From NCBI GenBank assembly GCA_963924875.1, contig CAWUSX010000022.1, forward strand, positions 124,129 through 188,128: 64,000 nucleotides of DNA, given 5' to 3'. The position numbers and the translations under genes are program-made. Of the stretch, positions 1 through 64,000 are shown in pieces (the first letter of the stretch is position 1; each line of letters starts with the position of its first letter). Under the pieces are notes generated by a model, which saw nothing but the letters and a program-made list of their open reading frames with translations, was not told where the DNA came from and made no database searches. Source of the DNA: an uncultured Gammaproteobacteria bacterium (GTDB lineage: Bacteria; Pseudomonadota; Gammaproteobacteria; SZUA-229).

Positions 1-882
1 GGTATGGTGTAATTCGCGAAAGCCGGGCTGTATGTCGGGCAATCCCTGTTCCTGGCGAATGGATTTTTGGTGCATATTGGGTTGATCTTTCCATTCTAGA
101 AGTCGTGTATCGAGTGCCGGTAGTATATTTTTAAGCAATGGATTGTTCTGTAATGGAATATTTCCGAGTAAGCTTTCGGACGAGCTATTCGACATACGTA
201 TATAACCCTTATTATCGACCACAATAATACCCGTGCGCATATTCTGAATAATATCGTCATTGAGAATCTCCAGGCTGATAATATCTTCTTCGCGTTCCGT
301 TGCCAATTTTTCAGAGCGACGAACTCGACTGGAGAGTGTAGAGGCAAGAAAGCTGGTCGAAAAAAACACCAGGCCAAGTAGACCTGCATGGGTATATTCG
401 GCTGCGTCACTTGATTTATTCAGGAAATTAAAAGTTTGTTCACTGAGTACGGCTATTGAGGCGAGAGCCGCAAATACAAATGGGTGCTTGCCTTTTAAAA
501 AAACGCCTGTAGCAGTGACATTAATAATAAGTAGGATGCTTAATGAACTGCTCAAGCCTCCGCTGGAATGCGTTAATAGTGTAATTAATAAAATATCACT
601 GGCGTTTGACAGTATCACCTGTGTTTCTAACTTAGGATGCTCCCTGATACTTAAAAACAGAAAGACTATGCTGCTGCAAAGTAAGGTGATGGCAGATACA
701 AGGAATATCCCCGGGTGCTCACTGCCTAGAAAATTTAGCCAGCCACCTTTAAAAAACACCACTAATAAACCTAAAGCCAGAAGCAAACGGTATTGGTTTA
801 TTTGTCGAAGTGGGCGCCAGGTAAGCGTTTCATCATTACCATTCGATAGCGAAGTGACTGCCTGATTGAATATATAGCTCAA
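1..882 (-). CDS. PilS/NtrY-like sensor histidine kinase, N-terminal membrane + PAS portion (partial; gene runs off the window start)
   Basis: Manual translation of the minus strand in a frame not listed in the ORF track gives an open frame from about 882 to 1. It reads LSYIFNQAVTSLSNGNDETLTWRPLRQINQYRLLLALGLLVVFF...IISLEILNDDIIQNMRTGIIVVDNKGYIRMSNSSSESLLG, with several hydrophobic helices followed by a PAS-like segment. The likely TTG start overlaps the stop of the upstream small ORF (TTGA). The + strand ORF 260..865 is a low-complexity shadow. Confidence 0.55.
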   Translation of the reverse strand, partial: MSYIFNQAVTSLSNGNDETLTWRPLRQINQYRLLLALGLLVVFFKGGWLNFLGSEHPGIFLVSAITLLCSSIVFLFLSIREHPKLETQVILSNASDILLITLLTHSSGGLSSSLSILLIINVTATGVFLKGKHPFVFAALASIAVLSEQTFNFLNKSSDAAEYTHAGLLGLVFFSTSFLASTLSSRVRRSEKLATEREEDIISLEILNDDIIQNMRTGIIVVDNKGYIRMSNSSSESLLGNIPLQNNPLLKNILPALDTRLLEWKDQPNMHQKSIRQEQGLPDIQPGFRELHHT

Positions 883-1112
883 GCCGATTTATTCCAGTCT
901 TCTAAATGTTGGCTGGAGCAGAAGCTTTTGTCGCCTTTTATAATCGCATCTTCACTGGGAATGTACATTTTGCATTGAGCACATTGCCGCATATTTTTAT
1001 CATCGGGTTTATTTTGGCTGCTTGTGGGCTTGTTTTTTAGTCGCATGGTAAAGCTTCGAGCGGCCCATAATATGAGTGCGACAAAAATAATAATTAAAAG
1101 ACTCTTAAACAT
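879..1112 (-). CDS. small membrane-anchored zinc-ribbon protein (CxxC...C..H; PP0621/YHS-like)
   Basis: 77 aa with an N-terminal TM helix, then CAQCKMYIPSEDAIIKGDKSFCSSQH. From memory, such small proteins sit immediately upstream of PilS/NtrB-like kinase and sigma-54 regulator pairs. The stop overlaps the putative start of the downstream sensor. Confidence 0.5.
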   Translation of the reverse strand: MFKSLLIIIFVALILWAARSFTMRLKNKPTSSQNKPDDKNMRQCAQCKMYIPSEDAIIKGDKSFCSSQHLEDWNKSA

Positions 1113-1175
1113 CTTGCTGTTGTGCTCCCCATTCCTGATAAAATCAGGCTTCTATTCTAATCCAGATACGTTGTT

Positions 1176-2801
1176 ATGAGTGAAGTTGTAAACATTTGCA
1201 TGGTCCAGGATCACTTTATGGTAGGTGATATTAAAGCGAATACGCGGAAAATCATATCACTGGGGCAACAAATGCAGGAAAAAGGTGCCGATTTAGTCCT
1301 CTTTCCAGAGTTGGCGTTAAGCGGCTACCCCCCAGAAGACTTATTATTGCGCAGTGGTTTTATTCGTCAAATAGGCGAGGCCGTACAGGAAATAGCCAAA
1401 AGCTCGGGATCGGCACTTATCGTATTTGGAACACCTATTAAGGCAGTGGATGGTGCGCTGTTTAATGCTGCAGTAGTTTGTCAGCACGGCAAAGTGATTG
1501 CCGAATACCATAAATACAGCTTACCTAATTACGAAGTATTCGATGAAAAACGCTATTTTCAGGCGGGGCATCAGCCATTAGTTATTGAATGCAAACAGCG
1601 GAAAATGGGCATAATAATTTGTGAGGATGCCTGGTTTGATGAGCCGGTAAATCAGGCACTAAATGCGGGCGCTGAGATGCTGCTGATATTAAATGCATCA
1701 CCGTATCATCGAAATAAATACCAGCAACGCCTGGATATGTTGCACAGTCGCCAGCAACTTGCACCATTGCCTATCTTTTACCTGAATACAGTAGGAGGAC
1801 AGGACGAGCTGGTTTTTGACGGTGACTCATTAGTATTAAATGCCAAAGGTGAGGTGACAGGGCGAGGGCCGGATTTTGAAGCGGCAAATTTACACTATCA
1901 AATTGATGTTAATAATATCATTACTGCTATTAACACCCCCTATTCACAACCGCAGAGTGAGCTAGCCAATATTTATAAGGCGTTGGTAACCGCGGTGCGT
2001 GATTATGTGAGAGGAAATGGCTTTGACGGTGTAGTGATTGGTTTGTCCGGCGGGGTTGATTCAGCTCTTACCCTGGCGATTGCGGCGGATGCACTGGGGG
2101 CTAGTCAGGTGCATGCGGTGATGATGCCCTCGCGTTACACAGCGCAAATGAGTTTAGATGATGCTCAGGCGGAGGCCGATATTTTAGGCGTGGATTATAA
2201 AGTGATATCAATAGAACCTGTCTTTGAGGCATTTTTAGACACACTAAAAGATGAGTTCGCAAATATGCAAGTGGACACCACGGAAGAAAATATACAGGCA
2301 CGTTGTCGAGGTGTTTTATTAATGGCCTTGTCTAATAAGCTTCGTCGCATGGTACTTACCACCGGCAATAAAAGTGAAATGGCGGTGGGCTACAGCACTT
2401 TGTATGGTGATATGGCAGGTGGTTTTGCACCACTTAAAGATGTTGAGAAACAATTGGTGTATGCATTGTGTGATTATCGAAATTCGGTTTCATCCGTTAT
2501 TCCGCAGCGCGTGCTCGACAGGCCGCCATCGGCAGAGCTACGTGAAGATCAGGAGGATCAGGATAGCCTGCCGGATTACGCAATACTCGATGCAATTCTT
2601 AGAATGAGTGTTGAGGGCGATATGCCAAAGCAGGATATAATTGCGGCAGGGTACGAGGCGGAAACCGTGGAAAAAATTATTCGCATGGTTCAGCTTAATG
2701 AGTATAAGCGCCGACAAGCACCGCCTGGCGTAAAAATCACACAACGTGCATTTGGGCGAGATCGTCGTTACCCTATAACATCAGGTTATCGACGCAACTA
2801 A
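1176..2801 (+). CDS. nadE: glutamine-dependent NAD+ synthetase
   Basis: 541 aa with an N-terminal carbon-nitrogen hydrolase domain and a C-terminal NAD synthetase domain (SGGVDSAL P-loop-like motif). Confidence 0.9.
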   Translation: MSEVVNICMVQDHFMVGDIKANTRKIISLGQQMQEKGADLVLFPELALSGYPPEDLLLRSGFIRQIGEAVQEIAKSSGSALIVFGTPIKAVDGALFNAAVVCQHGKVIAEYHKYSLPNYEVFDEKRYFQAGHQPLVIECKQRKMGIIICEDAWFDEPVNQALNAGAEMLLILNASPYHRNKYQQRLDMLHSRQQLAPLPIFYLNTVGGQDELVFDGDSLVLNAKGEVTGRGPDFEAANLHYQIDVNNIITAINTPYSQPQSELANIYKALVTAVRDYVRGNGFDGVVIGLSGGVDSALTLAIAADALGASQVHAVMMPSRYTAQMSLDDAQAEADILGVDYKVISIEPVFEAFLDTLKDEFANMQVDTTEENIQARCRGVLLMALSNKLRRMVLTTGNKSEMAVGYSTLYGDMAGGFAPLKDVEKQLVYALCDYRNSVSSVIPQRVLDRPPSAELREDQEDQDSLPDYAILDAILRMSVEGDMPKQDIIAAGYEAETVEKIIRMVQLNEYKRRQAPPGVKITQRAFGRDRRYPITSGYRRN

Positions 2802-2853
2802 ATTTGAGTGTAAGATTAAGTGCTGTTTTTGCACGCGCAGAATAATAATTTGA

Positions 2854-3201
<348 letters not shown>

Positions 3202-3230
3202 CTTCCCGCCTTGCAATGCTTATAAGGTAA

Positions 3231-4013
3231 TTAATTAGAGGGTGGCTGAAGCTCTTTTAAACTTTCCGCCTGAGCAACTTGCTGGTTGCTGTTAGTGTTT
3301 AGCACGAGTTGTGCATCGGTTGCTAGTTGCTTTAAACCAAGCTCGTTATATGCTCTAACCATAATGGCCAATGCTTTTTGGCTTGCCGGGGTTGTCTGAT
3401 AGTTCTCCACCACATATTGGCCACGCTTTGCTGCAGCGAGCCACGCCTTACGTTTAATATAGTATTCAGCGGCATGCAGTTCTGCCTCTGCCAGCTTATT
3501 GCGCAAATGTACCATGTGCTGATGGGCGTCAACTGCATAACGACTATCGGGATACAGTCTTACCAGGGTTGAAAAACTACGCATGGCATCATGCATTGAC
3601 TGGTTGTCGTGTTGAGAAATATCACGTGGTAAATAATCGTCTAAAAAACCTCTGCCACGGGTAAAGTCTGCACGGCCCTTGAGGTACCAGGCGTAAGCAA
3701 CATTAGGGTCTCGTGGGTTAATACGAATAAAACGATCGGCAGCGGAAATAGCTGATTCTGGTTCGTCAAACTTGTAATAGGCATAGGCCACATCAAGTTG
3801 TGCCTGTCGAGCATAAGGGCTAAATGGAAACCTGGCTTCCAGATTTTCCAGATAAGTTATAGCAGCTTCGAACTCAGCATTTTTTAGTGATAAACTGGAC
3901 TCCCTATAAAAATCACTGGCCGACCAGCCGGCATAAAGGTCTTCCTTTACGCCGTCGCCGCTGCAAGCAACCAAAAACAAAGATAAAATAGCTAAAGGTA
4001 ATAATCGCATCAT
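3231..4013 (-). CDS. bamD: outer membrane protein assembly factor BamD (lipoprotein, TPR)
   Basis: Lipobox LVAC at the N-terminus and a TPR-like YfiO/ComL sequence. Divergent from rluD, as in many gammaproteobacteria. Confidence 0.85.
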   Translation of the reverse strand: MMRLLPLAILSLFLVACSGDGVKEDLYAGWSASDFYRESSLSLKNAEFEAAITYLENLEARFPFSPYARQAQLDVAYAYYKFDEPESAISAADRFIRINPRDPNVAYAWYLKGRADFTRGRGFLDDYLPRDISQHDNQSMHDAMRSFSTLVRLYPDSRYAVDAHQHMVHLRNKLAEAELHAAEYYIKRKAWLAAAKRGQYVVENYQTTPASQKALAIMVRAYNELGLKQLATDAQLVLNTNSNQQVAQAESLKELQPPSN

Positions 4014-4063
4014 ATACTCAAACTTAAATACTGTTAGTGCACATTATACAAGAGAAGCCATCT

Positions 4064-5107
4064 ATGTCCGATGATATTTCCCAGGATAATCGTCATGAAG
4101 TGCGCATTCAAACAATTCCCATAGAATATGCAGCTCAGCGGTTAGACGCCGTTTTGGTGAAATTGTTCCCCGATTATTCACGCAGTCGTTTGCAACAGTG
4201 GATTAAAGCAGGGCAGGTACTGCTGGATGGGCAAGTACCAAGGCCACGAGATAAGGTGATTGGTGGAGAGCCTTTAGAGGTTCATATTGAACATGAAATA
4301 TGCAATGAAGATGTTCTGGCCGAGCCTGTACCTTTAGATATTGTTTATGAAGACGACGATATTTTAATTATTAATAAACCGGCTGGATTAGTCGTGCACC
4401 CTGCAGCGGGGCACCCTGGTGGGACCATGCAAAATGGCTTGTTGTACCATGATGAAAAGCTGCACGAGGTACCGCGCTCTGGCATTGTGCACCGCCTAGA
4501 TAAAGACACGACCGGCTTATTAGTAGTGGCACGTAACCTTAAGGCGCATAAATCGCTGGTGGCTCAGTTGCAGGATCGATCTATGCATCGTGAGTACCAG
4601 GCCATTGTTTTGGGCGTGCTTACCGCGGGTAATACCATTGATAAGCCAATGGGTCGACATGGTCGTGATCGGAAAAAAATGGCCGTAAAACCGGAAGGTA
4701 AAGAGGCTATAACGCATTTTAGGGTACTCGATCGGTACCGTGGGCATAGCCGTATTAAAGTCAATCTGGAAACCGGGCGGACACATCAAATTCGTGTGCA
4801 CATGGCCTATGTGAGGCACCCATTGGTGGGTGATCAAACCTATGCAGGGCGTTTGCAAATTCCTGCTGGTGTGAGTGATGAATTGAAAGAAATGTTGCGC
4901 GGTTTTAACCGGCAGGCGCTTCACGCTGGGCAGTTAGGTTTAATTCACCCAGGTACCGGGAAACTTATGGAGTTTAAGGTGCCGCTGCCGGATGACATGA
5001 AGGCGTTAATTAAAGTATTAGAAGCAGATATACATGTTAACTATGAAGATAATTCATATATTGATGATTTTTCTGATGAGTACCCAGATGAGTACTACGA
5101 AGAATAG
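4064..5107 (+). CDS. rluD: 23S rRNA pseudouridine(1911/1915/1917) synthase RluD
   Basis: S4 domain plus RluA-family catalytic motif HRLDKDTTG. The ORF opens with GTG at 4037, but the ATG at 4064 has an AGAGAAG Shine-Dalgarno sequence. Confidence 0.85.
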   Translation: MSDDISQDNRHEVRIQTIPIEYAAQRLDAVLVKLFPDYSRSRLQQWIKAGQVLLDGQVPRPRDKVIGGEPLEVHIEHEICNEDVLAEPVPLDIVYEDDDILIINKPAGLVVHPAAGHPGGTMQNGLLYHDEKLHEVPRSGIVHRLDKDTTGLLVVARNLKAHKSLVAQLQDRSMHREYQAIVLGVLTAGNTIDKPMGRHGRDRKKMAVKPEGKEAITHFRVLDRYRGHSRIKVNLETGRTHQIRVHMAYVRHPLVGDQTYAGRLQIPAGVSDELKEMLRGFNRQALHAGQLGLIHPGTGKLMEFKVPLPDDMKALIKVLEADIHVNYEDNSYIDDFSDEYPDEYYEE

Positions 5108-5149
5108 AAAGCTCAGTGAGGATTTAAATGTGAACAGGGAACCGTTAGC

Positions 5150-5914
5150 TTGGACATAAAAGCTGAGTTGGAGATTATTACGCCGAATTGGCCTGCGCCA
5201 GAGAATATTCATGCTTATAGCAGCACGCGTTTTTCAGGCGAAAGCCAGGGTGTTTATGCGGGTTTGAACCTGGCGCAGCATGTCGGTGATGATCCGCAGA
5301 TAGTTGCGCAAAATCGCCATCAGTTATTAGTGGCTTTAGACCTGCCCAATGAGCCGTTCTGGCTTAATCAAGTGCATCAGACAAGCGCATTGAATACGTC
5401 CATTCAGCAAAATGGCGTAGTGCAGGGTGTGGCGCCAAATGCAGATGCATCATTTAGCCTGCAGGCAAACCGCGTTTGTGCGGTGATGACCGCCGATTGC
5501 CTGCCGGTACTCATTTGTAACAGTAGAGGCAATAAGGTCGCGGCGGTTCACGCCGGCTGGCGAGGTTTGGCTGAGGGTGTAATAGAAAATGCTATTGCCG
5601 CACTCAATGAAAGGCCAGGGCAGTTGTTGGCATGGCTGGGTCCCGCTATAGGGCCACAGGCCTTTGAAGTGGGTGAAGAGGTGCGCAGTGTTTTTGTTGA
5701 AAAATTCGCAGCGGCCGAGTCGGCGTTTATAGCCAATAGATCGGGGCACTATTTGGCGGATATATATCAGCTGGCACGTCTGGTTTTGAGTAACATCGGC
5801 GTTAAGGCTATATACGGTGGTGAGTTCTGTACCTTTAATGACGCAAATTACTTTTATTCATTTAGGCGTGATGGTACAACTGGTCGTCAGGCAAGTTTGA
5901 TCTGGTTCAGTTAA
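5150..5914 (+). CDS. pgeF: peptidoglycan editing factor PgeF (YfiH, laccase-domain protein)
   Basis: Motifs CAVMTADCLPV and AAVHAGWRGL. Conserved bamD-rluD-yfiH arrangement. Confidence 0.8.
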   Translation: MDIKAELEIITPNWPAPENIHAYSSTRFSGESQGVYAGLNLAQHVGDDPQIVAQNRHQLLVALDLPNEPFWLNQVHQTSALNTSIQQNGVVQGVAPNADASFSLQANRVCAVMTADCLPVLICNSRGNKVAAVHAGWRGLAEGVIENAIAALNERPGQLLAWLGPAIGPQAFEVGEEVRSVFVEKFAAAESAFIANRSGHYLADIYQLARLVLSNIGVKAIYGGEFCTFNDANYFYSFRRDGTTGRQASLIWFS

Positions 5915-5936
5915 TGGCCAGATTCAATAATAGAAA

Positions 5937-6461
5937 TTGGAGATAGAAATGAAGTGGTCTGTTTTAACATTGGTAGGTGCTGACCGGCCCGGCATAGTCG
6001 CATCGGTAACGAACGCCTTATATAAGCAGGGCTGCAGTTTGGCACAGGCATCAATGATGCGATTAGGGGCTAATTTCTCCATTATGCTGCGCGTCTCTCA
6101 TGCGGCTGAAACCGATATTCGACAGGTGCTAGGCGATACATGTGATGAGTTGGGGCTGCACTTACATATAGATGATGATGCAAGTAATGGCGCTGCGCTA
6201 GCAGAACCCGATGTACAGGTAACGGTATACGGTGCAGATAGAAGCGGCATAGTTGCACAGGTGACATCGGTACTGGCAGAGGCGGGGCTTAATATTATTG
6301 ACCTGGAAACGGATGTTGGAGGGAGCGCGGATAAACCACTGTATATTATGACGCTGGAAGGCGTTGCCAAAAATGGAATCGAACCTTTGCAGCGGGCTTT
6401 AGAAACACTGGATGCAGACATCGACGTTAATCTAGACGAAATTAATACATTGCGGGGTTAG
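5937..6461 (+). CDS. tandem ACT-domain protein (GcvR-like)
   Basis: Two ACT-like repeats (LTLVGADRPGIVASVT and VTVYGADRSGIVAQVT). Confidence 0.6.
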   Translation: MEIEMKWSVLTLVGADRPGIVASVTNALYKQGCSLAQASMMRLGANFSIMLRVSHAAETDIRQVLGDTCDELGLHLHIDDDASNGAALAEPDVQVTVYGADRSGIVAQVTSVLAEAGLNIIDLETDVGGSADKPLYIMTLEGVAKNGIEPLQRALETLDADIDVNLDEINTLRG

Positions 6462-6471
6462 GTGCTGATCT

Positions 6472-6969
6472 ATGGAAATTCTTATTTATCCAGATCAGCG
6501 GCTTAAGCAAATCTCGGAACCCGTAGAAAACATAGATAAAGAGTTGCTCGACTTTATTTATCAGCTAGAGCAGACACGACAATCTGGCCCTGGTGCTGTG
6601 GGCATTGCTTCGCCACAAGTTAATATGTTTAAGCGTGTGGTGATTGTTGATGTGTCGAACATGAGAAAGCCCGTGGACAATCATGGGCATATGATTATGG
6701 TGAATCCCGAAATTACAGAATGGGACGGTATGTCGATGGGGCGTGAAGGCTGCTTATCGGTACCGGAATTTACCGGCAACGTTATTCGTGCAGAAAAAAT
6801 AAAATTAAATTATACGGATGAGGCAGGGCTTCAGCATGAAATTGAATCTAGTGGTTTTGAAGCCAGGGCGATTCAGCATGAAATGGATCACCTGGATGGC
6901 CTGCTGTTTCTAGATCGTCTGGTGAGCAGGCGCAGTGATTTATTTAAACGCAAAGTGTATAAAAAATAG
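6472..6969 (+). CDS. def: peptide deformylase
   Basis: Motifs GVGIASPQ, EGCLSVP and QHEMDHL. Confidence 0.8.
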   Translation: MEILIYPDQRLKQISEPVENIDKELLDFIYQLEQTRQSGPGAVGIASPQVNMFKRVVIVDVSNMRKPVDNHGHMIMVNPEITEWDGMSMGREGCLSVPEFTGNVIRAEKIKLNYTDEAGLQHEIESSGFEARAIQHEMDHLDGLLFLDRLVSRRSDLFKRKVYKK

Positions 6970-7047
6970 CTGTAATTCTATTGATCGGCGACATGTTACT
7001 TAATACTCATCTATTATTATAAGATCTGTACAGGGAGTTAGCACGCA

Positions 7048-9474
7048 GTGTCATCAGCCTTAAATATCGATACACAACAATCTAATGCGCTAGCATTGAG
7101 CTTATGCAACGTAGGCCTATGTGATTATTGCTTGCCACCCTATACACAATTAAATTTCACATCCAGTTGGGCAAAAATACTCGGTTATAGCGTAGATGAA
7201 ATTCCAGCCGCTGAAATATTTCAAAGCTGGTGGGAACAACAAATTCATCCGAATGATCATACCCGCATTATTGATTTGTTTAATAGTTTGTACTCTGGGG
7301 CTATAAAAAAACTCAGCTGTCATTTTCGCATTAAGCAAAAACAGGGCGGCTGGTGTGAAGTTGAAGTGCTCGCAACGGTTTTAAAACGCAATGAACAAGG
7401 TTGGGCTAAACATGTGTTTAGTGTGATGCGCGATTTGGGAGCAAGTGGGAACAGATATAAACGAATTGTTGAAAATTTAAATGAAGGTATTTGGGTAATA
7501 GATAGATATAACAATATTAAGTTTGTAAATCAGGCTTTATCAGAAATGCTTGGCTACAGTGTGAATGAACTATTGGGAATGCCGATATTAAATTTATTAA
7601 CGGATGTAAATCAGGCAGTTTTCAAACAACAAATTTCGCAACGTAAGCAGGGTATTCCAAATATTTATGAAATAGAGCTACTGCATAAGGATGGCTATGA
7701 GGTTTTAATGCAAGTCGAGTCTTCGGCAATGTTTGATGTTCAGGATAATTTTGACGGCTTAGTCGAGGGTATTAAAGATTTAACCGATATTCGTCAGCAA
7801 CAGTTACAGCTAAAACTATTATCATCTGCCGTTGAACAAAGTGGTTCGATGGTGATGATTACCGACGAAAATGCAGGTATTGAATATATAAATCCTAAGG
7901 TATGCGCAATTACCGGGTATGATAAAACAGAATTAATCGGCAGAAATATGCGTGTTTTCCAATTAGATGATTTGGAAATTAAGATTTTGTCGGAGCTATG
8001 GGGGAATATGAAATCAGCTAATGAATGGCAGGGAGAAATACAGCTACGAAAAAAAGATGGTAATGCTATATGGGTGTTAATGTCTGTTTCTGCGGTAAAA
8101 AACGAACACAGGCAGATAAGCCATTTTGTAACGGTATGTGAAGATGTGTCTCAATTAAAACAAGCGCGTTCACGTATGGAAGAGTTGGCGTATGTTGATA
8201 GTTTAACGGGGCTGGCAAATCGTTTGTTATTTCGTGATCGGCTTGAGCAAGTATTGAAAGGTTTGTCGCGGACTGATACGAGTGCCGCATTACTGTATCT
8301 TGATCTCGATGAATTTAAGCGAATAAATGATTCTATGGGGCATGATGTTGGCGATGCATTGCTAATGAAGGTTGCAGAAACATTGCGTCAATGTGTAAGG
8401 CATCAAGATACTGTGGCGCGAATGGGTGGTGATGAGTTTGTAATATTGTTAACAGATATTGATGGTATGTCAGGTGCATCTGCGGTAGCCAGAAAAATCA
8501 TTGAGAGTATGTCGTACCCAGTTAAATTACTTAAAAATGAAATATTAATAACGCCGAGCATTGGTATTACCTTAGCGCCTACAGATAGTTTGAACGCAGA
8601 TATTTTATTAAAAAATGCCGATATGGCAATGTATAAGGCAAAATCTTCTGGGCGGAATAATTTTCAATTTTTTACAGAAGAGATGAATGCACAAATAGTC
8701 GATCATCTAACAATAGAAAATGATTTACGGCATGCTATTGAAAATAATGATTTATATATGAAGTATCAGCCTAAGTGCAATATTAAAACTAAAAAAATGA
8801 TTGGTGTAGAGGCATTAGTCCGATGGAATCATCCAACAAAAGGTGAGCTTTCTCCGGCTTATTTTATTCCCATTGCGGAAACTGCAGGCTTGATGGTGAA
8901 GCTAGGAAAATGGGTATTGCGAGCGTCTTGTCAGGGCATTAAACAACTAGAGTTACAAGGTTTACAAGGTGTTGATTTGGCCGTTAACTTATCTACAAGG
9001 CAATTTAGAGATCCACATTTAATTAAAACCATTTTGGGCGTTTTGGAAGAGACTAACTTTAAAGCGGTTAATCTGGAACTGGAAGTTACCGAAACAACCT
9101 TGATGGAACAAATAGACCTGGCGATAGAGTTACTGGATCAAATAAAATCATTAGGCATTACAGTGACCATCGATGATTTCGGTACTGGTTATTCGTCATT
9201 GAATTATCTGAAGCGCTTGCCCATTGATACATTAAAAATTGATAAAGCATTTATAGATGATATCCCAGATGATAAGGATGATATGGAGATCTCATCTGCT
9301 GTAATAGTAATGGCGCATAAATTAGGTATAAAGGTTGTTGCTGAGGGTGTTTCAACTCAGGCGCAATGGGATTTTCTTGCACAAAATAAATGTGATATTG
9401 CACAGGGGTATCTTTTGGGTGAGCCCATGGAGGCGCAGGAGTTGCTTGAATATTACTTAAATACCCAAAAATAG
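7048..9474 (+). CDS. multi-PAS sensor diguanylate cyclase/phosphodiesterase (PAS-PAS-PAS-GGDEF-EAL)
   Basis: 808 aa with a GTG start. Canonical GGDEF (RMGGDEFVILL), EAL (EALVRWNH) and DDFGTGYSSL motifs, with several PAS/PAC repeats upstream. Confidence 0.85.
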   Translation: MSSALNIDTQQSNALALSLCNVGLCDYCLPPYTQLNFTSSWAKILGYSVDEIPAAEIFQSWWEQQIHPNDHTRIIDLFNSLYSGAIKKLSCHFRIKQKQGGWCEVEVLATVLKRNEQGWAKHVFSVMRDLGASGNRYKRIVENLNEGIWVIDRYNNIKFVNQALSEMLGYSVNELLGMPILNLLTDVNQAVFKQQISQRKQGIPNIYEIELLHKDGYEVLMQVESSAMFDVQDNFDGLVEGIKDLTDIRQQQLQLKLLSSAVEQSGSMVMITDENAGIEYINPKVCAITGYDKTELIGRNMRVFQLDDLEIKILSELWGNMKSANEWQGEIQLRKKDGNAIWVLMSVSAVKNEHRQISHFVTVCEDVSQLKQARSRMEELAYVDSLTGLANRLLFRDRLEQVLKGLSRTDTSAALLYLDLDEFKRINDSMGHDVGDALLMKVAETLRQCVRHQDTVARMGGDEFVILLTDIDGMSGASAVARKIIESMSYPVKLLKNEILITPSIGITLAPTDSLNADILLKNADMAMYKAKSSGRNNFQFFTEEMNAQIVDHLTIENDLRHAIENNDLYMKYQPKCNIKTKKMIGVEALVRWNHPTKGELSPAYFIPIAETAGLMVKLGKWVLRASCQGIKQLELQGLQGVDLAVNLSTRQFRDPHLIKTILGVLEETNFKAVNLELEVTETTLMEQIDLAIELLDQIKSLGITVTIDDFGTGYSSLNYLKRLPIDTLKIDKAFIDDIPDDKDDMEISSAVIVMAHKLGIKVVAEGVSTQAQWDFLAQNKCDIAQGYLLGEPMEAQELLEYYLNTQK

Positions 9475-9538
9475 ACGCTTGAGTAGTTTGTTTTAAATCA
9501 AATGTTAGTTATTAATGACTAGTCAAATTTTCATACCC

Positions 9539-9566
9539 CTTGAATTTAGCTTGAAAACCCACATCT
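9539..9566 (+). promoter_or_regulatory. candidate sigma-32 heat-shock promoter upstream of clpB
   Basis: CCCCTTGAA, then a 14-nt spacer, then CCACATCT (consensus CTTGAAA-N13-15-CCCCATNT), about 35 nt before the clpB ATG. Confidence 0.45.
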
Positions 9567-9600
9567 CCTAGTCAATAGAAACACTTAATGAGGCTATGCC

Positions 9601-12201
9601 ATGAGAATGGATAGATTAACCAGCAAGTTTCAAACCGCACTTTCTGAGGCGCAATCGCTTGCTGTTGGACGAGATCACCAATTTATAGAGCCAGTTCACC
9701 TAATGCTGGCCCTGCTTGATCAGGATGGTGGCTCAGTGCGTCACTTACTGACTATGAGTAATGTGAACGTTAATGGCTTGCGTTCAAAGCTTGGCGAAGA
9801 ATTAGAGCATTTACCGCAGGTTGAGGGCAATGCAGGTGATGTTCATTTATCAAATGACCTGTCACGCTTACTTAATGTCACAGACAAGCTTGCTCAAAAA
9901 CGTAAAGATGATTATATCTCCAGTGAGTTGTTTGTGCTGGCCTGCATAGAGGAAGGTTCACGTATTGGTGCTATTTTACGTGAATTTGACGCAGATAAAA
10001 AATCCCTGGAAGAAGCTATCGATAAAGTACGTGGTGGGCAAAAAGTAAATGACCCGAATGCAGAAGACCAGCGTCAGGCATTAGAAAAATATACCGTTGA
10101 TGTAACTGAGCGTGCTGAGCAAGGCAAGCTTGACCCTGTGATTGGACGTGATGAAGAAATCCGTCGTACCATTCAGGTATTACAGCGACGTACTAAAAAT
10201 AATCCAGTGTTAATTGGTGAGCCCGGTGTCGGTAAAACTGCAATTGTTGAAGGTCTGGCGCAGCGTATTGTTAATGGTGAAGTGCCTGAAGGTATAAAAA
10301 ACAAACGCTTATTATCATTGGATTTAGCCGCATTGATTGCGGGTGCAAAATTTCGGGGTGAATTTGAAGAGCGTTTAAAAGCGGTGCTGAACGACCTATC
10401 TAAACAAGAAGGTCAGGTCATTTTATTCATAGATGAAATTCATACTATGGTGGGTGCTGGAAAAGGCGAAGGCGCCATGGATGCGGGTAATATGTTAAAG
10501 CCTGCATTGGCACGTGGCGAATTACATTGCGTGGGTGCAACCACACTGGATGAATATCGAAAGTATATCGAGAAAGATGCAGCTCTGGAGCGACGCTTCC
10601 AAAAAGTTATTGTAGATGAGCCAAGTGTTGAAGATACCATTGCGATATTACGTGGATTAAAAGGTCGTTATGAAGTTCATCATGGTGTAGATATTACTGA
10701 CCCTGCAATTGTTGCGGCGGCGGTTCTTTCGCACCGTTATGTGACTGATCGCCAACTGCCCGATAAGGCAATTGATTTAATTGATGAAGCGGCTAGCCGT
10801 ATTCGTATGGAAATCGATTCTAAACCGGAAGTAATGGATCGTTTAGAAAGACGTTTAATTCAATTAAAAATTGAACGCGAAGCACTAACTAAAGAAAGTG
10901 ATAAAGCATCAATAGAGCGCTTAGCAAAATTGCAAATAGCGATTGATGAATTAGAAATAGAGTATCAGGAACTGGAAGAGGTTTGGGTTTCTGAGAAAGC
11001 CGCATTGCATGGTAGCGCAAGCATTAAAGAAAAACTTGAGCAGTCAAGGCTCGAGCTGGAAACGGCGCGACGTGCGAATGATCTGGCACGTATGTCTGAG
11101 TTGCAATATGGGCGCATTCCAGAGTTAGAAAAACAACTGGATATGGCGTCGCAGGTAGAAATGCAGGAAATGACCTTGTTGCGTAACCGAGTCACTGAAG
11201 AAGAAATTGCTGAGGTGGTATCACGTGCTACCGGTATTCCTGTGGCTAAAATGATGGAAGGCGAAAAAGAAAAGCTACTGCATATGGAAGACGCAATCCG
11301 TAAACAGGTGGTTGGCCAGGAAGAGGCTGTTGCATCTGTATCGAATGCAATACGCCGTTCACGTGCGGGCCTGTCTGATCCCAACAGGCCTAATGGATCG
11401 TTCCTGTTTTTAGGCCCAACTGGTGTCGGTAAAACAGAATTAACCAAGGCCCTGGCCAAATTTTTATTCGATACAGAAGATTCCATGATTCGTATTGATA
11501 TGTCAGAATTTATGGAAAAACATTCGGTGGCACGGCTCATTGGAGCGCCTCCAGGCTATGTTGGTTATGAGGAAGGTGGCTATTTAACCGAAGCGGTAAG
11601 ACGTAAACCTTACTCTATCATCTTGCTGGATGAAGTTGAGAAGGCGCATCCCGATGTATTTAATGTACTGTTGCAGGTATTAGATGATGGTCGTCTTACG
11701 GATGGTCAGGGGCGTACCGTAGATTTTAGAAATACTGTGATTGTGATGACATCTAACCTGGGTTCACAAAAAATACAGGAATTTTCTGGAAAGGATGACT
11801 ATGCAGGAATGAAGGCGGCGGTTATGGAAATTGTTGGCCAGCATTTCAGACCGGAATTTATTAATCGTATTGATGAATCGGTTGTATTCCAGCCATTAGG
11901 GCGTGAGCAAATTCGTGCAATCACTGCCATTCAGATTGAGTATCTACGTCAACGATTACAAGACAAAGATATGGATTTACATTTGAGTGAAGAGGCGTTG
12001 GATAAGTTAGGGGAAGCTGGTTTTGATCCGGTGTACGGCGCAAGACCACTGAAACGAGCCATTCAACAGAGCCTTGAAAATACCTTGGCACAGCAGTTAC
12101 TACAGGGTGACTTCATGCCAGGTGATGTGATTGAAGTGACTTTGGACGGTGATGAATATAAATTTAGTCGTGGCGTTAAATCGGATGAGGTAGCGGCTTA
12201 A
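9601..12201 (+). CDS. clpB: ATP-dependent chaperone ClpB
   Basis: 866 aa with two AAA+ modules (GEPGVGKT and GPTGVGKT) and a coiled-coil middle domain. Confidence 0.95.
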
Positions 12202-12275
12202 GTTATATGTAACGCTGAATGTTAATTGAAATAAAACAGGGTATGACGTGATACTTGCAGGACGTTAGGCAGGCA

Positions 12276-12560
12276 TTACTCATACCTTTCGTTTTTATTG
12301 AAGTTAACTTTAATATACTCAACCGCAATATCGACAGCTTTATGAGCATCTTCGATCATCTCGGCACGCACAGATTCTTCTAGATAGAACACCATGTCTA
12401 TTTCGTGTCGCATGTAACGAGCGGGTAGTCTGGACAGGGCGTAACAGGCCACATCCAGAAAAAAGTCAGTGGACTTGTCTGGCATATCAGGAATGATTGT
12501 TGTGTGTATATAATCCGTTACCAGATGTTCGTAATAGTTGTGTATGCCGGAAAAATCCAT
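12276..12560 (-). CDS. ComFB-family protein (late competence development protein ComFB-like)
   Basis: 94 aa. ...ALSRLPARYMRHEIDMVFYLEE... parallels the ComFB motif ALNQLPPKYV..ERGEV, but the Cys cluster is absent. Last gene of the purM-purN-DUF3108-yjgA minus-strand string. Confidence 0.5.
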   Translation of the reverse strand: MDFSGIHNYYEHLVTDYIHTTIIPDMPDKSTDFFLDVACYALSRLPARYMRHEIDMVFYLEESVRAEMIEDAHKAVDIAVEYIKVNFNKNERYE

Positions 12561-12590
12561 AAAAAGTATCCATCAATAAAACTATGATAA

Positions 12591-13121
12591 TTATAGACCG
12601 TTTTCGTCGATGTTATATGATTGGTCGACAATCTCGCGTATATATTTAAAGATAGCGCGGAAGGATGCGGCGGGTTTATTGCGCTTTTTTTCCTGAGCCA
12701 CATTGCGTACGAGTTGTCGTAGGTACTGCCTGTCAGCATGAGGATACTCTTCAAGAAAGGCCGTGATGCCATTATCCCCATCATCAATTAGGGTATCACG
12801 CCACTTTTCCATGCGTTTAAATGCCGCACTAAAAATATCATGTTTGTGCAATACGAGATTCAGTTGAGCCGTAAGAGGTTCGATGTCTCTGCCGCGCATA
12901 AGCTTGGCGATATAGTGTTTCTGACGCTTTAATGCACCGTGTGATTTTATTCTCTGGCCTTCTTCAAATGCATGGCGTAACTCATCATCCATATTAAACT
13001 GCGCGAGCTCATCTTTGGTTAGGGCAAGTATTTTTTCACCTAGTTCAAGCGTGTCATCGCAATCTTTTTTGCGTGACGTCCGGCTAATGTAATTGCCGTC
13101 ATCATCATATAAATCAGTCAT
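12591..13121 (-). CDS. yjgA: ribosome-associated protein YjgA/DarP (DUF615)
   Basis: 176 aa charged protein with a typical UPF0307 sequence (KRQKHYIAKLMR...). Confidence 0.75.
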   Translation of the reverse strand: MTDLYDDDGNYISRTSRKKDCDDTLELGEKILALTKDELAQFNMDDELRHAFEEGQRIKSHGALKRQKHYIAKLMRGRDIEPLTAQLNLVLHKHDIFSAAFKRMEKWRDTLIDDGDNGITAFLEEYPHADRQYLRQLVRNVAQEKKRNKPAASFRAIFKYIREIVDQSYNIDENGL

Positions 13122-13132
13122 ATTGAAATCTT

Positions 13133-13906
13133 TTATTTAAGTCGCTTATATTGTTTAAGCGTCATGCTAACGTTTAGTTCATCGTCTTTGTACTGCTCTA
13201 TCCTTAGAGGTAAATAATCGAAGCTCTTTGCAAGCCATACATAGGTGAATCGGTTGCTACCCTGGCTGGTTATTTTAAATTTCAGGCACGGCTGTGTTTT
13301 ACCGTCAAAATCTATGGAGTCATGGCTTACAATAGTGAAGGCGTAATTTTCCAGCTCGTTTTTATCGATAGTTAGAAGGCTGTCGCCTGTGGTTTTATCA
13401 TTTTTTAGTAAATAACTGCTCATTAAAATAGGCAGTAATTGACGTGACCAGACATTTTTTTCGGCCGTTAATGTAACAGATTTATTTTTGTATGAGCTGG
13501 ATATGTCAACGTGATTCATAGTGGGCCAGTTGAAAGAAATTTTCTGGTCCTTTTTTGTCTTTTTTGTATGCTGCAGGGTGTAGCTGGTTTGTTGCGGCGA
13601 TTTTATTGTGTCGTCGCCAGGCCAGTATAACTGGCTGGTTTCTGCAATGGTTTCTTTATAAAGAAGTGCGGCAAAACCCGTTGCTATTGCTTCGGAGGTG
13701 AAGTTGATCTGCTGATCATGGTATTGAAAATTATTTGTTATTTCCCCAACCACAGTTCCATATTTTGTAACGTCGTAGATAGTTTGGTGATTTTCAGGCA
13801 GAGGAAAATCACTAGCCGCAAAGCTATTGCTGGTAACTAACAATAGCAGGCCGATGCTTAAAATACGCAAAGGTTGAGTTATGTAATAAGTTGCTTGTTG
13901 ATCCAT
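13133..13906 (-). CDS. DUF3108-domain secreted protein
   Basis: Signal peptide. Position immediately downstream of purN (28-nt overlap), as for DUF3108 genes in Pseudomonas-type pur loci. Domain assignment from memory. Confidence 0.55.
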   Translation of the reverse strand: MDQQATYYITQPLRILSIGLLLLVTSNSFAASDFPLPENHQTIYDVTKYGTVVGEITNNFQYHDQQINFTSEAIATGFAALLYKETIAETSQLYWPGDDTIKSPQQTSYTLQHTKKTKKDQKISFNWPTMNHVDISSSYKNKSVTLTAEKNVWSRQLLPILMSSYLLKNDKTTGDSLLTIDKNELENYAFTIVSHDSIDFDGKTQPCLKFKITSQGSNRFTYVWLAKSFDYLPLRIEQYKDDELNVSMTLKQYKRLK

Positions 13907-14544
13907 TTTGCCGGGCTTGTCAGTCTTTGTTTGTTTAGGTAAACCTGCTGGTCAATTATTTCTAGTTGGTGCTGTGCTATCCATTCAATAACCATAGGAT
14001 AGATTACATGCTCCAGACTATGAATGCGTTGTTGCAGTGACTCAATTGTGTCACCGGTCTGTACATCCATCACTGCCTGTAAGACTACAGGGCCACCATC
14101 GAGTTCATTGCTTACATAATGAACGCTTACACCATGTTGACTAACTTTGGCCTCTAATGCGCGTTGATGGGTGTTAAGACCTTTAAATTCGGGTAGTAAT
14201 GAAGGATGAATATTTAGCATTCGGCCATCGTAATGAGCCACAAATTCATCCGTGAGTATGCGCATAAAACCCGCTAATATAATGAGCTGCGGCTGGTATT
14301 GATCAATCGTGTGCATGAGTTGCTGATCAAACTCTGCACGGTTTTCAAATTTGGTATGGTCAAATGTGTGAGTAGCAATGCCCGCCAATTTGGCTCGTTC
14401 AAGCCCTTTAACATTAGGACGGTTGCTTATAACTGCACTGATTTTGGCGTGTAACTTACCTGCATTAATAGCATCTATTATTGCCTGTAAGTTGCTGCCG
14501 CTGCCGGAAATTAATACGACAATATTTAATGGAGGTGTATGCAT
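13879..14544 (-). CDS. purN: phosphoribosylglycinamide formyltransferase
   Basis: IVVLISGSGSNLQAI and the formyltransferase core. Confidence 0.9.
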   Translation of the reverse strand: MHTPPLNIVVLISGSGSNLQAIIDAINAGKLHAKISAVISNRPNVKGLERAKLAGIATHTFDHTKFENRAEFDQQLMHTIDQYQPQLIILAGFMRILTDEFVAHYDGRMLNIHPSLLPEFKGLNTHQRALEAKVSQHGVSVHYVSNELDGGPVVLQAVMDVQTGDTIESLQQRIHSLEHVIYPMVIEWIAQHQLEIIDQQVYLNKQRLTSPAKWINKQLIT

Positions 14545-14569
14545 CTAAACGCTGTAGTTAAATTGAAAT

Positions 14570-15628
14570 TTATTCAACAATAACGTCAGCATCACCTGTG
14601 GAACTGGTTATTTCACCCAGTTTAAAGGCTTTTTCACCGGCTTTATTCAGTGTTTCGATAGCAGTGTCTGCATCTTCAGCGTTTACTACGATAACCATGC
14701 CGACACCACAGTTAAAGGTGCGGTACATTTCTTGAGAGTCGATATTGCCCTGCTCTTGCAGCCACTTAAATACCGCGGGTAATTCCCAGCTAGCGGCATC
14801 AATTTGCGCGCGGGTATTTTTAGGCATTACACGCGGCAAGTTTTCCAGTAAACCACCGCCGGTAATATGTGACATGGCATGCACATCAACTTGCTCAAGT
14901 AGTGCGTGAATGCTTTTCACGTAAATGCGTGTTGGCGTTAGCAGGGCCTCGCCTAATGATTGCTCACCGCAGGCCTGGTTCAAATCAGCGCCGCTGACTT
15001 CCAGGACTTTGCGGATTAATGAGTAACCATTTGAATGTGGGCCAGAAGAAGCAATACCAATAAGGGCATCGCCAGCGGCTACTTTAGTGCTATCAATAAT
15101 CTGGTCTTTTTCGACAATGCCTACGCAGAAGCCGGCCAAATCGTAATCGCCCTTGCTGTACATGCCGGGCATTTCGGCGGTTTCACCACCGGTAAGTGCG
15201 GCACCCGCTTGATGACAGCCTTCTGCAATACCTTTAATAACATCTGCGGCAACGGCATTATCTAGCTTGCCGGTTGCGTAGTAATCCAGAAAGTATAGAG
15301 GCTCTGCACCTAAGACCAGTATGTCGTTCACGCACATGGCAACTAAATCGATGCCAATGGTGTCGTGCTTGTTCATCTGATTTGCCAGTTTAAGCTTGGT
15401 ACCTACACCGTCTGTGCCCGATACCAGTACGGGTTTTTTATAGCGATCGAGAGGAATTTCAAACAATGCGCCAAATCCGCCCAGCCCACCGATTACTTCG
15501 GGGCGCATGGTGCGAGCTACATGTGGTTTGATATCTTCTACAAACTGGTTGCCTGCATCGATATCGACACCTGCATCGCGGTAGCTAAGAGATTGATTGG
15601 TGGATTTTTTTGAGTCAGTTTGAGACAT
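14570..15628 (-). CDS. purM: phosphoribosylformylglycinamidine cyclo-ligase (AIR synthetase)
   Basis: [15 protein letters not shown] with PurM N- and C-terminal domains. An ATG start at 15628 or 15646 is preferred over the GTG at 15649. Confidence 0.9.
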
Positions 15629-15694
15629 TACGAACCTGATAAGCATCACGATTAAAAGATGTGGTATTGTACATCTTCCGAGCCTAGTCCACGA

Positions 15695-16819
15695 ATGAAA
15701 ATGAACCGCAAATCGCTTTTTTTCAGCACAATTTTACTTTTAGTTATATCTGTGAAGCTGCAGGCAACAGATATAAAGCATATGTATGAAGCTAGTCTAC
15801 CCGTAGTAAGCCAGGACATCGATATCCGTAAAGCCGCGTTTGAACAGGCTTTAATCGAGGTTGCAGTGCGCGTTTCGGGTACCAGTCTGGCGCCAACACA
15901 ATTCAATTTATCCGATGCAGGACGGCTGATTAGCCAATATCGCTATCGCGCATTAAGCGATTTTGAAATAAATACCAATGCTGAAAAAGCACCTACCCTG
16001 GTACAGCCTAAATATAAGCTGTGGGTTCAATTTGATGAAAATAAGCTTAAACAATTGTTACATGACAATGGGTTGCCACTTTGGGGCTATCAGCGGCCGA
16101 ATGTACTGGTGTGGCTGGCGGTTAAGGATGGGCGTAATCGATATTTGTTAAAGCGTGCAGATCAGTCACAAATAAAAAATGTTATGGAACAAGGTGCTGA
16201 ACGACGTGGTTTACCCATTATTTGGCCGGAATATAATGCAGCAGATCAGCGCTTAATCGAGTTCACTGATGTCTGGGGACAGTTTTGGGAGCCAATAAAA
16301 CAGGCCAGCGAGCGTTATGCTGCCAATGCTGTTCTCTTAGGGCGTATGAACTGGAACCAGGGAAGTTGGCAAGTAGACTGGTCTTTGATGCAGGCCGATA
16401 AAATTGAGAACTGGAGCGTGAATGCCGATGATTTAGCATTATTAACAAGCAGTGGCATTGGCATCGCAACGGATAGTATTTCAAGTCGTTTTGCGGTGTT
16501 TGCAGATAGTTTTAATGATGCTGGCTTAATTGTGCGCGTGAGCAATTTGGATAATGTGAAAAAATATTCACAAGCCGCTCACTATTTGGCCTCATTGGCA
16601 CCGGTCAAAAATGTATATGCCAGAGAGGTCAATAAACAGCAGGTTGATTTTTATATTGATCTGAATGGTGACGAGAATGATTTGCGGCGTATTATTGCAC
16701 TGGGAAAGGTGTTAACCGTGGATACCCGCGCAGAGTCAATCGACGAGGTTAGTAAAACATCACGTAATAGTGAACACGATATTATGCCTGTAGTCCTGCG
16801 TTATAATTTGGGTAAATGA
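15695..16819 (+). CDS. DUF2066-domain secreted protein
   Basis: Signal peptide [24 protein letters not shown]. Divergent from purM and followed by AI-2E permease and hda, the arrangement seen for DUF2066 genes. Assignment from memory. Confidence 0.55.
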
Positions 16820-16829
16820 GTCCTTTAAT

Positions 16830-17894
16830 ATGGCGTCTTTGAGTGATTCACAAAAATGGATGTTTTTACTTGGAACATTAACGCTGCTATTTGCCCTGTA
16901 TTTATTGGCGCCGGTACTTACGCCTTTTTTTGCGGCTGCTTTGTTAGCCTATCTGGGCGATCCGCTTGCCGATAAACTAGAGCAAAAATTGCCCCGTAGT
17001 TTGGCTGTAAGCATTGTGTTTGTTGTATTGTTTTCCAGCTTAACGATTGTAGCGCTATTAATTTTTCCATTATTGGCTCAGCAACTAAGCTATTTGTTCT
17101 CAAACATGCCTGCGTATATTGATAATATTCAGCAAAATTTTGTACCTATGGTGGCGCAAAAACTGGGTATTAATATTAGTCATATCAATTTCGATTTTAT
17201 TAAAAAACTATTCACTACACATTATGCAGAGGCCGGCGGTATAGTGACCCAGATCGTGTCCTCGATTGCTGCGTCAGGCATGGTTGTTGTTGCATTATTT
17301 GCCAATTTACTACTCATCCCGGTCGTTACATTTTATTTATTGCGAGATTGGGATAAATTAATTGCGCGTATTGATGAGCTGCTTCCACGGAAATATCAGC
17401 CCGTGATTATGAAGTTGGCAAAACAATCTGACGATGTTCTGGCGGCATTCATACGCGGTCAATTTTTAGTTATGTTAGTGCTCGGTGTAGTGTATTCCAG
17501 TGGTTTATGGTTTATTGATATAGAACTGGCGTTGTTAATTGGTATGTTGGCAGGTCTTGTGAGCTTTGTTCCTTACTTAGGATTTATTGTTGGCATACTT
17601 GTGGCGAGTATCGCCGTTTTATTGCAAACGCAGGATGCAATGATGCTGATCCCCGTGTTTATTGTATTTGGGGTTGGGCAGGCATTAGAGGGGATGGTGC
17701 TTACACCATTGTTGGTCGGTGATAAAATTGGTTTGCATCCCGTTGCTGTGATTTTTGCGGTATTAGCAGGTGGTCAGTTGTTTGGTTTTGTTGGTGTGCT
17801 ACTGGCATTGCCAGTAGCTGCTGTATTGGCTGTACTGCTCAGGCACCTGCACAGTGAATATAAATCCAGCGCAATTTTTAATAATACTCCTTAG
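16830..17894 (+). CDS. AI-2E family transporter (PerM-like permease)
   Basis: 354 aa with about 8 TM helices and a typical AI-2E topology and sequence. Confidence 0.8.
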   Translation: MASLSDSQKWMFLLGTLTLLFALYLLAPVLTPFFAAALLAYLGDPLADKLEQKLPRSLAVSIVFVVLFSSLTIVALLIFPLLAQQLSYLFSNMPAYIDNIQQNFVPMVAQKLGINISHINFDFIKKLFTTHYAEAGGIVTQIVSSIAASGMVVVALFANLLLIPVVTFYLLRDWDKLIARIDELLPRKYQPVIMKLAKQSDDVLAAFIRGQFLVMLVLGVVYSSGLWFIDIELALLIGMLAGLVSFVPYLGFIVGILVASIAVLLQTQDAMMLIPVFIVFGVGQALEGMVLTPLLVGDKIGLHPVAVIFAVLAGGQLFGFVGVLLALPVAAVLAVLLRHLHSEYKSSAIFNNTP

Positions 17895-17910
17895 TGGTTT
17901 CTATTGATTC

Positions 17911-18600
17911 ATGTATACCCAATTAACCTTAGATTTGCAGTTAAAGGACAGTTTTACTTTTGATAATATTGTAAACGGTGAAAATAAACTGCTAATCGAT
18001 TTATTACAAAGTCCAAATTTAAATACTGAAAAACAGCTTTATATTTGGGGCGCTCACAATACGGGTAAAACACATTTAGCACAGGCTCTGTGTCAGAATC
18101 TTTCGCAACAAAATAAAAGCGTTAGTTATTTGCCATTAAAGCAACTCATTGAATATTCTCCTGAAGTATTTCAAGGACAGGAAGCAATGGATGTTTGTTG
18201 CATAGATGACGTACAGCTCTTGCAAAACAAGAAAGACTGGCAAGAGGCGTTATTTGATTTAATTAATCGCAGCAGAGAAAATAATAAGCAGTTAATTTTT
18301 ACCGCCGATCAGCCGCCTTCCGACATTAAAATTCAACTTAAAGATTTAATGTCGCGGCTGCAGTGGGGGCCAGTGTTCAAATTGCTTGAGTTAAATGATG
18401 CGCAGAAGTGTGAGGCATTGCAACAACGTGCAGATGCGCGAGGTTTTGAGCTTGCAGATAATGTAGCGAGTTACTTATTGAATAATTATAATCGCGATAT
18501 GGCTGATTTATTTGAAATGTTGGATGCATTAGATAAAGCGCAGCTACAACAGCATCGTCGTTTAACAATACCCTTTGTTAAAAGTGTTCTTTCAGATTGA
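17911..18600 (+). CDS. hda: DnaA regulatory inactivator Hda
   Basis: FTFDNIVNGENKLL...LYIWGAHNTGKTHLAQALC, a DnaA-like AAA+ domain about 229 aa long. Confidence 0.8.
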   Translation: MYTQLTLDLQLKDSFTFDNIVNGENKLLIDLLQSPNLNTEKQLYIWGAHNTGKTHLAQALCQNLSQQNKSVSYLPLKQLIEYSPEVFQGQEAMDVCCIDDVQLLQNKKDWQEALFDLINRSRENNKQLIFTADQPPSDIKIQLKDLMSRLQWGPVFKLLELNDAQKCEALQQRADARGFELADNVASYLLNNYNRDMADLFEMLDALDKAQLQQHRRLTIPFVKSVLSD

Positions 18601-18682
18601 ATGTGTTTGATACACTGAGCAGTATAATAAATAGATTTAGCTTTCAGTTAATTCGAACTTACTGATTCTATAGCATCAAATA

Positions 18683-18718
18683 GACAGGGTTCATCTATGA
18701 TGAATAGAGGTCCTGTCT
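18683..18718. terminator. putative bidirectional hairpin between convergent hda and DUF3530 genes
   Basis: AGACAGG...CCTGTCT stem with a nested CATCtatGATG. Weak T tracts. Confidence 0.35.
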
Positions 18719-19513
18719 TTAAAGTGTATCCAGCCAGTCGGCGATTTCCTCTAACAACGCCTTTCCACGGTTGGTGAAATAATGATCCGACTTAGGCACC
18801 ATTCGTTGAGCAGATTTAGAATTGCCAGCTTGGCGCATATTTTTTAATCGCTGAGGCGCTTTTGCAATGACAGCGGGATAATCATTTTCACCACGAATAT
18901 CTAAGATTGGAATTTTTATGTCCTCTAATGGAAAAGGTTCAAGCATTGGTTGACCGATATCAGTTGATCCCATACCTATACCAATAAATGCATTAACACC
19001 TGCATTAGGGTGCTTATGTAACCAGTCAACGGCCATGTGCACGCTGCAGCTATGAGCAAGCAAAATAATATTCTTTATATCTTTCTGTTGTAAAAATGTG
19101 ATGGCGGCTTCGATGCGAGGCTGTGTTTCTTCTTTAATATTCAAGTAATCATAAAAACTGGCGTCATTGCTCAATACTGGGACTTGTATTGATAACGTAT
19201 GCCAGCCAAATTCGGGCAATCCAGTGCGTAATGGATAAACGACCTCTGCCCAGTTAGGGTGATGCCCCCGGCCATGCATAATGATGACGGCACCCTTTGC
19301 TGTGTCTAAGTCTGATTCGGTATAAATAGATAAAAAGTCATGTCGAGCCACGGCATCGTGTAGCATGATTGCTTCACCATCCATGATGTAGTCAATAATT
19401 TCCTCTTTCATACGAATTTCTTTTTGCAGATCGGAGGCGTAAGTGAGCGGACTGAGTGATATCAGCAGAGCGGTACTAAGAATATATAATTGGTAGCGAA
19501 AATGGGTAAACAT
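18719..19513 (-). CDS. secreted alpha/beta-hydrolase-fold protein (DUF3530-like)
   Basis: Signal peptide, HGRGHHP and LLAHSCS (nucleophile-elbow-like). Confidence 0.5.
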   Translation of the reverse strand: MFTHFRYQLYILSTALLISLSPLTYASDLQKEIRMKEEIIDYIMDGEAIMLHDAVARHDFLSIYTESDLDTAKGAVIIMHGRGHHPNWAEVVYPLRTGLPEFGWHTLSIQVPVLSNDASFYDYLNIKEETQPRIEAAITFLQQKDIKNIILLAHSCSVHMAVDWLHKHPNAGVNAFIGIGMGSTDIGQPMLEPFPLEDIKIPILDIRGENDYPAVIAKAPQRLKNMRQAGNSKSAQRMVPKSDHYFTNRGKALLEEIADWLDTL

Positions 19514-19610
19514 TCTATTTATCTGTAGTGAGCTAACAGAAGTTTAGTTGTAATTATACAGAATCGCAGGTGTATTTTTTATCACCTTTGCCCAGGTGTG
19601 TAGCTGGGTA

Positions 19611-20042
19611 CTAATCAGACGTTGAAAGTGCTTCTGATTCAACCAGAGGAAACATTTTTTCAGTTTCAAATTTAATGCGTTGTCTTACCTTGTTTAATAT
19701 CTCTGGCGTTTGCTCACAAAAAGCCTGCTGATGATGTTCGGCACCAGACGCCTTGCACCAGAGCTTTACGTAGTCAGAAAATTCTTTTCGCACAGCTTTG
19801 GTAGTAGTGTGAAAGCTTTCAGCCAGTTTACTGATATCTGGATTATGATGCCTGGCGAGCTCGCTATAAAGTGAGTTATCTTCAAATACCAGATGCATCC
19901 ACACTTTCTCGTTGAATCGGCAAACCAAATCGCACACAAACGGGTTATTAACCAGGCGCTTGTCATTAATTAATACGTCCAGTACATCAGCTAAATCACT
20001 AATTTCCTGATTCTGTTTTTTTAACTCGCCGAGAGTGTACAT
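19611..20042 (-). CDS. hypothetical protein, possible hemerythrin-like fold
   Basis: 143 aa with spaced His/Glu/Asp residues (WMHLVFED, ARHHNPD, FHTT, AEHHQQ) reminiscent of hemerythrin H-HxxxE-H-HxxxxD ligands. Weak. Confidence 0.35.
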   Translation of the reverse strand: MYTLGELKKQNQEISDLADVLDVLINDKRLVNNPFVCDLVCRFNEKVWMHLVFEDNSLYSELARHHNPDISKLAESFHTTTKAVRKEFSDYVKLWCKASGAEHHQQAFCEQTPEILNKVRQRIKFETEKMFPLVESEALSTSD

Positions 20043-20163
20043 GGTAGTGCTCCAGTAAATGTTTATTAGCTAGCTGAAGTATAGGTTAGCGCTGTTGCCC
20101 AAAGAGATACTGATACAGATCAATTAAGCAAAGCTAATTAATCTCTATCAAGAAAATTAATAA

Positions 20164-20547
20164 CTAACTTCCAGAATCCGATTCAGCTTCACGTAATGCA
20201 TTTTCAGCCATACCCTGAAAACGCGTATAGAGCATGGTGCCTATAAAAAACATAACACTTAATGTGCTAAAGCCGATGCCAAAACCACGTGTGCTTATAT
20301 CGCCGGCATACCAAATGCCGCAAACAAAATAAAACAAGGCTAGATACATTGCCCAGGCATGGGTATAAACCCGGCCATGTAATATGCCGCGTAGTGGAAA
20401 CAGTAAAGGGCCTACCTGTATTAATAAGGTCATGGATACAAATTTTGCTTCAATCGGAACAATGAGTAGGTGCCACAGTGGAATAAATATCATCAGGCCA
20501 AAAAAGCCGAGTAAGGTTAGGGTTCTTGCTAGTTGTATTTTATTCAT
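20164..20547 (-). CDS. DUF2069 membrane protein
   Basis: 127 aa with 4 TM helices. Located next to wrbA and arsC, as DUF2069 genes typically are. Confidence 0.55.
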   Translation of the reverse strand: MNKIQLARTLTLLGFFGLMIFIPLWHLLIVPIEAKFVSMTLLIQVGPLLFPLRGILHGRVYTHAWAMYLALFYFVCGIWYAGDISTRGFGIGFSTLSVMFFIGTMLYTRFQGMAENALREAESDSGS

Positions 20548-20558
20548 AACCGTCTATT

Positions 20559-21507
<949 letters not shown>

Positions 21508-21630
21508 ATGCATACCTTAAAAGTAAATTACTATTGAAGGGGCGAAAGAATAGCTTATTTATAGGGCTATTGGCAAAGAGGAAGTTATTCACACATGTTA
21601 AAAGAAACATCGTCTATTTGCCAGATTAGC

Positions 21631-21659
21631 TTGACACTTAGGCATCTCATTGCTAATTT
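21631..21659 (+). promoter_or_regulatory. candidate sigma-70 promoter for the LysM lipoprotein gene
   Basis: TTGACA, then 17 nt, then TAATTT, about 50 nt upstream of the ATG at 21710. Confidence 0.35.
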
Positions 21660-21709
21660 CTTCTTAATAGAAGATATTAACGAACATTAATGCATCGGGG
21701 ACGATCAAC

Positions 21710-22360
21710 ATGAAATTTACTCAACTTATCAAGCCGCTATTTATCGTAATGCTTGCACTCGGCTTGGTTGCTGGTTGTGCAACTGATGGCGGTACAAGTG
21801 ATTCATCAGGTTATACAGCAGAACAGGCAATTGCGAATGCAAAATCAGCAAATGCTCAAGCCAAGAAAATGGGCGCTGAATGGCGTGACACAGGCAAGAT
21901 AATTAAGAGCGCAGAAGATGCACTGGCTGCCGGTGATGAAGAAAAAGCGAAGACATTAGCTGGTAAAGCACAGCGTCAAGCTGAAATTGCAATGGAACAA
22001 GCGAAGAGTGAAAATGCACGCTTACTTGCAAGTGGTGCTATTACGGGTTCTTCAGACATGTCTGGTGAAGCTGGTGTGATGGCTGGTGATGATTCGTATC
22101 AGGTAGTGACGGGTGATAACCTGTGGAATATTTCTGGTAAAGAAGCGGTTTACGCAAACCCATATCAATGGCCGCTTATCTATAAAACAAACCGTGACAA
22201 AATCAAAGATGCTGACCTGATTTATGCAGGCCAGGTATTTGAAATTGACCGCAACGCATCTAGCTCTGATGTTGATGCAGCTGTTGAACATGCAAAAACA
22301 CGTGGTGCATGGTCGGTTGGTGCAGTTGAAGCATCAGATGAAGCATATCTGGCTCAATAA
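21710..22360 (+). CDS. LysM-domain lipoprotein
   Basis: Lipobox LVAGC. C-terminal LysM domain (YQVVTGDNLWNISGK...DLIYAGQVFEI). Confidence 0.75.
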   Translation: MKFTQLIKPLFIVMLALGLVAGCATDGGTSDSSGYTAEQAIANAKSANAQAKKMGAEWRDTGKIIKSAEDALAAGDEEKAKTLAGKAQRQAEIAMEQAKSENARLLASGAITGSSDMSGEAGVMAGDDSYQVVTGDNLWNISGKEAVYANPYQWPLIYKTNRDKIKDADLIYAGQVFEIDRNASSSDVDAAVEHAKTRGAWSVGAVEASDEAYLAQ

Positions 22361-22386
22361 CCGAGGTCTAAATTTAGACTGTGAAA

Positions 22387-22417
22387 TAGGGCTCGCATTA
22401 GCGAGCCCTATTTTTTT
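22387..22417 (+). terminator. rho-independent terminator
   Basis: Perfect 10-bp stem TAGGGCTCGC/GCGAGCCCTA with loop ATTA and a T7 run. Confidence 0.8.
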
Positions 22418-22576
22418 GCGCGTAATATATGCTATTAATAGGAGCTAACTGGGTTTTTGACAATCAACAGGTAGTGAGCTTTCTTTAAGGTGGAAATGTC
22501 TGACGAAATATTTCGTAAGTGCGTGATCAAGGTTATACTGCCAGTATGCTCAATGTAGAAGAGGACGCCGAGTAAG

Positions 22577-23101
22577 ATGCCTAAACGATTGAATACATCC
22601 CTGTTTGTACTATTACTGTTATTTATTCATCTTTCAGCGAATGCTGCTGAGTTGGAATTTTTTGATCAGAGCTTTGGTGATTTTTCCGAAGAATTGTCAT
22701 TAGCAAAAGAAGAAGGTAAGTCGGGTATTTTTATCTTTTTCGAAATGGATGAATGCCCATTTTGTCATCGTATGAAAACAACCATTTTGAATCAACCGGA
22801 TGTCGTAGCCTTTTATAAAAAACACTTCAAAATATTTCAGGTAGATATTGAAGGGGATGTTGAAATGACAGATTTTGATGGCACGGTCACCACGCAGAAA
22901 GAATTCGCAGAAAAAAAACACCGAGTGAGAGCGACACCAGTATTGGCATTTTTTGATTTAACTGGTAAACGAGTAATGCGTTATACCGGCGCGACATCGT
23001 CAAAAACCGAGTTTATGCTATTAGGTGAATATGTGTTGAATCAAGATTATAAAACTACCAGTTTCACTCGTTATAAAAGGCAGCAGCGTAAGACACAATG
23101 A
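22577..23101 (+). CDS. periplasmic thioredoxin-fold protein (CPFC active-site motif)
   Basis: Signal peptide ...HLSANA/AE and ECPFCHRM (CxxC). First gene of the four-gene cassette. Overlaps the next gene by 4 nt. Confidence 0.6.
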   Translation: MPKRLNTSLFVLLLLFIHLSANAAELEFFDQSFGDFSEELSLAKEEGKSGIFIFFEMDECPFCHRMKTTILNQPDVVAFYKKHFKIFQVDIEGDVEMTDFDGTVTTQKEFAEKKHRVRATPVLAFFDLTGKRVMRYTGATSSKTEFMLLGEYVLNQDYKTTSFTRYKRQQRKTQ

Positions 23102-24381
23102 TGCGTTTAATTATTGTCTTTCTTGGCTCGCAACTATCTGTTGCAGCTGCTGATTCTACACAGGTATTATCCGACCCATTAAGCTTGCAGCAAGTTATGC
23201 AAATGGCGGAGCAGCCTGATTATTTCACACTTATTGATGCACAATCGAAAATAGCACAATCTCAGTCGGCGTTAGAACTAGCAGAATCATCATTAGGCTT
23301 TAGCGCACAACTTGAATTGCAGGCGGCATATGTAGAGCCCCCTAGTATTGCATATGATCAATCGAACAATGATAGCACAGCAACTTTATACCTGATTAAA
23401 CCACTCTATGATTTTGGTGGCAGCGGTAAAAAAGTACAGGCAGCTAGTATTGAGCAACAGGCATGGCAAGCTAATATGTCATATGTTGTAGCGAATAGAA
23501 AAATAGAAATAGCCAAATATTTTTTTGAAGTCATCTTGTCTGATTTAAAATATGCATGGGATAACGAATCATTGGCGATTGCATATGTTCAACATGATAC
23601 GGTGAAAGATAGGCATGCGCTTTTGCAAATCTCAGATTTAGAGTTATTAGAATCAGAAAACCGATATATGGATGCTCTACACGCGCGCAGTTTAAGTGAA
23701 ATAGAGCAGCGTCATAGTCGCGCAACTTTAGCGGAAGTTTTAAATAGACCTACTCAGTTGCCTTCGAATTTAGTGCTGCCTGAATTCGATTTTTTACAAA
23801 CAGAGCTCCCAGACTACGCATTACTAATGGATAAAGTTCTTTTGTCGAACCCACAAATTTATCTCGCTGAACAACAATATGCAGCAGCCGAACAAAGGCT
23901 GGAGGCAGAAAATAAGCAGATGAGCCCTTTATTAAGTGCGGAACTCACAATATCTGAATACGCGCGAACTACATCCAGTGATGATATGCGTGCGTCTTTA
24001 AATTTAACAATGCCTTTGTATGAAAGTAGCAGCATAAAATCGCGTATATCCGGGGCACGTGCTAATTTATTGAGTCAGCGTGCCAAGCTATTAAGTACAA
24101 AGTCACAAATAAGAAAGCAGACACTAAATTTGTGGCAGACGGTGGTATTGCTGCAGACGCGGCAGCAGCAGTTGCAATCTAAGCAGGATTTGCGAGAGCT
24201 TGAATTGGATAAGAGTCGGGCACTCTATGAAATGGAAGTAAAAACCGATTTGGGAAATTCAATGGTTGCGATTTCTGAAATACGTTACTTACGCGCAAAA
24301 AATGAATATGAACTGGCACTGGCCTGGATGCAGTTACGCCTGCTTGCGGGCGAGAAAGATATCATAAATGCTACTTTATAA
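23098..24381 (+). CDS. TolC-family outer membrane factor
   Basis: 427 aa with a signal peptide but no lipobox. Two-repeat OEP-like coiled-coil/beta pattern. Confidence 0.75.
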   Translation: MMRLIIVFLGSQLSVAAADSTQVLSDPLSLQQVMQMAEQPDYFTLIDAQSKIAQSQSALELAESSLGFSAQLELQAAYVEPPSIAYDQSNNDSTATLYLIKPLYDFGGSGKKVQAASIEQQAWQANMSYVVANRKIEIAKYFFEVILSDLKYAWDNESLAIAYVQHDTVKDRHALLQISDLELLESENRYMDALHARSLSEIEQRHSRATLAEVLNRPTQLPSNLVLPEFDFLQTELPDYALLMDKVLLSNPQIYLAEQQYAAAEQRLEAENKQMSPLLSAELTISEYARTTSSDDMRASLNLTMPLYESSSIKSRISGARANLLSQRAKLLSTKSQIRKQTLNLWQTVVLLQTRQQQLQSKQDLRELELDKSRALYEMEVKTDLGNSMVAISEIRYLRAKNEYELALAWMQLRLLAGEKDIINATL

Positions 24382-24395
24382 ATGGTTTATTAATA

Positions 24396-25154
24396 ATGGA
24401 ACTGGCGATGAAACAAAATAGTAATTTACTTTTGTTATTAATATTTTTTAGCTCACTATCAATGGCGGAGGATATTAAAGCGAATCTATCCTGGGCTGAT
24501 ATACAAAAAATTGGTTTTCCGGTGACAGGTGTCGTTGAATCAGTTGCGGCCAAAGTGGGCTCGAAAGTAAACAAGGGTGACGTGTTAGCGAAGCTAGATA
24601 CTGCACCATTTAGTTATCGTGTTCAGTCTTGCAAGGCAGCAATAGAAAAATTACAGCCGCTTGTTTTTGATGCAAAAACAGAGCTCGACCAGGCGAAAGA
24701 ACTATTTGAGCGCACTGTATTATCAGAGGTCGAATTATCTAAAATCGATGGTGTTTATAAGTCACTTAAAGCCGAAGAATCAATGTTAAATGCGGAATGC
24801 AAGTTAAAGCAGTGGCAGGCTGATAGAGCGGTATTGAAAACGCAAAATTCTAGCTATGTACAGGCATCTAATATTTACCCGGGTATGGTTATTTCGGCTG
24901 AAAATAAATCGACTGCTATTATACAGTTGGTATCAGCTACCAGGGCATCAGCAGTGTCATATGTTAGCGCCAGTCAGTTACAGCAATATAAAGTTGGTGA
25001 CCAGTTAAAAGTGATCATTGACGGGCAGGAAATAACGGCAGAGGTGCAATCGATTTCTCTACAGGAAAACACCACTAGCCAGTATCGACTTGAGGCGGTT
25101 TTTTATTATGCACAGATGGTTGAGCCAGGTAAGGCTGTAAGCTTAAGATTTTAG
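24396..25154 (+). CDS. short periplasmic adaptor (HlyD/RND membrane-fusion-protein family, lacks membrane-proximal domain)
   Basis: 252 aa with a signal or anchor sequence. Lipoyl-like hairpin KVGSKVNKGDVLAKLDT...(coiled coil)...beta-barrel segment. Confidence 0.65.
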   Translation: MELAMKQNSNLLLLLIFFSSLSMAEDIKANLSWADIQKIGFPVTGVVESVAAKVGSKVNKGDVLAKLDTAPFSYRVQSCKAAIEKLQPLVFDAKTELDQAKELFERTVLSEVELSKIDGVYKSLKAEESMLNAECKLKQWQADRAVLKTQNSSYVQASNIYPGMVISAENKSTAIIQLVSATRASAVSYVSASQLQQYKVGDQLKVIIDGQEITAEVQSISLQENTTSQYRLEAVFYYAQMVEPGKAVSLRF

Positions 25155-25195
25155 TGCGCGATTAATACAATTAAATTCCAATTGGCAGACATACA

Positions 25196-26977
25196 ATGAA
25201 TGCAGTCATGAAGCAAAACGATAAAGTATTAGATATACAATCCGTCATTAACTGGCTTGAAGAAGATGCCATGGTGACTGCTGAAAATGCAAAAATGTTA
25301 CGCACTCTGGCTGTGTCACCGCAGTATCATGAAAAAAATGCACTGATAGTAATCGCCGAACGCCAATGGATAGATCAGCGTGACGGACGAAGTGTACTTG
25401 ATCTGGAGTCACTTACAGTTTGGCTTGCAGATAGAGCTAAACTGCCTTATTGCAGGATTGATCCATTAAAAATTGATGTTTCGAAAGTTACATCGGTGAT
25501 GTCTTATGCGTATGCATCGCGATTTAATATTTTACCCATATCCATTGACGACCAGTTTATTACAGTGGCAACTGCAGAACCTTTTGTCAAAGAATGGGAG
25601 CAGGAACTCTCACGTATTAATCAAAAGTCTTTCAAGCGTGTTGTTGCTAATCCGGATGAGATTTCTCGTTATCTGTTAGAGTTTTACACGGTTTCTAAAT
25701 CCGTTAATCGAGCGGAATCTGAGTCACAAAAAAATGCGGCAGAGATAGGTAACCTTGAAGGTTTAATGGAATTGGGCCGTGCAGGTAAACTTGATGCCAA
25801 TGATCAGCACGTTATTAATATTGTGGATTGGTTATTACAATATGCCTTTGAACAACGTGCCAGTGATATCCATTTAGAACCGCGCCGAGATTTAGGTAAT
25901 GTGCGATTTCGTATTGATGGTGTAATGCATCAGGTGTATCAAGTGCCAAGCACAGTCATGGCGGCGATATCAAGCCGCATTAAAATATTGGGCCGAATGG
26001 ATGTTGCGGAAAAACGCCGCCCACAAGATGGCCGTTTAAAAACACGTACACCAGACGGTACAGAAATAGAGCTACGTTTGTCTACCATGCCAACCGCATT
26101 TGGTGAAAAATTGGTAATGCGTATTTTTGATCCGGAAGTGCTGGTTAAAAACTTTAAAGAGCTGGGTTTTAGTCAGTCGGATGATGAACACTGGCAATCG
26201 ATGATCAGCCGGCCCAATGGTATTATTCTGGTTACTGGGCCAACCGGTTCAGGTAAAACCACAACGCTGTATACCAGTTTAAAACAGTTGGCAAAACCAG
26301 AAGTAAATGTGTGTACGGTTGAAGACCCGATTGAATTAGTGGAACCTGCATTTAATCAAATGCAGGTACAGCATAATATTGGCTTAGATTTTTCCGCGGG
26401 TGTTAAAACCTTATTAAGACAAGATCCAGACATAATAATGATTGGTGAAATCCGCGATAAAGAAACGGCAGATATTGCAATTCAAGCGGCACTAACCGGA
26501 CACCTGGTGGTGACAACATTACATACAAATGATGCGCCTTCGGCAATTACACGCCTAATGGAAATTGGTGTGCCTGCGTATTTAATACAATCTACCGTGT
26601 TGGGTGTGTTGGCTCAGCGTTTAATAAGAACCCTGTGCCCGCATTGTAAAGTGGCAACTGAGGTAGATGAGGCAACGTGGAAGGCGTTGGTTAAACCCTG
26701 GAGTGCCACCAAGCCAAAACAAATATTCAAACCTGTTGGTTGCCTGGAGTGTCGTAATACGGGCTTTATGGGGCGTATGGGTATTTACGAAATGTTTACA
26801 TTTAGTAACCCGGTGAAAGAGCAGATAACCGAAAATATGAATATGTCAGCGTTGAAAAAAGTCGCGTTAAAAGAAGGTATGAAACCTTTGCGTTTAAGTG
26901 GTGCGCAAAAAGTGGCTGCTGGTTTAACTACAATAGAAGAAGTATTGCGTGTTGCGCCACCCGTTGATGGGTTTTAG
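25196..26977 (+). CDS. GspE/PilB-family secretion ATPase (cytoplasmic)
   Basis: Walker A GPTGSGKTT, Asp box, Walker B DPDIIMIGEIRD, His box TLHTNDA and the tetracysteine CPHC...CLEC. N-terminal GSPII_E_N-like domain (...ASRFNILPISIDDQFITVATAEPF). No TM segments. Confidence 0.85.
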   Translation: MNAVMKQNDKVLDIQSVINWLEEDAMVTAENAKMLRTLAVSPQYHEKNALIVIAERQWIDQRDGRSVLDLESLTVWLADRAKLPYCRIDPLKIDVSKVTSVMSYAYASRFNILPISIDDQFITVATAEPFVKEWEQELSRINQKSFKRVVANPDEISRYLLEFYTVSKSVNRAESESQKNAAEIGNLEGLMELGRAGKLDANDQHVINIVDWLLQYAFEQRASDIHLEPRRDLGNVRFRIDGVMHQVYQVPSTVMAAISSRIKILGRMDVAEKRRPQDGRLKTRTPDGTEIELRLSTMPTAFGEKLVMRIFDPEVLVKNFKELGFSQSDDEHWQSMISRPNGIILVTGPTGSGKTTTLYTSLKQLAKPEVNVCTVEDPIELVEPAFNQMQVQHNIGLDFSAGVKTLLRQDPDIIMIGEIRDKETADIAIQAALTGHLVVTTLHTNDAPSAITRLMEIGVPAYLIQSTVLGVLAQRLIRTLCPHCKVATEVDEATWKALVKPWSATKPKQIFKPVGCLECRNTGFMGRMGIYEMFTFSNPVKEQITENMNMSALKKVALKEGMKPLRLSGAQKVAAGLTTIEEVLRVAPPVDGF

Positions 26978-27316
26978 AAATATTAAGTTGCATGGTTTTT
27001 TATAGCTCAAGTTGATGGTGGCTAATAATTTAAGAGGGCCTGAGCTTACGATAATCGATATATGGGTTTGAGGATATTCAGTGAGCTGATTGGAGTGATG
27101 TCAAAGTTAATCTTTTCGAGTAGGTATCGCACTATAAATATTCCCATGTTGATAGCAATACCGAAGCCAGTCGAAAGCGCATAGTTAATAATTCCGCGTC
27201 ATTATAAGGGTTTAGAGACCCTGTATTTTTCAGAGTTTATTTTCAATCAAATCATTTATACTTCCCCTGGTTACAGCTGCCCTCATAATGCAGGACAAAA
27301 TATTTTGGAATTTTAA

Positions 27317-28264
27317 ATGCATAGTCACACCTTAGAAAATTGGCAACATAGTCATGAATTCGCAGTTAAAAATAATAAGGGTGAACGTCGAACCCTCTAC
27401 GTTTTAATTCTGACGGCTATAACAATGATTGTGGAGATATTTGCAGGTAGTATCTACGGATCAATGGCCTTGCTTGCAGATGGCTGGCATATGGGAACGC
27501 ATGTCGCGGCCTTTATGATTACGATCTTTGCCTATCGTTATGCCCGTAACCATGCAAATAATCCGGCCTACTCTTTTGGTACCGGTAAAGTAAGTGTGCT
27601 GGGTGGTTTCGCTAGTGCTATAGCTTTAGCTGTAGTGGCTTTAGTTATGCTGGTTGAGTCAATGCAGCGAATTATAGACCCGCAAATTATTCAGTTTAAT
27701 GAAGCCATTGCCGTTGCTAGTCTCGGTTTGCTTATTAATATTATTAGCGCATTCCTTTTAAAAGATGACCACCATCATCACCATGAACATGAGCACAGCG
27801 ATAATCATCATCATGACCATAACTTACGCGCGGCTTATATGCATGTGCTGGCTGATGCGCTGACATCGCTGCTAGCTATCGTTGCATTAATATCAGGAAA
27901 ATATTTTGGCTGGAATTGGCTCGACCCAATAATGGGGATAGTTGGTGCAATTATTATTACCCGTTGGTCATATGGTCTACTCAAGCAAACAAGCCCAATT
28001 TTGCTAGATGGAAGTATTGGGGAAGGCTACCAATCAGCGATTAAAGAGACCATTGAAAAAGATTCTGATAATCGTATTTCTGACATTCATATATGGAAAG
28101 TAGGTGCAAATCATTATGCAGCGATAATTTCCATAGTGACGCACTACCCTAAATCGACCACTTACTACAAAGACTTGCTCAAGGAATTTCATAAACTATC
28201 TCACACTACTATTGAAGTGAATGCGTGTGAGGGCGATCCTTGTGTTGCACAAGGTGAGCACTAA
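27317..28264 (+). CDS. czcD: cation diffusion facilitator (CzcD/ZitB-type Zn/Co/Cd efflux)
   Basis: 6 TM helices and a His-rich loop HHHHHEHEHSDNHHHDHN. Preceded by a 339-bp non-coding leader. Confidence 0.85.
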   Translation: MHSHTLENWQHSHEFAVKNNKGERRTLYVLILTAITMIVEIFAGSIYGSMALLADGWHMGTHVAAFMITIFAYRYARNHANNPAYSFGTGKVSVLGGFASAIALAVVALVMLVESMQRIIDPQIIQFNEAIAVASLGLLINIISAFLLKDDHHHHHEHEHSDNHHHDHNLRAAYMHVLADALTSLLAIVALISGKYFGWNWLDPIMGIVGAIIITRWSYGLLKQTSPILLDGSIGEGYQSAIKETIEKDSDNRISDIHIWKVGANHYAAIISIVTHYPKSTTYYKDLLKEFHKLSHTTIEVNACEGDPCVAQGEH

Positions 28265-28328
28265 CACTTAAAAACAGGTGTTGCCAATATTGAATGCTGG
28301 CTATCAGACTGGAACCGGTAATTTTGCA

Positions 28329-29201
28329 TTAAGCTCGGTGCTTTTCAAGCTCAATCATCAACATCTTCGCTGCATTTGATAGTGTGCGCTGTTGGTGGCT
28401 TACTACGCCTAGTAGTCGTTCAAATTCCACACCCTCTATATCCATACGTGCAATATCACTTGATAGCATAGAGACCGGTAGCACACTCCAGCCGAGACCA
28501 ATGGATACCATCATTTTTATGGTCTCCAGATAATTGGTTTCCATTGCGATATTTAAATTCTGTTCATTTAGGCCTAATGCCTTTTCCAGTAGTAATCGGG
28601 TAAAGGTATTTTTAGCCGGCAAAATAGCCGGCAGTTTACGCAGCTTGTTCACGCTGAGTTTTGCTGTGTGAACATTGGGGTGTTGTGAGCTAATGACGAT
28701 GTCGAGTGGGTCATGCCAGATGGTTTGATGTTGCAGGTGTTTCCATTCATGATCAGGCAGGGTAGCAATGGCCAGTTCGACTTCACCTTTTAATACCGAT
28801 TGACAGGCCTCTTCTGAATCCATAAAGCGGATATCTATATCCACAGCAGGGTAATCTGTAGTGAAGGCGCGTAGTACTGGAGGTAATCGATGTAATCCAA
28901 TGTGGTGACTGGTGGCTATTTTCAGGTGCCCGCTTACTTTCTCATTTAAGTTACCAATGGCGCGCTTGCTATCATCTAGTTCAGCTAAAATACGTTGTGC
29001 ACTGGGTAATAGTGCGTGGCCCGCTTCGGTGAGCAGGACTTTTTTACCAATGCGATCAAACAGATGTGTGTTGAGCTCGGATTCTAGTGAAGAGATGCGT
29101 TTACTAACGGCGGGTTGTGTAATAAACAAGCGCTCGGCGGCTCTGGAAAATGAACCAGTATCACTAACTGCGATAAAGGCAGATAAATTTTGAATATCCA
29201 C
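28329..29201 (-). CDS. LysR-family transcriptional regulator, divergent from leuC
   Basis: N-terminal HTH FSRAAERLFITQPAVSKRI and a LysR substrate-binding domain. Confidence 0.85.
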   Translation of the reverse strand: MDIQNLSAFIAVSDTGSFSRAAERLFITQPAVSKRISSLESELNTHLFDRIGKKVLLTEAGHALLPSAQRILAELDDSKRAIGNLNEKVSGHLKIATSHHIGLHRLPPVLRAFTTDYPAVDIDIRFMDSEEACQSVLKGEVELAIATLPDHEWKHLQHQTIWHDPLDIVISSQHPNVHTAKLSVNKLRKLPAILPAKNTFTRLLLEKALGLNEQNLNIAMETNYLETIKMMVSIGLGWSVLPVSMLSSDIARMDIEGVEFERLLGVVSHQQRTLSNAAKMLMIELEKHRA

Positions 29202-29356
29202 GGTCTGTAAGCCTTATATGATCATCTATTCCTATATGGAATAGCTTATATGAAAAAGATGAATTTGTTTTATGTTTTATGTGCGCATAGAATGCAAAGC
29301 CTGAAAGAATAAGCCCTGAAGCGGATAAATAGCGCTTCATAGCAGGAGTTAAGAGA

Positions 29357-30766
29357 ATGGCCGGTAAAACCTTATACGATAAATTATTTGATTCTCATAT
29401 TGTGCGTAGCGAAGACGATGGCACAGCATTGCTTTATATCGACCGCCATTTAGTGCATGAAGTGACTTCACCTCAGGCGTTTGAAGGTTTGCGTCTGGCA
29501 AATCGCAAACTCTGGCGAGCAAACGCGGCATTGGCCGTGCCCGATCATAATGTGCCAACGGTTGCAATAGAGCGGGCCAAGGGCATTGCTGATCCGGTTT
29601 CGCGTATACAGGTCGAAACACTGGACAAGAACACCAAAGAATTTGGCATTACGCAGTTTGCTATGAATGATATTCGTCAGGGTATTGTGCACGTGATTGG
29701 GCCTGAGCAGGGCGCTACCTTGCCGGGTATGACACTGGTGTGTGGTGATTCTCATACGGCCACGCATGGTGCGTTTGGTTCTATGGCATTTGGTATTGGT
29801 ACGTCCGAAGTTGAACATGTATTGGCTACTCAATGTTTGCTACAAAAACGCATGAAGAACATGCGCGTCAATGTAGATGGAAAATTGGGCGCAGGCGTAA
29901 CGGCAAAAGATATTGTATTGGCGGTAATCGGTGAAATCGGTACAGCGGGTGGCACAGGCTACGCAATGGAGTTTGCCGGTTCAGCAATTCGTGAATTATC
30001 GATGGAGGGCCGTATGACCATTTGTAATATGGCGATTGAAGCGGGTGCACGTGTTGGCATGGTGGCGGTTGACCAAACCACGATTGATTATGTTGAAGGC
30101 CGACCTTACACACCAAAAGGTGATCAGTGGGATATGGCCGTCGCTGCATGGTTTGATTTACACAGCGATGATGATGCCTTTTTTGAACATGAAATCTCAC
30201 TTAAAGCAGAAGACATCAAACCGCAGGTTACCTGGGGAACGTCGCCAGAAATGGTGGTGTCTGTGGACGCTGAAGTGCCGAATCCAGCGGCAGAGTCTGA
30301 TGCTGTAAAGGCCGATGGTATGCAAAAGGCCTTGAACTATATGGGCCTAACGGCAGGCACTCCGATGGATGAAATTTCAATCGATAAAGTGTTTATTGGC
30401 TCGTGTACTAATTCACGGCTTGAAGATTTGCAGGAAGCCGCCGATGTTATTAAGGGGCGTAAAGTAGCCAGTAACGTAAAGTTAGCGATGATTGTCCCTG
30501 GCTCGGGTTTGATTAAGCAGCAGGCTGAAAAGCAGGGGCTGGATAAAATATTTTTAGATGCAGGCTTTGAGTGGCGTGAGCCGGGTTGCTCCATGTGCCT
30601 GGCGATGAATGCAGATCGTCTGGAGCCAGAAGAGCGTTGTGCCTCTACTTCAAATCGAAACTTTGAAGGACGTCAGGGTTCAGGTGGACGTACGCACCTG
30701 GTGAGTCCGGGCATGGCGGCTGCCGCCGCAATTGCAGGGCATTTTGTTGATGTAAGAAATTTTTAA
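29357..30766 (+). CDS. leuC: 3-isopropylmalate dehydratase large subunit
   Basis: 469 aa aconitase-family protein with Cys ligands (GSCTNS, CSMCL). Confidence 0.95.
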
Positions 30767-30778
30767 GTGAGACCAGCC

Positions 30779-30913
30779 ATGAAAAAAATGTTGAGTGTTT
30801 TATTGATGGGTTTGATGTTTATAGGCTTGCTGGCAATTTCGGCCTGTAGCAACACGCTTGAAGGTGTTGGCAAAGACATCGAAAAAATGGGTAAAGAAAT
30901 TCAAGACCGTTAA
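30779..30913 (+). CDS. entericidin A/B-family small lipoprotein (44 aa)
   Basis: MKKMLSVLLMGLMFIGLLAISAC/SNTLEGVGKDIEKMGKEIQDR, with lipobox ISAC and the G-x-G-x-D-hydrophobic pattern of entericidins. Below the 60-aa cut-off of the ORF track. Sits between leuC and leuD. Confidence 0.55.
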   Translation: MKKMLSVLLMGLMFIGLLAISACSNTLEGVGKDIEKMGKEIQDR

Positions 30914-30966
30914 CGGCTGAATGAATAAGTTGAACGTCGTTAATTTTCTGAACAGGTGAAAAGACT

Positions 30967-31602
30967 ATGGAAAAATTTACAAAAGTGACGGGCATAGTTG
31001 CACCCATGGATCGACCGAATGTTGATACTGATGCAATTATTCCCAAGCAATATTTAAAATCAATTAAGCGTTCTGGTTTCGGCCCAAACGCATTTGATGA
31101 CTGGCGCTATCTTGATCCCGGTGCGCCGGATATTGATAACAATACGCGTCGAATTAATCCTGATTTTATTTTAAATCAGTCGCCATACGATAAGGCGAGT
31201 ATTTTAATCGCACGTGAAAATTTTGGTTGTGGCTCATCTCGAGAGCACGCCGTTTGGGCATTAGAAGATTTTGGCTTTTGTGCCGTTATTGCACCGAGCT
31301 TTGCAGATATATTTTTTAATAACAGCTTTAAAAATGGCATGTTACCCATTGTGCTGGATGCAGAGATAGTAGAAGATTTATTTAAAAAAATAGCCGCGAA
31401 AAAAGGCTATGAGCTAACGGTAGATTTACATACGCAAAAAGTCATTACTGAAGATGCCGATGAATACGCATTTGAAGTTGAAGCCTTTAGAAAGCATTGT
31501 TTGTTGAATGGCCTTGATGATATTGGCTTAACCTTGCAGCATGCTGCAGAAATTAAAACATACGAAGAAAAAATTAAACAAACAGCTCCCTGGTTGTTTT
31601 AA
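30967..31602 (+). CDS. leuD: 3-isopropylmalate dehydratase small subunit
   Basis: 211 aa, typical LeuD sequence. Confidence 0.95.
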
Positions 31603-31661
31603 TTTAAATTAATAAATTGGTGTAGAACCGCAGAGGTTCTGTGTCAAAAAGGTATTAAAAG

Positions 31662-32738
31662 ATGACACAAAAAATTGCAGTATTACCCGGTGATGGCATT
31701 GGCAAAGAAATTGTTGCTGAAGCGGTAAAGGTAATTAACTTTTTAAAAGCCGATGGTGTCCTGGATGTTGAGTTAACCGAGGCACCTGTTGGCGGTGCAG
31801 GTTATGATGCGGCGGGTGAACCATTGCCAGCTGCAACGTTAGAACTGTGCAGAAATTCAGATGCAATTTTATTAGGCGCTGTGGGTGGCCCGCAATATGA
31901 ATCGCTGCCACGTGACAAGCGTCCGGAAAAAGGTCTATTAGGTTTGCGTTCTGAGCTGGAATTATTTTCTAATTTACGCCCCGCCATTCTTTATCCTCAA
32001 TTAGCCGATGCATCTTCCTTGAAGCCGGAAATTGTGTCTGGTTTAGATATTATGATTGTGCGTGAATTAACCGGCGGTATTTATTTTGGTCAGCCACGTG
32101 CAATCACTGAAAAAGATGGTGAACGCTATGCTTATAACACGGCCGGATATAAAGAAAGCGAAATAGAACGTATTGGGCGTTCTGCATTTGAAATTGCGAT
32201 GAAGCGCGACAAACGTGTTTGTTCAGTTGATAAAGCCAATGTGCTGGAAGTGTCTGAGCTTTGGCGTGAAGTAATGGAACGTGTAGCGAAAGATTATCCT
32301 GAGGTTGAGTTAACTCACATGTATGTGGATAACGCGGCAATGCAATTAGTGAAATGGCCAAAGCAGTTTGATGTGATGGTAACGAGTAATTTATTTGGTG
32401 ATGTTTTATCGGATTGCGCAGCAATGTTAACCGGCTCAATTGGTATGTTGCCATCTGCCTCTTTAGATGCGAATGGTCGCGGCATGTATGAGCCGATTCA
32501 CGGTTCGGCGCCAGATATCGCAGGAAAAGGTATCGCCAATCCATTGGCGACGATTTTATCTATTTCTATGATGCTGCGTTACAGCTTAAACAATGCGGCC
32601 CTTGCACAACGCATCGACGATGCAGTGGGCAAGGTTTTAGACCAGGGATTACGCACGCCGGATATTATGTCGGATGGCTGTACTGAAGTGGGTACAGCGG
32701 CAATGGGCGATGCGGTGGTTGCAGCGTTAAAAAATTAA
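31662..32738 (+). CDS. leuB: 3-isopropylmalate dehydrogenase
   Basis: 358 aa isocitrate/isopropylmalate dehydrogenase family. Confidence 0.95.
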
Positions 32739-32798
32739 AGTCTAAGCAGAGTCTCAGGGCTTTCGGTTAAAGTATAAAAAATTTATAAAGGTAAGATC

Positions 32799-33821
32799 AT
32801 GAGTAAAACATATGATGTGGCTGTAGTTGGCGCAACGGGTGCAGTAGGTGAAACGATGCTGTCTATTTTGGCAGAGCGTAAATTTCCTGTGGGCAAAGTT
32901 TATGCATTGGCATCTGAGCGTTCAGTGGGTAAAAAAGTTGAGTTTGGCGATAAGAGACTGACGATTGAAAACCTCGCGGACTTTGATTTTTCAAAAGTAC
33001 AAATTGGTCTGTTTTCTGCAGGTGGATCTATCTCGGCTGAATTTGCGCCTAAAGCAGCTGCAGCTGGTTGCGTAGTTATTGATAATACCTCGGAGTTTCG
33101 TTATGTAGATGATATTCCATTGGTTGTGCCAGAAGTTAATCCGCATGCGATTGCGAATTACACAAACAAAGGCATTATTGCGAATCCTAATTGCTCAACC
33201 ATTCAGATGATGGTTGCTTTAAAGCCAATTCAGGATGCGGTTGGAATTACACGCATTAATGTCTGCACATATCAGGCGGTTTCAGGTACTGGTAAAGAGG
33301 CTATCTCGGAATTGGCGAGCCAGACAGCGCGTTTACTGAATGGCTTGCCTGTTGAACCTGAAGTTTATCCCAAACAAATTGCATTTAATGTATTGCCGCA
33401 GATAGATGTGTTTATGGATAACGGCTATACAAAAGAAGAGATGAAGATGGTTTGGGAAACCAGGAAAATCATGGAAGATGAAAGCATAGAGGTTAATCCA
33501 ACGGCTGTACGGGTGCCGGTATTTTATGGTCATTCTGAAGCCTTGCATATTGAAACAAAAGAGAAATTGACTGCACAGGCATGTAAAGATCTATTGGAAA
33601 AAGCACCTGGCGTGCAGGTGATGGATACGCGTGAAGATGGTGGTTATCCAACGGCTGTAACAGAAGGCGCGACCCATGATCCGACCTATGTAGGGCGAAT
33701 TCGCGAAGACATATCCCACGAAAGGGGGATAAATATGTGGGTTGTATCAGATAATGTGAGAAAAGGCGCAGCATTAAATAGTATTCAAATCGCAGAGATT
33801 TTGATAAAAGACTATTTATAA
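32799..33821 (+). CDS. asd: aspartate-semialdehyde dehydrogenase
   Basis: VAVVGATGAVG Rossmann motif with catalytic Cys in NPNCSTIQMM. Confidence 0.95.
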   Translation: MSKTYDVAVVGATGAVGETMLSILAERKFPVGKVYALASERSVGKKVEFGDKRLTIENLADFDFSKVQIGLFSAGGSISAEFAPKAAAAGCVVIDNTSEFRYVDDIPLVVPEVNPHAIANYTNKGIIANPNCSTIQMMVALKPIQDAVGITRINVCTYQAVSGTGKEAISELASQTARLLNGLPVEPEVYPKQIAFNVLPQIDVFMDNGYTKEEMKMVWETRKIMEDESIEVNPTAVRVPVFYGHSEALHIETKEKLTAQACKDLLEKAPGVQVMDTREDGGYPTAVTEGATHDPTYVGRIREDISHERGINMWVVSDNVRKGAALNSIQIAEILIKDYL

Positions 33822-33936
33822 TCTATAGTTACACCTAAATGCTAAAGTTCATTCTTAGCAGTTGGGTGGAAATGTATGTTTCTTTCGCCCAGATATGTAC
33901 TAGATATAGTTAATAAATAGAAATTTACAGGATCGA

Positions 33937-36900
33937 GTGAGGGGACTACTTGTGCGCAAATTAACACTGAGCCTTGCCGTGATGGCTGCCTTATTGCCAG
34001 CACGCGGCTATCCATTAGGGTTGGGTGAGATAGAGCTGAATTCGGCGCTAAATCAGGAACTTAATGCAGAAATAGAAGTACTATCAGCGTCGTCTGACGA
34101 TGCGAATCAAATGATAGTTCAGTTGGCGAACCGAGACGCATTTATTCGCGCAGGTATGGATCGCCCTTATCTTCTACAACAGCTGCAATTTAAAATTGTT
34201 GAAAAAGAAGGCCGACCTTTTGTAAAGGTGTTTACCAAGTCGGTTATTCGCGAGCCATTTTTAAGCTTTCTAGTAGAAATAGATTGGCCGCAGGGCCATT
34301 TGTTGCGTGAATATACGCTTCTATTAGATCCACCTGTTTATAATTCTTCTACGGGTGCGGCTTCTGCTTCATCGGAGGAGGCTCATCCTTTTATTGATCC
34401 GGCTGATGTTAGAGCGCAGGCACAGCCGGGAGCTTCACTGCAGCAAGGTGGGCGGTCAACAGGTACCCATACCTATTCAACGGCGCAATCAGGCTCGATT
34501 AGTTCAGGTTCTGGCCGCAGTATGACGTACAGTGCACCACGATCTGCTGCTGCAGCACCTACTTCAATAGTTACCTCTCCTGTTACAAATCAATATCGCG
34601 TAAAGCAAGACGACACTTTATGGAGCATGGCCAATCGCATGCGGCCTGATAATTCGGTAAGTGTTGAGCAGATGATGCTGGCATTGGTGCGTAAAAACCC
34701 AGAAGCCTTTATTAAAGAAAATATTAATGGTGTGAAACGCGGCTACATTTTGCGCATGCCAGATCGTAATGAGCTCAGCCAATTGGATCGCCAACAGGCA
34801 GTTGCACAGGCTAAAAAACACGCCGCTTTATGGCGTGAATATAGTCAGAATTCGATGGGTCAGGCGCCGGCCTCCTCAATGGAGGGGCAGGCACCATCTG
34901 CTGGTACTTCAGCCGTTGAAGAAGATACTGCTGGTCATTTATCTATTGTTGGTGCGAGCAAGGCTGACGGTAGTGAACATGCGGGTGCAAATCAGCACCC
35001 AGATTCAGAGCTTGGCCGTCTTAAGCAAGAGCTTGCAATGGCAAGAGAACAACTTGAATCTGAGCGTGTTGAAAAAGAAGGCTTACGCACGCGGTTGTCT
35101 GATTTAGAGCAAAAAGTTCAAAGCGTTATCCAGATGGATGATGGTGAATTGGCCAAGCTGCAACAAGAGCTACAACAGCAATCCCAAACGTCTGAACAGC
35201 CTGTAGCTGAAGAGATTATTGAAGAAGTGGTTGTTGAGCCAGCTGAAGAGGGTGTTGTAGTAGAAGAGACGGTAACCGAAGAGGTTGCTGTCGAGGCAGC
35301 TGCGGAAGATGCAGAAGCGGTAGTTCAGGAAGATGCAGCAGATGCGGTGTTTGTCGATGAATTAGAGGTAAGCGCAGATAGCGAGATGACTGAGGCGCCA
35401 GATGTTGCCGACGAGACTCCGTCTATTGAGCCGCCTGCTTTTGCACAGCCCAAGCCTAAAGGTTTCTTTGATAGTTTGATGAATGATCCAAAATCACTCG
35501 GTATGATTGGCGGTGGTTTGGCATTTGTTCTGTTGTTAATTGTCTTGCTCTTAAAGCGTTTAAGGGGTGGAAAAGAAGAATCACAAGATGATTTTGCAAC
35601 AGAAAATGGATTTTCAGATGCGGCAGATTCAACCATGCAATTCGATGCGATGGATACATCCGCTGCAGATGATTTGAGCATGGTTGATACTCAAATTGAT
35701 GTGCCCGCAATGGACGAAGATACGCTCCTTAACCTGAATGATGATGAGCCTGCTGCGGTAGATGATCAGCAAGACGATGTTTTAGCAGAAGCAGATGTTT
35801 ACATTGCTTATGGCATTTATCAACAGGCAGAAGACTTGCTGAAAAATGCTATCGATAAAGATCCAGAGCGTGATGACTATCGAATGAAGTTAATGGAAAC
35901 ATACTTCGCGGCTAAAGATGCGACAGCATTTGAACAAACAGCAGCCCAGGCTCAGGCACGTAAAGGTAACGATGAGTCATATTGGGGACGTGTTGCTGCG
36001 ATGGGCTCTGAATTATGCCCTGGTAGTGAGATGTTTTTTGATACGGGTGAGGTTATTAGTGGTTTTGACGCCGATGTATTAGTGCCTGAAAAGCCTGAAA
36101 CCACAGATCTGGAGCTGGATGTTGATGAGGCTAATCTGGGTTTAGATTTAGGCGCAACAGCAGAAGTTGATGCACTAACAGATGACTTAGAGCTAGATGG
36201 TGTGCCTGATCCAGGTGAAGGAATGTCTTTTGAGTCATCTGAGACAGATGAATTTGATCTTGCGGGTGATCTTGCTGATATCGCGAACCAAACCGAAGAG
36301 CCACCTGCTGATGATGAAGTAGCCGAATCTCTTGAGTTTGAATTAGGTGAGCTTACTCAGGAAATACCCGTAAATAAGGCCGAGGATGAGGTGGTATCAG
36401 CTGAGGACGAGATGGATGATCTTGATATCGATGAAGACTTCTCGCTTGACTTTGCCGCCTCAGATTTAGGCTTCGAGGAGCCAGAAGAAGAGTCGACTTT
36501 AGAAACTGTTGTTGATGAAACCGACGACCTTGATTTGAGTGCAGATTTAGATTTAGGTTCGAATATTGATGAGCCCGCAACGACTGATACTGAAGAATCA
36601 TTAGTTGATGATGAGTCGATGGAAATGGATTTCACTGACGACTTAGGCGATAGTTTGAGCGACGATTTAGGTGAAATCCATCTTGATGATTCAGAACTGG
36701 ATCTAGGTGATGATCTGAGCCTGGATGAATCAACGGATGCTGCAGAGTTAGAAACTAATGCGCATAGCGTGTCTGTTTCTGATGATGAGGAATTTGATAT
36801 TTCAGAGTTGTCCGAAGATCTTGATGAAGTTAGTACTAAATTAGATTTGGCAAAGGCTTACATTGATATGGGCGATCACGAAGGTGCGCGCAGCATACTG

Positions 36901-36972
36901 GAAGAAGTTAAGGCTGAAGGTAATGACGAGCAGCAGAAAGAAGCTGAATCGTTGCTACAGCAAGCTGGCTAG
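33937..36972 (+). CDS. fimV: FimV-family peptidoglycan-binding protein (LysM, central TM helix, acidic repeats, C-terminal TPR)
   Basis: N-terminus LGLGEIELNSALNQELNAEIEVL and LysM domain YRVKQDDTLWSMANRM. TM helix LGMIGGGLAFVLLLIVLLL, a long D/E-rich repeat region and the C-terminal FimV motif LDLAKAYIDMGDHEGARSILEEV. asd-fimV-truA synteny. Confidence 0.8.
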   Translation: MRGLLVRKLTLSLAVMAALLPARGYPLGLGEIELNSALNQELNAEIEVLSASSDDANQMIVQLANRDAFIRAGMDRPYLLQQLQFKIVEKEGRPFVKVFTKSVIREPFLSFLVEIDWPQGHLLREYTLLLDPPVYNSSTGAASASSEEAHPFIDPADVRAQAQPGASLQQGGRSTGTHTYSTAQSGSISSGSGRSMTYSAPRSAAAAPTSIVTSPVTNQYRVKQDDTLWSMANRMRPDNSVSVEQMMLALVRKNPEAFIKENINGVKRGYILRMPDRNELSQLDRQQAVAQAKKHAALWREYSQNSMGQAPASSMEGQAPSAGTSAVEEDTAGHLSIVGASKADGSEHAGANQHPDSELGRLKQELAMAREQLESERVEKEGLRTRLSDLEQKVQSVIQMDDGELAKLQQELQQQSQTSEQPVAEEIIEEVVVEPAEEGVVVEETVTEEVAVEAAAEDAEAVVQEDAADAVFVDELEVSADSEMTEAPDVADETPSIEPPAFAQPKPKGFFDSLMNDPKSLGMIGGGLAFVLLLIVLLLKRLRGGKEESQDDFATENGFSDAADSTMQFDAMDTSAADDLSMVDTQIDVPAMDEDTLLNLNDDEPAAVDDQQDDVLAEADVYIAYGIYQQAEDLLKNAIDKDPERDDYRMKLMETYFAAKDATAFEQTAAQAQARKGNDESYWGRVAAMGSELCPGSEMFFDTGEVISGFDADVLVPEKPETTDLELDVDEANLGLDLGATAEVDALTDDLELDGVPDPGEGMSFESSETDEFDLAGDLADIANQTEEPPADDEVAESLEFELGELTQEIPVNKAEDEVVSAEDEMDDLDIDEDFSLDFAASDLGFEEPEEESTLETVVDETDDLDLSADLDLGSNIDEPATTDTEESLVDDESMEMDFTDDLGDSLSDDLGEIHLDDSELDLGDDLSLDESTDAAELETNAHSVSVSDDEEFDISELSEDLDEVSTKLDLAKAYIDMGDHEGARSILEEVKAEGNDEQQKEAESLLQQAG

Positions 36973-36996
36973 AAGCTGATAATTAGGTAGTACTAT

Positions 36997-37032
36997 AACG
37001 GCATCGGTCTTGTACTGATGCCGTTTTGTTTT
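36997..37032 (+). terminator. rho-independent terminator after fimV
   Basis: AACGGCATC(ggtcttgtact)GATGCCGTT followed by TTGTTTT. Confidence 0.6.
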
Positions 37033-37119
37033 ATGAAGATTAAATAAAGTGGCATATTGTTAAAAGCGTATGTTAATAATGGCTTTCTGTTTAAGTGATT
37101 TTTGGGTGGAGTTGGGATA

Positions 37120-37902
37120 ATGCGAATAGCATTAGGTGTTGAGTACGACGGTAGCCACTTTTCTGGTTGGCAAATGCAAAAAGATGGCACCCGCACTGTG
37201 CAAGAATGTCTGGAGATTGCTTTGTCTACCGTTGCAAATGAAAAAGTACAGGTAGTGTGTGCCGGTAGAACGGATACGGGCGTGCATGCTACAGGTCAGG
37301 TAGTGCATTTTGACTGTGCATCATATCGTCCAGAAAGAGCCTGGGTGATGGGCGTTAATGCGCACCTGCCGGATGATATTTCCTCACTATGGTCAGTGGA
37401 GGTTGATGATGAGTTTAGTGCGCGTTTTAGTGCAACGGCCAGGCAGTATCGCTATGTCATACTGAATCGTAATTCAAGATCCGCTGTCTTAAGTAAAAAA
37501 GTAACCTGTAAACATGGGTCTCTGGATGCTGATTTGATGCATCAGGCCGCTCAGTTATTAACTGGGGAGCAAGATTTCTCTTCTTTTCGTTCAGCGGCTT
37601 GTCAGGCGAATCACGCGATACGCAATGTGCATTGGGTAAAGGTGAGCAGGGTTGATGACTTTATTTATGTTGATATAGAGGCGAATGCCTTTTTGCACCA
37701 TATGGTACGCAATATTGTAGGTACCCTGGTGATGATTGGCGCCGCTGAGAAGCCAGTTGAATGGGTCTCTGATTTAATTAAAATCAAAGATCGTAATTTG
37801 GCTGGGCCAACAGCTGCTGCCGATGGCTTGTATATGGTGAAAGTAACCTACCCTGACAGTGCGGGTTTATTGAAATCGGCTTATTTGCCTCGATTTGTGT
37901 GA
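37120..37902 (+). CDS. truA: tRNA pseudouridine(38-40) synthase
   Basis: MRIALGVEYDGSHFSGWQ...GRTDTGVHA catalytic Asp motif. Confidence 0.9.
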   Translation: MRIALGVEYDGSHFSGWQMQKDGTRTVQECLEIALSTVANEKVQVVCAGRTDTGVHATGQVVHFDCASYRPERAWVMGVNAHLPDDISSLWSVEVDDEFSARFSATARQYRYVILNRNSRSAVLSKKVTCKHGSLDADLMHQAAQLLTGEQDFSSFRSAACQANHAIRNVHWVKVSRVDDFIYVDIEANAFLHHMVRNIVGTLVMIGAAEKPVEWVSDLIKIKDRNLAGPTAAADGLYMVKVTYPDSAGLLKSAYLPRFV

Positions 37903-38062
37903 CTTTAGTCTATAAGTTGTCGGTTATATTTACATAATCTAATAGGAGAGTGTAATGTTTTTATTACATTATCCACCTGGGCCAGGTTTGGTAGAATTGT
38001 TTGGTGTGAGCCGCAGTCATAAATGAGTTGAGTATCTGGTTTGCAAAGCCAGCTATTTTAGA

Positions 38063-38096
38063 AAAGCCCCTTCAATACTGAAGGGGCTTTTTTTTC
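38063..38096 (+). terminator. rho-independent terminator after truA
   Basis: Perfect 10-bp stem AAAGCCCCTT/AAGGGGCTTT with an 8-nt loop and a T9 run. Confidence 0.8.
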
Positions 38097-38143
38097 GTAG
38101 GGAAATATTTTAAAGCACAATTAATCGCTTAAGTTTCGAAATA

Positions 38144-38845
38144 TTGCGCTTATTTTCTGTTAAAATGCTGTCTTTCACACGACCTCCAATAGTGCTTAAG
38201 TTGAATACGGCTTTAAAATCAAGAACGCGCGTAAAAATATGTGGCATTACCCGAGCAGAAGACGCTGTGGTTGCAGCCCGACTGGGTGTTGATGCCATTG
38301 GCCTGGTGTTTTATGCGAAAAGCCCACGTAACGTAATGATTGATCAGGCAAGAGCCATATGTGACGCGCTCCCTGGCTTTGTTACTACGGTTGCGTTGTT
38401 TTTGAACCCTGATGATGCACTGGTTCGACAGGTGTTAACCAAGGTGAATATAGACTTGTTGCAGTTTCACGGCACTGAAACCGCTAGTTTTTGTGAGTCA
38501 TATACTAAACCCTACATTAAAGCCTTAGGTGTAAGCGGTGAGGATAATATTGCTGGATTGGTGGATTCATATGCATCGGCGCGTAGCGTATTGCTAGATA
38601 GTCATGTGCATGGTGCGGCCGGTGGTACAGGTGAGGTATTTAACTGGTTATCTATACCTGAACAGTTAAGGCGAAAAATTATTTTGGCTGGCGGATTAAA
38701 CCCAGATAATGTCGCGCAGGCAATACAGCAGGTTAAGCCGTATGCCGTAGATTTAAGCTCGGGAGTTGAATCGGCTCCGGGTATAAAAGACATTAATTTA
38801 ATGACCCGTTTAATGCAGGAAATTAAACGGGTTGATTGTGAGTAG
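38144..38845 (+). CDS. trpF: N-(5'-phosphoribosyl)anthranilate isomerase
   Basis: VKICGITRAEDA motif. The start is uncertain (38144 or 38165). Confidence 0.85.
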   Translation: MRLFSVKMLSFTRPPIVLKLNTALKSRTRVKICGITRAEDAVVAARLGVDAIGLVFYAKSPRNVMIDQARAICDALPGFVTTVALFLNPDDALVRQVLTKVNIDLLQFHGTETASFCESYTKPYIKALGVSGEDNIAGLVDSYASARSVLLDSHVHGAAGGTGEVFNWLSIPEQLRRKIILAGGLNPDNVAQAIQQVKPYAVDLSSGVESAPGIKDINLMTRLMQEIKRVDCE

Positions 38846-38851
38846 AGAGTA

Positions 38852-40069
38852 ATGAGCGAAAACAGCGGTAAAGATTATTATTCAATGCCAGATGAGCGTG
38901 GGCACTTTGGTGTATATGGCGGTAAATTTGTTGCAGAAACCTTGATGGAGCCCATTGAGGAATTACGTCAGGCCTACGAAAAATTCAAAAATGATGCAGA
39001 ATTCCAGGCCGAGTTTGATCGCGATTTAGCGCACTATGTGGGTCGCCCCAGTCCTTTGTATCATGCCGAGCGCTGGTCTAATGAATTGGGTGGTGCGCAA
39101 ATATATTTGAAGCGTGAAGATCTTAATCACACTGGTGCACATAAAATTAACAATACGATTGGTCAGGCCCTGCTGGCTAAGCGTATGGGAAAAAAACGTA
39201 TTATTGCAGAAACCGGTGCCGGCCAGCATGGCGTGGCATCAGCTACCGTGGCTGCACGCTTTGGTATGGAGTGTGTGGTGTATATGGGTGCAGAAGATGT
39301 AAAGCGTCAGGCGCCGAATGTATACCGCATGAAATTATTGGGTGCAAAAGTGGTGCCTGTAACATCTGGTTCTAAAACATTAAAAGACGCATTAAACGAA
39401 GCAATGCGGGATTGGGTAACCAATATAGACGATACGTTTTATATTATAGGTACAGTTGCGGGGCCGCATCCATACCCAGCAATGGTGCGTGATTTCCAGA
39501 CGATTATTGGCCGTGAAGCGAAGCGTCAAATACTCGAACAGGCGGGTCGTTTACCGGATGCCTTGGTTGCCTGTGTGGGTGGTGGTTCAAATGCGATTGG
39601 TTTATTCCATCCCTTTTTGGGCGATGAGTCAGTAGAAATTTATGGTGTTGAAGGGGGCGGTGACGGTGTAGATACGCCAAATCATGCGGCACCTTTATGC
39701 GCAGGTAAGCCAGGTGTGCTGCATGGTAACCGTACCTACTTAATGGAAGATGATAATGGACAGATTATTGAAACACACTGTGTATCTGCCGGTTTAGATT
39801 ACCCCGGCGTTGGCCCCGAGCACGCCTGGTTAAAAGATACAGGTCGTGCAAAGTACGATAGCGTAACAGACAAAGAAGCTCTGGCAGCCTTTCATAAGCT
39901 GACACGCACAGAGGGTATTATTCCTGCGTTAGAATCGAGTCATGCTTTGGCGTATGTAGAAAAGTTGGCGCCAACCATGGATAAAGACAAAATAATTATT
40001 GTGAATTTGTCTGGTCGTGGCGATAAAGACATCAACACGATTGCAGATTTGGAAGGTATTGAATTGTGA
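38852..40069 (+). CDS. trpB: tryptophan synthase beta chain
   Basis: 405 aa PLP enzyme (HTGAHKINN). Confidence 0.95.
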
Positions 40070-40872
40070 GTCGGTTAAGTACAAAGTTTGCATCACTAAA
40101 AGCGGATAATAAAAAGGCATTGATTCCGTTTATTACCGCGGGTGATCCACATCCATCAGTTACAGTAAATTTAATGCACGATATGGTAGCGGCCGGTGCC
40201 AGTATATTAGAATTAGGCGTGCCTTTTTCAGATCCCATGGCCGAAGGGCCCGTTATACAGGCAGCATGTGAGCGCGCACTTGAGCATAATGTAAGCCTAA
40301 GAGATGTACTGGCTATGGTGGCGGAATTTCGTACAAAAAATAATGACACGCCCATTGTGTTAATGGGATACGCAAACCCAGTAGAAGTAATGGGTTATAA
40401 AGTGTTTGCTGAGGCCGCGTCTACGGCTGGTGTTGATGGTTTGTTGTTGGTTGATTTACCACCCGAGGAAGGTGCAGATTTGGTTGCCGCTTTAAAGGCC
40501 AGGCAATTAGATATGATTTTTTTACTTGCACCTACAACGACAGACGCTCGCATGCAATTGATATGTGATCAGGCCAGTGGCTTTGTGTATTACGTATCAC
40601 TAAAAGGTGTAACCGGCTCAGCTAATTTAGATGTTGATGCGGTTGTGCAAAAAGTTAATCAAATTCGTGGTCATACATCCATTCCGGTTGGTGTTGGTTT
40701 TGGTATTAGTGATGCCGCTACTGCAGCAAAGGTTGCTTCGGTAGCGGATGCAGTTGTGGTGGGCAGCGCACTTGTTAAACGCGTTGCAGAAAATGCAGAT
40801 GACCCTGAAAAAATTTCCAAAGAAGTTTGTGGGCTTTTATCCTCCATGCGTCAAGCTATGGATAATAACTAA
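40066..40872 (+). CDS. trpA: tryptophan synthase alpha chain
   Basis: 268 aa. 4-nt overlap with trpB. Confidence 0.95.
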
Positions 40873-40906
40873 AAGCGCTCAATAGCTTAAGATAAGGTTT
40901 AGAAAT

Positions 40907-41767
40907 ATGAACTGGTTTGAAAAATTAATGCCTTCACGTATTCGTACGGATGCAGGTGAAAAAGGTTCTGTTCCTGAGGGACTATGGACCAAGTGTGACT
41001 CATGTAGTGCAGTATTATATCGTGCAGAAGTAGAGCGTAACTATGAGGTTTGTCCAAAGTGTAATCATCATATGCGTATGGGTGCACGTAAACGATTAGA
41101 GAGTTTTTTAGATGAAGAACCGCGCGAAGAAATCGCAGAAAATTTAAAACCGCTTGATATTTTAAAATTTAAAGACAGTAAAAAATATAAAGACCGTATT
41201 AGTAGTGCTCAAAAAGCCACCGGTGAAAATGATGCACTGATAGCGATGAAGGGACAGGTGAAAAACATTCCATTAGTTGCGGTTGCATTTGAATTTAAAT
41301 ACATGGGCGGTTCAATGGGATCGGTCGTGGGTGAAAAATTTGTACGTGCGGCTAATATTGCATTGGCGGAAGATCTTCCGTTAGTGTGTTTTTCAGCATC
41401 GGGCGGTGCACGAATGCAAGAGTCTTTGTTTTCTTTGATGCAGATGGCAAAAACATCGGCGGTATTGCAAAAAATGTCGCAACGCGGGTTGCCGTTTATT
41501 TCGGTAATGACCGATCCTACTATGGGTGGTGTGTCTGCCAGTTTAGCTATGTTGGGGGATATTAATGTTGGCGAACCAAAGGCATTAATTGGCTTTGCGG
41601 GACCGCGTGTAATTGAACAAACGGTACGTGAAACTTTACCTGAAGGCTTTCAACGTAGTGAGTTTTTATTAGAGCATGGCGCAATTGATCTGATCATTGA
41701 TCGTCGTGATATGCGGGACAAACTGGCGAATTTGTTAAGTATGATGCAGAACAAACCAGCGGCATAA
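40907..41767 (+). CDS. accD: acetyl-CoA carboxylase carboxyltransferase beta subunit
   Basis: N-terminal zinc ribbon CDSCSAVLY...CPKCNHH plus a carboxyltransferase domain. Confidence 0.95.
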
Positions 41768-41842
41768 AAACAAATCAAAGAGCTGGGTGTATGGATTTCA
41801 GCTCTTTGATTTTCTTTTTCAATCTCATTACGGCTAAACTAA

Positions 41843-43135
41843 ATGCGATTTAATACACTCGCTGAATGGTTGAACTGGCAAGAAAGTTTAAATCCTAAAG
41901 AAATTGATCTGGGTCTTGATCGTGTGACCCGTGTTCTTGAACTACTTAATTTCTCTGCTGATTTTTTTTGCCCCGTTATCACCGTTGCAGGCACTAATGG
42001 TAAAGGTTCAACAGTTGCCTTTATAGAATCCATATTGCAACAGGCTAAACTCTCCGTTGGTTGCTATACCTCTCCCCACCTATTTTTATATAACGAGCGC
42101 ATCCGCGTAAATAATCAGTGTGTATCCGATGCAGACCTGTGCGAAGCCTTTGAGGTTATTGATCAGGCCAGAGATGGTGTTCCGTTAACTTATTTTGAGT
42201 TTGGAACGCTCGCGGCATTGGTGGTTTTTAAAAAATACAATATTGATGTGGCGGTGCTAGAAGTAGGGCTGGGTGGTCGTCTGGATGCGGTAAATGCGAT
42301 TGATGCAGATGTATCCGTGATCACCAGTATAGATATTGATCATGTGGATTGGCTGGGCGATAACGTAGAACTTATAGCAAAAGAAAAAGCTGGGGTTATG
42401 CGTCCGCATAAACCATCGATTGTGAGTTTGTTTAATCCGCCTGCTTCATTATTGAGCCATGCCCAGGCATTAGATGTACCGCTGCAGTGTTTGGGCAAAG
42501 ATTATTTATATCAGCGGCTGGCAAATAATCTTTGGCAGCTCAAGGGGCGTAATGTGCAGTTAGACAATCTGCCGCTACCGAGTTTACAAGGTGGCTTCCA
42601 GTTACAAAATGCAGCCGCAGCGATTATGGCGATTAAATCACTCAAGCTATTGGCTGAGGATAATACAGAGCGTGTTCGGAATGAGCATATACAGCAGGGC
42701 TTACAAAATGCCAAATTGTCCGGTCGCTACCAACGGCTGCACGATAAACCCGAAGTGCTTGTAGATGTTGCGCATAATGAGCAATCGGCGGCCAAACTGG
42801 CCGAGTTGTTAAGCGATAATCCCATTGCGGGTAAAACGATTGCGGTGATTGCTATGCTAGCGGATAAAGCAGTAGATGAAGTAATAGCAAAAATGCAGAC
42901 AGAAATTGATATCTGGTTTACTGCGGGGCTGAGCGTGCCGCGTGGCATGAATGCAAAAAACATCTTTCAAGCGGTGCGAGGAGTAGGTGCAGATGTTAGA
43001 CTTAGTGCCTGTGATTCGGTGACAGATGCATGTGCGCAAGCACGGGCTTTAGCGGCCGCAAATGATCGTATTATTATCTTTGGATCATTTTATACGGTGG
43101 CTGAGGCCATTACTTTTTTTAATGAAAATAGCTAA
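41843..43135 (+). CDS. folC: dihydrofolate synthase / folylpolyglutamate synthase
   Basis: Mur-ligase family P-loop VAGTNGKGST. Confidence 0.9.
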   Translation: MRFNTLAEWLNWQESLNPKEIDLGLDRVTRVLELLNFSADFFCPVITVAGTNGKGSTVAFIESILQQAKLSVGCYTSPHLFLYNERIRVNNQCVSDADLCEAFEVIDQARDGVPLTYFEFGTLAALVVFKKYNIDVAVLEVGLGGRLDAVNAIDADVSVITSIDIDHVDWLGDNVELIAKEKAGVMRPHKPSIVSLFNPPASLLSHAQALDVPLQCLGKDYLYQRLANNLWQLKGRNVQLDNLPLPSLQGGFQLQNAAAAIMAIKSLKLLAEDNTERVRNEHIQQGLQNAKLSGRYQRLHDKPEVLVDVAHNEQSAAKLAELLSDNPIAGKTIAVIAMLADKAVDEVIAKMQTEIDIWFTAGLSVPRGMNAKNIFQAVRGVGADVRLSACDSVTDACAQARALAAANDRIIIFGSFYTVAEAITFFNENS

Positions 43136-43162
43136 TGGCTAGCAGGCTTTGGACTAATTAGA

Positions 43163-43621
43163 TTGGATAAGAAACTAAGAAAAAGGTTAATTGGGGCAAT
43201 TGTTCTTGCGGCCTTTTTAGTGATTTTAGTGCCTGAATGGCTAGATGGTGCAGGGCACAGCTCACGCTATTCCATGGATGTCAGTATCCCAGAAAAGGCT
43301 GAGCTTAGGCCTATCTCTGAGTATATGGGCGCTTCTGATACGCCGGCCACGATTAATAAAAACATTAAGACCACAGAATCAACTATTCATGCATGGGCCC
43401 TTCAGGTCGGTAGCTATAAGCAGGAAAAGAATGCTGAATTGATGCGCGACAAGCTGAGAGCTAAAGGCTATGCAAGTTATGTAGATGTATCGAAAAAGCC
43501 GGGAAATACCCGTTATCGTGTGCGCATAGGTCCAGAGTTAGATCAACAGCACCTCGAAACACTACGCGAAGTCATTCTGCGAAAAGAAAAAATTAAGGGT
43601 ATGGTGGTGCATCATCCGTAA
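43163..43621 (+). CDS. dedD: SPOR-domain cell-division protein (DedD-like)
   Basis: TTG start and an N-terminal TM helix. C-terminal SPOR domain (WALQVGSYKQEKNAELMRDKLRAKGY...YRVRIGP). Confidence 0.7.
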   Translation: MDKKLRKRLIGAIVLAAFLVILVPEWLDGAGHSSRYSMDVSIPEKAELRPISEYMGASDTPATINKNIKTTESTIHAWALQVGSYKQEKNAELMRDKLRAKGYASYVDVSKKPGNTRYRVRIGPELDQQHLETLREVILRKEKIKGMVVHHP

Positions 43622-43711
43622 TGCCCCATATAAAGCGCAATTCAGTGTAGATTGTGCTGTAGCTTCAGGCTCAATTTGTTATCATTGCGCCTTTATATGC
43701 TGGAGTCTTAA

Positions 43712-44200
43712 ATGACCCTCGTTGATTTTGGAATTGTTACCATAATTGCCGTTTTATTGGTGTTGGGTTTAATCTGGGGGTTTGTCAAAATCGCCATTGC
43801 ACTGGGCACATGGGTTGCCGCCAGCACTATCTCATTTGGTTTTGCGCCTAATTTAGCATCGTCCTTATTAATGACTATAGAGTCTCCATCAATGCGCCTG
43901 GCCGCGGCCATGGGTATCTTGTTTATTCTCACTTTAATGGTCGGGGCACTTGTCAGTTTTGTGGTGCGCCAATTTGTCAGTAAGACGGGCCTAAGTGGCC
44001 TGGATCGTGTATTGGGTCTAGTTATTGGTTTATCGCTCGGTTTGGTCGTAGTGATCGCGATGGTTTTTGCTGCGGGCCTTACAAATGCGCCCAGTTATGA
44101 TTGGTGGCAATCATCTCTGCTAATTGAACGTTTTGAATCATTGGCAATGTGGCTGCAAGGTTACTTACCTGATGATGTTGCGAAGTATTTTTCTTATTAA
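43712..44200 (+). CDS. cvpA: colicin V production protein CvpA
   Basis: 162 aa membrane protein with 4 TM helices. folC-dedD-cvpA-purF synteny. Confidence 0.85.
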   Translation: MTLVDFGIVTIIAVLLVLGLIWGFVKIAIALGTWVAASTISFGFAPNLASSLLMTIESPSMRLAAAMGILFILTLMVGALVSFVVRQFVSKTGLSGLDRVLGLVIGLSLGLVVVIAMVFAAGLTNAPSYDWWQSSLLIERFESLAMWLQGYLPDDVAKYFSY

Positions 44201-44233
44201 GCTTAAATCTATTGTAGATTTGTTGAGGTATTT

Positions 44234-45748
44234 ATGTGCGGTATAGTCGGTATTGTTGGCCGAAGTCCTGTTAATCAGTTGTTATACGATGCGTTAACTT
44301 TATTGCAGCATCGTGGACAGGACGCAGCGGGTATTGTTACCAGTGAAGGTAATAAATTTCACCTGCGTAAAAACAATGGACTAGTGAGCGATGTGTTTGG
44401 TGCCGATAGTATGTCCCAGCTAATGGGTAATATGGGCATTGGGCATGTGCGCTACCCAACGGCTGGATGTTCTACTGCCGCTGAAGCACAGCCATTTTAT
44501 GTAAATTCTCCCTACGGTATTGCTTTGGCACATAATGGCAATTTAACCAATGCAGAAGAGTTAAAAGCGCAGTTATATAAAGACGATTTACGGCATATAA
44601 ATACTGAATCTGACTCAGAGGTTTTATTAAATATATTCGCCCATGAACTACAGGCGTTAAAAAAACTTAAGGTAACAGCCGAAGATTTATTTACAGCTGT
44701 TGCAGCTGTGCATAAACGTTGCCGAGGTGGTTATGCCGTTGTTTCGATTATTGTCGGCAAAGGTGTGCTGGCATTCCGTGATCCATACGGTATTCGTCCG
44801 GCCTGTTTCGGTACACGTAAGACAGATGATGGTATTGAATACATGGTGGCATCTGAGAGTGTTGCCCTGCACGCATTAGGTTTTAAATTAGAACGTGACC
44901 TGAAGCCGGGCGAAGCGATTTATATTGATATGGATGGCAATATGTCGACGCAGCAATGTGCAGAAAACCCTCAAAATGTGCCGTGTATTTTTGAGTACGT
45001 TTACTTTGCCCGACCTGATTCAATTATTGATGATATTTCAGTTTATAAAGCACGTTTGCGCATGGGTAATACTCTGGTTCAGAAAATATTAAGAGAAAGA
45101 CCAGATCATGATATTGACGTGGTTATTCCCATTCCGGATACCAGCCGTACCTCTGCACTGGAAGTGGCTTACCACTTAAATGTTAAGTATCGCGAAGGCT
45201 TTATAAAGAATCGATATATTGGCCGCACATTTATTATGCCAGGCCAGACCCAGCGTAAAAAATCAGTGCGTCAAAAATTAAATGCAATAGACCTTGAGTT
45301 TAAGGACAAAAATGTATTACTGGTCGATGATTCTATTGTACGTGGTACGACATCGAAACAGATTATTCAAATGGCCCGGGATGCCGGTGCTAAAAGTGTC
45401 TACATGGCATCCGCGGCACCCCCGGTGCGTTTTCCTAATGTGTATGGCATTGATATGCCATCACCCAAGGAGTTTGTAGCTGATGGCCGCGACATAAGTG
45501 AAATTTGCAAAGAAATAGGCGCTGACTGGCTGGTTTATCAGGATCTTGAAGATTTAATACAGGCCGTACATTTAGGTAATGAAAAAATCAATCGTTTTGA
45601 TAGTTCATGCTTTAACGGTGAATATGTGACGGGTGATGTAGATCAGGCCTATCTGGATCTTCAGGAACAACGTCGTTCAGATAAGGCAAAATCCAAGCGT
45701 GATCGTTTAGATAATTTGGCCGGAATTGATCTGTATAGCAACCAGTAG
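44234..45748 (+). CDS. purF: amidophosphoribosyltransferase
   Basis: MCGIVGIVG Ntn-amidotransferase start plus a PRTase domain. Confidence 0.95.
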
Positions 45749-45783
45749 TTGTTGGTTTAATTTAATGTTTATTAACATGTCAT

Positions 45784-46692
45784 ATGGATTATAAAAAAAT
45801 ACAGCATTATTTTTTGGGCTTATTAACAGCGTTGTTGTTAATGCCGTTTTCCGTGCAAGCTGTTGCGCCGGATATGACTGGCGTGGCTTCAATTGAAGAT
45901 CAGGACAAGCTGTTATTTGCACAGGCGCTTGAGTTATCTGTTGCGAAGCAATGGCTTGCAGCAGAGCCCATATATCGCGATTTAGTTAAGCGCAATAAGG
46001 AATGGCCAGAACCGAAGAATAATCTGGCTATTCTGCTATTAAAAACTAATCGCCTGGAGGAAGCCAAATCAATGTTCGAGGAAGCGGTTAGCAGTTCACC
46101 TAGTTATCGTATCGCGCAAAAAAATAGAACTCAATTATATGACTTTTTAGCCGCACAAGCCTATGGAAAAGCATTGGAAAAGCAGCAAGTCTCTAGATTG
46201 CCGGAAATGGATTTTATTGAGCAGATTTATCGGCCAGTAAAAACGCTTGAAAAAATTGTAGAGAAAAAAGTTGAAGTTATCGTAGAAAAAAAGGTTTTTG
46301 TTAAATCGACACCTGTTCAAAATACTTCAAATACAGAAGTGGTTAGCGATATTAGGGAGCAATTACTAAATTGGTCCCATGCATGGTCTCAGGGCGACTA
46401 TGACTATTATATTCAGTCTTATGCAGATAATTTTGTACCCGTTGATGAGCGTCAGGGGTTTACCGAATGGAAAAAAACACGTAAAGCTAAGCTTAAGCGT
46501 GGTGTAAGTGTTCAGGTAACAGTTGATAATTTAAGGGTTTTTCTAGAGGCTTCATCGAATTATGCCCTGGTTGAATTTATTCAGTACTATACTTCACCTA
46601 TATATAGTGACAGTGTTATAAAACAGCTATATATGCAAAAGGACCAGAATAACTGGAAGATATTATCTGAGAGAGTGATTAAAACCTTATAA
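45784..46692 (+). CDS. secreted TPR protein with C-terminal NTF2/SnoaL-like domain
   Basis: Signal peptide and a TPR-like segment. The C-terminal 110 aa (NWSHAWSQGDYDYYIQSYADNF...VEFIQYY...NWKIL) is homologous to the C-terminus of the next gene. Confidence 0.5.
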   Translation: MDYKKIQHYFLGLLTALLLMPFSVQAVAPDMTGVASIEDQDKLLFAQALELSVAKQWLAAEPIYRDLVKRNKEWPEPKNNLAILLLKTNRLEEAKSMFEEAVSSSPSYRIAQKNRTQLYDFLAAQAYGKALEKQQVSRLPEMDFIEQIYRPVKTLEKIVEKKVEVIVEKKVFVKSTPVQNTSNTEVVSDIREQLLNWSHAWSQGDYDYYIQSYADNFVPVDERQGFTEWKKTRKAKLKRGVSVQVTVDNLRVFLEASSNYALVEFIQYYTSPIYSDSVIKQLYMQKDQNNWKILSERVIKTL

Positions 46693-46705
46693 GTTTTATC
46701 GACTA

Positions 46706-47908
46706 TTGATTATCATGAGATGTTTAGCCGCCATATGTTTGTTTTTTTACTCAGCAATAACTGCTGCAGTGAGCGCTCATCCAGAGGAAAGGTTACTGGA
46801 TGCAGTGCGCTATATTCAAGTATCTGAACTTAATCAGGCAGAACAAACGTTACAGGCACTGCTTGTTGATCGGCCAAATTTCAAACTGGCACAATTGGTA
46901 TACGCTGATGTGTTAAAGGCCAAAGCGGGCGCTGTCACGCAGATGGGTTTAGGATTACCAGATACGCACGATAGATCAGTTTTACTTAGCGAAATTAAAA
47001 AACGTTATAAAGCCTCCGCTGATAAGCAAATACAACAAAAATACCCTGCCGTTCTGGCAAGGCTAGACGACAACTATAATTATGCGTTAGTAGTGGATCT
47101 TAGTAAGTCGCGCTTATATGTATTTGATAATAGCCTGGAAAAACCCTTATTAATTGAAGACTTTTTTGTTTCCATGGGTCGTGCTGGTTCGGGCAAAATA
47201 AACGAAGGTGATTTAAAAACCCCGATGGGCGTGTATTTTGTTCAGTCATATATTTCACCCACACAGCTGGAAGATAAATACGGTGCAGGTGCGTATCCCA
47301 TTAATTATCCCAATGCGTGGGATCGCATAAATGGTAAAACAGGCCACGGTATCTGGTTGCACGGTACACGAAGTGGAACCTATAACCGACCAATATTGGC
47401 TTCAGAAGGTTGCGTAGTTTTACCAAATGATGACTTGCTTGAAGTAGGCTCGTATATTGATTTAAAAAATACCCCGCTATTGATTGGTGAAAATCTACAA
47501 TGGTTATCGGAAGATAAATGGTTAGAACATCAGGCGCTTATTAATCAGATACAACAACGCTGGAAAAAAGACTGGGAAAGTCTGGACGTTGAAGAATATT
47601 TAAGTCATTACTCTCGACGGTTTACCAATGGAAAGAAAAACTTTTCTTATTGGGCTGAACATAAACGACGCATTAGTAAGAACAAAACATTTGTACACGT
47701 TGATTTATCCAATGTTAGTTTATTGTTGTATCCCAACGAAGATGTCATGGTAGCTACTTTTCAGCAGTCTTACAGCAGTGATAATTACACCAGCCAGAGC
47801 TGGAAACGTCAGTACTGGAATAAAGAATCAGATGGTGAGTGGCGTATTGTTTTCGAAGATGAAATTGCACCCCCAGCTGCAACACAACTTGCTCGGAATA
47901 CCCTGTAA
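46706..47908 (+). CDS. L,D-transpeptidase (YkuD domain) with C-terminal NTF2-like domain
   Basis: Signal peptide. YkuD catalytic region ...HGIWLHGT...LASEGCVVL. C-terminus WKKDWESLDVEEYLSHYSRRF...VATFQQSY...EWRIV. Confidence 0.75.
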   Translation: MIIMRCLAAICLFFYSAITAAVSAHPEERLLDAVRYIQVSELNQAEQTLQALLVDRPNFKLAQLVYADVLKAKAGAVTQMGLGLPDTHDRSVLLSEIKKRYKASADKQIQQKYPAVLARLDDNYNYALVVDLSKSRLYVFDNSLEKPLLIEDFFVSMGRAGSGKINEGDLKTPMGVYFVQSYISPTQLEDKYGAGAYPINYPNAWDRINGKTGHGIWLHGTRSGTYNRPILASEGCVVLPNDDLLEVGSYIDLKNTPLLIGENLQWLSEDKWLEHQALINQIQQRWKKDWESLDVEEYLSHYSRRFTNGKKNFSYWAEHKRRISKNKTFVHVDLSNVSLLLYPNEDVMVATFQQSYSSDNYTSQSWKRQYWNKESDGEWRIVFEDEIAPPAATQLARNTL

Positions 47909-47910
47909 AT

Positions 47911-48783
47911 TTAAGGCTGCGGTGTTTTCTGAGGGGTATGGCTTCTTAGCCATTTAATTAAATCTATCCAGATACGATTAACTTCCCAATCACTTGGCAT
48001 AATTCCAGCGTGTGGTAATTCAACCGTCACCACAGGGATTTGTTGTTGTAAGCCCGCATAGTTGCCTAATGAACCAGGATACGTACCCAATAATTTTAAA
48101 TGCAATGAACCCAGGTGAGCCGGTGGTTTGGGCGGCCCGTCAAAATCGACGATGCCAAAAGGTGCATGTACAGCAACAATTACATCGGGTTGAAATTCTT
48201 TAATAAGTTTGACGATCCACTGTGTTTCAGGTTCGCTGGTGGGGCGCGGGCCGGGATAGCGCCTTGAATCGCTGTAGGCTTTTTGTTTCCAGTATTCAAG
48301 GCTTGCATGTGGCTTGTCATTATTTGGAAAGTTGCGGTTTAAATCGACGCCATTAGCATTTACTCGCCGAGATTTTTTTTGTAAAAGACCATCGGGGTTA
48401 ACCAGTGGTGCAACCTTCCAGTGAAATAAACCGCTATGGTATTTATCTAAAATATGCAGCCATTTAAACATAATCGTTACGGATGAATATTCATCTCCGT
48501 GGATGCCGCCAAGCAGTAATACCCTGGCTTGTGGCTTTCTTTTGTTGAGCAGTGGTGGGTATTCTTTTATTAGTAAAGGGCGCTGCTTGAAAGAGACGGA
48601 CTTAGATGTCTGTAAATTGCGTTGTGAACATTCCGCCAGGCTTACACTCGCTAGCTTATTGGATATCTCTAAACATGCCTGTTTCGCGGGTGAGGGCATT
48701 ATGTCGTCAATTGCCATGCCGTTACTGTAGGCCGGGTGACAGACTAAGAAAATAAGTGAAATCAGATAAATGCGTGTTAGCAT
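47911..48783 (-). CDS. M14-family zinc carboxypeptidase (MpaA / gamma-D-Glu-mDAP peptidase-like), secreted
   Basis: Signal peptide, the HGDEYSS zinc motif (HxxE) and NRNFP. Confidence 0.7.
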   Translation of the reverse strand: MLTRIYLISLIFLVCHPAYSNGMAIDDIMPSPAKQACLEISNKLASVSLAECSQRNLQTSKSVSFKQRPLLIKEYPPLLNKRKPQARVLLLGGIHGDEYSSVTIMFKWLHILDKYHSGLFHWKVAPLVNPDGLLQKKSRRVNANGVDLNRNFPNNDKPHASLEYWKQKAYSDSRRYPGPRPTSEPETQWIVKLIKEFQPDVIVAVHAPFGIVDFDGPPKPPAHLGSLHLKLLGTYPGSLGNYAGLQQQIPVVTVELPHAGIMPSDWEVNRIWIDLIKWLRSHTPQKTPQP

Positions 48784-48834
48784 ATGGATGTATAAATTAA
48801 ATATTTTGTTCAATTGCTCGCACAAGTTTGAGTC

Positions 48835-49326
48835 ATGTCACGAATTAGTCATATCATTATAAAAATAAATCAGCAAAAACTGTACTGTTGTGATGACGAG
48901 GAAAAGGTTATTTTCGAATATCCTGTATCCACATCCAGTTTTGGCATGGGCAATCAAAATGGTAGTTTTAAGACGCCTCTGGGTGAGCATAGTATCGCAC
49001 AGAAAATTGGCGCTGACTGCGCTATAAATGAAGTATTTATAGGTCGAGTTCCCCAGGGGGAGCTTGAGGTTTTACAGGCTGCAGGTAAAACGCTGCCGGA
49101 AGATATAATTACATCCAGAATTCTCTGGCTAGAGGGTAGGGAACCAGGCGTTAATAATGGCGAAGGTATCGATAGCTATCAACGCTATATTTATATTCAC
49201 GGAACATCAGAAGAAGAAAAAATAGGCTTACCAGCTTCACATGGATGCATAAGAATGCGTAATCAGGATGTAGTCGATTTATTTAATCATGTCGATGAAG
49301 GTTGCCGGGTATTAATACAGGAATAA
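48835..49326 (+). CDS. small YkuD-domain (L,D-transpeptidase catalytic domain) protein, no signal peptide
   Basis: ...YIYIHGT...ASHGCIRMRN (catalytic His/Cys pair). Confidence 0.65.
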   Translation: MSRISHIIIKINQQKLYCCDDEEKVIFEYPVSTSSFGMGNQNGSFKTPLGEHSIAQKIGADCAINEVFIGRVPQGELEVLQAAGKTLPEDIITSRILWLEGREPGVNNGEGIDSYQRYIYIHGTSEEEKIGLPASHGCIRMRNQDVVDLFNHVDEGCRVLIQE

Positions 49327-49329
49327 ACA

Positions 49330-50517
49330 ATGAGTGATTTTGAAGAACTAGAGGCCGAATGGTCATTTGCTACGCAGGCAGTAAGAGCGGGTCAGCAGCG
49401 TACGCATGAGCAGGAACATAGTGAAGCTATGTTTCTTACATCGAGTTTTGTATTTTCATCGGCTGCGGAAGCTGCGGCTCGTTTTTCCGGTGAAACACCG
49501 GGTAATATTTACTCTCGTTTTACTAACCCTACAGTGCGCACCTTTGAACAACGTCTGGCTCGATTAGAGGGTGCTGAACGTTGTGTGGCTACGGCTTCTG
49601 GCATGGCCGCCATTTTGTCGACCTGTTTAGGCTTATTGAAAACAGGTGATCATATTGTTTCGTCGCGGAGTATTTTTGGTACAACAACGGTTTTATTTAC
49701 AAATATATTATCTAAGTTTGGTATTGAAACGACCTTTGTTAATTTGTCCGACCTAAGCGGGTGGGAAAAGGCGATTCAAAAAAATACACGTTTATTATTT
49801 TTAGAAACACCCTCTAACCCGTTAACTGAGATGGTGGATATTAAAGCCCTTGCAGTGCTATCGCATGCGAATGATTGCCTGCTCGCCGTAGATAACTGCC
49901 TGAGCACGCCTGCGTTACAGCAGCCAATAAAATTAGGTGCCGATATAGTTATTCATTCGGCGACTAAATACATAGACGGGCAAGGTCGATGCATGGGTGG
50001 TGCCGTACTGGGTACAGAAGAAATAGTTGGCGGCGGGGTGTATGGTTTCTTACGCAGTGCCGGGCCAACAATGAGCGCATTTAATGCGTGGGTGTTTTTG
50101 AAAGGACTGGAAACACTGGATATTCGTATGAAGGCACATAGTCAAAATGCAATGCATCTGGCAAAGTGGTTAGAGCAGCTACCGCAAGTTGCCAAAGTGT
50201 ATTACCCGGGGCTTGAATCGCATCCGCAACATGAATTGGCCAAATCACAGCAGTCTGATTTTGGTGGCTTGTTATCGTTTGAGCTTAAAGGTGGCAAGGA
50301 TGCTGGCTGGGCCTTAATTGATGCGACTAAAATTTGTTCTATTACGGCTAATTTAGGTGATACAAAAACAACCATTACACACCCTGCTACAACTACCCAT
50401 GGGCGACTCACAGCAGAACAGCGTGAGGAGTCAGGTATCGCGGATGGCTTAATTCGTCTAGCCGTTGGCCTGGAAGATATAGAAGATTTAAAACGAGACC
50501 TGTCGCGCGGCATGTGA
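49330..50517 (+). CDS. metZ: O-succinylhomoserine sulfhydrylase
   Basis: Cys/Met-metabolism PLP enzyme with lysine motif (HSATKYIDG). Confidence 0.85.
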   Translation: MSDFEELEAEWSFATQAVRAGQQRTHEQEHSEAMFLTSSFVFSSAAEAAARFSGETPGNIYSRFTNPTVRTFEQRLARLEGAERCVATASGMAAILSTCLGLLKTGDHIVSSRSIFGTTTVLFTNILSKFGIETTFVNLSDLSGWEKAIQKNTRLLFLETPSNPLTEMVDIKALAVLSHANDCLLAVDNCLSTPALQQPIKLGADIVIHSATKYIDGQGRCMGGAVLGTEEIVGGGVYGFLRSAGPTMSAFNAWVFLKGLETLDIRMKAHSQNAMHLAKWLEQLPQVAKVYYPGLESHPQHELAKSQQSDFGGLLSFELKGGKDAGWALIDATKICSITANLGDTKTTITHPATTTHGRLTAEQREESGIADGLIRLAVGLEDIEDLKRDLSRGM

Positions 50518-50617
50518 TTTTATCGTGCTGTAAGATGCTCTGTTAATTAACTAAACGTAACCTGATTAAAATGAATAGGCTAACTTTTTTGTGCCAAATT
50601 TAAATAACAATCTTCTG

Positions 50618-52681
50618 ATGGCGAAGCGAGAAACACCTTTGCTGCTAGTGGTAGATGATGATGTTGTCATTCGTAACATGTTGATGAAGTCGCTACAAAA
50701 ACAAGGTTTTAATGCCATTGAAGCGCCAAATGGTATGCAAGGGATAGAGCTATTCCGTCAACACCGGCCTGATATGGTGTTGCTAGATGTGTTGATGCCA
50801 GTAATGAATGGCTTTGAAACGTGTCAGGTATTACGTGAACTTGATCCCGAACGCACGGTACCCATCATCATGTTAACAGGGCTTGATGATGTAGTGTCTG
50901 TTGATAAAGCGTTTGATGCCGGTGCTACAGATTTTATTACCAAGCCCATTAACTGGAGCTTGTTTTCTCAGCGTGTACGTTATGCACTGCGTTCCCGTGA
51001 AATGGATTTTGAATTAAGAAAAAGCAGGCGCCGTGTTGATCATGCTCTGAAAGTCGCCATGCTAGGTTACTGGGATTGGGATTTAAAAACCGATGAATTC
51101 ACTATCCCGGTGGGTGTGCTGGATATGCTAGGTATAGATCGTAACCATCGCCTAAAATTGGAGGAACTGATTAATTATGTGCCTGATGAAGATCGTGATC
51201 GTGTCCTCTATGCGTTTAACGATGCGCGCGAACGAGGGACTCGTTTTATTATAGAGCATCGAATGCAGGGCATTGATAATAAAGAGCGCTATGTGTATCA
51301 GCAAAGTGAAGTCATCATGGGTGAAGATGATAAGCCGCGTTATGTATTAGGCACCATACAGGACATTACTGCGCTGAAACGCGCCGAAGATATGATACTT
51401 CATCAGGCGTATCATGATTTGTTAACTGATTTGCCGAATCAAACACTATTTAAAGAACGTCTTACTCACGCCATAAAAGTTGCAGAGCATTCAGGCCATC
51501 AAGTTGCTGTAGTAGCAATTGATATTGATCGTTTTCAGTTAATTAATGAAAGCCTGGGGAATGATATTGGTAATGAGTTGCTAGTTGTATTTGCTGGTTT
51601 CTTAAGAGGTGTTGTACACGAGGGTGATACGGTTGCACGAATAGGCGGAAATGAATTTACTATTTTATTAGAAAGCCCTGCGTCTACCGAAGAAATTACC
51701 GTTATATTAAATAAGCTAAATCAGCTACTCAGAGAAAATACATTTGATTTGGCAGGACAAAAAGTCATGGTTTCATTGAGTATGGGAGTGGCCCTGTATC
51801 CTAATGATGATATTGATGCGAACAATTTAATACAATGTGCTAATGCGGCCATGCGAAAGGCCAAAGCATTAGGCGGTAGCCAGGAACATTTTTATACAAA
51901 CGATATGAATCGTCGTGTTGATGACCGTTTGCGGATGGAAAATGACTTACGTGAAGCGCTGGAAAACGGTGACCTTGAGTTGTTTTATCAGCCACAGGTA
52001 GAAGTGGATACACGAAAAATTATAGCCACAGAGGCATTGGTTCGTTGGCGGCACAAAGAACATGGTTTAGTGTCACCCATCCGCTTTATTCCACTGGCGG
52101 AAGAAACTGGTTTAATACAGTCTCTGGGTCAGTATGTAATGGAGCACGCAATCAGGCAAACCAAACAATGGAATCAACAAGGGCATAATTTGAGTGTTGG
52201 TATTAATTTGTCAGTTCGCCAGTTTATGCAAGCAGATTTAGTTGAACAAATAAAAAAACTCATAGACAAATATCAAATCGACCCCGCCAATATTGATTTA
52301 GAAATTACTGAAACAATTGTTATGCAGGATGCAGGCAATAGTATTAATAAGATGCATCACCTAAAAGAGTTGGGGGTGAAACTATCGATGGATGATTTTG
52401 GTACGGGCTATTCGTCACTCAGTTACTTGCATCAGTTTCCTTTAGATATATTAAAAATTGACAGGTCATTCGTAAAAGATATTGTGGGCAACAAGGGTGA
52501 TGGTGCAATTGCAAAGGCAGTAATTGCTATGGCTCATAGTATGAATTTGAAGGTAGTAGCGGAAGGTGTTGAAACTGAAGAGCAGTTTGAGTTTTTAAAA
52601 GCACATGATTGTGAAGTGATACAGGGCTATTTAATTTCTCGTCCTATACCTGCGCAGGAACTAGAGTTATTACTGTACTGA
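50618..52681 (+). CDS. response regulator with PAS, degenerate GGDEF (GGNEF) and EAL domains
   Basis: REC domain (LLVVDDD...D at LLDVLMP), PAS, RIGGNEFTILL (degenerate A-site), and EAL motifs EALVRWRH and DDFGTGYSSL. Confidence 0.8.
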   Translation: MAKRETPLLLVVDDDVVIRNMLMKSLQKQGFNAIEAPNGMQGIELFRQHRPDMVLLDVLMPVMNGFETCQVLRELDPERTVPIIMLTGLDDVVSVDKAFDAGATDFITKPINWSLFSQRVRYALRSREMDFELRKSRRRVDHALKVAMLGYWDWDLKTDEFTIPVGVLDMLGIDRNHRLKLEELINYVPDEDRDRVLYAFNDARERGTRFIIEHRMQGIDNKERYVYQQSEVIMGEDDKPRYVLGTIQDITALKRAEDMILHQAYHDLLTDLPNQTLFKERLTHAIKVAEHSGHQVAVVAIDIDRFQLINESLGNDIGNELLVVFAGFLRGVVHEGDTVARIGGNEFTILLESPASTEEITVILNKLNQLLRENTFDLAGQKVMVSLSMGVALYPNDDIDANNLIQCANAAMRKAKALGGSQEHFYTNDMNRRVDDRLRMENDLREALENGDLELFYQPQVEVDTRKIIATEALVRWRHKEHGLVSPIRFIPLAEETGLIQSLGQYVMEHAIRQTKQWNQQGHNLSVGINLSVRQFMQADLVEQIKKLIDKYQIDPANIDLEITETIVMQDAGNSINKMHHLKELGVKLSMDDFGTGYSSLSYLHQFPLDILKIDRSFVKDIVGNKGDGAIAKAVIAMAHSMNLKVVAEGVETEEQFEFLKAHDCEVIQGYLISRPIPAQELELLLY

Positions 52682-52735
52682 TTCAAACTGCAAAGTCTTG
52701 TCGAATTTTATTCTGCGCAATAATAATAGATTTGA

Positions 52736-53014
52736 CTACGAAGCATTCCAGTTTTTTGGGAACTTACCGGTTAAAATATAAGCAAAGGCAATAACCTCTG
52801 CTATTACACGATATAAATCTTCAGGTATTTCTTCGCCGAGTCCTAGTTCTGCAAGTACATTAACTAACTCATTATCCTTTTGTAATGGAACGCCATGTTG
52901 CTGGGCGATTTTTAATATTTCATCGGCTATAACACCTACTCCACGTGCGCTCACTTTCGGTGCGCTATTACCATCGTACTCTAATGCTACGGCAATATTT
53001 AACGGTCGTTTCAT
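52736..53014 (-). CDS. stand-alone FlhB C-terminal-domain protein (EscU/YscU/HrcU-family fragment homolog)
   Basis: 92 aa, RPLNIAVALEYDG...VPL..D..LA..L......IPEDLYRVIAEVIAFAY, matching the FlhB C-terminal subdomain. It begins where the NPTH autocleavage site would be but has PLN instead. ATGA overlap with the upstream FliK-like gene. Confidence 0.7.
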   Translation of the reverse strand: MKRPLNIAVALEYDGNSAPKVSARGVGVIADEILKIAQQHGVPLQKDNELVNVLAELGLGEEIPEDLYRVIAEVIAFAYILTGKFPKNWNAS

Positions 53015-54408
53015 TATATATTCTCATCTAATAGGTGAGTTTGCGTATGCACAATCATACTTTCCTGTATAGGGTTTGTTTTGACCAGCGTTCCAGCATT
53101 AATAAAGCCGGCCTGCTGCAGGTTTTTTTCAAATATGGGTAAAAATTCACGAATGACATTGCTGGTGCTTTCGCTCTCGCTGAGAAATATGGTCGATACC
53201 TGGTGATCTTTTAAATGAATATTGGATTGAATCTTACCTAATGACTTCAGCTTAAAGTTTAAGATGACTCGCCAGCTTTCAGTTTCAGTATCGGTTTGTT
53301 GATTTTCCTGCTCGATGCGAAAGCCAATATCAGATGAATGCTCTTTATCTTTAAAAACTAAATTGAACAGCAGTAAAGTAAGTGTATCGACTTCGCGGCT
53401 TAATGGTTGCAGCTGGAAGCTGGTTATCTGGCTGAGAGAGCGATCTACCTGCTGAGATAGGTCGAGTAGCAATAATTTTGTATGCAGTAAATTTGATAGT
53501 TCATTAATGTTTTTTTGTGAATTTGTAGCTTGTTGCAGTGTATGTATGAGCATGTCTGCCAGTGTTTGTGCCTGAGATGTAACCGGAAAGTTGGTGCTGC
53601 TGCCATTTAATAAAAAAACAATTTGTTGCAAAAGTGGCTTGGGTAAATTTGAAATAAGTTGGTTAGCCAGAGTGTTCAGAGTATTAGAACTACTCTGCAG
53701 CATGTGTTGAATGAATTCTTTAATTTGAGGTGTGAGCTTTATATTTTCTGTCTGAAAAGGTGTTGTAGGTAATATATTATTCGATAGTAATGACCTGGTT
53801 TGCAGCAGGGCATGTTTGAAATCGCTGGATATGGCATTGTTTAAGTTTGAGTTAAGTGTTGCCGCCATTTTCAACTTTGACTCCAGGAATATCCCGCTAT
53901 TTTCAATTAGCTGCTTGAGTTGATTGGTTTGCAGAAGATCTGCATTTACCTGCAGGCTACTTTGCAGTGTTGTGAGCTGGTTTATCAGCTCTTTTGGCAG
54001 CAGGTTGGTGACCTGTTTATTCGCAAGTAAATTTTGAGCGGTTTGCTGGGTGTTACTAAATGAGGCCTGAATGGCAATAAACTGGCGTAGTTTAATATTC
54101 GCCAGTTGGGTTTTGTCCAGCGGCAAGCTTTCAGTTGGTGGCAATATACTGAGTAGGGGCAATTTTGTCAGGCTATTATCGTTTACCACTTTAACCAGCA
54201 GCTTAATATCTTGCCCAGTTTCAAGCTTAATGGGGGTTTTAGCTTCTAAGGTATGCTCGCCCAGGCGAATAAGTACTTTTGATAAAGCGTCTCCACCCTG
54301 CTGTGTGGTGGCATTTAATATCTGTCCTACCTTCCACGTTTTGCTGACATCGCTAATTACCTCAGGTTGTATAGCTGTAGTGGATTTTGTTGGTGGAATA
54401 TTAATCAT
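53014..54408 (-). CDS. FliK-like flagellar hook-length control protein
   Basis: 464 aa rich in Q/N/S/T/L. The C-terminal segment RIEQ...WRVILNFKLKSLGKIQSNIHLKDHQVSTIFLSES...IREFLPIFEKNLQQAGF matches the FliK C-terminal (Flg_hook) domain pattern. Confidence 0.6.
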   Translation of the reverse strand: MINIPPTKSTTAIQPEVISDVSKTWKVGQILNATTQQGGDALSKVLIRLGEHTLEAKTPIKLETGQDIKLLVKVVNDNSLTKLPLLSILPPTESLPLDKTQLANIKLRQFIAIQASFSNTQQTAQNLLANKQVTNLLPKELINQLTTLQSSLQVNADLLQTNQLKQLIENSGIFLESKLKMAATLNSNLNNAISSDFKHALLQTRSLLSNNILPTTPFQTENIKLTPQIKEFIQHMLQSSSNTLNTLANQLISNLPKPLLQQIVFLLNGSSTNFPVTSQAQTLADMLIHTLQQATNSQKNINELSNLLHTKLLLLDLSQQVDRSLSQITSFQLQPLSREVDTLTLLLFNLVFKDKEHSSDIGFRIEQENQQTDTETESWRVILNFKLKSLGKIQSNIHLKDHQVSTIFLSESESTSNVIREFLPIFEKNLQQAGFINAGTLVKTNPIQESMIVHTQTHLLDENI

Positions 54409-54704
54409 GGAGCAAGGCCTGGTTAATGACAGTTTTTTGGCGATATGTACACACCTTATCTAGTTTAGCGGCCAAATTCACGATTTTTATAGTCATATGC
54501 TACGGTCATTATTATCTCGATGTTTTTATTGAAGGGCTTTTTAGCATGCAGAGCATGCGTAAAGTAAATTCAATTAATGGTTGTATTATTAAGCTATCTT
54601 ATTGAAAATAAATAGAATAAAACTATGCTTATGGCATGCGCAGAGGATTTTTTCTGGTTATGATAGGTATTTCATGTGTCATTTCATATGAGGTGAAGTC
54701 GAAT

Positions 54705-54720
54705 AGGCATGGTCTTTGCA
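54705..54720 (+). promoter_or_regulatory. candidate sigma-54 (-24/-12) promoter for fliLMNOP
   Basis: AGGCATGGTCTTTGCA, that is GG-N10-GC with TTGCA at -12, about 30 nt upstream of the fliL ATG. Three GCATGC palindromes lie upstream (54544-54558, 54634). Confidence 0.45.
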
Positions 54721-54750
54721 TTTATTGCGTTTAACAACAGGGGAAGCTAA

Positions 54751-55305
54751 ATGGCTGACGAAGAAGAAACAGAGTTGGAAGAAGGTGAAGAAGGGGGAGT
54801 TAAAAAATCCGGTGGAATGATGAAAATCATTTTACTCGTTAATGGCCTGCTTTTAATTATTGGTATAGGTGTCGGCGCTGCGATGTTTTTTATGGGGGGC
54901 GACGAAGAGAAGCCGGTTGCTCAGGCCGATACTGAATTACTAGAAGGTGCTGCAGAAGCTGATGTTGTAAAGAAAAAAACCAAGAAGACGCCACTTTATA
55001 TACCCCTACGTCCAGCATTTGTAGTTAACTTTGAAAATCAGGATCAGGTGAGTTTTTTACAGGTTGATATACAGCTAATGACATATGACGGGTCAGTTGA
55101 GGTGGCTATTAAAACGCATATGCCTGTTGTTAGAAATGAGCTGTTATTGTTGTTAGGCGGGAAGCAATACAATGAAATTAATACACGCGAAGGTAAGCGG
55201 GCGCTTAGCCAGGAAGCAATACAGGTAATACAGGATGTATTAAAAGATGTGGGTGAGCCTCATTCAATTGAAGCCTTGTACTTTACTAGTTTTGTAATGC
55301 AATAG
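54751..55305 (+). CDS. fliL: flagellar basal-body-associated protein FliL
   Basis: Acidic N-terminus, single TM helix and FliL periplasmic domain (PLYIPLRPAFVVNF). Confidence 0.8.
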   Translation: MADEEETELEEGEEGGVKKSGGMMKIILLVNGLLLIIGIGVGAAMFFMGGDEEKPVAQADTELLEGAAEADVVKKKTKKTPLYIPLRPAFVVNFENQDQVSFLQVDIQLMTYDGSVEVAIKTHMPVVRNELLLLLGGKQYNEINTREGKRALSQEAIQVIQDVLKDVGEPHSIEALYFTSFVMQ

Positions 55306-55315
55306 AAGACCAAAT

Positions 55316-56323
55316 ATGGCAACAGCAGATGTATTAAGTCAAGACGAAATCGATGCCCTGTTACACGGGGTAGACGATGGTGATGTCGATACAGATGGCG
55401 ATGAAGAAATAAATGATGGCACGGCCAGATCATTTGATTTTAACTCACAGGAAAGAATCGTTCGTGGGCGTTTGCCTACACTGGAAATGATTAATGAACG
55501 ATTCGCACGTAATTTTCGTGTGAGCATGTTTAATCTGTTGCGCCGTCAGGCCGAAATATCGGTAGGCGGTGTGCAGATGATGAAATTTGCAGAGTATGTA
55601 CACAGCTTGTATGTGCCGACCAGTTTAAACATGACAAAAATTGATCCGCTTAAAGGCACCGGTCTTTTTGTAATTGATCCAAAGTTAGTTTTTATTGTGG
55701 TAGATAATTTCTTTGGTGGTGAAGGCCGCTTCTATAACAAAATTGAAGGCCGTGAATTTACGCCAACAGAACAGCGTGTTATCAGTATGTTGTTAGAGCA
55801 AATCTTTAAAGATTTGGAAGATGCCTGGAAACCAATTAAAGCATTAAAAATTGAATATCAGTCATCAGAAGTTAATCCTCATCTGGCAAATATTGTTAGC
55901 CCCACAGAAGTTGTAGTGGTAAGTACCTTCCGTGTTGACCTTGAAGGCGGTGGTGGTGACTTACATGTGACAATGCCTTATTCAATGATAGAACCTATAC
56001 GCGATTTATTGGATGCGGGTGTTCAATCAGATATGTCTGAAATAGATGATCGCTGGCGATTATCTTTACGCGATGAAATTTTTGAATCTAAGGTGGAAGT
56101 TAAAAGTTTTCTTGCGGATGTTGAAATCAATCTATCAGAAGTTAACAAGTTAAAAATTGGCGATATCATTCCATTTGATATGCCCGACCAGATTATATTG
56201 GAAGCCGAAGAAATACCTTTGTTTCGTGGGCAAATTGGTGTTTCCAGAGGTAATGCAGCCGTAAAAATTATCGAACGTGTATCGCGTGCTGACTTGAATT
56301 ATATTGATGAAAAAACCGATTAA
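55316..56323 (+). CDS. fliM: flagellar motor switch protein FliM
   Basis: N-terminal CheY-P binding motif LSQDEIDALL, 335 aa. Confidence 0.9.
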   Translation: MATADVLSQDEIDALLHGVDDGDVDTDGDEEINDGTARSFDFNSQERIVRGRLPTLEMINERFARNFRVSMFNLLRRQAEISVGGVQMMKFAEYVHSLYVPTSLNMTKIDPLKGTGLFVIDPKLVFIVVDNFFGGEGRFYNKIEGREFTPTEQRVISMLLEQIFKDLEDAWKPIKALKIEYQSSEVNPHLANIVSPTEVVVVSTFRVDLEGGGGDLHVTMPYSMIEPIRDLLDAGVQSDMSEIDDRWRLSLRDEIFESKVEVKSFLADVEINLSEVNKLKIGDIIPFDMPDQIILEAEEIPLFRGQIGVSRGNAAVKIIERVSRADLNYIDEKTD

Positions 56324-56340
56324 GTATTGAGAATAAAATT

Positions 56341-56724
56341 ATGAGTGATGAAGAAGATCCATGGGCAGAAGCGCTTAGTGAGCAGGCAGAATCTGAAGCA
56401 GCAGATGCAACCGCGGGAGCGGCCAGTTTCGATGAACTTACTGATGAAAGTATTCCGGGTACCGATGTTAATCTGGATGTTGTATTGGATATTCCAGTTA
56501 ACTTATCGATGGAAATCGGGCGTACAAAAATTAGCATTCGAAATTTATTGCAGCTTAATCAGGGCTCGGTTGTTGAGCTTGAGAGGCTGGCGGGCGAGCC
56601 AATGGATGTGTTAGTAAATGGCACACTGATTGCGCGTGGTGAAGTCGTCGTGGTAAATGAAAAATTTGGTATTCGTCTGACAGATATAATTAGTCCGGCA
56701 GAACGTGTTAAAAAACTAAAGTAA
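56341..56724 (+). CDS. fliN: flagellar motor switch protein FliN
   Basis: Acidic N-terminus and C-terminal SpoA domain (VVELERLAGEPMDVLVNGTLIARGEVVVV). Confidence 0.85.
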   Translation: MSDEEDPWAEALSEQAESEAADATAGAASFDELTDESIPGTDVNLDVVLDIPVNLSMEIGRTKISIRNLLQLNQGSVVELERLAGEPMDVLVNGTLIARGEVVVVNEKFGIRLTDIISPAERVKKLK

Positions 56725-56755
56725 TATTTACCTTGTGTAATAAAAATAGAAACAT

Positions 56756-57205
56756 ATGATTAAAACTGTTATCAACTTTTTCTTTTCTTTGTTAGCCGGC
56801 CTGTTGCTTTCACTGCCTGCTATGGCAGTTGAAACAGACGTGGTTAAAAAAACCTCTCTTGATGCTTTTTCAATGATGAATATGCTAAACATGCTAATGG
56901 GTTTGGCTGTTGTTGTTGCATTGATTTTAGGCCTCGCCTGGGTGTTAAAAAAGTATGGCAAGGTCTCAGGCAGCAATGTCGTTGATATGAAAATTTTGGG
57001 TGGTTTGTCACTGGGGACCCGTGAAAAAGCAATTTTAATTGAAGTGGATAATACTCGTTTGCTTGTTGGTGTAACGCCTGGTCATATACAGACATTACAT
57101 GTGCTGGGTGATAATAAAGCAGTGAGCGCATCATTTAATGAAACTCTGAACACGCAAATTAATAAAGCACAACTAGATCAGACAAAAGAGCAAAGTAATG
57201 CTTAG
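56756..57205 (+). CDS. fliO: flagellar biosynthesis protein FliO
   Basis: Signal/TM segment, then [28 protein letters not shown]. Confidence 0.7.
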
Positions 57206-57941
57206 GTTTTTAATGTTACTGCCGGTGCTCTTATTATTTAGCAATGCCGCTTTTGCAGAGGCAGGATTGCCCGCTTTAGTCGTACAGGATATGGCGTCAG
57301 GCGGTAAAGAGTATTCACTATCTATACAAGTGTTAGTGTTTATGACCGTGCTTTCGGTGTTGCCGGCATTATTGCTAACCATGACATCGTTTACGCGTAT
57401 TATTATCGTGTTGTCTATTTTGCGTCAGGCTTTAGGAACGGCACAAACCCCCTCGAATCAAATTTTAATTGGTCTGTCACTTTTCTTAAGTTTTTTCATT
57501 ATGTCACCGGTGTTTACACAGGCATATGAGGAGGCATACCAGCCGTACATTGCAGAAAAAATTGGTGGCGATGAAGCGATTGCGAAATTAACCGCGCCAT
57601 TTCATAAATTTATGGTTGAGCAAACCCGGGAAACCGATGTGCAATTGTTTGCTGGTTTGGCGGGTGATGATGCATATGACGGTCCAGAGTCCGTGCCAAT
57701 GACCGTGCTTATGCCTGCCTTTTTAACCTCAGAGTTAAAGACTGCCTTCCAAATTGGTTTTATGTTGTTTATACCCTTCCTTATTATCGATCTGGTGGTC
57801 GCCAGTGTTTTGATGGCCATGGGTATGATGATGTTGTCTCCGCTGATTATTTCGCTACCTTTTAAGCTTATGTTGTTCGTCCTGGTTGATGGCTGGAGCC
57901 TGGTGGTGGGCACATTAGCTGCAAGCTTTGTTGTTACCTGA
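57198..57941 (+). CDS. fliP: flagellar export apparatus protein FliP
   Basis: Signal peptide and the FliP TM core (...[13 protein letters not shown]...[25 protein letters not shown]). Confidence 0.9.
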
Positions 57942-57979
57942 TAAAATCTACTTTCTAAATAATTACTGTAGGTAGAGCT

Positions 57980-58237
57980 ATGGCTCAGGTACGCATGTAC
58001 AGCACTAGATCGTGTCCATATTGCCAACGCGCTGATCGTTTATTAAAAAAACGCGGTGTTAAAAAGATTGAAAAGATCGATGTAGGCGGGGACAGAAAAC
58101 TGTGGAAGGCAATGGAAAAAGAAACCCAGCGTAACACCGTGCCACAAATATACATTGGTGATGTCCATGTCGGTGGCTTTGATGAACTTGCTGAGTTAGA
58201 TAGAAACGGTAAATTACAGGCACTCTTAAGCCAATAA
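57980..58237 (+). CDS. grxC: glutaredoxin (Grx3-type)
   Basis: CPYC active site, 85 aa. Confidence 0.8.
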   Translation: MAQVRMYSTRSCPYCQRADRLLKKRGVKKIEKIDVGGDRKLWKAMEKETQRNTVPQIYIGDVHVGGFDELAELDRNGKLQALLSQ

Positions 58238-58344
58238 CTCCCTTACATACTATATTATCCATATAAGCCATAGCTAATGGGATATAGACCCCGCAAGCCT
58301 TGATCACTACTATACTCGGTTAACTCCAAACTTGAGGATTCCAC

Positions 58345-59787
58345 GTGGATTTCCTACCTTTATTTTTTGATATGAAGCAAAAGCCCTGCCTGGTTGTCGG
58401 TGGTGGTAAAGTCGCAACGCGTAAAGTTGCCCTGTTATTAAAGGCACAGGCCGTAGTTACGGTTATTGCGCCTAAGCTTGAACTCGAGCTGTCTGAAATG
58501 CTCAGCGATGGCAAGTTCACTCATGTGGCTCGAGAATTTGCGGATGCAGATATTGCAGATGCAGCCGTTCGACCTATGCTGGTGTTTGCGGCAACGGATG
58601 TAAGGGCTGTCAATAAGCGTGTAGCCGAGATGGCGAATGAGCGTGGAATTCCGGTTAATATCGCCGATGATACTGAGAATTGTAGCTTTATTACACCCTC
58701 TATTATTGACCGTTCTCCTGTACAAATTGCCGTCTCAACCGGCGGTGCGTCGCCGGTACTGGCGAGAATGATTCGCACCAAATTAGAAGGTTGTATTCCA
58801 GCAGGCTACGGTCGCCTGGGTGCATTAGTGTCAAATTTCCGTGAAAAAGTTAAGGCCAGGTTTGAAAATGTTGGTCAGCGACGCACCTTTTGGGAAAGCG
58901 TACTCAATAGCACGATTGCAGATCGCGTATTCAGCGGTCATGAAGGTGAGGCCGAGCTGGCATTGCAAAAGGCTATTGATGCGGCTAATCCTAAACCAGA
59001 GTTTCAGGGTGAAGTCTATTTGGTTGGTGCAGGGCCGGGCGATCCTGATTTATTAACTTTCCGTGCACTACGGCTTATGCAAAGCTGTGATGTGATGGTT
59101 TATGACCGATTGGTATCCCAGTCTATCCGCGATATGGTGCGTAGTGACGCAGAGCTAATTTACGTCGGTAAAAAGCGTGATGACCACACTATGCAGCAGG
59201 AAAATATCAATGAGCTGTTGGTACGTTTGGCGAAAGAAGGTAAGCGTGTATTACGTCTTAAAGGTGGGGATCCGTTTATCTTTGGTCGTGGTGGTGAAGA
59301 AATTGAGTTGCTTGCACAGGAAGGTATTCCGTTCCAGGTGGTGCCAGGTATTACCGCTGCTGCAGGCTGCGCGGCTTACTCGGGTATTCCTTTAACCCAT
59401 CGTGATTATTCACAGGCCTGTGTGTTTGTAACCGGGCATCTAAAAGATGGTACGGTTGATTTAAACTGGAAGGCGCTGGCTCAACCTAATCAGACGGTTG
59501 TGTTTTATATGGGTTTACACGGCGCACCTACATTATGTAAAGAAATGATAGCGCATGGCATGCCGCCTTCAACCCCGGTTGCGTTAATCCAGAAAGGTAC
59601 GCGTCCGGATCAAAAAACCATTATTTCTACTTTAGCTACCTTAGAAGAAACAGTGAAAAACCATAAGTTTGAACCACCAACCTTAATTATTGTGGGGGAG
59701 GTTGTTTCATTGAAAGAGAAACTGGATTGGTTTAATCCAGAAGATACTCAGGGTAATGCCGTTAAGGCAGGGCAGTTAAAGTTTTGA
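58345..59787 (+). CDS. cysG: siroheme synthase (precorrin-2 dehydrogenase/sirohydrochlorin ferrochelatase + uroporphyrinogen-III C-methyltransferase)
   Basis: N-terminal Rossmann VVGGGKVA and a C-terminal SUMT domain (GAGPGDPDLLT). Confidence 0.9.
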   Translation: MDFLPLFFDMKQKPCLVVGGGKVATRKVALLLKAQAVVTVIAPKLELELSEMLSDGKFTHVAREFADADIADAAVRPMLVFAATDVRAVNKRVAEMANERGIPVNIADDTENCSFITPSIIDRSPVQIAVSTGGASPVLARMIRTKLEGCIPAGYGRLGALVSNFREKVKARFENVGQRRTFWESVLNSTIADRVFSGHEGEAELALQKAIDAANPKPEFQGEVYLVGAGPGDPDLLTFRALRLMQSCDVMVYDRLVSQSIRDMVRSDAELIYVGKKRDDHTMQQENINELLVRLAKEGKRVLRLKGGDPFIFGRGGEEIELLAQEGIPFQVVPGITAAAGCAAYSGIPLTHRDYSQACVFVTGHLKDGTVDLNWKALAQPNQTVVFYMGLHGAPTLCKEMIAHGMPPSTPVALIQKGTRPDQKTIISTLATLEETVKNHKFEPPTLIIVGEVVSLKEKLDWFNPEDTQGNAVKAGQLKF

Positions 59788-59814
59788 GCTAATAGGCTTA
59801 ATACAGTGGATAAA

Positions 59815-59847
59815 CAAAAAAAGGGGTACTGAAGTAGCCCTTTTTTT
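59815..59847. terminator. bidirectional hairpin terminator between cysG and bcp
   Basis: A7-GGGGTAC(tgaa)GTAGCCC-T7, flanked by A and T runs on both sides. Confidence 0.5.
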
Positions 59848-59871
59848 GTGCCTTGATTTTATTGCCTGCAC

Positions 59872-60336
59872 CTAAAGCGCTTTGATTTTATCCAGTACTA
59901 TTTGAGCATGACCATCCGCTGCTACGCCGTATTCGACATCCGCTAAATTGCCGGATTTATCAATAATAAAAGTAGAGCGCACAATGCCCATTTTTTTCAC
60001 GCCGTTCTTTTCTTTTTCCTGCCATACACCGTAGCTTTCACATAGGCTGCCATCAGTATCGGCCAGCAAATCGATTGTTAAATTGAATTTATCGATGAAG
60101 GCCTGGTGGCTATCACATGGATCTTTGCTTACACCCAAAATAAGCGTATCAAGTTTCGCGAATTCCGCCGCAAGAGCCGTAAACTGGTTGGCTTCTATAG
60201 TGCAGCCTGGGGTGTCATCTTTGGGGTAAAAATACAGTACGATATTTTTTTTGCCGGCAAAGTCGCTGAGTTTTACAGATTCGTTATTTTGATTAGGGCT
60301 ATCAAAGTTCGGGGCCTGATTATTTGCTTGTAGCAT
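59872..60336 (-). CDS. bcp: peroxiredoxin Bcp (AhpC/TSA family, PrxQ-type)
   Basis: FYPKDDTPGCT peroxidatic Cys motif. Confidence 0.8.
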   Translation of the reverse strand: MLQANNQAPNFDSPNQNNESVKLSDFAGKKNIVLYFYPKDDTPGCTIEANQFTALAAEFAKLDTLILGVSKDPCDSHQAFIDKFNLTIDLLADTDGSLCESYGVWQEKEKNGVKKMGIVRSTFIIDKSGNLADVEYGVAADGHAQIVLDKIKAL

Positions 60337-61105
60337 TTTCATCTCCATTAGTGATTGGCTTTATTTTATTGATTCTAATTATAAAAGTAAGTGCTGGATT
60401 AATAGCGATACAAAACGTGGTGGTAACAAAAAAGCTGACATAGGGTTTTGTGAGGTTTAAATGTAGCGTAGTGCACTTTCTGCAAATGATAGTTATTTAA
60501 ATAAGAGAATGTTCGCAGTGAATCAATATAAGTTAATTAGTAAATAATGAAATAGTTAATATAGTTTTCTCGATTGAGTAAGTAAATAAGAGAGTTGCCC
60601 CGCGGAATAGCTCGTGATTGTTTGAGGTAAATCAATTTTTAAATAGTGACATAAATATTATTTGATCAGCTAACCGAAACTTCAATTTCAAAACGTGCTT
60701 ATTCAGCGGAGAAAAGTCTCACAAATGGATGTCGTAAGCACAATAGAATAATTTGCTGGCACAACTAGAAGTTGCCATTTTAAAGCAATATCAATATATA
60801 GAGCATATTGATTGTGGTGTTGCATATAACGCCAGGTAATTGAAATCGTTTCATAACTCTAGTGGAGTTGAAGGAGCGATTAGACAATAAGTCCTTACTA
60901 TATCCAATGCTATTGGCCAATTAATATGGTATATTCGCTTGCGCACTGCAACCAGCTTCTAGCACCTATTATTGCAGGGCCAGATCAAAGAGTAGTGGCA
61001 AATCCGTAGGGCGTGGAGTTTTTATATAGGGCAATAAGTTTTCTATACTCGACGTCTAATAAATTCTAAGTATAATCCTACAACTAAATATTTTAGGAGA
61101 AGCAA

Positions 61106-61957
61106 ATGTTTACGAGTAATCCCTTTGTCGAGCTATCGGCTTTGATACCAGCTGCAGTAATGCAAGGGTATATCATCTTGATGGTGCTGCTGGTGATTGG
61201 CGGTACAGTACTAGACATGATTCATAAGAAGAGTGCGCAGTACTTTTTTGAAAATGCAAAAAAAGCCAAAAAGAGTGCAACGCGAAACGTCGATACCGGC
61301 GAAAAAGCATCGATTGCAATTAAGGTGCTAGCGAAAGAAGTGTTAACTTCTGGTGAGTTCTGCAATGTTAAACGCAGAATTTCCCACCTTTTCACTATGT
61401 ACGGTTTCATTATATTCGTTGCAACTACCGCGATTATGATTTTTGGTTATCTAACACCAGCCACAGCTACACCTGAAATCTTGCCAGTACTTTGGCATAT
61501 TGGTGCATTGATGTTGGCTTTTGGTGGATACTGGTTCTGGTTTGCTATACGAGTAGATGTGTCTGCAGAAGGCTTGTCATGGTATCGCTTTGAACGTGCA
61601 GATCTATTTATTGTTTCGTTGCTGACTACCGCGACATTCGCATTAATCTGGTCTTATACACAGTCGCAAGGCATTGAAGGATGGTCAACACTGTTCCTGG
61701 TTTTGTTCATTGCTTCAAATACTGTACTGTTTGCTGGTGTACTTTGGTCGAAGTTCGCGCATATGTTCTTTAAGCCAGCTGCAGCATTTCAGAAACGCGT
61801 TACTAGAGCAGATGGCTCAAGAGAGAATTTGCCTATTGATTTCGATCTGACTGATCCTGCAGTGCAAGCGAAGTTTCCTGATATCCCTCAATATATGGGT
61901 AAGAACCCAGAATACATGGGTCATGGTATTAAGCGTGAGTCACCAAACCACTACTAA
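61106..61957 (+). CDS. aprM: polytopic membrane protein immediately upstream of aprBA, putative AprM membrane anchor
   Basis: 283 aa with about 5-6 TM helices. Position and orientation directly 5' of aprB, as described for aprMBA loci of sulfur-oxidising bacteria. The assignment rests on context, not a recognisable catalytic motif. Confidence 0.5.
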   Translation: MFTSNPFVELSALIPAAVMQGYIILMVLLVIGGTVLDMIHKKSAQYFFENAKKAKKSATRNVDTGEKASIAIKVLAKEVLTSGEFCNVKRRISHLFTMYGFIIFVATTAIMIFGYLTPATATPEILPVLWHIGALMLAFGGYWFWFAIRVDVSAEGLSWYRFERADLFIVSLLTTATFALIWSYTQSQGIEGWSTLFLVLFIASNTVLFAGVLWSKFAHMFFKPAAAFQKRVTRADGSRENLPIDFDLTDPAVQAKFPDIPQYMGKNPEYMGHGIKRESPNHY

Positions 61958-61999
61958 TATTTATTAAAGAACAATTATTTAAGAAAGAGAGAATATATT

Positions 62000-62482
62000 A
62001 TGCCAACTTTTGTATATATGACTCGTTGTGATGGTTGTGGACAGTGCGTTGATATCTGCCCATCTGACATCATGCACATCGACAAAACTCTTCGTCGTGC
62101 GTACAACATCGAACCGAACATGTGCTGGGAATGTTATTCCTGTGTAAAAGCCTGCCCTCATAACGCAATTGATGTGCGTGGCTATGCCGACTTTGCTCCA
62201 CTGGGCCACTCGGTACGAGTGAACCGTGATGAAGAAAAAGGCACGATTGCGTGGCGCATCAAGTTCCGCAATGGCACAAAAGACATAGAGCTACTTGCTC
62301 CAATCACGACTAAGCCTTGGGGCAAGTTCATTCCTCAACTAGCTGACGAAGCAGCACCTGCTGACGCAATGCGTAACAGTGAGTTGCTATTCAACGAACC
62401 TAAGTATGTTGCTATGAATGACAGTGCATTACCTACGCTGAAATCGAATGGCTTGTCACTTAAAGCAGGAGTGTACTACTAA
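62000..62482 (+). CDS. aprB: adenylylsulfate (APS) reductase beta subunit
   Basis: Two ferredoxin-type Cys clusters (CDGCGQCVDICP and CWECYSCVKACP) and a typical AprB tail. Confidence 0.9.
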   Translation: MPTFVYMTRCDGCGQCVDICPSDIMHIDKTLRRAYNIEPNMCWECYSCVKACPHNAIDVRGYADFAPLGHSVRVNRDEEKGTIAWRIKFRNGTKDIELLAPITTKPWGKFIPQLADEAAPADAMRNSELLFNEPKYVAMNDSALPTLKSNGLSLKAGVYY

Positions 62483-64000
62483 TGGCTTACAAAACGATTA
62501 TTGAAGACGATATCGACGTTCTAGTTGCAGGCGCGGGCCTCGGTGGTACCGGTGCTGCATTTGAAGCAAGATATTGGGGCAAGGACAAGAAAATTGTTAT
62601 TGCTGAGAAGGCAAACATCGATCGTTCTGGTGCAGTAGCCCAGGGTCTGTATGCGATCAACTGTTACATGGGTACCCGCTGGGGTGAAAACAATCCTGAA
62701 GATCACGTACGTTATGCGCGTATGGATTTGATGGGTATGGTACGTGAGGATCTGGCCTTTGATATGGCGCGTCACGTAGATTCAGCTGTGCACCAGTTTG
62801 AAGAATGGGGCCTGCCGCTGATGAAAAACCCTGATACGGGTAGCTATATGCGTGAAGGTCGCTGGCAGATTATGATTCACGGTGAATCTTATAAGCCTAT
62901 TGTTGCTGAAGCCGCTAAAAAATCAGCTGACAAAGTGTTTAACCGTGTTTGTGTAACCCATTTGTTAATGGATGATGCTAAAGAGAACCGCGTTGCGGGT
63001 GCTGTTGGCTTCAATGTACGTACCGGTAACTACCACGTATTCAAGTCTAAGACTGTTATCTGTGGTGCTGGTGGTGCTTCTAACATCTTTAAACCACGTT
63101 CAGTTGGTGAAGGTGCCGGCCGTGTATGGTATGCACCATGGTCTTCAGGTTCTGCGTATGGTCTTATGATCAACGCTGGTGCGAAGATGACACAAATGGA
63201 AAATCGTATCGTATTGGCACGATTTAAAGATGGTTACGGTCCTGTTGGCGCATATTTCTTGCACCTCAAGACTTATACACAAAACTGTCTGGGTGAAGAG
63301 TATGAATCTAAATGGTTCCCAGCTCTAACTGAAATGGTAGGTAAAGAATACCTGGATACAGAAGGTCAGCATTTATCTCACAAGCCTATTCCAACTTGTT
63401 TACGTAACCATGCATTTATCAATGAAGTAAATGCCGGTCGTGGTCCTATCCACATGGTTACTATGGAAGCATTCCAGGATCCGCATCTTGAGGAAATTGG
63501 CTGGCACAACTTCTTAGGCATGACGGTTGGCCAAGCGGTACTTTGGGCTGCAACTGACGTTGATCCTAAATACGAAAACCCTGAATTAACAACTTCTGAG
63601 CCTTATGTAATGGGTTCTCACGCAACAGGTTGTGGTGCATGGTGTTCAGGTCCTGAAGATGTTTCGCCAGATGAATATTTCTGGGGCTACAATCGTATGA
63701 CTACAGTTGAGGGTTTATTTGGTGCGGGTGATGCAGTAGGTGGTACACCACACGCATTCTCATCAGGTTCTTTCACTGAAGGTCGTCTGGCTGCTAAAGC
63801 TGCTTGTAAGTATATTGATGATGGCAAAGCAAAAGGCATTCGTGTTACTGATAAGCAGATTGCTGATCTTAAAGCGACGATCTACAAGCCAATGGAAACG
63901 CATAAAGTCTATAGCAACGAAGTTGTTGCCGGTTCTGTTAACCCTAACTTCATTAATCCAAGACAGGGTCTTGATCGTCTGCAGAAGATGATGGACGAGT
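62482..64000 (+). CDS. aprA: adenylylsulfate (APS) reductase alpha subunit (partial, continues beyond window)
   Basis: Starts at TAATG overlapping the aprB stop. FAD-binding DVLVAGAGLGGTGAA and a flavoprotein core. There is no stop before the window end, so the track does not list it. Confidence 0.9.
   Translation, partial: MAYKTIIEDDIDVLVAGAGLGGTGAAFEARYWGKDKKIVIAEKANIDRSGAVAQGLYAINCYMGTRWGENNPEDHVRYARMDLMGMVREDLAFDMARHVDSAVHQFEEWGLPLMKNPDTGSYMREGRWQIMIHGESYKPIVAEAAKKSADKVFNRVCVTHLLMDDAKENRVAGAVGFNVRTGNYHVFKSKTVICGAGGASNIFKPRSVGEGAGRVWYAPWSSGSAYGLMINAGAKMTQMENRIVLARFKDGYGPVGAYFLHLKTYTQNCLGEEYESKWFPALTEMVGKEYLDTEGQHLSHKPIPTCLRNHAFINEVNAGRGPIHMVTMEAFQDPHLEEIGWHNFLGMTVGQAVLWAATDVDPKYENPELTTSEPYVMGSHATGCGAWCSGPEDVSPDEYFWGYNRMTTVEGLFGAGDAVGGTPHAFSSGSFTEGRLAAKAACKYIDDGKAKGIRVTDKQIADLKATIYKPMETHKVYSNEVVAGSVNPNFINPRQGLDRLQKMMDE

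Follow-up and report, generated by a model that had tools for sequence, protein, structure and literature searches.

Described pairs of a periplasmic adaptor and an outer-membrane factor (OMF) include AcrA-TolC, MexJ and TriAB-OpmH, and a further type of adaptor, EmrA of the MFS tripartite pumps (structure 4tko), is without a membrane-proximal domain. On the side of type IV pili, TfpB has been described as an orphan PilB-like extension motor in Acinetobacter baylyi, and tfpB was named there as an orphan gene that is not syntenic with pilC (PMC8213720). Its function has been demonstrated in that one species only, and the main text of the same paper names none of the genes that adjoin tfpB (PMC8213720).

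The locus analysed here, a four-gene cassette within 64,000 nucleotides of DNA from an uncultured gammaproteobacterium (hereafter the window), brings homologues of these proteins together. The original prediction proposed that a secretion-type ATPase, a TolC-like OMF, a short adaptor and a thioredoxin-like protein match no known secretion or efflux architecture and may form one envelope-spanning machine or an unusual hybrid. I consider it likely that the cassette instead holds two independent modules, tfpB and a thioredoxin-OMF-adaptor trio, as neighbours in an ancient and conserved stretch of chromosome, the backbone that extends from arsC to proS. The claim of an unmatched architecture stands for the trio; the ATPase by its sequence falls into the known TfpB family.

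Layout of the locus

The features of the locus are as follows, all on the plus strand.

21710..22360, +, DUF4398/LysM lipoprotein gene (Pfam DUF4398 29.5 bits, weak LysM match)
22383..22421, +, intrinsic terminator at the end of the DUF4398 gene, setting it apart from the cassette
22577..23101, +, first trio gene, 174 aa: periplasmic thioredoxin-fold thiol:disulfide oxidoreductase with a CPFC active site (Thioredoxin_2, Thioredoxin_7)
23098..24381, +, second trio gene, 427 aa: divergent TolC-family OMF with a signal peptide, non-lipoprotein (Pfam OEP)
24396..25154, +, third trio gene, 252 aa: short soluble periplasmic adaptor with lipoyl, alpha-hairpin and beta-barrel domains
25196..26977, +, tfpB, 593 aa: predicted orphan PilB-like type IV pilus extension ATPase (NCBIfam NF053534 equivalog)
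27317..28264, +, DmeF-type CDF Co/Ni efflux gene (NF033827 416.5 bits, cutoff 250)

The predicted gene coordinates agree with those found: the four same-strand ORFs are joined by a 4-nt overlap and then by gaps of 14 and 41 nt, and 339 nt of non-coding DNA separate the end of tfpB from the next ORF at 27317. Public gene callers place the adaptor start 12 nt later, giving 248 aa. The terminator, claimed at 22387-22417, is real: seven U in a row follow a 14-bp stem at 22383-22414, the folding energy is -23.8 kcal/mol (z = -5.7), and an equally good fold arose in none of 200 shuffles. A simple terminator scan, which missed this very terminator, found none inside the cassette, including the gap between the adaptor gene and tfpB. 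Because the gaps are short and no internal terminator was found, the four genes are probably co-transcribed here, which means shared regulation or inherited gene order and not a shared machine. Tight packing is in any case no proof of a complex, since in many related loci the gene for AcyP, a cytoplasmic acylphosphatase, overlaps the stop codon of the gene for the periplasmic adaptor.

The DUF4398 gene lies directly 5' of the trio, or directly 5' of AcyP-tfpB, across many related loci; on the conserved backbone it is the trio's upstream neighbour, and a functional tie is only putative. As had been stated for the cassette, no ABC, RND, MFS or GspF/PilC-type protein was found among the annotated genes of the window. 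Elsewhere in the window lie a homologue of the AI-2E-family transporters (16830-17894, assigned by synteny only) and a FimV/HubP gene.

The four products

Profile-HMM searches upheld the domain assignments (T2SSE, OEP, Thioredoxin_2 and an RND-type adaptor). The ATPase matched T2SSE with 436 bits and MshEN with 48 bits, and its tetracysteine (C481, C484, C516, C519) is invariant. It scored 922.8 bits on the TfpB model NF053534 (cutoff 850), residues 8-588 aligning to model positions 3-583, and 528 and 520 bits on the PilB and GspE models, both under their own cutoffs. The best solved homologues are PilB structures (5zfr, 3jc8 and 5tsg, ~1e-111), and the TfpB cutoff is also exceeded by six distant beta- and gammaproteobacterial homologues (871-958 bits). 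Since the TfpB model spans residues 8-588, the extra leader and divergent N-terminal domain that had been singled out as oddities are features of the family. Judged by these matches, the ATPase belongs to the TfpB family and is a module separate from the trio.

The first trio product carries an N-terminal signal peptide and a CPFC motif (context FFEMDECPFCHRMK), as predicted, and matched Thioredoxin_2 with 69.7 bits and Thioredoxin_7 with 36.6 bits. Of 62 aligned homologues in which the motif is covered, 61 have CPFC and one has CPWC. The nearest solved structure is the DsbC-like 4fyb (1e-6), and no curated family was matched, DsbH reaching 34 bits against a cutoff of 190. A TlpA-like redoxin gene was seen immediately 5' in distant trio loci. 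The OMF, predicted to be a non-lipoprotein TolC-like channel, matched OEP in two stretches (77.3 bits) and has no lipobox cysteine; it scored 57.9 bits on the TolC subfamily model, far under the cutoff of 225, and its family profile aligns with TolC from end to end (TolC residues 3-406).

For the adaptor, an AlphaFold2 model (pLDDT 91.2) agrees with the predicted lipoyl and beta-barrel elements and the predicted lack of a membrane-proximal domain, and adds an alpha-hairpin formed by helices 70-105 and 111-143. The protein scored 83 bits on the RND-type model TIGR01730, under the cutoff of 94.9. Its signal peptide is cleavable, the A-x-A-type cleavage site being conserved, and neither an anchor (lipid or transmembrane) nor a cytoplasmic segment was found; it is a secreted soluble periplasmic protein. 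Among solved structures its closest relatives are TriAB, MexJ and AcrA: the best Foldseek match is AcrA within AcrABZ-TolC (TMq 0.74), TMt rises to 0.82 against the AcrA crystal structure 2f1m, which comprises only 223-247 residues, and profile searches matched TriAB (6vej) at 5e-32 and MexJ at 7e-25. The adaptor family counts at least 517 cluster representatives (50% identity, E<=1e-30), and the best 150 of these are nearly all 241-276 aa long, around the ~250 aa seen here.

Linkage of the trio and tfpB

Two surveys were made, one seeded with TfpB in GTDB genomes (64 informative loci, all from other species) and one seeded with the adaptor in metagenome loci. The gene-neighbourhood check proposed for the original prediction went against it: OMF and adaptor genes lie 5' of tfpB in only 3 of the 64 TfpB-seeded loci, and the ATPase gene is unlinked to them in the other 61. 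The trio, by comparison, is an invariant unit, with an OMF gene 5' of the adaptor gene in 68/68 adaptor-seeded loci and a thioredoxin gene 5' of the OMF gene in all 52 informative ones. Downstream of the trio, tfpB is present in 32 of 50 informative loci and absent from 18.

A single new envelope-spanning machine built from all four products, with the GspE-type ATPase powering export by way of the adaptor-OMF duct, is therefore highly improbable. The genes do sit close together on the same strand, an internal terminator was not found, and the gene order is conserved across a sizeable clade, but the two modules are separable, which largely refutes this reading, and the ATPase satisfies the curated TfpB model. 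Direct contact between the adaptor and a cytoplasmic ATPase is impossible, because the adaptor's signal peptide is cleavable and no part of the protein lies in the cytoplasm. With no transmembrane or cytoplasmic segment in the adaptor, and no inner-membrane platform or pump gene found nearby, the ATPase has no physical path by which to reach the duct.

Three layouts were found on the arsC-to-proS backbone: trio, AcyP and tfpB together; trio and AcyP alone; and AcyP and tfpB alone. DUF4398-AcyP-tfpB occurs free of the trio in loci L004 and L007-L012, and trio-AcyP occurs free of tfpB in L132-L134, L141, L153 and the P0149 contig, where SLT and proS come next if the contig extends far enough. 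The order purN-purM-DUF2066-hda-DUF2069-wrbA-arsC-DUF4398-trio-(AcyP)-tfpB is kept in L002, L084, L168 and L170, amounting to ~18 kb of unrelated housekeeping genes conserved around the two modules, and extends to SLT-proS in the latter three. The adjacency of trio and tfpB is thus background synteny.

A weaker connection deserves separate mention, namely that trio and tfpB are distinct machines which are nevertheless functionally connected in this clade and co-regulated as one operon, the trio for example exporting or redox-processing something for the pilus base or surfaces. Within one clade the trio-(AcyP)-tfpB order is kept with very short gaps while adaptor identity falls from 100% to ~31%; the gap between adaptor gene and tfpB is just 1-6 nt in L017 and L037, and the simple scan found no terminator in that gap here. 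Five genes also stay together in L086, L122 and L123, which have hisD instead of DUF4398 upstream. This persistence in a changed upstream context, together with the clade-wide order, makes some selective or regulatory link possible. Against it, the entire 18-kb neighbourhood is as conserved, housekeeping genes included, and each module stands on its own in close relatives (L005 versus L004 and L007-L012, at 68-71% ATPase identity), so that I regard a functional connection as unlikely.

The original prediction also kept open a rearranged czcCB-like remnant. On this reading a pump of the czcCBA or T1SS type would have decayed or been rearranged and lost its inner-membrane transporter, and the CDF gene would be what is left of a metal-resistance island. 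A DmeF-type gene does follow 339 nt downstream, and the adaptor weakly matches the CzcB-type barrel-sandwich model, but the CzcB score is 37.7 bits against a cutoff of 319, the closest solved relatives lie elsewhere, and all three trio ORFs have the full length of their homologues. In the related loci that were scanned, DmeF directly follows tfpB only in the same organism's second contig (L001); L051 and L052 have it on the opposite strand at a distance of ~5-6 kb. The adjacency of DmeF is restricted to this lineage, and it is part of neither module. An inner-membrane pump gene next to the trio in related genomes, which would have pointed to a disrupted locus, was found within ~5 kb downstream in none of the 18 tfpB-less loci. 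With the short adaptor conserved family-wide and pump genes absent from every informative locus, a decayed pump was rejected as extremely improbable.

Proposed roles of the two modules

Under the favoured reading of two independent modules, the product of tfpB would be a hexameric, PilB-like member of the TfpB family of ATPases, located in the cytoplasm. By analogy with A. baylyi, it may help to initiate or power the extension of type IV pili on a PilC/PilM platform whose genes lie elsewhere. From the trio would come a TolC-family channel together with two secreted proteins, the CPFC thioredoxin-fold oxidoreductase and an AcrA-like adaptor made up solely of hairpin, lipoyl and beta-barrel domains; the trio genes are often followed by an AcyP gene, which has been lost in this lineage. 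Going by its fold, the adaptor most likely forms a hexameric sleeve that meets the trimeric channel tip to tip, like AcrA on TolC. As it has neither a membrane-proximal domain nor an anchor, the duct would take periplasmic substrates directly or borrow a transporter encoded elsewhere, and the obligatory thioredoxin partner suggests a thiol/disulfide step on the substrate or the machinery. The three-gene set is uncharacterised and these functions are wholly inferential; the trio is the remaining point of interest, as it joins a CPFC oxidoreductase to an AcrA-like adaptor of three domains and a channel of the TolC family, with no pump found nearby.

Comparison with known systems

The ATPase shares with TfpB of A. 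baylyi (ACIAD2241) the full-length equivalog match and the PilB-like MshEN and T2SSE architecture, and here, too, tfpB adjoins neither pilC nor pilD. It differs in that here and in one clade tfpB lies downstream of the trio, and in that its function here is predicted.

EmrA is among both the sequence and the fold matches of the trio adaptor. However, the superposition is poor (rmsd 16-28 A, TMq 0.45-0.49), and EmrA has an N-terminal transmembrane helix in the inner membrane and a gene adjoining EmrB, whereas in the trio adaptor the signal peptide is cleavable and a partner transporter gene is lacking. The first trio product resembles the DsbC C-domain and the DsbH and TlpA/ResA types of oxidoreductase in its Thioredoxin_2/Thioredoxin_7 fold, signal peptide and invariant CxxC; unlike theirs, its gene is always coupled to an OMF and adaptor pair.

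The trio comes closest to AcrA-TolC, MexJ and TriAB-OpmH, its adaptor superposing on AcrA and its OMF aligning with TolC over the full length, although its proteins fall under the cutoff of every curated NCBIfam adaptor and TolC model. It departs from these pairs in an adaptor without membrane-proximal domain or lipid anchor, in the lack of an RND, ABC or MFS gene, both over the ~5 kb that follow the trio in the 18 loci free of tfpB and among the genes annotated in the window, and in its obligatory thioredoxin-fold partner gene.

Layout and domain content of the cassette

ORF calling placed the four genes of the cassette at exactly the positions of the original prediction, which had proposed them as an undescribed envelope-spanning system or, alternatively, as a czcCB-like remnant.

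Genes of the cassette (positions in the window)
22577-23101, + strand: product 1, thioredoxin, 174 aa, Thioredoxin_2 and Thioredoxin_7 (Pfam/NCBIfam)
23098-24381, + strand: product 2, TolC-like OMF, 427 aa, OEP (Pfam, 77.3 bits)
24396-25154, + strand: product 3, RND-type adaptor, 252 aa
25196-26977, + strand: product 4, ATPase, 593 aa, T2SSE and MshEN

The first two genes overlap by 4 nt, the following gaps measure 14 nt and 41 nt, and a non-coding stretch of 339 nt lies before the next ORF. The terminator proposed ahead of the cassette was borne out as a stem of 14 bp with a run of seven U after it (-23.8 kcal/mol, z = -5.7). The GC content of the cassette region showed nothing unusual. The four genes of the window are probably carried on one transcript. 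A consensus scan returned no terminator between the adaptor and ATPase genes, and this promoter/terminator scan was given no weight, as it found fewer promoter-like sites than were found in shuffled sequences and missed the clear upstream terminator. An Rfam scan of 21500-28400, which includes the 339-nt spacer, detected no regulatory RNA above chance. The spacer itself (26978-27316) lies upstream of a Co/Ni efflux gene coding for a DmeF-type CDF transporter (Pfam/NCBIfam), and it holds one weak hairpin with a T-run at 27207-27222. Every domain call made earlier was upheld by Pfam and NCBIfam, and the statement that the cassette encodes no inner-membrane pump or platform also holds for the annotated genes of the window.

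The ATPase belongs to the TfpB family

By its sequence, product 4 adds a member to a family already described: it scored 922.8 bits against the NCBIfam equivalog model NF053534 ('type IV pilus assembly ATPase TfpB', cutoff 850), and remained under the cutoffs of the PilB model (528.4 bits, cutoff 675.65) and the GspE model (519.8 bits, cutoff 630.25). Pfam assigned MshEN to residues 82-165 (48 bits, cutoff 23.1) and T2SSE to residues 202-585, and the Walker A motif GPTGSGKTT as well as C481, C484, C516, and C519 were invariant in 16 homologues. PilB proteins were the closest solved structures (~1e-111), and the nearest database relatives (72-94% identity) belong to uncultured gammaproteobacteria, among them a tubeworm endosymbiont and bacteria sampled at hydrothermal vents. 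The extra leader and the divergent N-domain that had been remarked on in this ATPase are indeed present, but they are features of the family and not peculiar to this protein, because the TfpB model aligns with residues 8-588.

In Acinetobacter baylyi, where TfpB was defined, it is a second and phylogenetically distinct extension motor of type IV pili (PMC8213720; review PMC11656802), and its name reflects that the gene is not syntenic with pilC; it is an orphan that adjoins neither pilC nor pilD (PMC8213720). Homologues have been listed for Acinetobacter, Psychrobacter, Pseudomonas, Azotobacter, Xanthomonas, and others (PMC8213720; review PMC11656802). I found no apparently relevant literature on the P. 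aeruginosa homologue (locus tag PA5210, inferred from IMG gene numbers). Product 4 is likewise an orphan: the annotated genes of the window include no prepilin peptidase gene and none of the GspF/PilC type, and by analogy with the described motor it would act on a type IV pilus machine whose genes lie elsewhere. A single gene of the window hints at pili:

33937-36972: FimV/HubP-family polar landmark gene, 1011 aa, FimV core and C-terminal domains

This gene precedes truA (confirmed) and, judging from gene order, appears to follow leuC, leuD, leuB, and asd. The window also contains a flagellar run (53014-59787) with FliM at 55316-56323 and FliP at 57198-57941. Beside it, on the opposite strand, lies a gene whose product has a FliK-type hook-length domain and no other (53014-54408), and cysG (58345-59787) stands directly after the run, where one might expect more genes of flagellar export.

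tfpB is rarely accompanied by OMF and adaptor genes

Scanning one genome per GTDB species by TfpB alignment yielded 80 loci (58-71% identity) from gamma- and betaproteobacteria, with MAG labels such as Thiodiazotropha, Granulosicoccus, Zooshikella, Endozoicomonas, Methylomonas, Accumulibacter, Dechloromonas, and Gallionella; TfpB was also present in MAGs labelled as sulfur-oxidising symbionts. Six loci sampled over the whole range all exceeded the TfpB cutoff (871-958 bits). Neighbouring genes were sought among six-frame ORFs with an iteratively built HMM for each cassette protein, the sensitivity of which was adequate, since ordinary long adaptors elsewhere in the TfpB loci were picked up. 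Among the 64 loci in which 3 kb or more of sequence precede tfpB, only 3 have OMF and adaptor genes upstream of it (L005, L017, and L037; L-numbers denote the related loci compared), meaning that tfpB is normally unlinked to them. The neighbourhoods were heterogeneous: of the 87 loci compared, at most 20 had any given gene cluster within 4 kb of tfpB, and no T2SS or T4P component was among the clusters examined at this distance. The commonest neighbours were genes for a DUF4398 lipoprotein and ArsC, an acylphosphatase gene immediately upstream (14 loci), and proS.

A gene for a ~340-aa cyclic-nucleotide-binding protein lies directly 3' of tfpB in three loci (L168:13773-14795, L170:13616-14641, and L171:6740-7765), and relatives with the full block have a Crp-family regulator a few genes further on; the window has neither gene because the region 3' of its tfpB is rearranged. 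In nine of the 80 TfpB loci of other species (L015, L019, L025, L047, L048, L058, L064, L071, and L072; for example L058:4119-7061), tfpB is directly followed by a large PAS-GGDEF-EAL gene, at a median distance of 14 nt. The product of such a gene is associated with c-di-GMP turnover, and the adjacency hints at possible control by c-di-GMP of TfpB, which has an MshEN-type N-domain; a canonical RLGxx motif was not apparent in residues 1-80 of product 4, as judged by eye only. Two GGDEF-EAL proteins are encoded elsewhere in the window (7048-9474 and 50591-52681), one with a PAS domain and the other with a response-regulator receiver domain.

The trio is kept as a unit with and without tfpB

Starting from the adaptor gave a very different picture for the trio, comprising the genes for the CPFC thioredoxin, the TolC-like OMF, and the short adaptor. 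The adaptor is fast-evolving, and a word-seeded search returned only 30 homologues, all of ~250 aa. A metagenome scan by adaptor alignment recovered 80 loci with 25-79% identity. The OMF gene preceded the adaptor gene in 68 of 68 loci and the thioredoxin gene lay upstream in 52 of 52, counting those with sufficient upstream sequence, and a Pfam-confirmed gene for a cytoplasmic acylphosphatase of ~90 aa (AcyP) followed in 40 of 64, in tight coupling and often overlapping the stop codon of the gene for the periplasmic adaptor. tfpB followed the trio in 32 of 50 informative loci and was missing in the other 18, which are those with the most divergent adaptors. Where their contigs were long enough, these 18 loci mostly continued with an SLT transglycosylase gene (nine loci) and proS (seven loci) on the other strand, and an independent contig read DUF4398-redoxin-thioredoxin-OEP-adaptor-AcyP with no ATPase.

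Three layouts thus occur on one backbone, the conserved chromosomal order from arsC to proS: DUF4398-trio-AcyP-tfpB, DUF4398-trio-AcyP, and DUF4398-AcyP-tfpB, the last in L004 and L007-L012. The difference is seen even between close relatives, as the trio is present in L005 and not in L004 and L007-L012, with ATPase identities of 68-71% in all of them. Across the loci compared, gene content shows that the trio is invariant as a unit and that trio and tfpB are separable. The proposal that ATPase, OMF, and adaptor form one machine was rejected, because trio and tfpB each occur apart from the other.

Most relatives carry AcyP between the adaptor gene and tfpB (L004, L007-L012, L092-L097, and many others). 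It is kept in L092-L097 and has been cleanly lost in the lineage of the window, where a 41-nt gap remains (25155-25195), and in the closest relatives L089-L091. In the metagenome locus L154 the OMF gene (6662-7995) and tfpB (9036-10811) are each split into two ORFs, which could reflect decay of the block or sequencing error. L153, which has a trio without tfpB, encodes another PilB/GspE-like ATPase ~3.5 kb downstream, past proS (12325-14109, minus strand), which scored 434 bits on the TfpB model, far under its cutoff, and ~514 bits on the PilB model.

Adjacency of trio and tfpB reflects a conserved chromosomal backbone

In the clade that keeps all genes together, the whole neighbourhood of ~18 kb is conserved, in the order purN, purM, DUF2066, AI-2E transporter, hda, DUF2069, wrbA, arsC, and then DUF4398, trio, AcyP, tfpB, Crp-like regulator, SLT, proS. 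The same genes are present upstream of the trio in the window, and its downstream side is rearranged, with genes for DmeF and a LysR regulator and leuCDB in place of SLT-proS. The adjacency of tfpB and the trio is therefore no better kept than that of unrelated housekeeping genes. In P. aeruginosa, thioredoxin and acylphosphatase genes presumably lie between arsC and proS without OMF, adaptor, or tfpB, which would fit the same backbone.

Trio and tfpB, though separate modules, might still be co-regulated: all five genes stay together in L086, L122, and L123 even though hisD stands upstream there instead of DUF4398, and tfpB sometimes begins only 1-6 nt after the adaptor gene. For these reasons co-regulation is retained as a minor alternative to mere shared position, against the equally well kept order of the surrounding genes. 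The comparison shows that the apparent coupling of a TolC duct to a GspE-type ATPase is owed to chance in gene order. The original prediction is accurate as an observation, and it is its interpretation that, on these loci, fails comparative genomics. The window holds an ordinary orphan gene for a pilus motor beside an uncharacterised channel-adaptor-thioredoxin module that lacks a pump. A duct of the proposed kind would have added a new class to the known secretion systems, and the gene-order finding saves follow-up effort.

Anatomy of the trio proteins

An AlphaFold2 model of the adaptor (pLDDT 91.2) consists of a signal-peptide helix, a lipoyl domain, an alpha-hairpin whose two helices (70-105 and 111-143) are each ~35 residues long, and a beta-barrel domain that ends at residue 251, confirming that a membrane-proximal domain is missing. 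Using Foldseek, the model superposed on AcrA within the assembled AcrABZ-TolC pump (TMq 0.74) and matched the AcrA crystal structure 2f1m, which covers only 223-247 residues (TMt 0.82); MexA and MacA were also among the fold matches. By profile, the nearest solved relatives were TriAB (5e-32) and MexJ (7e-25), and the match ends where their membrane-proximal domains start. At the N-terminus, a short hydrophobic stretch leads to a conserved site of the A-x-A type and then an acidic residue, with no cysteine; given the conserved cleavage site and the lack of cysteine, the adaptor is taken to be secreted and soluble. A profile search of 1.84 billion representatives (clusters at 50% identity) found at least 517 proteins of the adaptor family at E<=1e-30, and nearly all of the best 150 of these 517 are 241-276 aa long. 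The short adaptor therefore represents a large family and not a truncation.

The OMF profile aligned with TolC residues 3-406, with SilC as the best match (5e-9), and the OMF is by this alignment a divergent but full-length TolC relative. The thioredoxin has the motif context FFEMDECPFCHRMK, and CPFC was found in 61 of the 62 homologues spanning the motif. It is far better conserved than OMF and adaptor, with the best 120 of 3293 matches being at least 61% identical. Its resemblance to periplasmic oxidoreductases of the DsbC and DsbH types is only distant. No curated NCBIfam model passed its cutoff for any protein of the trio.

A remnant of a czc or type I secretion locus was considered as the origin of the trio and rejected. 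The adaptor scored 37.7 bits on the CzcB-type model TIGR00999, far under the cutoff of 319.3, it belongs to a length-conserved short family, the 18 tfpB-less loci have no pump within ~5 kb downstream, and a DmeF gene adjoins the cassette only in the lineage of the window.

Discussion

A search for the missing pump or platform along the trio loci was negative on both sides. Upstream, all informative loci showed only genes for the DUF4398 lipoprotein, a TlpA-like redoxin, and BrkB/YihY; downstream, the tfpB-less loci showed only SLT, proS, and other housekeeping genes, and none of the 18 had a pump gene within ~5 kb. In distant, mostly tfpB-less trio loci, a gene for a TlpA-like AhpC/TSA-redoxin precedes the thioredoxin gene, often together with BrkB/YihY, which strengthens a periplasmic thiol-redox theme. 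The redoxin was seen in L132, L133, L141, L144, L146, L153, L154, L158, L164, and L167, and BrkB/YihY in L131, L137, L144, L146, L152, L154, L158, L159, and L165. No membrane protein other than BrkB/YihY, an inner-membrane family, recurs near the trio. BrkB/YihY could be a candidate partner; it was not adopted as such, being present in only nine loci and absent from the window.

By analogy with AcrA on TolC, the adaptor would sleeve the periplasmic tip of the OMF. Because the adaptor has neither a membrane-proximal domain nor any anchor, the resulting duct would take periplasmic substrates or use a remote partner, and the thioredoxin would act on the substrate or on the machinery. One tentative and rather doubtful proposal is that the trio is a widespread, undescribed outer-membrane export duct without a dedicated inner-membrane pump, in which the CPFC oxidoreductase sets the thiol/disulfide state of a periplasmic substrate, and which is co-transcribed with tfpB in one clade. 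No description of the trio was found in the searchable literature, and it is a well-defined, widespread module that has apparently been unstudied so far. The domain and the partner gene by which ducts of this type are normally linked to a source of energy are both missing from its channel and adaptor. It is a reasonable choice for studying how substrates in the periplasm get to TolC-like channels. Experimental knowledge of TfpB comes from one Acinetobacter species, while here the family spans gamma- and betaproteobacteria in very variable neighbourhoods, a breadth that is useful for the question of how one pilus machine is shared between two extension motors.

Compared with known systems, a T2SS or T4P gene cluster combines its ATPase with a GspF/PilC platform, a secretin, and (pseudo)pilins, none of which are among the annotated genes of the window. 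With tripartite pumps and type I secretion, the trio shares a TolC-family OMF and an adaptor with alpha-hairpin, lipoyl, and beta-barrel domains. It differs in that the adaptor has no membrane-proximal domain and no lipid or transmembrane anchor, and in that no RND, ABC, or MFS transporter is co-encoded, either among the annotated genes of the window or within ~5 kb downstream in the 18 tfpB-less loci. The trio is thus a variant of the tripartite-pump theme that fails two of its defining features, the connection between adaptor and transporter and the co-encoded transporter itself.
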